Positions 1-64,000 of a DNA stretch of 64,000 nt are shown piece after piece (positions within the stretch are counted from its first letter, which is position 1; each line of letters starts with the position of its first letter). This stretch comes from Selaginella moellendorffii (taxonomy: Eukaryota; Plantae; Lycopodiophyta): positions 230,244 to 294,243 of the forward strand of contig NW_003314331.1 of assembly GCF_000143415.4 (NCBI RefSeq). The letters are read 5' to 3'. The notes beneath the pieces were generated by a model, which had not been told where the DNA came from, searched no databases, and was given only the letters and a program-made list of their open reading frames with translations. Made by a program: the position numbers and the translations under genes.

Positions 1-638
1 GTCTCGACTGGAAAGGTTCGCTAGAAAGCTTTTGGATTTCGATTGTTCTTGCGAAGTAACATCGCTACAGGTGGAAGTTCACTATGTCCACGACAATGTT
101 GGCATCACCAGCGCTGTGGGACTGACTGCCTCGCCTCCAGTGGACGTCACGGCGGCCTTTGGCAACAAGGAGTACTCGCTGGGAGGCGCTGTCTCCCTCG
201 ACACTGCCGCTGGAACCGTGAAGAAGTACGAAGCTGGGCTTGGCATCACCAAGCCGGACTTCACCGCTGCTCTCCTCTTGTAAGTCTGGGACGAAGTTCT
301 TGACAAGTCTCAACTTTCTTCCTTTTGCTAGGTGTGACAAAGGAGATACTGTGAAAGTCAGCTATTCACACACGGTCAGTCCACTGACGAAGGCCACTGT
401 CGGCGCGGAGGTGGTGCATTCGATTTCAAAGAAGTTGAATACCTTTACCATCGGTGGCGCGTATAATCTGGACCTCCTCACCACCGTCAAGGCTCGCCTG
501 AATAATCAGGGGAAGCTCGCGGCTCTGATCCAGCACGAGTTCCGGCCGAAGTCGCTCTTGACGATCTCTGGCGAAGTCGACACGAAGTCCCTGAACAAGG
601 ACACCAAAGTTGGTCTAGCTCTTTCGCTCAAGCCATGA
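1..638 (+). CDS. VDAC: Mitochondrial outer-membrane porin (VDAC), 3' exons only
   Basis: Exons ~71-279 and ~332-638 flanked by GT..AG introns. Motifs VEVHYVHDNVGITSAVGL, TTVKARLNNQGKLAALIQHEFRPKS and C-terminal KVGLALSLKP are typical of plant VDAC. Confidence 0.93.
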
Positions 639-783
639 GCAAGTGAGTAAAAACGTCAGTCGAGTCAGTCAGTCAGGGGTATAATCTCCTGGAACGAACC
701 TTGGAAAAAGAATTTTTCTTTTGTCTGTGACGCTTTTGATGTGAGCAGGAATAATTCGAGCTCGCTTTTTCTCCCCTCTGTTC

Positions 784-2458
784 TCATAAGACGAGCCTCA
801 ACTTTGTTCTCCATGTCTTGCCTACAATCTTCTTCGGTGCAGGATCGTCGACGCCTTTGTCTCGCTGCCCCGATGTAAAATAAAGCCATCCATCCCAGAA
901 AGCCGCCAGCGTTGTCTTCACCCTGTACGGCATGCGTCCGATGATCTTCCATCTCTGTTCACGCCAAACATCAGCTCGCAACGGCCGAGAGAATCTCGTA
1001 CTGCTACTCACCATTTTCGTGAGGCTGAATTGGAGCACGTCCCCCACAAGAACCATCTTTTTCGTGACTGGATTCTTCTCCGTGGTGCCGCCAACGATGA
1101 CAATGGAATCGTTGACAATCACCCACGCGAACTCGATGTGAGAGTCGGGCTTTGGCATTGGCGGCATGGCTTTCCATGACTTTGCGGCGTTCTCTAGCAT
1201 GTAGACGTCGCTGTAGACCACCTGGCTTGAAAGATTTAGAGCTGGAGAGAGCGAGAATGGTGTGAACTTACCTCACGCTGCCGAGAGCATTTGAAAATAG
1301 GAGACCCGGGCTTGGGCTTGTAATCTCCTTCCTGACCACCAATGACGAAGAGACGATCACCGAAAACAATGCAGGCCCTGCACAAAGGAGAAAGAAATAA
1401 ATTGGAAACTGGAACGACGTCAAGTTCTTGAGCTCTAGTCTTGAACTTGACTGTTTCCAACTCAAGAACCTGACAAGGAAACGTTTTTACCTGTGAGGAC
1501 CACCTCGAGGTATTGGAATCTCGGCTCGCCACTTTGTTTCTACCGCCTTTCCGTCTTTCACAGCGAGGCTCCAGTGCTCAAGCGCGGGCTCCCAGCGATC
1601 CTCCTTACTGCCACCCATGACATGAAGCCTTCCTCTCCAGAGCTGTGTTGCAGGCGCATATCTATCAGCGTGTGTTTTCATACAGCGAGCCATTCTCGAA
1701 AAGAAAAGAAAGAACTTTGTAAGATTTACCTGGGCACCGGAAGTGGAGGAAGACGATCCCACGACTTTGTCTCGGTATCCAGCACGAAGTTGAGATTTGT
1801 CGGTCCTCGACACTGGGGGCCATACTGCCCAGTAACAACGTAAACGAAGCGTCCATCCGTGACCATTCCCAGGTGTGAGTGAGCCATTTCCTTTGGCATA
1901 TCGAAAGTGTCGATCCAAGTGTTTGTCATCAAGTCGAGAACATTGACATGAGAATGTATCTATAGAATGGAAAAGCAAAATGTGAAAGATCTGGAGAAGG
2001 AAATCTAATCACTAACCTCGTCAATGGTAGCATATCCAGCGAAAACGTACAAGAGGTTCCGGATTTGTACGGCAGCCCCATCGAGCCTCTTAACAGGACA
2101 CTCTGCGATTTCTTCCCACTGGATCTCTGGAACGCCTGGTTCTAGCAAATCCATCGCCTCTATCTGTGCATCTTAGAAACGCGGAAGAATCAGCTAGACA
2201 GATTTAAATAAAACACTGACAAATGCGAGGAAATCGCAATATCTTCTCGCTCGGCCAGAGATCACACTCACTCACCTCCTGCAGCTTGAGCGGATCATAG
2301 CCGAGTGGAATCGAGGAAGGCATCGACCGCGGCGCCGTTGCGTAGGACGAAATCCAGTAGAAATTCCTAAACACCGCCACGATCGCGAGCAGCGCGCACG
2401 CCGCGAGCGCTCCATAGCGCACGAGATGCCCTACCGAGCCCACATTCCTCTTCCCCAT
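784..2458 (-). CDS. Kelch-repeat protein with N-terminal membrane anchor, multi-exon
   Basis: Kelch GG motifs across exons (LHVMGGSKEDRWEP, LFVIGGQEGD, IVIVGGTTEK, VYVVTGQYGPQCRG). Hydrophobic N-terminus LAACALLAIVAVF. ATG at 2458. Confidence 0.88.
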
Positions 2459-2609
2459 ATACGGATCTCTTCTTCGAATCACTAGGGCTAGGGCTTTACA
2501 TAGCATATATACCGTACAAAATTTTAAAGTTTAGCCGCCAAAATATTGTCCGGCAATAACGACCGTACAAGACCCCAGGTTTTAGGGTTCTTGGGGAAAA
2601 CTCTCTACT

Positions 2610-3243
2610 CTAGCACGTCGTCCAGAGGGGGCCAGTCGCTTCGAGCGCCACGATCCCCCGAAAGTGGTGGCTTTCGCGGTCGGGCGAGCTTGGCGCCGCC
2701 GGCGGCGACGACGCTGGGGAGATTTTGATGCTCTCGCTGGTGATTGTGGTGGCGGCGGTGGTGGCGGAGGAGACGCTGTGGTTCTGCCCGACGATGTTGG
2801 TGACCATCGCGCTGTGCTGCATTCGAAGGCAAACGTTCTCGGCCTGGGAGATTGCGAGCTGCGTCTGGAGCTGCGCTATCTGCTGGTGTAGTGCCGAGAT
2901 CGCGCCAACGCAGCCATAGACCGGATCCCTGACCCTGGCATTTGCCTCGTAGACCATGCTACTCACGGCGTCGCCGCGCTGGTGGAGAGGAAGGTCCTGG
3001 AAGAGAAACAAGAAGGAAGAAAGAAATCTTTGAGCCCTAAAGAACGATTGGAAATGGAAGAACTTGCGATCGATCGATCACCTGGAGCATCTTGCTCACA
3101 TTGCTGGCGCCGAAGACCTTGTGGACGAAGGCGAATTTCTGGGGCTCGTCGGGGGGGAAGTATGGCGCAAAGATGCAATCCTGCGCGCATCGCCGGCGGA
3201 GGAGCTTGCAAGCAGCGCACGGCGACAGACCTGACGGGGACAT
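2610..3243 (-). CDS. LBD: LOB-domain (LBD/AS2 family) transcription factor, 2 exons
   Basis: C block CAACKLLRRRCAQDC, GAS block FAFVHKVFGASNVSKML / DPVYGCVG and leucine-zipper-like LHQQIAQLQTQL. Intron ~2997-3081. Confidence 0.95.
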
Positions 3244-3665
3244 TGGCGATCGATCGCGCCGCGCCGCGCCGCGCCGCGCTCGCTGGATCGATCGATTGCT
3301 CGTTCGATCGATCGAAGTCGCGAGCTCTTCGTCTTCTTGGAAAATATGTCCTCCTCTCTCTCTCTCTCTCTCTTTAAACCGTGGGAAGGGCAAAAAAATG
3401 GAGGCGATGGTATATAAGCTGGCGTGACGTGGTGACGTGTCGCGCCGGATTGGCCCGACGCAAATGGTAAGTGGACGGTGGGAAAAAAAACTTCTTCCTG
3501 GAAATTCAACTGGAGATTTCTTTGGATCGTGCGAACCGCGTCCCATGCAAGCATCGAACCCGCGACCTCCAGCTGGGGTGGATCTGAGAATATGCCGCCT
3601 TTCAAAATTGGCAAATTGGCGCTGTTTCTATGGTACAAGTTTGAGGAGAGCTTCTTTCCGGTCTC

Positions 3666-6600
3666 TCACCGTGGCTTGGGCGATGGAGAGGATGAGGAGG
3701 AGGAGGGCGATGGAGATGGCAGAGAGGGGGGAAAGAATTGCTGTATTGCTTGCTGCAATTTGCTGAAAGTCACTGGCTTGGCGATGAATGAGTCCATGCC
3801 GTGAGTGTAGCATTCCGCGACGTTCTCTGGAAGCGCATTCGCGGTCATCTATTCCAGCCAAAACAGAGAAGGCAGCGATCGATTGATCAGAGAAGAGCTT
3901 GTCTCTAACAATTGAGAATGAAGAACAGATGTGATCACTTACAGCTATGATCGTGCTCCTCTTGCCTTGACCATCCCGATTTCCCTGCGTATCGCGGATC
4001 AAACGAGTTGCCTCCAATCCATCCATCACGGGCATGATGACGTCCTGATAAAAAGAACTTATCGCCAAGAACGGTCAAGGAAAGAAAGCTGGCAATACCA
4101 TTAGAATCAAATCGAAGTAATCTCTCTTGATCGCTTCCACAGCCTCGGCTCCATCGTTCACAACTGTTGCTTCGAGCCCCATTCTTCGCAGCATCGACTG
4201 GGCAACCATGATGTTCACTTTGTTGTCCTCGGCGAGCAAAACTTTCAACTTAGCCGCATTGCCGCCAATGGTGGTGGCGGTGCTGGTAGCGGGAGCAGGA
4301 GCATCGATCTTCGTCGTGGCTTTACCGCTAGCTTCACCGTTTCGATGAGGAGGAGAGCTCGAGCTCTTCCTGGACGAGACACTCTCGCCATTGTTGCCGC
4401 TAATTCTCTTGTTCACGCTCGAGCCCCGTGTTCCCGATGATTTTCTTCTCGCCGCCATCGCTGCCGTGCTAAAACTAAAGTGGCTGCTAGCTTGATTGGT
4501 ACCGTTTGATCCGCAAAGCTTGCAGGGCAGCGTAAACATAAACGTGGAGCCTTTGTTCTCTTCACTGTTAACTTTGAGCTTTCCACCCATGAGTTCCACC
4601 TTGAAGAAACGAAGAATCATAGTTATCGTCGAAGGTTCCATAGCATGAATCACGTACCAGTTGCTTGCAAATCGCGAGGCCGAGACCAGTGCCACCATAC
4701 TTCCTTGCGTGTGTTTCACTCACTTGCATATATTTCGTGAATAGAAACGGGAGAGCCGTGTCTGCGAAACGAAATCAAAGAAAAGGTTAGAACTATCCAT
4801 CAAACTGTGTATAAACATTTGTGTGGCAGACCTGGAATACCAATGCCCGTGTCCACAATTCGACACTCGAGCCACACCGTGTCGTTGTTTACCCACTGTG
4901 GAACGGTGGGAGTGGTAGTCGCAGGAGAAGTGATAGAAGAAGAGCAAGGAGTTTGTAATTCGTTTGAATCGACAATGCTTCCATTTTGCTTGTGAGGAAG
5001 TTTTTTGTTGCTGATTTCTATCTCCACCCGGACACTTCCTTGACGAGTAAACTTGATGGCATTGCTGGGAAAAGAAGAAGAAAAAGGTATAAAGCTCGAG
5101 AAAAGCCTTGCACGACAGAAAGAATCGAGTTTTTACCTCACCAAGTTTGTCAAGATCTGGCGGACTCTCAACACATCGGCAATCACCTATAAGAAAAGGA
5201 GAGAAACCAAGTTACTCTCAACCGTGAAGATCTTAAAAAGCTTTGTCACCTCAAACGGGACTTCGGCCGAGACAAAGCCTTCCAAATTCAAGTCTCGCTT
5301 TTGCATCGACGCTGCGGCGATTTGGAGGACGTTCTTGAGGACCTCTCGAGGACGAAACTTTGTAGCCTCGAGCTTCATAGCTCCTGAGTAGCAGAAAAGA
5401 GAAGCCACGATTAAAACACCATCAAAAGCTCAAGCTGGTTTCACCTGATTCCACCTTGGAGAGATCGAGAATGTCATTTATAAGTTGCATCACCAGGTCT
5501 CCGGATGAAACCATGATATCGACGAGATTTTGCTGCTCGGGATCAAGATTGGTGGCGGCCAAAATCTCGGCCATGCTCACCACTCCACTCAGCGGCGAGC
5601 GTATCTCATGCGACATTGTAGCAAGCAGCTGCTTTGCCTTCATCGTTTCCTCTGGAAAAAACCAAAGTATAAGAACAGCACTCAAAGATTTAGCACCAAA
5701 AGCTTGCCTGTGATGCGCATTGTCTTGTGAAGCTGCGTTTCCATCGCCTTTTGCACGGCTTCTTCCTCCCTCAAGCGTATGAGCTTCTCCCGGTTTGCAG
5801 CCTTGAGAATTTTCTTTTTTCCTTGTCAAAGCTGGAAAACGAAGATTTCACAGTCTCGAAAGTACCTCTTCAGTGACGTCCATGGAGACGATGTTGACAC
5901 CAATCGTCTGGCCACCTTTGCTGAACACCGGCTCGGCACAGATGAGAAACACCTTGTATCCAAACTCCACCGTGTCGTAGACGAACTCTCGCTTTGCCGG
6001 GCACCCCCGGCGAAGAACTTCCTTCTTGAAGTTGTGTGTCATGGTTCCTCCCGGACCCGGGAGAAGCTCCAGGTCCGTCTTTCCAATCACCTCCTGGAAA
6101 GCAAAACTCGTAAATCCTGTAGAACACAAGCTCTAGAGCTAGAACTTTAGAGAACTATAGAACTCGCGAATTCTAGAACTATAGAGCTCTAGAAAGCCCA
6201 CGCTAGCTAGCAGTTCTAAAACAAATGGAAAACTTTGAGGAAGATCGCTACGTACCGATTGCCAGGCCGGATGATTATTGTACATAAATCTATATTTGAG
6301 ATCCTTGTCCTGGCAATGAGAGTTTAGATCGCAGCGAGGAGAAGCAAGCGAGCAAGAAATCTTTACCTGGTGGCTCAAGAAAATGGGAGCATTCCGGAGC
6401 ACAAAGTGGAGGAAGTTGTCCACTCGCTCGAGCTGGTTTTGCAGCTCGGTCACCATCGGCTTCACTGCTTCCAGGCGCTTGGATTTCTCCTCGAGTTTCT
6501 TGATGAGAATCTCCTCCCGCTGCAAGCTCTCGCCCAGGAGCTGGTTAAACTTCCAAGCCTTGGACTTCCAATGCTCCACCTGGTCGCCATAGCCTTCTCC

Positions 6601-7320
6601 TCCCTCTTCCAATCCAAAGCTCCCTCTCCTCTCGCAAGAGCAAGCAGCAGCATTGCCGCGGCCATCGCCCTCCAAAGTTCCTGGAGGAGGAGGAGGAGGA
6701 GCTCTCCACTCTTTCTCTACAGTGCCAACTTTGCTATCATCCAGCGATGGAGGAGGAAGGACTCCAACCAGCGGAGGAACTCCACTCACTTGCCGCTTGA
6801 CTTGCTCCTCGAGCGTCCCGGAGCCGCGCAGCACCGATCGATTGTCCCGCGACGCCGCCGCGTAGAAGGATTCCTCGTCGAGAATCCGGCGCCGCTTGCT
6901 CTCCGCCTCGCTGCGCTGTGACGAGAGCGACTCCATCTCCTCCTTGAGCAGCTGGACTGCATTGCTGTGACTGGATTCCCACTGCCTGGCCAGCCCGGAG
7001 AGCTGCCCGACTCCCACATTCGTGGAGCCAACCAAGCTCGACAGGTAGCTCGAATCGGCGATGCCCGCCTCGCCCGCCAGGGATACGTTGTCCGGCTTCT
7101 GCGACAAGCGCTTCTCCCAATTCAGGTCGGGTGGCCACATCGAAGATCTCTTCTCTAGGCTCCCGAGCTCGTCCTGGGAGTGCACGCGATGATCGATTCC
7201 AGCTTCCAGCTTGATTGTGATGATCGCGCAGAGCCAAATTCCCCGCAGGGAAGAGATGGTGTGATCGATTCTTCTTCTTACCTCTTTGATCTTACTCCTC
7301 TCGTCACCCACATTGGGCAT
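3666..7320 (-). CDS. Hybrid sensor histidine kinase, cytoplasmic AHK5/CKI2-like (coiled coil, PAS-like, HisKA, HATPase, receiver)
   Basis: H box [15 protein letters not shown]; [14 protein letters not shown]; G1 DTGIGIP; [19 protein letters not shown]; receiver LLAEDNKVN...D...[10 protein letters not shown]...MTANA...KP. No TM or CHASE domain seen. Confidence 0.92.
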
Positions 7321-9812
7321 TCACCGCGACGATGGAGACGACCACCCTGGATTTTCGTGGCGAATTCCCGAATCCGCGATCGACCCACTAAATCCGGGGC
7401 GCGGAGGCGACTGCCCACATGGATCGATCCGCGCGGCGGCGCTCCTGCCGGGAGCCCACATCGATCGTGTCATGGAGAATCTCCCAAAAGAAGCATTTTT
7501 ACTTTTGAGAGGAAGTGTTCCTAGGATCACGGATCACGGAGAGACTATAAAGTCTGATGGATGGAAGGAAAAGATTCTTCACGCTTGGAAGCTTGATCGC
7601 TCGAGCGAGCTCCTTCCAAATTGGTGAATGCCTTCCTTTTTCGAGGCATCTACGGTGTTCTTTTCCCTCTTTTTTTTTGGTGTGTGAGTGTGTTGATGCC
7701 CACTGCTGGTGCATGAATCGCACTGTGGACGGATGGAAGACATCTCCCGGGCCCTCTGAAGAAACTAAAAAACTATACCAAGTTAAACAACCATTTGAAG
7801 GGGAAAGTCCTAAGAACTAAAAGCAAAGAGAAACCATACCACATTTCCAACACAAACAACATCGATGTCCTTGTTGCGCCCAAAAGTTACTACACCACCG
7901 AGAGCGAGCTTTTCACCATGTCCGCAAACCTGGAGAAATCGCAGGATCAAAACGCTTTCATCGTCTCATTCATTCGCTGTCAGTGTTTTTACCTCGTTCT
8001 TCCATTTTTTAAACTTGCTTGCTTCCACTAGCTACGTTGATCCAAGGCACACCATCATCCACGTTCAAGCGCTCTCCTTCCTGCCGTGTAAGATGCAAAT
8101 TCATGGATTAAACAAAGTTTCTACGAGCCAAGTCACAACACATGCTTGGAGAGATCGGATCGGCTCTTCAAAGCTTTTTGACAGCCGCTTCGAGAAAACA
8201 CTCGCAAGGATAAGGGAAGCTCATTCGACACACAAAAAGTATGCAAGCCAAGCAAGACAGAAGAAAAAAACACTTTGCTCACGAGCGTTCCTGGCTCTAC
8301 CAACACGAGTGACAAATCCATGGTCACAACTTAAGGCTCTTCGCTCTTGGCACTTTTGCTGGCTGGAGCAGCTTGTTTACGATTAAACAAGGCTAGTGCT
8401 GGTTGGAAGGTCACGCTCATTGACAAAGGCATGTTGAGCGAGAAAATGATGAACATGGGGTGCCAATGGGACCAGAAACTTCCATGCTTTGCTGTAGGAT
8501 TAGGCAACGATTACATACCTCACCTTGTTTTAGCCTTGTTCTTCGCTTGTGTTCTGTTCGTTTCTCTCGAGTTCCCATGCCTGCCTGTTAAAAGAAGAAA
8601 AACAAAGGAAGTTTAGATGGTGATCTTAGTGGAACTCATAAGCGGGTGGCAAGTGGAGCTCAAAAACAATGATGGATGTAATCACGAGGAGGAGAATAAA
8701 AAGACTATAACGAGACAGAAACGCTGCTCTGCATGGACCCAGAAAAGCTTAGTTTTGTCCTGGAGCATCCAGGAAGACTGTAAAAACTACGCTGGCTGCG
8801 AGAACTAAACAAACGCGAGAGCTTACGAGCCCACGTTCTCGACACAAAAACTAACCTCGAAACGCTGGTGGTTGGGAGGCACCGCAAGCTCCCCGCCTCT
8901 ACAAAAGCAAAAAAGCCTAGCGTTAGTGCAAGGTAGTCGAGCAAGCATGCACGGGCCAGCAGCATAAGAAGAGAAAAAAACGCGAAAAGTGAAAGAGAAA
9001 AGAAGAGTGCTCACCATGGATGGCTGCTGCTGTGCTGGTGTCTATCCATTCAAGGAGATGTTGCCATCGTTACGGTTTTAAAATGCGGGTCAAAACGGGG
9101 TCTCACCTTGTTTTTGTTCCTGGAGGGTGAGGACGACTTGTGTGAAGGAGCAACAACGTAAAAAATGAAGAGGATCACCTTTGTGCGGGATATACCAGCG
9201 CCTATCGAATACCGTGACCCGACGTTTCAGGAATTGGCAGCAGCCGAAAGTGTCCGACTTAACAGCGGAGAAAGCTCAGCCTGCCAGAAGGGAAATCTTT
9301 GTTAGTTACTGATAAGAAAGAAAGACAACAACGCAACCTGAGATGGAAGTGAAAGTAAAACAAGTCGTTTCTCTAAAACAGTAGCGTCAGTCAGTCGAGC
9401 ATTCAATCGTTCCCATGACTGTTTCCCATGACTATGGAGCTTTGTCTTGGAGCTGTAAATCCGACTCACCTCGCGCATAGATGTTGGACATGAGAGAGTA
9501 CGCGGAGCCTGTTCCATCGTCGAGCTTGAGAACCGACTGGAAAGCCATCCTGCCAAGCTCCACATCTCTCCACTTGAGGCATGAACTTAACAGCGCCGTC
9601 CACAGCACCGTGTCCGCCTTGCAAGGCATCGCCTCCACGGTCTTGAGCGCTTCGTCTAGCCGATTTGCCCGGCACAGAAGATCCACCAAGCAAGTGTAGT
9701 GCTGGACGTTTGGAGCCACTCCATACTCGCTGCTCATGGCCTCGAAGAACTCGCGTCCCTTGTCAACCAGCCCGGCGTGGCTGCATGCCGTGAGCAGCGA
9801 GACAAAGGTGAA
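6779..9812. repeat. Segment A: kinase 5' exon, upstream region and PPR 3' end; direct copy at 17415-19427, inverted partial copy at ~45800-48277
   Basis: Near-identical sequence and repeated ORF translations (e.g. 7321..7530 vs 17944..18153; 8705..8965 vs 46646..46906). Confidence 0.92.
9432..9812 (-). pseudogene. 3' fragment of the 827-aa PLS-type PPR gene
   Basis: TFVSLLTACSHAGLVDKGREFF...DLQLQDKAP matches the end of 19047..21530 and 43697..46180. Homology stops abruptly at ~9812. Confidence 0.88.
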
Positions 9813-10196
9813 CGCACCGTGAAGCACCGAGACGATGAACGTACATTGTTAGCGAGATCACTGCAGGGTTCATAGCAAAAGCGAATAGTGAATACCAATC
9901 TTGGAGGCTCTTTGTATTCGAAAATGAAGAGCCAAACTCATCATGGAGACTAGCCTCCTCTCGACTTTACTTCCACCCTGAAAAGAAAACACGATAGATC
10001 ATTCATTATAAAGCATAGACAATAGTACCTGGATCGTGGCTTGTAGAGAACTATCAGAGCTGGGGAATGGCACCGCATTGTGCGCATTTCTCGCGAGACC
10101 TCGAGGAACCCTAAATTAAACCCTAGACCCTCTTCTCAAAGCGGGAAATATTTTCTGGAAAGAAATGGAGATCGCAGAGAATCACATCGATGTCTC

Positions 10197-10639
10197 TCAA
10201 TCGAGGATGAATCGAGAGACAACGACGAGCACGACAAGCGCGACGAGCGCGACGAGCGCGACGAGCGCGACGAGGACAATCATGAGCAGCGCATCGACCA
10301 GGCCACATCGGTCGTGCGATTCATTGCGGCCTCCCTGGGGCTCGTCACGCTCGCCATTGTCTCCGGCCAGCTCGCTGTCGGCCTGCTGGTGCTCGGCCGC
10401 GACCCGATCTCGCTTGTTCTGGAAATCGTCTTCGCCCTGGTCTGGTTCTCCGTGCTTGCGTGCTGGATTGCACAAGAAATGTGGATGATCAAGCAAGAAC
10501 CAGAAGAGGATCAACCTGCTGCAGCCGCCTCCCACTCCATCTGGAGCAATGCGTTGCGTCGCTCTTGCACAACCGAAATTTCGCGTGGATTCTTCGCGGG
10601 CGTCCTCCTCTTCCCCTTCTTGTCACTTGGATTCGCCAT
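10197..10639 (-). CDS. Putative 2-exon orphan tail-anchored membrane protein (~129 aa)
   Basis: ATG at 10639, exon 10639-10516, 53-bp GT..CAG intron, exon 10462-10197. They splice in frame to MANPSDKKGKRR...AAAARKHGEPD...LLMIVLVALVALVALVALVVLVVVSRFILD*. Confidence 0.55.
10221..10276. repeat. 9-bp tandem repeat (GACGAGCGC)n
   Basis: About 5-6 copies, some degenerate, seen directly. Confidence 0.85.
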
Positions 10640-10879
10640 ATCTCCCTCGATCGATCGCTCGCTCGCTCGCTCGCTTGCTCGGGCTCTCACAAACACAATA
10701 AACTCCTAAAGTGAACGAAGGCACTTTAAAACGAAATTCTTCCCGCGCGCCACGTGGCGGGAGCTCGGCAGCGTAAAAGGGGCGATGGAGATTGGGATTA
10801 GGGTTGTGGGATCTCGCGGCGCTGAGGAGAGCTGCTCATCCACCAAGCAATTCCTGGCGCAGAGACTCTAGCGAGCCGG

Positions 10880-11945
10880 AGCTTCCACAGCGTTTTCGCG
10901 AGAATGCTGCAAGCTTTGACTGTCGCCAACAATCTGGAGAGCAGTTTTGCGTCACCATGGCATCGACGCTGTTCACAATGTCTATCAAGCCTTGGATCGG
11001 CCGGGTAAGCAAGAGCAAGCCTACTCGATATCTCTTCTCTTACGGATTTTCCTTGTTTATCGAGATGAACTTAGTGTTTGTTTTCTAGCCAAGCGATTTG
11101 CTTTTTTTCTTTTCTGATCCCAAGTCTTTGTTTTCCAGGTTTGCCAGGATCCAAGATGGGGCCGATGCTTCAGGAGATGCTACAGCGAGAAGCCGCAGCT
11201 CGTCAAGGCTATGACGACGATTATCTCGGGGCTTCAAGGTGAGGCCCCTGCCAAAGGAGTTCTATGCGTCGGAGAATGACCAAGAGTTCTTACAACTTTT
11301 TCTTTTGGTTTTCCTAGCTGCGGCTTGCTCCAAGCACTATGAACTGTGCCAACAGGAATTCGTGATCCCTGATTGGCAAGGCATTGACAGGATCACAAAA
11401 CCCGGCACATACTTACACAGTTCTCGTCTCAGTGGAATTGACATGGTGAGAAATGCGTGCTTCTTCTCTCCCAGTTTACCAACCGGAGCTCTCTTTTTTC
11501 TACTCGTTTCTCCAGAAGATAATGACTTCTTGCTTCATCATGGTGCCCCGTACGAGTACACCAAGTTCATCGGCACTCTGACGTCTCTGGTGAAGGAAGG
11601 TTTCATCTCCATGGACAGGATTGATGACACGGTGCGGAGACTTCGCTTTGTGATGTTCTCGGCAGGTTTGATCGGCGTAAGCGGCCCTCGAAGCTCAAAC
11701 TTTCGGATTTTTATACGTAAGCTTTCCTGCTAGGCTCACAGAGATCACTGAGCAAAACAGCCTCGAAGGCCCTCGTTGCTGGCAGCAATCTCGGGAATCA
11801 ATGGCTCCTCGTCGGTGAAAGGTGACTTTGTGATCGTCGTGGTCGTACACAAAGACCCACCCACAGGACGGAGCCAATGCGATCGTCTGGTTCTCTTGAA
11901 AAACGGCAAGGATGCCAAGTATCCGCTGCTGCCCGTGGCTGCTAA
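10880..11945 (+). pseudogene. Glycoside hydrolase family 3 (beta-glucan exohydrolase / beta-glucosidase) degraded fragments
   Basis: GIDAVHNVY, CQDPRWGRC, KAMTTIISGLQG, ACSKHY, DWQGIDRI, GIDMV, ISMDRIDDTVRR, LVLLKNGK, with large deletions and frame breaks. Confidence 0.82.
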
Positions 11946-12069
11946 GACGATCTCGCGTTATTTTTTATGACACGTCCTCAAAAGGTATGGTTGTGATCCT
12001 TTTGGTCAAAGGGATCTACCAAAAAAAGGTATAAATTCCCCCTCCAGGATTTTGTAAATTTAGGGTTTG

Positions 12070-12912
12070 ATGGCAGAAGCTTTTGGAAGGTTATATGGGG
12101 ATCAAGGGTTGGAGAAGAAAATCAATGTTCTTTGGGATTCTGGTAGTGAGTGTGATTTTATTTCAGAAAGACTAGTCAACGAATTTAATATTACTGTGGA
12201 TATTAATTCACGGGTTAAAGATTTCAAGTTCATGGTGGAAGATTGTGAATTGAAAACAACTCTGACTGTCCTACCAGTGATTCTTGATCACGACATAATT
12301 TTAGGTTCACCTTGGATGCATCAACATTGCTTAAAATTGGATTGCAGTGGCAATATAAATAATCTAACTTTTGAGGTAAATGGTATTATATATTGCCTCA
12401 GGGGTAATTACAATTTATTCAAGTCTAGAAAATACAAAAGAATAAATCAGCATATATGTCCTCCTTTTTACGACGTGGAGTATAAGGGGAGAATCAATGA
12501 TCATCAAATCAGAATTGAATTAGATAATGGTTGTGATATATCAGCTATATCACTTGATCTTCTTAAGAAACTTGGAATTAAAGCAGTTCAGAATCAGAAG
12601 TATTTTGGGAAAAGGTTAACTGCAAAAGTTCAACTAAAATATGGTTATGGAGCTGAGAATTTATTTTATAACTTGGGAGGTTTTTCAGAAAGTAGAACTT
12701 TTCTTGGTATAGTAGATTATTCAGAGAGCATATATCTTGGGATGGACTGGCTTAAGAAACACTCAGCAGTAATTGATTATAGAAATCATACTGTTACTTT
12801 TAGAAGTGAATTGGGCTGGTGGTATAGATTTCAATATCCACATGGTATATATGAAGTGAGTAAAGATAAATTTACAGAGGAGATGAGTAGTTTATGTTGG
12901 TGCTTAGTTTAA
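12070..12912 (+). CDS. Intronless protein with two tandem retropepsin-like aspartic protease domains (copy 1, intact, 280 aa from ATG)
   Basis: Domain 1 VLWDSGSECDFIS...DIILGSPWMHQH. Domain 2 IELDNGCDISAIS...IYLGMDWLKKHSAVIDY. AT-rich; TATAAAT and telo-box TAGGGTTT just upstream of the ATG. Confidence 0.8.
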   Translation: MAEAFGRLYGDQGLEKKINVLWDSGSECDFISERLVNEFNITVDINSRVKDFKFMVEDCELKTTLTVLPVILDHDIILGSPWMHQHCLKLDCSGNINNLTFEVNGIIYCLRGNYNLFKSRKYKRINQHICPPFYDVEYKGRINDHQIRIELDNGCDISAISLDLLKKLGIKAVQNQKYFGKRLTAKVQLKYGYGAENLFYNLGGFSESRTFLGIVDYSESIYLGMDWLKKHSAVIDYRNHTVTFRSELGWWYRFQYPHGIYEVSKDKFTEEMSSLCWCLV

Positions 12913-13692
12913 TTAAGCACTTATTGTAGCAATTTAATTCACAAAATTATTCACTAAAATAAATCTATATTATGAGTGCACCACCTCACACTAGAATTCT
13001 TATTTGCATAGATAGAAATAATTGTGTTTTGTGGTGAGAGAAGGGAACTTTCAAGCGGGGGAGGAAAGAGGGAAGTTGCACTTGCCCTGGGAAGTGAAGG
13101 CATGACATTGGTTTGAAGATTTTTGGCCTCAACATCTTTTTTTTCTTCTCAGCTAGAAGCTCTCCTCGCTCCCAAGCGATCAAGTTATGAATCGATCACT
13201 CTGTCAGTCAGTACCGAGCTAGAATTATCCGGCTGCCACACCGACATCGGGGATACTGTGTGCTGAGTTAAGTGCATTACCTCATCCGAGCGCCTTTTTA
13301 TCGTTTCCCTTTGATGTCTTCTAGCTGTATGACTGAAGAACTGATCCAGATGCTTGTTGTTCGCAATGCTGACGTTGCAAGAGAAGATAGAGGCGACAAA
13401 AGAGAAACGATTGATTGCTGCTTTGGGATCCACTTAGCGCTGGATGGCCTGGATGAATCACTTTTGAGATGCTCGCTTTGACACCCTCGTCACCCGGATA
13501 TTTAAAGCAAAAACTTCCATGAAGAAAGAAGATTTACCACGCTCTGATGAAGCGGAACCACCATTCCCATCTCCTCATCTCGCAAAATCTCGCGTCTCGA
13601 CTTCCCACCTACATCTACCACAACACAAACAAGCAAGCAAAACCACGGCGAGAACAAATCCCAGGCTCGCAATCTCTCACTCGATCCATAGA

Positions 13693-13912
13693 TCAGCGCT
13701 TGCCGCCACCGCCGCCAAGCTTGGGCCCCTTGGAAACAGGCCCCCGCTGGATGGGGGCTTTCACCTTGGTGGCCTTGGAGAGCACCTCGGCCTTCTTCGC
13801 CTTCTTCTCGTCCTTGGTCTTCTTGATCCTCTCCTTGATCTCCTTGAGCGCCGCCTGGCGCGCAGCCTCCCTCACCTCCGTCTTCTCGGCCCGCTTCTTC
13901 TGGATCACCTCA
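13693..13912 (-). pseudogene. RPL24: 60S ribosomal protein L24 (eL24) C-terminal exon fragment
   Basis: [41 protein letters not shown]...[11 protein letters not shown]. The N-terminal exons are absent. Confidence 0.85.
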
Positions 13913-13989
13913 CATTTGACACGTGGCGTGCCCACATTCGAGCGTACAAACCGTATGATACCGGCTTCCGGTCGACCTCTTGTGAGAGG

Positions 13990-14345
13990 AACTGTACGTA
14001 GCCCTGACGTAGCGTGTCAAAGTGAGAGTTGTTCTTGGCGATTATTCAAATTTTTGAAATTTGAAAGCGTTGTCGATTTCCAGCCCTTGCAGGTTCTTCA
14101 TTGCCATCTTGTCCGGGCGTTGCCAAGCAGTCGAGCGATTTCAATCGAAGTTTACCCAGAAGCTCGTCGATGGCATTGGCCAAAACTCGTGGCGAGGATT
14201 GCAAGGAACTGTCCTAAACTTCTCGCCACACCTGCTTCCTCCAAGCTCCTCTCGTTCTTTGTCTTGGAGATGGAATATATGAAAAGAAGAACAGCATTTT
14301 GGTTAAGCAGACGGGAACAACACCGTGAGCAGCTATAAGCGTCTC
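13990..14345 (-). pseudogene. Degenerate inverted copy of the MurG 3' exons and downstream region
   Basis: Reverse complement matches ~59870-60350 (e.g. gaagtttacccagaagctcgtcgat; gtgtcaaagtgag) and includes the introns. Confidence 0.85.
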
Positions 14346-14445
14346 GTTGCAACTCAGTTTGACAGTCATGATCTTTCAATTGGAATGACTAGCAAAGAAT
14401 TACCATAATCTGTCGTATAGAAAAGCAAAAAAAAGAACCTGGAGT

Positions 14446-14628
14446 TCATTTGCGAATAACTCCAGAGACCCAGAGAATTATGACCGGGGCGTTTTGATGA
14501 GTTTGCCTGTACTCTTCGTGGTAGTGGCCCCTGAACTTTAGCTTTGGTTGATCAGCCTGTCAAGATTTTGAGTGACCGATTGAAAGGAAAAAAGAAAAGT
14601 TGGTACCAGCATTCCTAGTGTTTGTGCT
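14446..14628 (-). pseudogene. Last exon plus preceding intron of a conserved plant PAN/Apple-like domain gene
   Basis: ADQPKLKFRGHYHEEYRQTHQNAPVIILWVSGVIRK*. The intron and exon end overlap the fragment at 16470-16545 in opposite orientation. Confidence 0.6.
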
Positions 14629-14645
14629 AGTAGATACAGGGTTTG

Positions 14646-15390
14646 ATGGCAGAAGCTTTTGGAAGGGATCAAGGGTTGGAGAAGAAAATGAATGTTCTTT
14701 GGGATTCTGGTTTTAACTGTGATGCTATTTCACAATGATTAGTCGACGAATTTAATATTACTGTGAATAATAATTCACAGGTTAAAGATTTCAAGTTCAT
14801 GGTGGAAGATTGTGAATTTAAAACAACTCTGACTGTCTTACCAGTGATTTTTGATCACGACATAATTTTGGGTTCACCTTGGATACATTAACACTGCTTA
14901 GAATTAGATTGCAGTGTCTAATGTTTGAGGTAAATGGTATTATATATTGCCTCATGGGTAATTACAATTTAATCAACTATAAGGGTGATCATCAAATCAG
15001 AATTGAATTAGATAATAGTTGTGATATATCAGCCATATCACTTGATCTTCTTAAAAAAATTGGAATTAAAGCAGTTCAGAATCAGAAGTATTATGGGAAC
15101 AGGTTAACTGCAAAAGTTCAACTAAAAGATGGTTATGGAGTTGAGAATTTATATTATAACTTGGGAGGTTTTTTAGAAAGTAGAACTTTTCTTGGTATAG
15201 TAGATTATTCAGAGAGGATACATCTTGGGATGGACTGGCTTAAGAAACACTCAGCAATAATTGATTAAGAAATCATACTGTTACTTTTAGAAGTGAATTG
15301 GGCTGGTGTATAGATTTCAATATCCACATGGTATATATGAAGTGAGTAAAGATAAATTTACTGAGGAGATGAGTAGTTTATGTAGTTTAA
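14646..15390 (+). pseudogene. Tandem-retropepsin gene copy 2, disrupted
   Basis: Closely similar to 12070..12912 with deletions, an in-frame TGA and frameshifts. The second motif reads DNS. Confidence 0.85.
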
Positions 15391-16261
15391 TTAAGCACGT
15401 ACTGTAGCAATTTAATGCACACAACTATTCACTAAAAGAAATTATATTGTCCTAATCTTGATGCGAGATTTATGAAGCAAGGGAGTGCACACCCTTCACA
15501 CTGAATTGTGTTTATAGTGTTAGCGAGAGCATGGGATTTTGGATAAAAAGGGGAGGAAAGAGAGAAGTTGCCTTTCAGGCACTTGCTAAATGTTTCTGTC
15601 TGGGAAGTGAAGGCATGATGTTGCTTCGATAAGTGCCCTCCAGTCTTCCATGGCATGTAGATAGAGAGCAGTTGTTGTTGCTGTGGCCACATGAATGTGG
15701 GAGGTCGTGACAATAGAATTCCATTGTGGGGAAGAAGAGCTGTAGCTGCACGTATATGGGATGTGAAAGGGTCTTTCTTTCTGTCTTGCACAGTGGGTAG
15801 AAACAGGCATCTCTGGTCATGACCTGCATTTGTCTTCGGCCCAGTTTGACGTGAAGTGAGTGTGGGCTTGTTGGTATTTTGCGAGGATGCACCTGGTGTT
15901 GTTGACATATTGGAGACTAGAAATTGCCTAGTAGAAGCGAGAAGTTTGAATATACTTTTTAGTTGATCAACTTGATTGCCTTATGTCCTAGGCAAAGGCA
16001 TTTTACCATAGTTGCATTCCAGGGAGTGATTGGCTCTCCTAGGGCAGATAAAAGCTTCATTTCAGCTCCCCTGTTTAACGTCCTACACTCTCATCTTACG
16101 TTTGGACTGCTCACAGGTGTGGAAGTATTGGACAGATGGTGCTGGAAATCTGATCGTGTGTTCATGGCGGCTGACCCGACGTCCGAAAACGCAATCCCAG
16201 CTAATACCGAGTATCAGGCTTTGGAGTGTTCAGTACTGGTTTAATCCTCGGTTTTCTTGTA

Positions 16262-16503
16262 GAGGACGTGATCATCCCTGGAAGCCGAGGCACGTACAAA
16301 TTACGATGGTGTTGCTGTCTGGTGGGGACTGACTCATAACACAGAGAGCGCTGCCGATTGCTGTCAAGCGTGCTTCAACCAGGCCAAAGCCACTAAGCTG
16401 GGCGAGGTGAATGGCAAAATTTGGGTGTTTTGTGCTGCCGAGAACGGCTGCCACTCGCCTGATATTTACGAGCCACAAACACCAGGAATGCTGGCTCAAA
16501 CAG
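16262..16503 (+). pseudogene. Internal exon of the PAN/Apple-like domain gene
   Basis: YDGVAVWWGLTHNTESAADCCQACFNQAK...IWVFCAAENGCHSPDIYE, followed by a GT donor. Confidence 0.65.
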
Positions 16504-16634
16504 GTACCGATCAACTTTTCTTTTTAATTTTTCCTTTCAATCGATCCCTCGCACTTGCATGTATCTAGTTTTGAAGAGGTGGTGGAGGGGAAGGAGTGTT
16601 GTCGCGTTATTTCTTCTTGACTCAAGTTCTCTTA

Positions 16635-17380
16635 TTTGACAGGAAGCGTGTGGGGCAATGTTTGTCAGCAGTGTTGTCCTTAGATGGAAGGAAAAATTTA
16701 CTAAGAGTCATGATATATTTCTATGCTTACACTTTGTAGGCATATCACAAATAACACCATTATTCCAATTTCTATTCGTAATATAAATAATATATTTTAT
16801 TATAAATGATAAATAATATACTTTTTCAAATTTATAAGCATTGCAATTATTTTTTCCTTCAATTTGCATACATAGATATGTATTATATTGGATTTTTTAC
16901 CACCATACTGTGGGCATTCAAAATGAATATTTGCACAAGATCCTTGAACAACAGGAAATTTGCGGTTTATTTAAAGTGTTTCTCTGGAAGTTGTTGGTCT
17001 TTCATCGACAGAAAAAATTTACGGAGCGAGTGGCTCTGCATGCAACACTTCAAAGTTAAAACGAAGAACCCAAGGTTCCACTGAGATGGAACAAAACATT
17101 TGAAAGTTACACTTATTCTCGCCATCGTATTGGTGGATTCAAAAGCATTAAAACAGAATATCATTGGGGAGGAGGATACGTGCTTTAAAGAGTGAAACGG
17201 AGATGGAAAACGGAAAAACACCAAGCAAGAACTCTCCAGTTGACTCTGCGATATTGGTGCAAAACCGATCTAAGCCAGAAGAGATTGATAGCTAGAGATT
17301 TGTAAACAAGAACTTAACAAAGATTTGGGACAACATGGCTTGCTGTGAATCAAAGTGACAAGGAAAACAAAACTAATGGT
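16635..17380. repeat. Diverged direct copy of ~54270-55096
   Basis: Shared sequence from gcaatgtttgtcagcagt to ggaaaacaaaactaatgg; related ORF translations 16806..17084 and 54612..54818. Confidence 0.85.
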
Positions 17381-17414
17381 TTGGATTGCTGAGGACGATC
17401 TGCTACCACAAGCT

Positions 17415-17943
17415 TGACTCCACTCACTTGCCGCTTGACTTGCTCCTCGAGCGTCCCGGAGCCACGCAGCACCGATCGATTGTCCCGCGACGCCGAGAAT
17501 CCGGCGCCGCTTGCTCTCCGCCTCGCTGCGCTGTGACGAGAGCCACTCCACCTCCTCCTTGAGCAGCCGGACTGCATTGCTGTGACTGGATTCCCACTGC
17601 CTGGCCAGCCCGGAGAGCTGCCCGACTCCCACATTCGTGGAGCCAACCAAGCTCGACAGGTAGCTCGAATCGGCGATGCCCGCCTCGCCCGCCAGGGATA
17701 CGTTGTCCGGCTTCTGCGACAAGCGCTTCTCCCAATTCAGGTCGGGTGGCCACATCGAAGATCTCTTCTCTAGGCTCCCGAGCTCGTCCTGGGAGTGCAC
17801 GCGATGATCGATTCCAGCTTCCAGCTTGATTGGTTGGATGTGATGATCGAGCAACGCCAAATTACTCGCAGGGAAGAGATGGTGTGATCGATTCTTCTTC
17901 TTACCTCTTTGATCTTACTCCTCTCGTCACCCACATTGGGCAT
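17415..17943 (-). pseudogene. Truncated duplicate of the histidine kinase first exon
   Basis: Matches 6779-7320 with small indels (deletion near 17492) and is truncated at 17415. Confidence 0.88.
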
Positions 17944-19046
17944 TCACCGCGACGATGGAGACGACCACCCTGGATTTTCGTGGCGAATTCCCGAATCCGC
18001 GATCGACCCACTAAATCCGGGCCGCGGAGGCGACTGCCCACATGGATCGATCCGCGCGGCGGCGCTCCTGCCGGGAGCCCACATCGATCGTGTCATGGAG
18101 AATCTCCCAAAAGAAGCATTTTTACTTTTGAGAGGAAGTGTTCCTAGGATCACGGATCACGGAGAGACTATAAAGTCTGATGGATGGAAGGAAACGATTC
18201 TTCACGCTTGGAAGCTTGATCAAGCTCGAGCGAGCTCCTTCCAAATTGGTGAATGCCTTCCTTTTTCGAGGCATCTACGGTGTTCTTTTCCTTTTTTTTT
18301 TTGGTGTGTGAGCCACTGCTGGTGCATGAATCGCACTGTGGACGGATGGAAGACATCTCCCAGGCCCTCTGAAGAAACGAAAAAACTATACCAAGTTAAA
18401 CAACCATTTGAAAGTCCTAAGAACTAAAAGCAAAGAGAAACCATACCACATTTCCAACACAAACAACATCGATGTCCTTGTTGCGCCCAAAAGTTACTAC
18501 ACCACCGCGAGCGAGCTTTTTACCATGTCCGCAAACCTGGAGAAATCGCAGGATCAAAACGCTTTCATCGCGAGCAAGCATGCAGCATAAGAAGAGAAAA
18601 AAACGCGAAAAGTGAAAGAGAAAAGAAGAGTGCTCACCATGGATGGCTGCTGCTGTGCTGGTGTCTATCCATTCAAGGAGATGTTGCCATCGTTACGGTT
18701 TTAAAATGCGGGTCAAAACGGGGTCTCACCTTGTTTTTGTTCCTGGAGGGTGAGGACGACTTGTGTGAAGGAGCAACAACGTAAAAAATGAAGAGGATCA
18801 CCTTTGTGCGGGATATACCAGCGCCTATCGAATACCGTGAACCGACGTTTCAGGAATTGCCAGCAGCCGAAAGTGTCCGACTTAACAGCGGAGAAAGCTC
18901 AAGAAGGGAAATCTTCGTTAGTTACTGATAAGAAAGAAAGACAACAACGCAACCTGAGATAGAAGTGAAGTAACACATGTCGTTTCTCTCCAACAGTAGC
19001 GTCAGTCAGTGGAGCATTAAATCGTTCCCATGACTGTTTCCCATGA

Positions 19047-21527
19047 CTATGAAGCTTTGTCTTGGAGCTGTAAATCCGACTCACCTCGCGCATAGATGTT
19101 GGACATGAGAGAGTACGCGGAGCCTGTTCCATCGTCGAGCTTGAGAACCGACTGGAAAGCCATCCTGCCAAGCTCCACATCTCTCCACTTGAGGCATGAA
19201 CTTAACAGCGCCGTCCACAGCACCGCGTCCGCCTTGCAAGGCATCGCCTCCACGGTCTTGAGCGCTTCGTCTAGCCGATTTGCCCGGCACAGAAGATCCA
19301 CCAAGCAAGTGTAGTGCTGGACGTTTGGAACCACTCCATACTCGCTGCTCATGGCCTCGAAGAACTCACGTCCCTTGTCAACCAGCCCGGCGTGGCTGCA
19401 TGCCGTGAGCACCGAGACAAAGGTGACGCCGTCTGGACGTACTCGTTCACGCTTCATGGCCTCGAAGAGCTCAAAGACCCGCAGGCTGTCGCCCTGGCTG
19501 CTGTATCCCGCCATGAGAGCACTCCATGCCACCACCGTCTTGTCCGTGATTGCCTCAAACGCCTCCTCGGCTTCGGCCATGCTTCCACACCTCCCGTAGA
19601 AGCTAACGAGAGAGCTTCCCACCGATGGCTCTGTATCCAGTCCAGCGCTGCAAGCTTGGACGTGAATCTGCTGCCCGAAGTCCAGTGCTGCAAGGCTGGC
19701 GCAGGCTTTGAGAACAGCAACGTAAGTCACCCCGTCCGGTTCCAAGCTTTTCGCTTGCAGCAACCGAGTGTAAAACTCCAAAGCTCGCTCGGGTTCTCCA
19801 CACTGACTGTATCCCAAGATCATGGAGTTCCAAAGAACAAGGTCCCGACCTTTGATGCTGTCGAAGACTCCCCGAGCATCCTCCATGCTTCGACACTTCG
19901 TATACATATCCACCAGGACACTAGCAAAGTAGACATCCAGTTCGCAAATCCCTGCGACTTGCAAGTGGAGAGCTCTGCCTTTTTCCAACCATTTCTTCAC
20001 AAGCTTGCCGTCTTCTTTCTCCGTTAGAGTCGCAACAGCCTTAAATGCAGTAGTAGCAGTGACATGATCTCCCTTAACACCTTCCTCTTGCATGCTTTCA
20101 AACGATTGTAAGACGAGCTTGTGCTGGCCGCCGCAAGCATACCCCAGGATTATCCCCGTCCAAGATATCACATCTCGCACCACCATATCTTCGAAAACCA
20201 GCCAAGCATCCACCATGCTTCCACACTTGGCGTACATGTCAACGAGAGCATTATGAACAGAGAGGTCTTCTCCGTCCACAAAAGCGAGAGCTCGAGCATG
20301 CACGGCCTTGCCTCTCTCCAAAGCCCGAAGCTTAACGACGCCTCCGTCGACAATCTGGCCCTGTTCCTTCTCAGCCAAGGTGACGCAGGCCTTTAGTGCA
20401 GCAAGAACTGTGACACGATCTGGAGCGCAACCATTCTCATCCATGCTAAAGAATATCTCAAGAGCTTGCTCGCCTTTGCCGTTCTGAGCATAACCAAGAG
20501 TGAGGCAGTTCCAAGAAACCACGTCTGGACGTTCAATACTGTCGAACAAACTGCGAGACTCCACCATGCTCCCACACTTGGCATAGAACTCCACGAGTGT
20601 GTTGGTCACTAAGATGTTTGACGAGTGCTCACCAGCTTCCAAGTGAACGGCCCTTCCTTTTTCCAAGCTCTGAATCTTCAAGACTTGCGTTTCTTCTTCA
20701 CCATGAACAACTGTCCCAAGTTCCTCGTCTGCGAGACAGCAACAAGCTTTCAGTGCTGCGATGAAAGTTAAAGCATCCGGTGGAGTGTCTCCACGACGCA
20801 TTCGAGCATAGATATCGAGAGCTTCACCACCCTCGCCGCTGCCGGCATACCCGAGAATCATGCAGTTCCATGTCACCACACTACGATGGCTCATTCCTTC
20901 GAAAACTCGACGAGCCTCTGTCAAGCTCCCACATTTTGCGTAAAGATCAATCAACGTGCTCGCGACGAAGAGATCCGAGTCTATGCCAAGTTTTACTGCT
21001 TTCCTGTGAATCTCCCTGCTCCTCTCTAAGAATACCACCCGTCGACCATCCAAAGCCTGCCCGGAATCCTTCTCTATCAAGCTGGAACAAGCCTTGAGAG
21101 CACCAAGAACTGATACTCGATCCGGTTTGTACCCTTCGTCTTCCATACGAGCAAACAACTGTAGAGCCATGTCACCGTTTCCACTATGTGCATATCCCTG
21201 TATGATCGAATTCCAGGAGACAACATCGCGATGCGGCATGCTGTTAAATGCTGCACGGGCATCTATCATGCTTCCGCATTTCGCGTACAGATCAAGCAGG
21301 ATGTTGGCGACGATAATGTTTGAGAAGTCACCTGTCTCGGAAACATCCCTGTGAATTCTCCTGCCTAGTTGTAGATCTCTCATGCTTCTACATACCTTGA
21401 GAGCGCCAACAACAATGCCAATGGCTGGTTTCAATTCCTGACGTTGCATTCGTCTGTACACTGCAAGAGCATCCTCATCTGAAAGACCCTGAGGTTTCTG
21501 CAGAAGTGGACCAACCTTCGTTTCCAT
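19047..21527 (-). CDS. PLS-class PPR protein with E-like extension, no DYW
   Basis: Repeated LxDxYAKCGS / VVSWNxxIxGYA / PDxVTFxxxLxAC motifs; C-terminal PNVQHYTCLVDLLCRA...W.ALLSSC. Confidence 0.93.
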   Translation of the reverse strand: METKVGPLLQKPQGLSDEDALAVYRRMQRQELKPAIGIVVGALKVCRSMRDLQLGRRIHRDVSETGDFSNIIVANILLDLYAKCGSMIDARAAFNSMPHRDVVSWNSIIQGYAHSGNGDMALQLFARMEDEGYKPDRVSVLGALKACSSLIEKDSGQALDGRRVVFLERSREIHRKAVKLGIDSDLFVASTLIDLYAKCGSLTEARRVFEGMSHRSVVTWNCMILGYAGSGEGGEALDIYARMRRGDTPPDALTFIAALKACCCLADEELGTVVHGEEETQVLKIQSLEKGRAVHLEAGEHSSNILVTNTLVEFYAKCGSMVESRSLFDSIERPDVVSWNCLTLGYAQNGKGEQALEIFFSMDENGCAPDRVTVLAALKACVTLAEKEQGQIVDGGVVKLRALERGKAVHARALAFVDGEDLSVHNALVDMYAKCGSMVDAWLVFEDMVVRDVISWTGIILGYACGGQHKLVLQSFESMQEEGVKGDHVTATTAFKAVATLTEKEDGKLVKKWLEKGRALHLQVAGICELDVYFASVLVDMYTKCRSMEDARGVFDSIKGRDLVLWNSMILGYSQCGEPERALEFYTRLLQAKSLEPDGVTYVAVLKACASLAALDFGQQIHVQACSAGLDTEPSVGSSLVSFYGRCGSMAEAEEAFEAITDKTVVAWSALMAGYSSQGDSLRVFELFEAMKRERVRPDGVTFVSVLTACSHAGLVDKGREFFEAMSSEYGVVPNVQHYTCLVDLLCRANRLDEALKTVEAMPCKADAVLWTALLSSCLKWRDVELGRMAFQSVLKLDDGTGSAYSLMSNIYARGESDLQLQDKAS

Positions 21528-21759
21528 CAAGGACAGATTATGGATTCTACGAAGGCCGTAGTAAGAAACGATAAAGCGAGCTCAAAATTTTCATACCTCG
21601 AGCCTGATCAGTTCACCGCTGCTAAACAACCTGCAGCGTTTCAAGTTCCTTCAATGCAGCAAGATCGCTTGACTTATCCCTCGACAAGCACCAGCTCTAC
21701 GTCAATATCTTTGCAAGAAAAATTAAAAAATCACGAAACGAATAGCCAGATACCTGTGT

Positions 21760-22966
21760 TTAGACACGCTGCAGCATTTCAAGTTCTTTCTCCAGCCACT
21801 GCAATGCAGCAAGATCGTTTGACTTGTCCCTGGACAAGCACCACTCAACTGGTAGCTCTACGTTAATATCTCTGCAAGAAAAAGGAAATAAGAACATCAC
21901 CTGGATGCTAGAAAAGAATAGCCAGTTACCTGCGTAAGGACAAAACTTCCAAGTTTTTCTCAAGCAACACGGAATGCTCCTTGAGAGCATCTTGTATGTA
22001 GGGCTTCCCAACCGTCCGAAATGCCGCTGCACTTAATAGATTTTCTAGCGAGCCGTGCTTCCTCATAAGTTTCAGAGCTGTTTTCCGTCCAAACCCAGGC
22101 ACACCGGGAACACCATCAGCAGCATCCCCTAGCAAGCATCCTTGGAAAGAATTTTTTTTTGGAATAATCAGCCAAACTTACGAAACTGGATACTTACGAA
22201 GTCCCAATTCAATCCCAGGCTCGCATTTGTGTTGTTCAACGTAATCCTTGACTGTGTAAAATGACCACCTTCGTAGATCCGCGAACGGAATCAGCAGCTC
22301 GACGTTTTCCGAAACAAGCTGCTTGAAATCTTTATCTGGAGATGCAATGACTGCTTTCAAACTCCTGTCGTTAACTTGCCGAGCTAGTGTCGCAATGACG
22401 TCGTCCGCTTCAACATTATCAACTTTCACAACCTGTCAGCAATGAACTTCGTTTTAGCTCATGGAAAAAGGAAGAATGAAAGATCGAGGACTTACAGGTA
22501 TGTTACACTGTCGAAGAAAGCATTGGAAACGAGAGAAACTCGCCTCTAAACCTCTTGTCCATTTGAAGCTCGGATCTAGAGGCTTGAATTTCCTCCTTCC
22601 AGCCTTGTAAGAAGGAAGAATTTTTCTCCTATAGTCATTCCCAAATTCGCCATCGAAAACCTGCGCTACACACTCGCATTTCATCCAATCCAGCAACAAC
22701 AAAACGAGACTTACAGCAATCACTGGATCGTCAAGCACAATCCTGCGAAGAAACGCTCTCATCCACCACAAAAACTCGCTGGAATCCGGCTTGCTCCCGC
22801 GGTAGCACAGCGGATGGACGTCCAAGACATAGACCCTGCTCACAGATTTCCTGGCAAATCCGATGGAATCCGTCCGGGCGCCACCAAGAACTGGCGATTC
22901 CGAGCGGGAGCGCGCTGCGCGATCCAAGGCGCTGCCGCCATGGCATTGGACAAGATTCACTAGCAT
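21760..22966 (-). CDS. Organellar 5'-3' exonuclease (DNA Pol I N-terminal / FEN-like; OEX2-like), 5 exons
   Basis: LDVHPLCY, VFDGEFG...YRRKILPSYKAGR, EADDVIATLA, IASPDKDFKQL and the H3TH motif GDAADGVPGVPGFGRKTALKLM. Confidence 0.9.
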
Positions 22967-23072
22967 TGTACCCTAGGTCCTAAAAATATTTCAAACGAAA
23001 TGGTGATCGTGTTCCTCGGAAGAACTCGATCGATTCGATCGATCGACAGCTACATTCCTAGCAAGAGTCGAA

Positions 23073-23516
23073 TCAAAACACACGAGTGCCACTGGTGCGG
23101 CAGAAATCCGAGCGCAAGCTCGCAGCTACGTGCGACACATCCGCGGCGCCATTATATTCATAACTGGGCACTCGCTCGATCGAGAAAGAGCTAAATCTCT
23201 CGCGGCTAAGCGCCCGGACCTGGCGCCACAGCGCCTGCGTGAGAGGGCTCCGGGCGTACCACTCCGCCGAGACGTGGTTGACAACGAGCTGGGAGTCGCC
23301 ATAGACGTGGAGGATGGAGACGCGGAGGCGGGAGGCGGTGTGGAGGCCGGCGACGAGCGCGCGGTACTCGGCCTCGATGATGGGGGCGCCGGGCCCGAGG
23401 TAAATCCCGCCGTGGGCGACCTCGGCATCGCGGTAATCGAGGAGGAGGAAGCCGCCGGCGGTATGGCCATTGGGGAGGCGTGTACCGTGGAAGTAGAGGG
23501 CGTGACGCACGGACAT
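23073..23516 (-). CDS. RNase HI-like protein, intronless, first catalytic Asp replaced by His
   Basis: LYFHG (vs consensus FDG), EAEYRALVAGL, VYGDSQLVVNHV, NGAAD. TATATA about 35 bp upstream of ATG 23516. Confidence 0.8.
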   Translation of the reverse strand: MSVRHALYFHGTRLPNGHTAGGFLLLDYRDAEVAHGGIYLGPGAPIIEAEYRALVAGLHTASRLRVSILHVYGDSQLVVNHVSAEWYARSPLTQALWRQVRALSRERFSSFSIERVPSYEYNGAADVSHVAASLRSDFCRTSGTRVF

Positions 23517-23688
23517 GGTGGCAGCATGGCGGACGTGGAGGGGCAAACCTATATAGGCGCGACACGTGTCTTTTTTAACAAAGTGACGTGGTAAGCTTAG
23601 TTAAAAGGCTTCCTTTAGGGCAAATAGCATAAATTGCTTCCTTTAAGCTTAAAATGCTTCCTTTTAGGGCAAATAGGAGCTATGTCGT

Positions 23689-25826
23689 GTGATTTGCGGG
23701 ATGTGGAATCGTGGATTTCGCAGTGGCGCCTCTTCCAATTCGATGAGAAGAAGAAGAAGAAGAATTTTCGTCCAGGAAGGAGAATGCGAGAGCTCCAGCA
23801 GAGTGTCGATGATTCTGGCCGCCTTGAGAGCGACAAGGGTTTCACGGGACATCGATCGCGGCAGGCAAATCCACGATGAAGCGGCGGGCATAGGCTGCGA
23901 TTCCCACCCCCGAGTTGCCAGCGCGCTGATCGCGATGTATTCCAAGTGCCACAGCATGGCGGAGGCGCGTGGGGTGTTTGATGCGCTGGAATACCCCGAT
24001 GTGGTGTCTTGGAACGCGATCGTGCTGGGCTACGCCGAGAATGGGGACGGATCCAACGCGCTTGAGCTCTTTTCCAGGATGGGATCGTCACCAAATGAGA
24101 GGAGCTTTGTAGCAGCGCTCAAGGCGTGTAGCTCCATCGCGGCTCTGGACGATGCGAGAAAGGTCGAGGCTCTGGAGATGGGAGTTTGGATCCATTGGAG
24201 AGCTTCCATGGCTGGATGCTGCGACTCCAACGTCTTTGTCTCGAATTCTCTGGTGGACATGTACGCGAAGTGTGGGAGCATTGTCGAAGCGCGTAGGATT
24301 TTCGATGGAATGGAAGCTCCCAGCGTTGTCTCCTGGAACGCGCTGTTGCTTGGCTTTGCTGAGAACGGGCAGGAGGAACAGGCTCTAGCTTACTTTGCGA
24401 AGATGGTCCATGACGACGATCACTCCACCATGAAAGCTTGCCGACCGGATTCTCGGACTTTCGCAGCTCTGGCCAAGGCTTGCTCGAACTTGGCGATCAA
24501 GGAGGGTGGCGAGGAGATCCATGGACGAACTGTCAAGCTCGAGTCTCTGAGAAAAGGTATGGATCTTCACGCCTCATCTTTGAGACTTGGATGTAGTTTT
24601 GACGATGTGTTCTTGGTCAGTGCGCTTGTGAGCATGTACGCTAAATGCGGGAGCATGACCGACGCTGGACGAGTTTTCAGCCGAGCTGCTCGTCTCGACG
24701 TCGTCTCGTGGAACTCTCTCATACTCGGCTATGCCGAGAACGGGGAAGAGGAGACAGCTTTGGAGATCTTCACCACCATTTTTGCGACATGCTGTGCTCC
24801 GACGGCTTTGAGCTTCGTCGCTGCTCTCACGGCGTGCATCAGCCTGGCTGCCAAGGAAGAAGCTCGAGTTATCGATGGAGGAAAGCTCGCCAAGATCCGG
24901 TGCCTGGAGAGAGGAATGGCTGTTCATGCTCAAGCGTTGGAACTGGGTCTTGACACGGAAAGCTACGTTGCGAGCAGACTCGTCACCTTGTATGCGAAGT
25001 CTGGAACCTTGGCCGATGCTTGGAGAGTCTTCACCACAATGCCAAGTTACGATCTCGTCTCGAGCACTGCACTGATGCAAGCCTGCGTTGACAACGAAGA
25101 ACTGGAGCTGGCTCTCGAGATCTATGCTCTCTGCCACGACAATCGAGAGCTTTGTGGTCTCCAGAGCAGGGACGCTGGAGTCTTGGTGACAGCACTCAAG
25201 GCCTGTGGAGATCTTGCGGCACTAAACGCTGGAAGACAGGTCCATGCCGACGTTTGCCTGAGTGGAGTCGAGGAAAATCCAGCTTTACGATCCTGCCTGG
25301 TGGATTTCTACAGCAAATGTGGAAGCATGGTGGATTCACAGGTGTTCTTCGATTCATCCGCAACAAGAAACTCAATAGCCTAGACGGTGCTCATTGCCGG
25401 ATACAACTATCCAGGGAGCTCAGCACAGGTTTTTGAGAACGAGAGACGAAGGTTTCCAAGCAGACACTGCGACTTTGTGCTGCATCATCACTGCTTGTAA
25501 CTGCTCGGGCCTCGTCGAAAAAGGCAACAAGTTTTTCGACGCAGTGGTCTCCAAGCACGAGACTGTGCCAGACCGAAACTTGTATCACTCGGCAATTGAC
25601 ATGCTGGGTCGAGTGAACTTCTTCCAAGAGGCGATTGGTCTCGCGAAGGCAATGCCGTTTACGCCGACGTCCCGGACTTGGACGACGCTCCTCGGCACAT
25701 GCTCAAAGTGGAATAATGTCGAGGTGGCTCGGTTTGCAATTTGGGAAGTTTTTGGAGCTGGAAGACAGGGGTGATAGCTCGGCTTACATCCTCATGGCGA
25801 ATATATTCAACAGCTGGAAGAGGTAA
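23689..25826 (+). pseudogene. PLS-class PPR gene, disrupted copy of 39407..41548
   Basis: Premature TAG at 25381 where the other copy has Trp, plus downstream frameshifts. Confidence 0.85.
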
Positions 25827-26289
25827 CCATTCAGAAAATCAGTTCGACTAAAGAAACATGCCTGGTATTATGAAATACGTGGTTGTTGACACAAGATCTG
25901 TTTTGAATATCTCAACAAGGGTGGAGTAAAACAATGTCAGGATGTTGATGTAGGGCACACAACATTTAGTTGTAGCAAGGTCTCATGGACTTTGTGAAGG
26001 CACAACCTATTGTGTTTCGAGCATCATTGAAGCGCACAGGATTTTCAAGCTGAAGAGCTTTACGAAGATGGTCCATGACCATCACTCCACCATGAATGTT
26101 TGCCCAAGGCTTGCTCAAGATCCATCGATGAATCAAAGGTCTGGATCTTCAGGCTTTTTTTTTGTGCTCTTGGTCAGTTCTTGATTATACAGATCACGGC
26201 CTTTAGGAGGAATTCTACAAACTACAACTTGAATAAGCGGGTATATGATCTGAAAAAGAAATCATGCTACCATTGCTTTAAAGAGATAG

Positions 26290-26840
26290 GAAAAAATTCT
26301 CCCTCCCAGGTAGAAGAGCTGTGTGACATCACTTGCAACTTCATAACTAACTTGGCCATGGAGGATTTAGCACTGGGACTTGTCCAAGATGGCAGCAAAG
26401 TTGTGGTCAAAAGGAACAATTTGAGGCCGAGATGAGAACCATTGGAAGCATCCATGACCAAAACTTGGTCAGGTTGCAAGGCTATGGTGCTCACAACCAG
26501 CTCTACTACCTGGTATACGAGTTTGTGGAGAATATAAGCTGCTCTTTAGTAAAATTGATGAACAAGCAGGGACATTTGAGTTGGAAGATAAGATCCCCGG
26601 ATCGCCTTGGACATCGCTCGAGGACTGGATTATCTTCACAGAGGATGCAAGCCGCAAAACATCCTTCTTGAGGCGGACTTTGGAGCTAAGATTTGTCACT
26701 TTGGACTTGCTAGGCTGGTTGAGAGGAGCAATCACGAGAAGAACTTTCTGAACACGGTGATGTGAGGAACTCCCGGATACATGGCTCCATTCCCGGGTGA
26801 TAGATGAGGCAGATGTTTACAGCTTTGGGATTGTTTTGCT
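26290..26840 (+). pseudogene. Receptor-like kinase domain remnant
   Basis: MRTIGSIHDQNLVRLQGY...[50 protein letters not shown], with frameshifts and stops. Confidence 0.85.
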
Positions 26841-27669
26841 AAATGGTTCCCCTGCCATCTAGAACCTCGATCACTTCTTGAAAGTAAAAGCATTTGAAAA
26901 CGTGGATCCAGGGCTGTTGCTTGTGGAAGAGCCCAATGACCGCGGCCTGATGACCTCAAGTGCCTTTCTAAAGGTGCCTCGAATACATGGAACCCCATCG
27001 TATCCTCGAGGAATGCCACTTGATCGTAGCCGCACATGCCATGGACGGCCTGGCGCGCACGGGATAGTGTTATAATTTATTTGAAGGAGTATTGAATGAG
27101 AGTGTAGTTGAGACGAATAAAAACGTTTAAAACAAAGGTAATATATGTTTTCGTATCCATTGTGTGCATTGTATAATCTCTTTTTGGTGTTTGTCAAATG
27201 TATTGTGTTAGATTTATTTTAAAAGTATTTTTTTCTTTAATTGATCTGAAATTGATCTTATTAAAAAGGTTTTATATTAACAATTGAAACCTAATATCAT
27301 TATATTTGTGGTAAAACTATGATTTTCTTCAGAGATTAATTCTCTCTAAAGGATAAATTATAATCTCATGACAGACATAAGGGAATGATAATCGTAATGT
27401 TTATGAAATTAGAATTTGGTCAGATTTTAATTGTAATATAAGACCTTTTCAATTAAATCAATTTCTTATTTGGGAAATTTAAACAAAAAAATTGCTCTTA
27501 CATATTTTAGTCCATTTCAAATTAAATCAAGCATATATTCAACAAACACTAAGAACAAATTGCATGATGCATATATTACTTACATTTCTAAAATCTACTT
27601 CCAGAGTGTTAGTGAACTAAAGTATATAGAATTTTTTGCTCCAAAATAGTTAATAGTCCTCTTGACGAA

Positions 27670-29403
27670 CATACAGCAGCAGCAATGAAAAGCTATAATG
27701 ATATCTACAAAATAATGGTAGAAAAACATACATTAACAATTAAAGTATACTTAAAATTTAAATTTAAATAATAAAAAATTGCAAACTTAACTAATGATTA
27801 CTTATTTTCAAAAAATATAGATATATTTTATAATAAAATTTATTATTACAATTAAAGTTAACTTTTACATAGAATATGTAAAAACGAGTTCTCTTTATTT
27901 AAACCTCCCAAATATGAAATTAATTTCTCAAAAAAGGTAAATATTTTTAAATTAGCTGTGATGATGTTAACCCATACATAAACTATTTTTTATTTTAGGT
28001 CAAACTCTAAATATTTTATTCCCAATGACTTTAGTTATAAGTATAAAATTATTATTTTAAAGTCTATCATAAAGTACTGAAAGAAAACATTATCAAGTCG
28101 AAAAGGTAAAAAAAACAATGAATAAAAAGCTTAGAATAAGGGTAAAACATACGCTTATACGTGTTGCTTATATTATGTGAATTCTTTTTAATTATATATA
28201 CAACATTATTTTAAGTTAAATAAATTTCCTACTTACAGTTTTAAAAGTTTCTATAAAATTAAATATATAAAAATTGCAAAAGAAAAATCTATAAAAATAC
28301 CAAAAAGATTTTATGCTTTAATGTAAAAGAAATATGTAAATTAGTGTTTTATACCAAATTTAATTTTATAACTTGAAAATCTTGAAAAGATTCATTTTCA
28401 ATATTTATTAGTAATTTACCTACTGTATGATTTGAAATAGTATCAATAAATTTTAATCAATTTCAATAAAGCTTTTTCTTTGAAACTTTCCTGATAAGGA
28501 TAAAAAAACTCTAATTTTTAGAGTGTTAGTAAAATAAATTTTACTTTTCAATTTCATTCAAATCATAAACTTTCATCCAAATAACAAAAATATATAATAA
28601 CAAATTAACACGATTAGTAAATGATCTTTATGATGAATAATATGGCAACAACAATAAGCTAAAATGATATCTATAGGATAGTGGTAGAAAACTTTACATT
28701 AATATTTAAATTTTACTTAAATTTTAAATTTAAATAATAAAAAATTTCCATTTTAATTAATGTTTAATTACTTTCAAATAATATGATTTAAACTTTTATT
28801 GATATATTGCATAATAAGATTTATTAATAAAATTATAATCAAATATTATCTAGATTATCTAAGAATGAGTTGTTTTTACTTGAACTTCTCAAATACGAAA
28901 TTTATTTTTTAAAGTTAAATATTTTTAAATTAGTTATGATGATGTTAAAAAACACAAAAACTCCTTTTTATTTTTGTCAGTCTCTAAATAATTTATTCCC
29001 AACAACTTTACAATTATTATTTTAGAGTTTATCATAAAGTGCCGTATAAAAATATAGTTAAAACGAGAAAGTAAAGAGAGGTGACTAAAAAGTTTAAAAT
29101 AAGCATGAGCATGCGCTTATATTTGTTGCTTGTATTGTGTGAGTTTTTTTATAATTATAAATACAATATATTTCTAAGTTATACAAATTAACTACTTTAC
29201 CTCTTCTAAATTTTTTAGTGAAATTAAAAATATAAAAATTGCATAAAACATATATGACAATACCAAAAAATATTTTATACTTGAATGTAAGAGAAATATA
29301 TAAACTAGTTTTCTATACCAAATTTAAATTTGTAAATTGAAAAATTAAAACATTTAATTCTCACTAGTTCTTAATAATTTTTCCACTATATGATTTGAAA
29401 TAC
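27670..29403. repeat. Two diverged ~760-bp AT-rich units (~27670-28440 and ~28635-29403), period ~960 bp
   Basis: Collinear shared blocks: gatatcta..tggtagaaaa, tttaaatttaaataataaaaaatt, atgatgttaa, tatcataaagt, tataccaaattta, tatgatttgaaata. Confidence 0.75.
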
Positions 29404-32400
29404 AGGAAAATATATGATACGATTAAGTCCATAAAATATGTAAAAAAAAATATCCTTTGGTTTTATTTTTATATTGTAAGTTGATTTTCCAAACATAGTA
29501 AAATATCTTTATAGTGGTCATGAGGATGCCAAAAATCAATCAATTTATTAATGGATATTGTGACTATGAGAATGTAATCTTTTTATTTTTTGTCAAACTA
29601 TAGTTTACTCTTTATAGTGAGTAGATTAGTAGCATTTACACACCACTATATTTTACAATTAGTTATATTTTGAATAAAATTAGTTTGAAAATAAAGTAAA
29701 AAATAAATATTTTCAATTTTATTGCTTCTCAATTGAAACTTAATCATTTGTAAAAAATTCGAGAATGAAGAAAAAAATACCATATTGGTATAATAACAAA
29801 TATAATTGAAAATTATTTAAAATCAATATCCTTCAGAATGGACTTGATTAACTTTTATAGTAATTTAACATCACAATAAAAATAATGGTAAGTGAATATT
29901 ATAGTTATCTTAATTTTGTTATAATATATCATATAAGAATTACCAATTTCTTGCATTATAAATAAAGTCTCATAAAAAGCTTTTATTAAAAACATTTATC
30001 CACTTCAAATTATGTAAATTAGGTTATTAAAGTATTTTATTGTTAAAACTATGAATTTCACAGTCCTTTAACTACCAAGATTGTTATAGCCACACAGCAA
30101 TTGCTACTGCAAGATGGGGCTCTTGATCAGTTGCACTTATTTAAGGTAAGTGTTAGGACAAGCCACAAGGCATTCTAGCTAAATTCCAGACACTTCACAA
30201 GGCTAGCAAATCATCGAAGAAATGTCTTTATTCTCTCTCCCTTTGTTCTAGGCTAAGACTGGATTGGACTGATCACTCCAAGAGGCTCTAGAAGATCAAT
30301 GCCTGGCCGGAATTTGTGGCATCGTGATCGCATGTCCTAGGATCTCCACTATGATCACGAGGGAAAAGGCGGTGATCAACGTGCATCAACACTAAAAGTG
30401 AGAAGACACTGCTTCTAGGGAAGAGGTGGTTTCCCTCAAGCAGATCCAATTGCTTCATAGCAAAGTCCTCAAGATGCTCTTATATTTTGTCAATTTCCTG
30501 CTCGCCCTCAGCAACATTCTAGATGGGTGAAGGATTGTTGGCACCATTGTTGCACACATCCATCAGGCTCATCTCCGACAGCCTCAAGAAGTGTCTAAGA
30601 TTTGAGGTCATGCTTGAGGAGAAGTTGTGAGAGTTTTTTCCTCTTTTTTTCTTGAGATTTATTTGTTAGTCTCCACCACCAGGACCATCATTAGTAGTTA
30701 ACAGTGGAAAAAGCCTCATAAAATCAAATGCCACCAACCCAAATTGAGAATGAGAATCATAAGACTCATAAATGATTGAAGTGCCAGGAGAAGAAAATAT
30801 TACAAATAAGGAAGAAATACTAAGAACATAAGAAGGTGGTTTAGGCCCAAAAATAAGCAAAGGTTGGGGAAAAACAAAAGGTATAGAGAAATTATTAAAT
30901 AGCAAATTGAAAGATTGACACCTACCTTGCGAAATCTTCAACTCATCTCCAAAGTTATTTCTATAATAATCAAGTTCCTCATCACAATTTAAAATTCATT
31001 TGAGCTCATAAACATCGTCTTGCCATAAATTTAATCCTCAAACATTCTCCAAAAACTGGACTACATCATCTATAGCTTGCCAATCAATGTCAAGATCACA
31101 CTTCACACAAAAGAAAAAATGGCAGAACACCAAGAACAAGACAAATTGCATAATCATGTCCTATAGAATTTGGAGATGATAACACACCAAAGATGGGTGA
31201 AATATTAATATGATCACACTTCATAGCATTAAAAATTTGATCTAACATAACAACATTAGTAACCTCAAATGACATACTCTTTGATCAATGACAGTGTGGC
31301 ATAGTAGAAAAAGAGAATGCAATGAAAATCAAGAAAAAGAGTAGATCTAAGCATAACAATAACTAGAATTTTAGATCTTGCAAAAAATTAATACAAATCT
31401 AGATCTAAAAAACAATGAAGAAATAAAAACAAAAAGCACAATCCCAAACATTGCACTACTAGAAACCTTTGCCCTTCAAAAACAAATTGTAGTGCCCTTC
31501 ACCTCCACCAATGTGAGTGCTCGAAATATAGAAATAGATATATTAATTGAGGTCTAGACTTGTGCTTATATACATGAATAAATGGACCAGATTTAATCCC
31601 AAATGGATAGTCTATATGCTAGAATACTATAATTAGTGTATTTACAAACCTTATTTTATTTATAGCAAAATATAAGACTAATCAAAATTTGGCAGAACTA
31701 TTGAATCAAGTACAAAGACATAACTTTCTTCTCTTTTTTGGCTTTTTAATTGCATATTTTGCAAAGAAACATTTACCATTAGATAAATGGGCTGCCAAGA
31801 ATTTATAGATGGTTTTACTATTGCTAGGATTATAATTTCATGGTCAATGACTATATTGTTATATAAACAACATAGTTCGATTTGATGTAAACATTTCTGG
31901 AATAGGATGGTGATGATGCATCAATTCCATCCCCCCTTTAGGAATTTCCTCCACTGCCTACGAAATACAAGCACTTCCAACTTCACATGAAATGGTTCCT
32001 AAAAACATCATCAAGGGAAATGCAAGGGCTGAGAAGGCCAATCTACTTACTACAATGCCTTTAGGAGATCATGTAAGTTATTCTAATGGTTGAGAGCACT
32101 GAGCTGAAGGCATCAAGGCTAAAATCTTGTAGAGTATTGAAGCTATGAAGGCAAAGGTTATGGAGGAAACTACTAGAACATTTGAATTTGTACAGGTGTC
32201 AATTGAAAATTGAACCAAAGAACTTTGAGGCAACCATAATAATTCATTTAGTATTTCTTATGACAAAGTTTAGCCAGTTTTTTCAAATTTCTTACATATA
32301 TCTTTTTTTCAAAATCTATAACATAAGAACTTAGTGTGCAAATAAGTTGGAATAAATACATATCCATACATTGCATGCACGGACTTACATCTGATTTTTG

Positions 32401-32658
32401 ATCTCTGGCTGTAGAGCTTGCAGGCTGATATAGAATGCATGGCATAGCAAAAATTATATATATCCTCTTTTTACTAACTTTTACATTTATTAAAACAAAT
32501 TACATATACAGAGTTTCCCATAGTTAATGCACCCCATAGTGCTTCAAAGGAATTACCAACAATGGAAGGGCATCAAAAAAGCCACAATCTCGCAATGCAT
32601 GAAAAACAAATCACACTACAAATGGATTGTGCAAAAGAAGTGTTTATTAAATTTGTGG

Positions 32659-33504
32659 TCAGATTAAGCACCAACACAAACTACTCATCTCTTTGCTAAA
32701 TCTATCTTTACTTGTTTCATATATACCAGATGGGTATTGAAATCTATACCAGCAATCCAACTCTTTGGATCTAAAAGTGACAATATGATTCCTGTAGTCA
32801 ATTATTGCTGAGTGCTTATGAAGCCAGTCAATCCCAAGAAATATGATCTCTCTGGAATCTTCTATACCAGTAAAATTTCTTCTTTCTAAAAAGTTTCCCA
32901 AGTTATAACATAAATTCTCAACTCCATAACCATGTTTCATTTGAACATCTGGAGTTAGCCTTTCTGCGAAATACTTGGAATCATGAACTACTTTAACCCC
33001 AAGTTTCCTGATAAGTTTAAGTGATATTCCAGAACTTGCACAACCATTATCTATTTCAATTCTGATATTCTGATCATTGATTCTCCCACTGTACTCTACG
33101 TGATGAAAAGCAGTACATATATGTTGATTTATTCTCTTGTATTTTCTGGACTTAAATAAATTGTAATCGCCCATGAGGCAATATATGGTACCATTAACCT
33201 CAAATGTTAGAGTACTTATAGTGCCACTGCAGTCTAACTCTAAACAGTGTTTATGTATCCAAGGTGAACCCAAAATTATATCATGATCTAGAATCACTGG
33301 TAAGACGGTCAAAGTCCTTGTAACTTCACAATCCTCTATCATAAACTTGAAATCCTTAACTTGTGAATTACTGTCGACAGTAATATTAAACTCATCCACC
33401 AACTTCTGAGAAATAACATCATCACAACAACCAGAATCCCAAACTATATCCAGTTTCCTTTCAAGCCCAGAGTCTCCAACTAACCTTCCAAAAGCTTTTG
33501 CCAT
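32659..33504 (-). CDS. Tandem-retropepsin gene copy 3 (intact, 281 aa)
   Basis: IVWDSGCCDDVIS...DIILGSPWIHKH and IEIDNGCASSGIS...IFLGIDWLHKHSAIIDY. Collinear with copy 1. Confidence 0.8.
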   Translation of the reverse strand: MAKAFGRLVGDSGLERKLDIVWDSGCCDDVISQKLVDEFNITVDSNSQVKDFKFMIEDCEVTRTLTVLPVILDHDIILGSPWIHKHCLELDCSGTISTLTFEVNGTIYCLMGDYNLFKSRKYKRINQHICTAFHHVEYSGRINDQNIRIEIDNGCASSGISLKLIRKLGVKVVHDSKYFAERLTPDVQMKHGYGVENLCYNLGNFLERRNFTGIEDSREIIFLGIDWLHKHSAIIDYRNHIVTFRSKELDCWYRFQYPSGIYETSKDRFSKEMSSLCWCLI

Positions 33505-33829
33505 CGAACCCTAAATTTACAGAATCATAGAAGCATCAACCCTTTAAAGACTCGTCCCTTTTTCTGGCAGTCTCCTTTTGCTGCGAGGACATCCTCCCCA
33601 GCCACAACCGCAATCACGGCTTGAAAGTTTCCTTAAACCTGGATTTTGGTTCACAATCTTCTGCCTGAACACTCAGTATTGCGATGGATTTCACCAGCAA
33701 GCTGGCATTGAGATCCCTGGCCGGAGTGAACAAGTCAACAACTTACCCATGGAATCTTCCACCATACGAGGAGACTAGCAATAAAGACTTGTTGGTTGTC
33801 GCAGCATTCAAAGAACGTAGCCTAATTTA

Positions 33830-35060
33830 CCTTAAGAAACCACAGCTTCCGCAATGCCCAACCAAGGAGCAGTACTTGCAATCTTTCTCTGGCATCAGAA
33901 AAATTCATCCGTTACACTCGGGCATGAGCTCCAAACATTTTCAAGCGCCTCCACGATGATCATTCCGGGATATGCCTTGATCGTGTTCCAAGAAGTAACG
34001 TCGCTCAAAGCCTCCTCGAGTCCACTAGCTTGCCCGCCTATTGGCCACGATTCATGGGCATCGTATACGTCGCGAATAGCCTCTCGTCTGGCCGTGGTTT
34101 AAGTAGGCCAGCCTCTTCGGCTTTTTGTCCAGCGTAGCAGCCGCTTCCCCACTTGTGACCAGGAGTTTGATCCTTGCGAACTTTGACAGGATCCTCCAAA
34201 GCTTCTGAATCCTAACACAGGAGATCCCTCGAGATCAAATAAAGCCACACGTAAAAGACTTGAAAACCTGGTCGCGTTTGTCGCTTAAATCGTTCTTTTG
34301 GAGAGCATCGTCCCGTGAGTTGTCAAGAAAGCTCAGATACTTCCCAAGAAAGCTCCCCTTCACCTCGCTAAGTTTCTGCTTAGACACTTCATGCTTGAGC
34401 CAGTTGTCAAGTGCAACCCGGTCACACTCCATAGCTTCTTTCACATTTCCCAGAACGAAGCGCCTCTCCCCTTCTTCGAGCCGAGCGTGCTCTGGAACCT
34501 GGACCGAGCTGCTCTGTTCGACCAAGGATTCGATAGGAAGCCCTTCCCATTCACCGGCATTGTCCGGAGAGCATTGGCCTGGAGCGCACGGAGAAAGTTT
34601 GGATCGTGCCACGGCGGCAGGGGCGAGTGATTGAGCTGCCGGAGGGAGACGAGTGAGGAAGCAAAGGAGGAGGAGAAGGAGTGGCGAAATTGATGTCCCT
34701 GGCGGTGCCGGCGCCAGGCCTCCACTCCATACCGTCTTCTTGACGCCATTTATGGCCAGATCATGCTAAAAGCCTTCTTCCATATGCCCGATCTGGGCAA
34801 GTGCTGCTATCCTTCCGGTCCAAGTGATTTCTTACTCGTTTCCAGCACTCGATCATACAAACTGCTAGCCTCCTCCATCTCGACAAGCTAAACATAGACT
34901 GTGATCAGATCGCTCCATGCAAATGGATCCAGGGACCTACAGTGATCAAAGAAGCACGATCATGATCCAGATACCCGTTTTAGGCATATGCTCTAATCGA
35001 TTGGGGCGATCAATCGCGGAAAAACACGGCGCACATTTCCCAGACTGCTTAGCCGGTGTC
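33830..35060 (-). pseudogene. Highly degraded PPR remnants (paralogous remnants at ~49850-51660)
   Basis: SDVTSWNTIKAY and DPFAWSDLITVYV-type PPR helix motifs, heavily interrupted. Confidence 0.5.
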
Positions 35061-35499
35061 CAATAACATCCTCTGATCGAGACCTCGCGACGAGCGTGGC
35101 CATCCCTGTTTTCTCACAACGCTCAGTGCCCCAAAGGCGAGGAATTCTAGGGTTGTTGTCATTTAAGCACAAGCTCTTCTCCCAGTCGCTGCCGCGCTGC
35201 ATTTGATTGCAGGAGTCGGCTATGGATTCTCGCAAGAAATTGGTAAACTTGTTTTCTCTAGAGGAATCTTTGCTGTTTCAGACAGAATGTCACTATAGCT
35301 TCCTGCGAGGAAATCAGTAAATTCATGAGTTTTTTTTTTTTTTTGCATAGCTTGAAAATTATGCTTTTTTTGTTTGAGAAACTTTGAAGTCTTCCTTTGA
35401 GAAACTTACTCCGGCTGGGTTTGTTCTTCGCAGCACCGGTGCTAGAATCGTCACTGCTGCTGCCGCACTGCTGCAAGACGAGGTCGGTGATTCTTTCTC

Positions 35500-35830
35500 T
35501 CTGGTTGTGCTCGCGTTTAACTTCTTCCACCTTGTATAGATCGGACAGGCCCCTGGCACAGCATCGTCAGGCGTATCTTTGTGGAGCTGGAAGTCACCGC
35601 ACAGCTCCTAGTGTCCCACACATCGACGTCCCGCGACTTCCCCTTGATTTGCTCCAGCCACTTCGCCGATATGTGCTGCTCGCTTCTCACGCTCGTCAAC
35701 TTGGCTTACCAGCTTGGATGAGCGCCGTTGGAAACCGACCATACCTGGCCTTTCTTCGCCTTGAGCAGCGTCCAGTCGGCGTCGAAGTCGTAAGTCCCGA
35801 ACGCCTGCTCCATGGGCGGAGGGCGATCGT
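35500..35830 (-). pseudogene. Probable DUF3444-domain remnant, as in plant DnaJ-DUF3444 proteins
   Basis: YDFDADW...KGQVWSV...AKL.SV...AKWLE and frameshifted CGDF resemble the DUF3444 pattern DF...GQ.WA...WLE...CG.F. Contains an internal stop. Confidence 0.5.
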
Positions 35831-37199
35831 CTCCTCCCAGGAAGTTCTCGGAGAGGAGAAGCGGCCTCTCTTGCTGCTCGGGACCTCCTCCTCCCCGTGG
35901 TCGTCGAACCTGTAGCAGAGGATGTTGCGCTGGAAGCTTGTTCCTTCCTCGGCCGCCGGTTTCTCGCTGGCTGGCTTCTCACTCGCGGGTTTCTCTGGGG
36001 CCTGCTGCTTCACAGGCTTCGAGTATTCTGCTTCGCTGTCTGGAACTTCCAGGATTCTCCATTCAGCTCATCATCCCTGTCTGGAACCTCGTCACCTTCC
36101 TTCGCATCGCCGCAGCTAGCCGCGGACAATCCTTCTTCTGGCGTTTCACATTCACTTGACCTTTTTTCTAGCGATCTCTTTTGGACAGCATCCTTGCTTC
36201 CTGGATTACGGTTCAAAAACTCGTCGATCTTCCTGGCCCTAGGAAACTTAACCAAAATTTTTTTTTAAAAAAAAACACTTACTGCTTGCAACGAGAAATG
36301 GAGAAATGCCAGCATAGAAACTCTTAGAATTGAAAAAAGAAAACTAGAAGCCAATGAAGCTTAGAAGTATAGCTAGCCAGTCATCAAGAACGTGGATTAG
36401 GCTTGAATTACCCATAGATCAATCAATCTTAAAGATTCACTGCTCCGGCGGCTCCACCAGCGGTTCCTGGGGCTGCTGTGGCGCCTGGGGCTGCTGTGGC
36501 TGCCGTGGAATCAGTGGATTCCTCCCTGGATCACAAGATCGCAATCGAAATTTCAACATGCAAATGAAAAATACCTCTCTCCTCACGCTTCGTGGTTTCG
36601 TGGATCAGCCACGCTTATTTCACGGCAGAAACAGGGCGGGGAGGCGCCTTGGGCGTGTGGCGCCTCCCCGCCCTGGGCGTGTGGCGCTTTCCCGGCTTCT
36701 CTGTCGCCGTCTTCCCTGCCGCCATCGCTCTTCTCGCTCTCTAGCTTCCGCTCAAATGAATATACCCTATTCCGATATTTGATACCCCATTTTGAAATCA
36801 CTTAATGGATATACCTAAGATACCGTCACTTTAAATTTTTTTACTTCTTCTTCGAGCTCGCTAACAAAGGAAGTGTTGAGGAGATGATTCCCCATGTTTC
36901 TCAGTGGAGCGCAGCATTCCATCGCAATTTCACTTCCATGAGCTTTGTGCCGCCTGTGAGCACAAAGAGCTTCGTGTCAGCGAAGCTACCGGTCGAGTTT
37001 TGATGCCTCCGGGTCGGGCGACTTCACTATTGGGCGACTCTGTGCTGCTGTTGCTTCTTTCGGCATCACGTAGAGATTTCCCAGCGCGTAGACTGCCTCC
37101 TCCTCTTTCACGTCGAAGATGGCTACCGCGAGCAAATTTACCAGTGAGTTTTCATGCATGGAGGCCAAAATCTACCTTCAGGACCGCTCTATGATTGGT

Positions 37200-39030
37200 G
37201 CGCTCCAACAACACCACCAGGAAGATATCCCTTGAGAAAAGCTTCTAGGATATAGAATGTTACCACCAGCAGCAATCACGGCATCACTTCATCTTGTTGT
37301 CTCCACAAACTATGCTCCCGATATCTCGTAGCACCTGACACAAGGTATTGAGAAAACAACAACAAGAAAACAAAAACTTACAGGGCTAAGAACTGTAAGC
37401 TGGTTGGCTATTGCCCGAGAGGTAACAGTTCCTTTGTATCAGAGAGAGCACTGATGTAGACGAGTAGGGCGCGTTTGTCCGGACACCTTGGAACCTTCCG
37501 ACTTGCAAGTGAAATTTAGCCTGCATACACGCCGTGAGTGGCTTTGAAGAGCAAAGAAACAACTCACTCACAACCTTGTAAGTTGTCACTATCCTATGAG
37601 GACTTGGAGGAGAAAAAGTATTAATCCTGCCAAACCTGCTGTTATGAGATAAACAAGATGGTGTTGCAGTACCGGGCAATGTGAAGCGTAGAGATCGTTG
37701 CAAACGCAAACTATCTGTGCCACAAAAGCTGGTCAGGTTCTCTATACGACGCAATCTTACGGGTCTAGACAGTCGAGAGATGGCAGTCTTCTTTCTTTGA
37801 GGTTTGGACATTTTTATCGTCGTTATCATTTCGAGAGACAGCCTTCGCCTCTGCAGTAATCTGTAGGAAAAAAACAAAGAAAAAGAAGGAAACATTGCAT
37901 CAAGGTTTAGTAATTTGAATACGTACCAGACCAACTAAAAAACCCCTTCCCAGCCAAATTGTCTGGTAAAATTACTGCTCTGTGGAAGATTTACTGAATT
38001 GACAGATTCTTGATGAAATAGATGGAGCGGTCAGAATCCCCTGTGACTGTCTCGATTTGAAGAGCATCCAAAGTTTCGGTCCGAAAAGAAGACGCTGTGC
38101 GATCATCACATACGAGGAACTTGTGCAAGTGTCGTCTTTCCAAGGCCCGGCGAGCCACATAAAAGAAGGACCTGCTTAAAACAAGCCATAAAACTGCTGT
38201 ACATAAATAAGTACCTTCTGATCTCTTGCCGGTCACCTGAAGAACTCTTGTTATCGTTGACGCTGTTCCGTTTGTTCTTCGCCTCATATCTTGTTATTGT
38301 CTTTGAGAACCTCTAAGTGTAGAGTGCCTTCTAACACCGTATCCGCAACTGTTTCAGCCAGCTTAAGACCTACTAATGAAAACGTTACACACAATTTACC
38401 TCTCGATTGATCCGTTCATCGCTTAAAAGCTCGGGAACGACTTCAGCGAGTATTGATCAACCCATAGCCTCTCCCTCGAGACAGCGATGAGATCTCTTTC
38501 CTTCTCAGCGAGCTCGCAAGCCTTCGAGAAAATCCATGAGAACAAACTGATCAACAACGAAAAATAGTCATACTTGATCGCAAAGTCGAGTTAAATTTAT
38601 CAAGCGAGCATACCTTTTTATTATCAGAGAAGTTTCTATCAACTTCTTGCTCCAACCACGGTTCCGTCAAAAGTCTCTTCGCGACAATTTTCTTCCCCGG
38701 CAATCTTCGAGAACAATGATACTGTCCTCTACGACGGCAATTGGAGTCTTTTACGCTACAGCATCGTCGACTCCACGCACACATCGGGAACCACAAGTTT
38801 TCTCTTCACTACGGGAAAAGGAAAAAATCCATGAGATCCTGGGAAAATTTAGGCCAAACCTGGCAGATCGCGCTGCGCATCCACGCCGCCGCCCGCATTC
38901 ACATCCTCAAACCCTTCCCTGCCCTCCTCAAATCCATCGGATCTGATCAAAGAACGCTTCATCCATGAGAAGCGCTTCGTCCGCCATGGCCCGATCTTGC
39001 CATCCAGTCAAGCTCAGCGCCTCCATAGCC
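37200..39030 (-). pseudogene. CTF18: CTF18 (RFC-like clamp loader subunit) pseudogene, copy 1
   Basis: Frame-broken exons give Walker A CGSPGLGKTTLAQV, DDRTAS, Walker B LDEIDGA, RLSRPV...CVCNDLYA and LLSDERINRE. Confidence 0.82.
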
Positions 39031-39406
39031 GCCACAAGGCACAGGTTTTTGGCCCAAATATTCTGTTTAGATGCTAAAGATATTCCGTTTATTTTCAAAA
39101 GATTCCGGTTAAGAAAAACAGTATCGCATTTGATCATAGCCAAAAGGAAGGCTTCTGATCCCCCCAGGGATCCTAATTCTGTTCATATTCATATTCCTTT
39201 ACTATATTTAAAATAACTTTTCATATAATTTTCAAGATAATTACATATCTACAGTTTTGTTGAAATCATCATTTCTCCCATATCTCGAGAGTTCCAAGAG
39301 ACTGGAAAATAGTTCATGAGACCTTGTTACAACTAATTCTTGTGCTTTGACACAAAGCATGACAAGATGTCCTTCCTGACACATGAATATTAATTAGTTG
39401 ATTCTC

Positions 39407-41548
39407 TCAATGGTTACCTCTCCTGAATATATTTGCCATGAGGATGTAAGCTGAGCTATCACCCCTGTCCTCCAGCTCCAAAAACTTCCCAAACGCAAAC
39501 CGAGCCACCTCAATGTTATTCCACTTTGAGCATATGCCCAGGAGCGTTGTCCAAGTCCGGGATGTCGGCGTAAACGGCATTTTCTCCACAAGACCAATTG
39601 CCTCTTGGAACAAGTTTGCTCGGCCCAGCATGCTGATTGCTGAGTGATACAAGTTTTGGTCTGGCACAGTCTCGTAGACTGCTGCATTGAACAACTTGTT
39701 GCCTTTTTCAATGAGGCCTGAGCAGCTACAAGCAGCAATGATGCAGCACAAAGTCGCAGCGTCCGCTTGGAAACCTTCGTCTTTCATCCTTCCAAAGTCC
39801 TCAAAAACTTGCGATGAGCTCCCCAGACGACTATATCCCGCAATGAGCACCGTCCAGGTTATCAAGTCTCTTGTTACCAATGAATCGAAAAACACCTGTG
39901 AATCCACCATGCTTCCGCATTTGCCGTAGAAATCCACCAGGCAGGAGTGTAAAGTTGGATTTTCCTCGACTCCACTCCGGCAAGCGTCAGCATGGACCTG
40001 TCTTCCAGCGTTTAGTGCCGCAAGATCTCCGCAGGCCTTGAGTGCTGTCACCAAGACTCCAGCGTCCCTGCTCTGGAGACCACGAAGCTCTCGATGATTG
40101 TGGCAGAGAGCATAGATCTCGAGAGCCAGCTCCGGTTCTTCGTTGTCAACGCAGGCTTGCATCAACGCGGTGCTCGAGACAAGATTGTAACTCGGCATTG
40201 TGGTGAAGACTCTCCAAGCATCGGCCAAGGTTCCAGACTTCGCGTACAAGGTGACGAGTTTGCTCGCAACGTAGTATTCCGTGTCAAGACCCAGTTCCAA
40301 CGCTTGAGCATGAACAGCCATTCCTCTCTCCAGGCACCGGATCTTGGCCAGCTTTCCTCCATCGATAACTCGAGCTTCTTCCTTGGCAGCCAGGCTGATA
40401 CACGCCGTGAGAGCAGCGACGAAGCTCAAAGCCGTCGGAGCACAGCATGTCGCAAAAATGGTGGTGAAGATCTCCAAAGCTGTCTCCTCTTCCCCGTTCT
40501 CGGCATAGCCGAGTATGAGAGAGTTCCACGAGACGACGTCGAGACGAGCAGCTCGGCTGAAAACTCGTCCAGCGTCGGTCATGCTCCCGCATTTAGCGTA
40601 CATGCTCACAAGCGCACTGACCAAGAACACATCGTCAAAACTACATCCAAATCTCAAAGATGAGGCGTGAAGATCCATACCTTTTCTCAGAGACTCGAGC
40701 TTGACAGTTCGTCCATGGATCTCCTCGCCACCCTCCTTGATCGCCAAGTTCGAGCAAGCCTTGGCCAGAGCCGCGAAAGTCCGAGAATCCGGTCGGCAAG
40801 CTTTCATGGTGGAGTGATCGTCGTCATGGACCATCTTCGCAAAGTAAGCTACAGCCTGTTCTTCCTGCCCGTTCTCCGCAAAGCCAAGCAACAGCGCGTT
40901 CCAGGAGACAACGCTGGGAACTTCCATTCCATCGAAAATCCTACGCGCTTCGACAATGCTCCCACACTTCGCGTACATGTCCACCAGAGAATTCGAGACA
41001 AAGACGTTGGAGTCGCAGCATCCAGCCATGGAAGCTCTCCAATGGATCCAAACTCCCATCTCCAGAGCCTCGACCTTTCTCGCATCGTCCATAGCCGCGA
41101 TGGAGCTACACGCCTTGAGCGCTGCTACAAAGCTCCTCTCATTTGGTGACGATCCCATCCTGGAAAAGAGCTCAAGCGCGCTGGATCCGTCCCCATTCTC
41201 GGCGTAGCCCAGCACGATCGCGTTCCAAGACACCACATCGGGGTATTCCAGCGCATCAAACACCCCGCGCGCCTCCGCCATGCTGTGGCACTTGGAATAC
41301 ATCGCGATCAGCGCGCTGGCAACTCGGGGGTGGGAATCGCAGCCTATTCCCGCCGCTTCATCGTGGATTTGCCTGCCGCGATCGAGGTCCCGTGAAACCC
41401 TTGACGCTCTCAAAGCGGCCAGAATCATCGACACTCTGCTGGAGCTCTCGCATTCTCCTTCCTGGACGAAAATTCTTCTTCTTCTTCTTCTCATCGAATT
41501 GGAAGAGGCGCCACTGCGAAATCCACGATTCCACATCCCACAAATCAC
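39407..41548 (-). CDS. PLS-class PPR protein, intact copy (713 aa), no DYW
   Basis: Uninterrupted ORF with an Arg/Ser-rich presequence-like N-terminus and PLS repeats. True start uncertain. Confidence 0.9.
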   Translation of the reverse strand: MICGMWNRGFRSGASSNSMRRRRRRIFVQEGECESSSRVSMILAALRASRVSRDLDRGRQIHDEAAGIGCDSHPRVASALIAMYSKCHSMAEARGVFDALEYPDVVSWNAIVLGYAENGDGSSALELFSRMGSSPNERSFVAALKACSSIAAMDDARKVEALEMGVWIHWRASMAGCCDSNVFVSNSLVDMYAKCGSIVEARRIFDGMEVPSVVSWNALLLGFAENGQEEQAVAYFAKMVHDDDHSTMKACRPDSRTFAALAKACSNLAIKEGGEEIHGRTVKLESLRKGMDLHASSLRFGCSFDDVFLVSALVSMYAKCGSMTDAGRVFSRAARLDVVSWNSLILGYAENGEEETALEIFTTIFATCCAPTALSFVAALTACISLAAKEEARVIDGGKLAKIRCLERGMAVHAQALELGLDTEYYVASKLVTLYAKSGTLADAWRVFTTMPSYNLVSSTALMQACVDNEEPELALEIYALCHNHRELRGLQSRDAGVLVTALKACGDLAALNAGRQVHADACRSGVEENPTLHSCLVDFYGKCGSMVDSQVFFDSLVTRDLITWTVLIAGYSRLGSSSQVFEDFGRMKDEGFQADAATLCCIIAACSCSGLIEKGNKLFNAAVYETVPDQNLYHSAISMLGRANLFQEAIGLVEKMPFTPTSRTWTTLLGICSKWNNIEVARFAFGKFLELEDRGDSSAYILMANIFRRGNH

Positions 41549-41719
41549 ACGACATAGCTCCTATTTGCCCTAAAAGGAAGCATTCTAAGCTTAAAGGAAG
41601 CAATTTATGCTATTTGCCCTAAAGGAAGCCTTTTAACTAAGCTTGCCACGTCACTTTGTTAGAAAGACACGTGTCGCGCCTATATAGGTTTGCCCCTCCA
41701 CGTCCGCCATGCTGCCACC

Positions 41720-42151
41720 ATGTCCGTGCGTCACGCCCTCTACTTTCACGGTACACGCCTCCCCAATGGCCATACCGCCGGCGGCTTCCTCCTCCTCAAT
41801 TACCGCGACGCCGAGGTCGCCCGCGACGGCATTTACCTCGGGCCCGAGGCCCCCATCATCGAGGCCGAGTACCGCGCGCTCGTCGCCGGCCTCCACACCG
41901 CCTCCCACCTCCGCGTCTCCATCCTCCGCGTCTATGGCGACTCCCAGCTCGTTGTCAACCACGTCTCGGCGGAGTGGTACGCCCGGAGCCCTCTCACGCA
42001 GGTGCTGTGGCGCCTTAGCCGCGAGAGATTTAGCTCTTTCTCGATCGAGCGAGTGCCCAGCTATGGATATAACGGCGCCGCGGATGTGTCGCACGTAGCT
42101 GCGAGCTTGCGCTCGGATTTCTGCCGCACCGGTGGCACTCGCGTGTTTTGA
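41720..42151 (+). CDS. RNase HI-like protein, copy 2 (in-frame 12-bp deletion)
   Basis: Same motifs as 23073..23516: FHG, EAEY, GDS, NGAAD. Confidence 0.78.
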   Translation: MSVRHALYFHGTRLPNGHTAGGFLLLNYRDAEVARDGIYLGPEAPIIEAEYRALVAGLHTASHLRVSILRVYGDSQLVVNHVSAEWYARSPLTQVLWRLSRERFSSFSIERVPSYGYNGAADVSHVAASLRSDFCRTGGTRVF

Positions 42152-42257
42152 TTCGACTCTTGCTAGGAATGTAGCTGTCGATCGATCGAATCGATCGAGT
42201 TCTTCCGAGGAACACGATCACCATTTCGTTCGAAATATTTTCAAGGCCTAGGGTACA

Positions 42258-43457
42258 ATGCTAGTGAATCTTGTCCAATGCCATGGCGGCAGCGCCTTGG
42301 ATCGCGCAGCGCGCTCCCGCTCGGAATCGCCAGTTCTTCGTGGCGCCAGGACGGATTCCATCGGATTTGCCAGGAAATCTGTGAGCAGGGTCTATGTCTT
42401 GGACGTCCATCCGCTGTGCTACCGCGGGAGCAAGCCGGATTCCAGCGAGTTTTTGTGGTGGATGAGAGCGTTTCTTCGCAGGATTGTGCTTGACGATCCA
42501 GTGATTGCTGTAAGTCTCGTTTTGTTGTTGCAGGATTGGATGAAATGCGATTGTGTAGCGCAGGTTTTCGATGGCGAATTTGGGAATGACTATAGGAGAA
42601 AAATTCTTCCTGCTTACAAGGCTGGAAGGAGGAAATTCAAGCCTCTAGATCCGAGCTTCAAATGGACAAGAGGTTTAGAGGCGAGTTTCTCTCGTTTCCA
42701 ATGCTTTCTTCGACAGTGTAACATACCTGTAAGTCCTCGATCTTTCATTCTTCCTTTTTCCATGAGCTAAAACGAAGTTCATTGCTGACAGGTTGTGAAA
42801 GTTGATAATGCTGAAGCGGACGACGTCATTGCGACACTAGCTCGGCAAGTTAACGACAGGAGTTTGAAAGCAGTCATTGCATCCCCGGATAAAGATTTCA
42901 AGCAGCTCGTTTCGGAAAACGTCGAGCTGCTGATTCCGTTCGCGGATCTACGAAGGTGGTCATTTTACACAGTCAAGGATTACGTTGAACAACACAAATG
43001 CGAGCCTGGGATTGAATTGGGACTTCGTAAGTATCCAGTTTCGTAAGTTTGGCTGATTATTCCAATTTTTTTTTCTTTCCAAGGATGCTTGCTAGGGGAT
43101 GCTGCTGATGGTGTTCCCGGTGTGCCTGGGTTTGGACGGAAAACAGCTCTGAAACTTATGAGGAAGCACGGCTCGCTAGAAAATCTATTAAGTGCAGCGG
43201 CATTTCGGACGGTTGGGAAGCCCTACATACAAGATGCTCTCAAGGAGCATTCCGTGTTGCTTGAGAAAAACTTGGAAGTTTTGTCCTTACGCAGGTAACT
43301 GGCTATTCTTTTCTAGCAGATTTTCTTATTTCCTTTTTATTGCAGAGATATTAACGTAGAGCTACCAGTTGAGTGGTGCTTGTCCAGGGATAAGTCAAAC
43401 GATCTTGCTGCATTGCAGTGGCTCGAGAAAGAACTTGAAATGCTGCAGCGTGTCTAA
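42258..43457 (+). CDS. Organellar 5'-3' exonuclease (OEX2-like), copy 2
   Basis: Mirror of 21760..22966 with intact exons and GT..AG introns. Confidence 0.9.
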
Positions 43458-43699
43458 ACACAGGTATCTGGCTATTGGTTTCTAGCATCCAGATGATTTT
43501 TTAATTTTTCTTGCAGAGATATTGACGTAGAGCTGGTGCTTGTCGAGGGATAAGTCAAGCGATCTTGCTGCATTGAAGGAACTTGAAACGTTGCAGGTTG
43601 TTTAGCAGCGGTGAACTGATCAGGCTCGAGGTATGAAAAATTTGAGCTCGCTTTATCGTTTCTTACTACGGCCTTCGTAGAATCCATAATCTGTCCTTG

Positions 43700-46180
43700 A
43701 TGGAAACGAAGGTTGGTCCACTTCTGCAGAAACCTCAGGGTCTTTCAGATGAGGATGCTCTTGCAGTGTACAGACGAATGCAACGTCAGGGATTGAAACC
43801 AGCCATTGGCATTGTTGTTGGCGCTCTCAAGGTATGTAGAAGCATGAGAGATCTACAACTAGGCAGGAGAATTCACAGGGATGTTTCCGAGACAGGTGAC
43901 TTCTCAAACATTATCGTCGCCAACATCCTGCTTGATCTGTACGCGAAATGCGGAAGCATGATAGATGCCCGTGCAGCATTTAACAGCATGCCGCATCGCG
44001 ATGTTGTCTCCTGGAATTCGATCATACAGGGATATGCACATAGTGGAAACGGTGACATGGCTCTACAGTTGTTTGCTCGTATGGAAGACGAAGGGTACAA
44101 ACCGGATCGAGTATCAGTTCTTGGTGCTCTCAAGGCTTGTTCCAGCTTGATAGAGAAGGATTCCGGGCAGGCTTTGGATGGTCGACGGGTGGTATTCTTA
44201 GAGAGGAGCAGGGAGATTCACAGGAAAGCAGTAAAACTTGGCATAGACTCGGATCTCTTCGTCGCGAGCACGTTGATTGATCTTTACGCAAAATGTGGGA
44301 GCTTGACAGAGGCTCGTCGAGTTTTCGAAGGAATGAGCCATCGTAGTGTGGTGACATGGAACTGCATGATTCTCGGGTATGCCGGCAGCGGCGAGGGTGG
44401 TGAAGCTCTCGATATCTATGCTCGAATGCGTCGTGGAGACACTCCACCGGATGCTTTAACTTTCATCGCAGCACTGAAAGCTTGTTGCTGTCTCGCAGAC
44501 GAGGAACTTGGGACAGTTGTTCATGGTGAAGAAGAAACGCAAGTCTTGAAGATTCAGAGCTTGGAAAAAGGAAGGGCCGTTCACTTGGAAGCTGGTGAGC
44601 ACTCGTCAAACATCTTAGTGACCAACACACTCGTGGAGTTCTATGCCAAGTGTGGGAGCATGGTGGAGTCTCGCAGTTTGTTCGACAGTATTGAACGTCC
44701 AGACGTGGTTTCTTGGAACTGCCTCACTCTTGGTTATGCTCAGAACGGCAAAGGCGAGCAAGCTCTTGAGATATTCTTTAGCATGGATGAGAATGGTTGC
44801 GCTCCAGATCGTGTCACAGTTCTTGCTGCACTAAAGGCCTGCGTCACCTTGGCTGAGAAGGAACAGGGCCAGATTGTCGACGGAGGCGTCGTTAAGCTTC
44901 GGGCTTTGGAGAGAGGCAAGGCCGTGCATGCTCGAGCTCTCGCTTTTGTGGACGGAGAAGACCTCTCTGTTCATAATGCTCTCGTTGACATGTACGCCAA
45001 GTGTGGAAGCATGGTGGATGCTTGGCTGGTTTTCGAAGATATGGTGGTGCGAGATGTGATATCTTGGACGGGGATAATCCTGGGGTATGCTTGCGGCGGC
45101 CAGCACAAGCTCGTCTTACAATCGTTTGAAAGCATGCAAGAGGAAGGTGTTAAGGGAGATCACGTCACTGCTACTACTGCATTTAAGGCTGTTGCGACTC
45201 TAGCGGAGAAAGAAGACGGCAAGCTTGTGAAGAAATGGTTGGAAAAAGGCAGAGCTCTCCACTTGCAAGTCGCAGGGATTTGCGAACTGGATGTCTACTT
45301 TGCTAGTGTCCTGGTGGATATGTATACGAAGTGTCGAAGCATGGAGGATGCTCGGGGAGTCTTCGACAGCCTCAAAGGTCGGGACCTTGTTCTTTGGAAC
45401 TCCATGATCTTGGGATACAGTCAGTGTGGAGAACCCGAGCTCGCTCAGGAGTTTTACACTCGGTTGCTGCAAGAGAAAAGCTTGGAACCGGATGGGGTGA
45501 CTTACGTTGCTGTTCTCAAAGCCTGCGCCAGCCTTGCAGCACTGGACTTCGGGCAGCAGATTCACGTCCAAGCTTGCAGCGCTGGACTGGATACAGAGCC
45601 ATCGGTGGGAAGCTCTCTCGTTAGCTTCTATGGGAGGTGTGGAAGCATGACCGAAGCCGAGGAGGCGTTTGAGGCAATCGCGGACAAGACGGTGGTGGCA
45701 TGGAGTGCTCTCATGGCGGGATACAGCAGCCAGGGCGACAGCCTGCGGGTCTTTGAGCTCTTCGAGGCCATGAAGCGTGAACGAGTGCGTCCAGACGGCG
45801 TCACCTTTGTCTCGGTGCTCACGGCATGCAGCCACGCCGGGCTGGTTGACAAGGGACGTGAGTTCTTCGAGGCCATGAGCAGCGAGTATGGAGTGGCTCC
45901 AAACGTCCAGCACTACACTTGCTTGGTGGATCTTCTGTGCCGGGCAAATCGGCTAGACGAAGCGCTCAAGACCGTGGAGGCGATGCCTTGCAAGGCGGAC
46001 GCAGTGCTGTGGACGGCGCTGTTAAGTTCATGCCTCAAGTGGAGAGATGTGGAGCTTGGCAGGATGGCTTTCCAGTCGGTTCTCAAGCTCGACGATGGAA
46101 CAGGCTCCGCGTACTCTCTCATGTCCAACATCTATGCGCGAGGTGAGTCGGATTTACAGCTCCAAGACAAAGCTCCATAG
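43700..46180 (+). CDS. PLS-class PPR protein, copy 2 of the 827-aa ORF
   Basis: About ten substitutions relative to 19047..21530. Confidence 0.93.
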   Translation: METKVGPLLQKPQGLSDEDALAVYRRMQRQGLKPAIGIVVGALKVCRSMRDLQLGRRIHRDVSETGDFSNIIVANILLDLYAKCGSMIDARAAFNSMPHRDVVSWNSIIQGYAHSGNGDMALQLFARMEDEGYKPDRVSVLGALKACSSLIEKDSGQALDGRRVVFLERSREIHRKAVKLGIDSDLFVASTLIDLYAKCGSLTEARRVFEGMSHRSVVTWNCMILGYAGSGEGGEALDIYARMRRGDTPPDALTFIAALKACCCLADEELGTVVHGEEETQVLKIQSLEKGRAVHLEAGEHSSNILVTNTLVEFYAKCGSMVESRSLFDSIERPDVVSWNCLTLGYAQNGKGEQALEIFFSMDENGCAPDRVTVLAALKACVTLAEKEQGQIVDGGVVKLRALERGKAVHARALAFVDGEDLSVHNALVDMYAKCGSMVDAWLVFEDMVVRDVISWTGIILGYACGGQHKLVLQSFESMQEEGVKGDHVTATTAFKAVATLAEKEDGKLVKKWLEKGRALHLQVAGICELDVYFASVLVDMYTKCRSMEDARGVFDSLKGRDLVLWNSMILGYSQCGEPELAQEFYTRLLQEKSLEPDGVTYVAVLKACASLAALDFGQQIHVQACSAGLDTEPSVGSSLVSFYGRCGSMTEAEEAFEAIADKTVVAWSALMAGYSSQGDSLRVFELFEAMKRERVRPDGVTFVSVLTACSHAGLVDKGREFFEAMSSEYGVAPNVQHYTCLVDLLCRANRLDEALKTVEAMPCKADAVLWTALLSSCLKWRDVELGRMAFQSVLKLDDGTGSAYSLMSNIYARGESDLQLQDKAP

Positions 46181-58625: not shown

Positions 58626-60216
58626 ATGGAGCTTCGATTTCATCGGTGGACGCTCTTTTCTAGTGATCCAGGGCGTGATTTCGCAGGAATGGAGCTCCGC
58701 CATGCGTATTTCCTTGGGAGCTTCCAGCAATGCGGCCGCGATGCTACAGGTATTGCGCAAGATTCTTGCGCTAGAGCTGTGGATCGATGCTTTTCTTGCG
58801 TTTCTCCAGCGCTCCAGCAGAGATTATCGCGATGGAGCGCCATGGCCGTGGGCAATGGGTCCCTATTATCGGATTTCCATACAGAGGCTTCCAAGACTGG
58901 GCATGGATCGGTGGAAGTAGCTCACAGGAGGATCTTGTTTGCGGCCGGGGGCACTGGCGGCCATGTCTATCCTGCGATTAGCATCGCGCAGGCAATCCAG
59001 GAGCTCCAGCCCAGCGCGGAGATCGAATTCGTGGGGACCAAGGACAGGATGGAATGGCGGGCAGTGCCACGAGCAGGATATATCATCAGGGACATTCCAG
59101 CGGCTGGATTGAAGAGGCCAGTTCTATCTCCAGAGAACTTTTGGCTGCCTTTCAAGCTCTTGGTGTCTATCATCGCTTGCTGGCGGATCCTTTCCAAGTT
59201 TAAGCCGGACGTGGTGGTGGGAACTGGCGGCTATGTGTCCGGGCCTCTGTGCTTGGCGGCGGCGCTGCGAAGAATTCCACTCGTTCTCCAGGAACAAAAC
59301 TCTCAGCCGGGCCTCACGAACAAGATCTTGGGACGATTTGCGAGGGTGGTGTTTGTGGCTTTCGCTGGAGCCGCGGCTCACTTCGCTCGGGACCGGTGCT
59401 TGGTCAGTGGCAATCCCACGAGACTGGGATTCAACCGGTACGTTTCTTCGCTGGTGGCGAGGAGATTGTTCTTCCCGGAGGATGAGAGCTGTGCGACGAA
59501 GAAGGAAGTGGTGCTTGTGCTGGGTGGATCTCTCGGTGCTAAGTCCGTCAACATGGCCTTGTCCAGCTTCGTTTTGGAGAGCCTTGGAAGGAATTCTCGA
59601 CGTTACATCATCTGGCAAACTGGATCGCAGTACTACAAGCAGGTTTTGGAAAGTGTCGGCTCGGGGCATTCTCGACTGGCAATCCACGGGTAGGTTTGTA
59701 GAAAGTTCTTGCCTCTCCATCTCTAATGTTTTTCTTGGTTTCAGGTTTATAGAATCCATGGAAACAGCGTATGCAGCAGCAGATCTCGTGGTGGCTCGCG
59801 CTGGCGCGATAACTTGCAGCGAGATCTTGGTTGCTGGCAAACCATCGATTCTTGTAAGTAGTCTCTCAAAATCTTTTCTGACAATAAAAATGCTGTTTTG
59901 CTTTTCGCAGATTCCATCTCCAAACGTGACCGACGACCACCAAACGCAAAACGCGAGGAGCTTGGAGGAAGCGGGCGTGGCGAGTGTTTTAGCGGACAGT
60001 TCCTTGCAATCCTCGCCACGAATTCTGGCCGATGCGATCGACGAGCTTCTGGGTAAACTTCGATCAAAATCGTTTGCCAGTTCCTATTTGGATTTTCCTC
60101 CAGGTGATCGGCAACGCCTAGACAAGATGGCAATGAAAGCACTCGATCTAGCAATTCCAGACGCCGCTGCGCGAATCGCCCAGAAAATCCTCGACATCGT
60201 CAACACGAATTCGTAG
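58626..60216 (+). CDS. murG: MurG (GT28 undecaprenyl-PP-MurNAc-pentapeptide GlcNAc transferase) with N-terminal extension, 4 exons
   Basis: GGTGGHVYPA, GTGGYVSGP, EQNSQPGLTNK, SGNPTR, LGGSLGA, WQTG, ADLVVARAGA, PSP..DDHQTQNA. Confidence 0.95.
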
Positions 60217-60409
60217 TTCTTGGCGCGATTATTTTAAAATTTTGAAATTTGAAAGTCCACGTCGCGTGGTCGATTCGCATCCCTTGTACTTGACAAAAGA
60301 TCTCTACGCTGTGCGTTTCTCACTTTGACACGCTACGTCTGGGCTACGTACAGCTCTACCATTCCTCGCGAGCTCGATCACGTTTCCCTCGAGCTCGATC
60401 GCGATTCCA

Positions 60410-61405
60410 ATGGCCGATCTCCAGCGAGTGGCGATTCTCCGCAGCACTGTTGTAGGAATCCAGCTCCCCAGGTCCGGGAGGCTAGTTTCTTCACAAAAAT
60501 CAGGCCTAGGGCATCACAGGAGCTCCTTGTTCTTGGATCGAAGAACCAGCCAATCGATCAGGGCCAGTGTGGGCGATCGCGATCGGAATGGAGAGGGCCG
60601 AGAGGAGATTCCAGACACCTGCGATGGATTTCTCAAGCGGGTATCATCGCGAGGATACGATGAGAGAAGGAAGCTAGAGCAAAATCTCGAGTCCGGGAGC
60701 TACGATGGTATAGTCCTTCTCTTTTGGTGGATTCTTCTTTGTGGATCTAGGAGAATCTAGTCTCTGATATTTTTGTCTCTCTTATAGTGTTGGATTCCAA
60801 TCCATGGCGGGACGATTCCAAGGCCGTGTATGTTCTTGCGGAGGAGGAGAATCAGCTCATCACCATGAGAACTCGGCGTGAACGAAGGTGGGATTTCTTT
60901 CTCCCAAAGGAATTTAGTTCTCTATCGATCGATTGAGTGATTGGCAGTGAAGTGGAGGAGGAATTGAGCTTGCTCTTCCCGAAGCGCGGCAATAGATCAC
61001 GCGGGAGACGTGGAATCTCGTTTCGGATGCAAGTGGAAGACATTCGCCCGGGCGTCCTGGTAAGAGATCTCTTTCATTCTTTTTCATCGAAAATGTCCAT
61101 GGATTTCGATCGATTTTAGCGATGATCCATCCAGGTTTTTGAGGACGAGGACGAAGCCGCGCGCTACTGCAGCCTCCTAGACGGGAGCTGCCGAGGAATC
61201 GCGGAGATCGAAGCATCAGATGTGAGGCGATCGATCGACCAAATTCCTAGCGCTAATGCGATCGCGAATTCTCTTGCAGGTTTTCGCGATGTGCCAGAAG
61301 AACAAGGCGCTGGCGGTGCTCTTCCGGCGAGGCGCGATTCCACCGCGGCCCGACCGCCTCCAAAGAACCCTAAACGCGCGAAACCACTCATTGGAAGATA
61401 ATTAG
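60410..61405 (+). CDS. Putative plastid protein with DUF3110-like C-terminus, 5 exons
   Basis: Transit-peptide-like N-terminus. Spliced exons give GVLVFEDEDEAARYCSLL...IAEIEASDVFAMC...LAVLFRRGAIPP, ending at TAG 61405. Confidence 0.7.
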
Positions 61406-61547
61406 CCTAATATAAGTAGTCCAATCCTGAGCCGTCCGATTGAGGCCCGGATATTCCTTCTTTCATGGCTTCCGGTTCGATTCCGAAAGCTTGCAAGGGT
61501 TAACTTAGGCTTGAGAGCGCCCCGGCATCGCGTGTTCTTCGCTCGTC

Positions 61548-63828
61548 ATGGATTCCGTGGATACTTTCATCGGCATCACAGGCGCTCCGCGCGCCGTGGC
61601 AATCCGGATGCTCCAGGTAGGGCTCTCGTCCGAGGAAACGATATTATCGTCTTGCCCCGGGATTTCTTAGCTGATGGATCCTCGCAGGAGAATCGTGGCG
61701 AGCTCAATGCTGCTGTGAACGCGTTCTTCGGCGAATCGGACACCCCTGTGTACGTAGAATCTCGAGATTGTGGCTTCGATCCCTCCTTACCTTTTTTGTT
61801 TGCTCTTGTTCTTCCTCGCAGGCCTCCTTCACAGCCAGAGGAACCCGAAAGAGTGGATTACATGGACGAGGACGAGCCGGTTATTCCAGCGGCTCAGCCG
61901 AGAGGTTTAGGACTTCCGCCCTGGGAAGTTCCTCTTCCCAGACCAACGTTTGATCCTCTGGGAAGTCTTTTTGGTGGGAGAGGGATTGTCCCCGACATCG
62001 TTCCTCCATTCGTCTCTCATCCGAGAGACGTGAGGAACGTCCCGATTGATTGGCAGGATCCCGCTCCACCGCCGCCACCTCCGAATCTCTCCATTGAGGA
62101 GGTTACTGGACTTGAGAATGTGCCCCGTAGTCCTGGAGGTGGGATTGTTAGTATGGAGGATGATGCGCCACCTTTTCCTGGTTTTTATCCTCGGAGGAGT
62201 CCAGAGCGCGGTGCCACGGAAGATCCCGAACTGGAAGAGCAAATGGTCAGAGCGGCCATTGAAGCGTCAAAGATGGATCCCGAGACAGGAGCTGTAAGTG
62301 TTCTTCTTTTCGTTTTACAAGGTCTTTTCTAACGATTTCAGGGCTCTGCAGGATTCCGCAAGTCAATCTGTGCCGGGTACTGAAGACGATGACATTGCCC
62401 GTGCGGTTTCGCTATCCTTGAAGGTACACTCGGAGTTTTCTCGTAAAGAGTTTTATGGTTGAAGCGTTTTACCTTAGACTGCAGAGGACGAGAAGAGGTT
62501 TCGAGATTTACTCTCGCAGCCGGAAGATACAGCAAGGTATGCTTGATCGCTGCCGTTTCTGCAAGACGTGATTGTTTCTATTGCAGGGGAGAGAATCCAA
62601 GTACTGGTCCAAGCAGTTTCCCGACACGGAACGTCATCCAGGAGCCAGAGGAAACTCCTGACGAGCAGCCTTTACTCAGACGCAGACAGAGGCGCGTTGT
62701 TCCAATAGTGGAGGAGCCTGCTGCCGAGGAAGCCTTTGAGAGACAGCCACGAAGTGCTGACGAAGAGCATCGTCCAAGTGCGCCGCAGCCCAATGGCGAC
62801 ATGATCCCCGCTGACGAGGTAGAGGATCTCTGCAGAAAGAAAGTCAGTGCTGACGCTCTCGACTTGTCATGCAATCTTCAGTGGGCAGGAATATCCTCGG
62901 AGGAGCAGGACGAAGCAGTGATGCTGGAGGCGGCGTTTTTTGGTGGACTTCCCGACATCCAGTATCGTCCAACACCTGAGTTCGCTGCTGCTAGCGCCGC
63001 CGATGTGTCAAGTTCTCGCCCCCAGCAGCCGCTTTCACCCTCCGTCGTTGCGCAACGGCTGTTGCGTGAGCAGCAGGTACTTTGATCTTCTGTGGTTTTT
63101 TCTACTTTTCCCTTCCTGGGAAAACGAAAGAAGTTTTTCCATTTTATCACTCCATGATTCCAGGATGATGAATACCTGGCCTCGCTAGCGGCCGACAGAG
63201 AGAAAGAGGTGAAAGCGAAGCAAGACGCCGAGGCCGCGAGCGAGATGGAGAAGCTCCGGCGGCAGGAGGAGCAGCGCAGATCCGAGGCAGCAGCGGTAAG
63301 CGCTCCCTCCTTTGTCTCGTTTTCCTTGTTTGTTTCCTTGCAACTGAGTGTGTGATGTGAACAGGAGCTGGAGAGAAAGCTGGCGACCAAGGCCGAGTCG
63401 CTGCCAGCCGAGCCAACGCAAGAGGACGATCAAGCCGTGACGATTCTCGTTCGCTTGCCAGACGGTAGCCGGCACGGCCGCCGATTCAGAAAGTCAGACA
63501 AGCTCCAGGTGAGCTAAGTGCATCCGCACTGACACACATGTCGAGATATCATCAATCTCATATCTTTTTACGTGTCTCTCGCAGAATCTCTTCGATTTTA
63601 TTGACCTCAGCCGAGCAGTGGAGCCTGGCACCTATAGGCTGGTATGTTTCCTCCCAAATCCTTTAGTCGCTCCTCGGTTTTGATTCGATTTGGATGGATT
63701 GGAAAAATTTTCTTTCTCAGGTGAGACAGTATCCGCGAAGAGCTTTTACTGGTGACGACCACGCTGCGTCGTTTGATAGCTTGGGCCTCACGAGCAAGCA
63801 GGAAGCACTGTTCCTGGAAACCATTTAA
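61548..63828 (+). CDS. PUX: Plant UBX-domain protein (PUX; UBA-like, UIMs, UBX)
   Basis: N-terminal DTFIGITGA...LNAAVNAFF; UIM-like [13 protein letters not shown]; [13 protein letters not shown]; [16 protein letters not shown]...[10 protein letters not shown]...QEALFLETI*. Confidence 0.9.
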
Positions 63829-64000
63829 AGCGCGAATGAGAGAACGCGAAAGAATAGAAAGAAATCGCGAGGAAGAGCTTCTCTTCTTTTTTTTTGGACG
63901 GGGATTTGGCGCGAGCGATTTTTTGTGTGTATCTACGAGGGAATATTGGGCGTGGTATATTCCATCGAGCTCCAAAACTCACCTTTTTACGAATATTTTA

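What the first reader, a model, noticed from the sequence alone, without database searches (positions are those of the whole stretch)
12070..12912. Family of stand-alone, single-chain double-retropepsin genes (best candidate for a novel system)
Seen: an intronless, much more AT-rich ORF with two successive retropepsin signatures, D-S-G...ILGxPW and D-N-G...LGxDWLxxH.A.ID. It occurs as two intact collinear copies (12070-12912 +, 32659-33504 -; about 70% identical by hand count over the first 100 aa), two pseudogenes (14646-15390, 48880-49651) and a fragment (~48305-48440). No gag, RT, integrase or LTR is recognisable beside any copy. Established: retropepsins (clan AA, LTR-element/Ddi1 type) have one Asp per chain and must homodimerise, while pepsins are two-lobed single chains. 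Inference: this is a domesticated or captured protease that fused a dimer into one chain, independently of pepsins, and is now undergoing birth-and-death evolution. Keeping the frame, length and both Asp residues through ~30% divergence implies purifying selection.
Basis: partly seen in the sequence, partly recalled or inferred. Interest (0 to 1): 0.82.

Follow-up and report, generated by a model that had tools for sequence, protein, structure and literature searches.

The report
Orphan two-lobed retrotransposon-type protease ORFs
A spikemoss carries a small family of unannotated reading frames that fuse two retrotransposon-type protease domains into one chain; they were clearly kept by selection in the past, but today they look silent and transposon-like, so a working enzyme is possible but unproven.

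Summary
The genome is Selaginella moellendorffii. The window has two intact ORFs of 280 and 281 codons (12070-12912 +, 32659-33504 -), 72% identical, plus two pseudogenes and a fragment.

Both halves are retropepsin homologues:
- The C half is a complete domain with D-N-G.
- The N half has D-S-G but lacks the roughly 16-residue flap hairpin.
- A pairing test of the two halves gave only weak support.
- The AlphaFold model does not show canonical dimer geometry.

Purifying selection is real but old. Omega is about 0.27 on the branch joining the two copy pairs (p = 1.5e-8). The terminal branches look near-neutral.

Arguments against a working gene:
- All copies are AT-rich and strongly CpG-depleted (o/e about 0.2 against about 0.9 in flanks), as silenced transposons are.
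- Three RNA-seq runs gave essentially no reads.
- No full-length relative appeared among 1.84 billion protein representatives.

Arguments for one:
- The intact copies have no indel or stop, while their sister copies have 6 and 7 indels.

Best reading: a lineage-specific, retroelement-derived tandem-protease ORF family, now mostly decaying. A still-working gene is the main rival.

The scan noted the same kind of ORF on other pieces of this genome. One earlier follow-up called it a relic. Unrelated tandem retropepsin proteins exist in public data, so the fusion is not unique.

The parts
12048..12069 (+). Conserved 5' leader shared by all copies. It contains a telomere-repeat-like motif (TTTAGGGTTTG) directly before the ATG. 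A TATAAA lies at 12032-12037.
   Evidence: Similarity between copies begins about 20 nt before the ATG. The motif plus ATGG is found at four copies, 5 matches against 0.26 expected by chance. The TATA sequence was read.
12070..12912 (+). Copy 1: intact 280-codon ORF for the tandem retropepsin, the finding itself.
   Evidence: ORF list. Pfam RVP_2 1.3e-9 in two stretches, Asp_protease_2 4.6e-7. AlphaFold model with mean pLDDT 74.
12070..12405 (+). N lobe (residues 1-112). Retropepsin-like, with D-S-G at 12136-12144 and I-L-G at 12298-12306. The flap hairpin is missing (about 16 residues).
   Evidence: RVP_2 E 8.8e-5 on the half alone. hhalign of the N-half family against the retropepsin family gives 99.5% probability, E 3.3e-23, with a 16-column gap at the flap position. 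pLDDT is 81-92 for residues 1-87, with the strand and helix order of a retropepsin.
12406..12483 (+). Basic linker (residues 113-138). The stretch from Y114 to C130 is identical in copies 1 and 3.
   Evidence: Alignment and sliding identity. Predicted with pLDDT under 50.
12484..12837 (+). C lobe (residues 139-256). A complete retropepsin domain with flap region, D-N-G at 12523-12531 and L-G-M-D-W at 12736-12750.
   Evidence: Profile match to ASPRV1 over the full domain (query 139-248; 9-119 of the 136-residue chain 27jo_A). VIA-align Z 13.2, rmsd 2.4-2.5 A over 113 residues to Ddi1 RVP domains. Asp_protease_2 and gag-asp_proteas hits.
12838..12909 (+). Conserved C-terminal tail (residues 257-280). 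It has no family match.
   Evidence: 75-80% identity between copies 1 and 3 in sliding windows. No Pfam match.
12913..12971 (+). 3' trailer shared by copies 1 and 2 only. It contains AATAAA at 12958-12963.
   Evidence: Similarity between copies 1 and 2 ends at 12971/15448. Sequence read.
14630..15448 (+). Copy 2: pseudogene, sister of copy 1, 86-93% identical in DNA. It has six indels, including a 66-nt deletion, and several stops.
32659..33504 (-). Copy 3: intact 281-codon ORF. D-S-G and D-N-G are both kept.
48852..49672 (-). Copy 4: pseudogene, sister of copy 3 inside a larger segmental duplication. It has seven indels and stops. Its N-terminal part is used as the last exon of a public gene model (P0001).
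   Evidence: P0001 is encoded on GL377635.1 of GCA_000143415.2.
48308..48640 (+). Fragment 5: the last about 60 codons plus the 3' flank of the copy-3 type, lying tail to tail with copy 4.

Best explanation
These are members of a Selaginella-specific ORF family derived from a Ty3/gypsy-type retroelement. Each encodes two very divergent retropepsin domains in one chain. The N lobe is flapless and carries D-S-G. The C lobe is complete and carries D-N-G. A basic linker joins them.

The family evolved as a coding unit under purifying selection for most of the time separating the two copy pairs.

The copies in this window are now treated by the genome like transposon DNA. They are AT-rich, CpG-depleted, silent in the sampled RNA, and spread by local and segmental duplication. 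They are drifting, and copies 1 and 3 are simply not yet broken.

If the protein is made, the most likely mechanism is intramolecular pairing of the two lobes into one two-Asp active site covered by a single flap, as in pepsin.

Shown: the ORFs, the domain homology of both halves, the old selection, the composition signature, and the lack of reads. Inferred: the retroelement origin, methylation, present-day neutrality, and the pairing of the lobes.
For: Domain identity:
- RVP_2, Asp_protease_2 and gag-asp_proteas hits.
- The nearest feature-space clusters are all RVP_2-type retrotransposon proteases.
- C lobe Z 13.2 to Ddi1 RVP.
- The N-lobe family matches retropepsins at 99.5% by hhalign.

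Old selection:
- dN/dS is 0.25-0.39 between copies 1 and 3.
- The internal branch has 38 synonymous and 41 non-synonymous changes, omega 0.27, p = 1.5e-8.

Present-day drift:
- Terminal branches: copy 1 4/10 and copy 3 9/23 (synonymous/non-synonymous; omega about 0.6, not different from neutral). The pseudogenes show 2/12 and 8/27.
- The branches of copy 3 and copy 4 are equally long, 32 and 35 substitutions in the codon count (36 for copy 4 in the per-base count).
- Substitution divergence between the copy 3 and copy 4 ORF regions is 12.6%, against about 6% in most of the co-duplicated flanks.

Transposon-like state:
- CpG o/e is 0.17-0.24 in all copies, against 0.84-0.99 in flanks and host genes.
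- Gene-body methylation is reported absent in S. moellendorffii (PMC5037628), so ordinary host genes should not be depleted this way.

Silence:
- Depth is essentially 0 over copies 1 and 2 in three RNA-seq runs (0 in every bin but one, 0.23). The gene just upstream has depth 2-12 and a nearby exon about 150.

Orphan status:
- No word-search homologue.
- Only 31 weak hits among 1.84 billion representatives, none full length.
- Nothing in viral or metagenome contigs.

Passenger spread:
- Copies 3 and 4 lie in a duplication covering 32520-39123 and 48754-53442.
Against: - Copies 1 and 3 have no indel and no stop, while their sisters have 6 and 7 indels. Given equal branches, the chance of 0 against 7 is about 0.008, and of 0 against 6 about 0.016.
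- Random substitution alone would leave copy 3 open only 15% of the time, and copy 1 36%. This asymmetry is what selection for an open frame would give.
- The linker and the C-terminal tail are unusually conserved.
- The RNA data come from one study of unknown tissue range, read at 12% depth.
- A possibly-RNA run (X1) holds a perfect 160-nt contig at 12042-12201 at low depth.
- Methylation was inferred from CpG depletion, not measured.
Confidence: 0.5

Rival explanations
1. Copies 1 and 3 are still working, lineage-specific host genes. They would be a domesticated single-chain aspartic protease, or a protease-derived binding protein, expressed only in tissues or conditions not sampled. They would be evolving fast under weak constraint, with the pseudogenes as normal birth-and-death losers.
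For: - Open frames with no indel or stop, while sister copies collected 6-7 indels.
- Probability of no stop by chance is 0.15 for copy 3 and 0.36 for copy 1.
- Both Asp motifs and both hydrophobic-hydrophobic-Gly motifs are kept in both copies.
- Overall dN/dS is 0.25-0.39, and 0.14 in the N half.
- The 5' leader motif is conserved in all copies, and AATAAA lies after the stop.
- The two halves are predicted to fold (pLDDT 72-77) and to pair: ipSAE 0.60 against 0.00 for the best of three controls. The tool rates this as weak support. Its mark was reached by 51 of 78 solved complexes and 2 of 108 mismatches, but at 0.60 or under by only 5 of those 78 solved complexes and by all 4 mismatches that passed (of 180, the harder ones counted). 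The runs agree in at least 66% of contacts, and the partner's pLDDT is at least 71.
Against: - Terminal-branch omega is about 0.6 and not distinguishable from the pseudogenes. There is no slowdown of copy 3 relative to copy 4.
- The ORF region diverged faster than its flanks.
- The composition is CpG-depleted and AT-rich, unlike host genes.
- There are essentially no RNA-seq reads.
- No gene model exists and no homologue appears in any annotated proteome or transcriptome-derived protein set.
- D-N-G replaces the Ser/Thr that normally follows the catalytic Asp in the C lobe.
Confidence: 0.33
2. The roughly 0.9-kb unit (leader, ORF, short trailer) is itself what gets copied. One way is retroposition of its own mRNA by the machinery of other elements. 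Another is as the coding module of an undescribed small mobile element. In either case the selection acts on the unit's ability to spread.
For: - Similarity between copies 1 and 2 (86-93%) stops sharply about 20 nt before the ATG and about 60 nt after the stop, just past an AATAAA, although the copies lie only 2.5 kb apart.
- The composition changes exactly at the unit borders.
- Earlier scan notes, not checked here, report the family dispersed on several other scaffolds.
Against: - No poly(A) tail, target-site duplication, terminal repeat or inverted repeat is seen at the borders.
- Copies 3 and 4 were plainly copied with their flanks.
- The sharp borders between copies 1 and 3 are equally expected from old divergence (dS about 0.65). 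Those between copies 1 and 2 could come from gene conversion between neighbours.
- A protease alone gives no known means of transposition.
Confidence: 0.12
3. The ORFs are chance open frames, or an annotation-style artefact, in AT-rich repeat DNA.
For: No public gene model, no expression and no close homologues.
Against: - A 281-codon frame at 33% GC has a chance near 3e-10 (arithmetic).
- There are two such frames, with an excess of third-position changes (49/41/82).
- Significant family matches and confident domain models.
Confidence: 0.01

Closest known systems
Ty3/gypsy (Metaviridae) retrotransposon proteases, Pfam RVP_2 / gag-asp_proteas (MEROPS A2-like, clan AA)
   Same: Both halves match these models best. 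They carry the Asp-Ser/Thr-Gly type loop, the hydrophobic-hydrophobic-Gly motif followed by D-W-L, and the 'ID...V.F' strand typical of plant gypsy proteases.
   Different: - Those proteases are single domains inside gag-pol polyproteins and act as homodimers (PMC2642776).
- Here two very different domains sit in one 280-residue chain with no gag, RT or integrase nearby.
- The N domain lacks the flap.
- The nearest polyprotein hits are weak (E about 1e-5).
Eukaryotic stand-alone retropepsin-like host proteins: Ddi1 RVP domain and ASPRV1/SASPase
   Same: They are the best structural and sequence matches of the C lobe (Z 13.2 to Ddi1; profile E 0.0014 to ASPRV1). They are precedents for retroelement-type proteases kept as host genes.
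   Different: They have one protease domain per chain, act as homodimers, and are widely conserved and expressed. This family is confined to one lineage, has two domains per chain, and has no sign of expression.
Pepsin family A1 (two-lobed single chain)
   Same: The architecture is analogous: two homologous lobes, one Asp each, and possibly only one flap. The classical idea is that pepsins arose by duplication and fusion of a retropepsin-like ancestor (PMC2642776 and PMC2761423).
   Different: There is no Pfam A1 match. Each lobe is about 110 residues, not about 160. Pepsin-like chains (plasmepsin II) appear only far down the Foldseek list, with TM about 0.27-0.30.
Engineered tethered HIV-1 protease dimers (e.g. 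1HVC, 1G6L, 2O40)
   Same: They are a single chain holding two retropepsin units. Foldseek aligns about 241 columns of the model to them (E about 2e-6).
   Different: They are artificial. TM-scores are only 0.27-0.37 and rmsd 8.5-10 A, so the model does not reproduce the canonical dimer geometry.
Other natural tandem retropepsin proteins in sequence databases (P0013, 425 aa; P0022, 308 aa)
   Same: They have two Asp_protease_2 / gag-asp_proteas domains in one chain. This shows that the fusion as such recurs in nature.
   Different: They are unrelated in sequence beyond the domain family (E 7e-5 and 3e-4). Both domains are complete and carry D-T/S-G. Their sources are uncharacterised assemblies. 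My paper searches found no description of them.

Membership tests
Retropepsin-like domain (clan AA; Pfam RVP_2 / Asp_protease_2) | Significant profile match for each half | tested here: met
   - N half alone: RVP_2 22.8 bits against a cut-off of 20.3.
- C half alone: Asp_protease_2 25.5 bits against 24.3.
- hhalign of the N-half family against the C-half family: 99.5%.
Retropepsin-like domain (clan AA; Pfam RVP_2 / Asp_protease_2) | Catalytic Asp-Thr/Ser-Gly loop | tested here: inconclusive
   The N lobe has D-S-G in both intact copies. The C lobe has D-N-G in both. Asn at this place is rare among the hits (one of 39). Whether it allows catalysis is not testable here.
Retropepsin-like domain (clan AA; Pfam RVP_2 / Asp_protease_2) | Hydrophobic-hydrophobic-Gly motif followed by a helix | tested here: met
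   I-L-G at 77-79 with helix 80-88. Y-L-G at 222-224 with helix 225-230.
Retropepsin-like domain (clan AA; Pfam RVP_2 / Asp_protease_2) | Flap beta-hairpin over the active site | tested here: not met
   Not met for the N lobe: it has a 16-residue gap against its own nearest family at the flap position, with only 9 residues between helix 33-38 and strand 48-56. The C lobe has the region (169-192).
Retropepsin-like domain (clan AA; Pfam RVP_2 / Asp_protease_2) | Retropepsin fold | tested here: met
   The C lobe gives Z 13.2, rmsd 2.4-2.5 A over 113 residues to Ddi1 RVP.
Functional pseudo-dimeric aspartic protease (two Asp in one site) | The two lobes pack so that both Asp loops face each other | tested here: inconclusive
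   The pairing test of the N half with the C half gave ipSAE 0.60 against 0.00 for the best control, rated 'weak support'. No interface was reported. The AlphaFold pTM is 0.49 and the linker pLDDT is under 50. TM to tethered dimers is only 0.27-0.37.
LTR retrotransposon (Ty3/gypsy) copy | gag, RT/RNase H, integrase and LTRs around the protease | tested here: not met
   The large ORFs of the window are PPR, TPR and glycosyltransferase genes. Flank ORFs have no Pfam transposon domain. No direct repeats bracket any copy except the copies themselves.
Pepsin family A1 | Pfam Asp (A1) profile match and about 320-residue two-lobed chain | tested here: not met
   There is no A1 family among the Pfam hits even at E up to 10. 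The chain has 280 residues with lobes of about 110 residues.
Domesticated host gene | Expression, and purifying selection on present-day lineages | tested here: inconclusive
   Essentially no reads in three RNA-seq runs from one study. Terminal-branch omega is about 0.6, not significant. The absence of indels and stops in the intact copies is unlikely by chance.

The most novel reading that the evidence does not exclude
Copies 1 and 3 encode a working, naturally evolved single-chain retropepsin pseudo-dimer. Its flapless N lobe and flapped C lobe would form one asymmetric active site. That would be an independent and evolutionarily recent replay of the duplication-and-fusion step proposed for the origin of pepsins. 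It would be used by the plant in a restricted tissue or stress, or in transposon control.
Probability: 0.2. Interest if true: 0.75.

Novelty: new variant of a known kind. Interest (0 to 1): 0.45.

Why it matters
[quoted passage not shown] A natural chain with two retropepsin lobes, one of which has already lost its flap, would show that step in progress. It would also be a small, tractable object for structural work.

The family also bears on how retroelement pieces are kept, silenced or lost in an early vascular plant. It may connect to gypsy elements of the same genome that are said to carry three protease-like domains.

As it stands the value is limited. No expression, no activity and no present-day constraint has been shown. 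Tandem retropepsins also exist elsewhere in sequence databases.

Tried and rejected
- **Word-based protein searches.** The whole protein and the N half alone found nothing. An alignment seeded with P0024 gave ten N-half-like proteins.
- **First AlphaFold run.** With only the two copies as alignment it failed, pLDDT 29.
- **Mixed alignment.** All homologues aligned to the C half.
- **Complex prediction.** The tool folded without my alignments and returned 'weak support' with no interface, so the Asp-Asp geometry could not be read.
- **PDB profile search with P0022.** I used it to learn what the top Foldseek hit 9iy9 is. It found nothing, so 9iy9 stays uninterpreted (TM 0.31/0.23).
- **Viral and metagenome contig scans.** No relatives.
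- **Paper searches.** Searches for tandem or single-chain natural retropepsins and for Selaginella protease domestication found no description.
- **Caulimovirid origin.** Considered and set aside: the best families are gypsy-type (RVP_2), and no caulimovirid family appeared among the Pfam hits.
- **LTR-like reading of copies 1 and 2.** Direct repeats around a 1.66-kb spacer could suggest LTRs. Set aside because the repeats are the coding units themselves and the spacer has host-like composition.
- **Copy 3 expression.** Not tested.
Full report
**What is there**

The window comes from Selaginella moellendorffii. A public gene model that overlaps one of the copies (P0001) is encoded on scaffold GL377635.1 of assembly GCA_000143415.2.

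They are 72% identical in protein with a single one-residue gap and 80% identical in DNA.

tblastn with the protein finds five family members in the window and nothing else (frames read):
- the two intact copies;
- a pseudogene at 14630-15448 (+);
- a pseudogene at 48852-49672 (-);
- a 3' fragment at 48308-48640 (+).

The ORFs are 33-35% GC in a window of 47%. At that composition an open frame of 281 codons has a chance near 3e-10 (my arithmetic). The frames are therefore not accidental.

**Both halves are retropepsin domains, but unequal ones**

Pfam RVP_2 matches the whole protein in two stretches. Each half alone still reaches a curated cut-off: the N half RVP_2 at 22.8 bits, the C half Asp_protease_2 at 25.5 bits.

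The C half (residues 139-248) aligns end to end with the solved ASPRV1 and Ddi1 protease domains. In the AlphaFold model it superposes on Ddi1 with Z 13.2 and rmsd 2.4-2.5 A over 113 residues.

The N half has few relatives:
- One metagenomic protein (P0024) came from the exhaustive search, and ten relatives of that protein came from an alignment-seeded word search.
- A profile of that group matches the retropepsin profile of the C-half relatives at 99.5% probability, E 3.3e-23.
- The alignment shows that the Selaginella N half, like P0024, lacks about 16 residues exactly where the flap hairpin lies.
- In the model the N half is confident (pLDDT 81-92 for residues 1-87). It has the same order of strands and helices as the C half, with only nine residues where the C half has its 24-residue flap region.

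The two halves share only about 13-26% identity. This is not a recent internal duplication.

The catalytic loops read D-S-G (N) and D-N-G (C) in both intact copies. Asn after the Asp is rare among the relatives collected, one in 39.

**Do the lobes form one active site?**

This could not be settled.
- A pairing test of the N half against the C half scored 0.60, against 0.00 for the best of three controls. The tool rates this as weak support. Its mark was reached by 51 of 78 solved complexes and 2 of 108 mismatched pairs, but at 0.60 or under by only 5 of those 78 solved complexes and by all 4 mismatches that passed (of 180, the harder ones counted). The runs agree in at least 66% of contacts and the partner's pLDDT is at least 71. 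The pass may also reflect memory of solved retropepsin dimers.
- The single-chain AlphaFold model has pTM 0.49 and a linker under pLDDT 50.
- Foldseek aligns about 241 columns to engineered tethered HIV-1 protease dimers, but with TM only 0.27-0.37 and rmsd 8.5-10 A. The canonical dimer geometry is therefore not reproduced.

**Selection**

Between the two intact copies dN/dS is 0.25-0.39, depending on the method. It is 0.14 in the N half and 0.50 in the C half. Changes by codon position are 49/41/82.

I then placed each change on the unrooted tree ((copy 1, copy 2),(copy 3, copy 4)) by parsimony, over the 223 codons free of gaps in all four.

| Branch | Synonymous | Non-synonymous | Omega |
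|---|---|---|---|
| Internal | 38 | 41 | 0.27 (p = 1.5e-8 against neutrality) |
| Copy 1 (intact) | 4 | 10 | 0.62 |
| Copy 3 (intact) | 9 | 23 | 0.63 |
| Copy 2 (pseudogene) | 2 | 12 | 1.48 |
| Copy 4 (pseudogene) | 8 | 27 | 0.83 |

None of the terminal branches differs significantly from neutral. Copy 3 has changed as much as its broken sister: 32 against 35 substitutions in the codon count (36 for copy 4 in the per-base count).

Copies 3 and 4 lie inside a larger segmental duplication (32520-39123 and 48754-53442). There the ORF region differs by 12.6% in substitutions, while most of the flanking blocks differ by about 6%. The amino-acid sequence has therefore not been visibly protected since the last duplications.

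Against this stands an asymmetry in disabling mutations:
- Copy 2 has six indels and copy 4 has seven. Copies 1 and 3 have none.
- Random substitutions at the observed numbers would leave copy 3 free of stops in 15% of trials and copy 1 in 36%.

That pattern is what selection for an open frame would produce. It keeps the 'working gene' reading alive.

**Composition and chromatin signature**

All five family members have CpG observed/expected of 0.17-0.24. The DNA immediately beside them, the PPR genes and the glycosyltransferase gene have 0.84-0.99. The change coincides with the unit's borders.

Gene-body methylation is reported to be absent in S. moellendorffii (PMC5037628). Such depletion is therefore not what an ordinary host gene would show. 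It is what long-methylated transposon DNA shows, or DNA that evolved in such a lineage. This is an inference; methylation was not measured.

**Expression**

Three paired RNA-seq runs of the species, each read at about 12%, gave essentially zero depth over copies 1 and 2. Every bin there was 0 except one at 0.23. The gene ending just upstream (11300-11890) had depth 2-12, and a lysine-rich exon-like segment at 13652-13945 had about 150.

A fourth run, of uncertain kind, contains a perfect 160-nt contig at 12042-12201 at depth 5.5. It also contains intergenic pieces at similar depth, so this is not evidence of expression. Copy 3 could not be tested.

**Borders and spread**

Similarity among copies begins about 20 nt before the ATG. 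There all copies carry a telomere-repeat-like motif, with 5 matches against 0.26 expected.

Copies 1 and 2 lie 2.5 kb apart and are 86-93% alike. They share only the ORF, this leader and about 60 nt of trailer ending just after an AATAAA. No A-tail, target duplication or terminal repeat is visible.

These sharp borders could mean that the unit is copied through RNA, or that neighbouring copies exchange sequence by gene conversion. The borders between copies 1 and 3 are expected anyway at dS about 0.65.

No gag, RT, integrase or LTR is present. The large ORFs of the window are PPR, TPR and glycosyltransferase genes, and the small flank ORFs have no family.

**Relatives elsewhere**

An exhaustive HMMER search of 1.84 billion cluster representatives found 31 hits at E up to 0.001.
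- The best is P0001, the gene model that runs into pseudogene copy 4.
- All others are generic single retropepsin domains matching one half, at E of 9e-7 or worse. They include gypsy polyproteins, a Tritrichomonas retrotransposon peptidase and Ddi1-like proteins.
- No full-length relative exists there, nor in viral or metagenome contigs.
- Two hits (P0013, 425 aa; P0022, 308 aa) are unrelated proteins that also carry two retropepsin domains in one chain. The fusion as such is therefore not unique, although I found no paper describing natural tandem retropepsins.

The review literature treats retroelement proteases as one-domain dimers and pepsins as the two-domain form (PMC2642776).

**Earlier notes of this scan**

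The same kind of stand-alone tandem retropepsin ORF was noted on several other pieces of this genome (s1-433186, s1-380536, s1-328932, s1-374886).
- One follow-up (s1-433186) judged a 313-codon copy silent, unselected and a passenger of duplications. My results agree on silence and on passenger spread. They add that selection is clear on the deep branch.
- Four unchecked first-reader notes report gypsy polyproteins with three tandem retropepsin-like domains in this genome (s1-398816, s1-420814, s1-346873, s1-332917). If true, they offer a simple source for a ready-made two-domain ORF. I could not fetch those sequences, so this remains a lead.

**Verdict**

The best-supported reading (about 0.5) is a lineage-specific, retroelement-derived tandem-protease ORF family. 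It was once maintained by selection and is now silenced and decaying. A still-functional gene is a serious rival (about 0.33), and a self-copying unit is a minor one (about 0.12).

It is a new variant of a known kind (clan AA retropepsin-like proteins), of moderate interest until expression or activity is shown.

Noticed in passing
window 27000-30000: A 3-kb island of only 17-24% GC with no ORF of 70 codons or more. It contains an internal direct repeat of about 760 nt (27679-28439 and 28645-29402, 75% identical). Its nature is unknown.
   Followed up: partly
window 30000-32600: The 2.6 kb downstream of copy 3 are also AT-rich (35% GC) and as CpG-depleted as the ORFs (o/e 0.20). They have no recognisable coding domain. 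This may be degraded repeat DNA that belongs with copy 3.
   Followed up: partly
window 18582-25841 and 39399-46652: A 7.3-kb inverted duplication, 96.7% identical, carries two PPR genes of E-motif type in each arm. Further copies of a 3-kb block lie at 6779-9811, 17417-19426 and 45801-48277. The whole window is a patchwork of recent duplications.
   Followed up: partly
window 13652-13945 (- strand ORF 13693-13935): A lysine-rich 80-codon segment between copies 1 and 2 collects about 150-fold RNA-seq depth. The reads differ at many fixed positions (95-99% alike) and run on into unlike sequence at both ends. They probably come from a spliced paralogue elsewhere, and the local copy looks like a gene fragment.
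   Followed up: partly
L001 3001-4837; window about 48880-51700 (-): The public gene model P0001 (418 aa) joins an upstream gene to the first 45 in-frame codons of pseudogene copy 4. This is probably an annotation chimera. A paralogue of that upstream gene lies next to copy 3 (33600-35100).
   Followed up: partly
window 12059-12069, 33505-33515, 49652-49662: A plant telomere-repeat-like (telo-box-like) sequence sits directly before the start codon of the copies and is kept across 20% divergence. From my own knowledge, such boxes act in plant promoters and in Polycomb recruitment. This was not tested.
   Followed up: no
window 58626-60216 (+): A gene with Glyco_transf_28 and Glyco_tran_28_C domains is split over two frames, so it probably contains an intron.
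   Followed up: no
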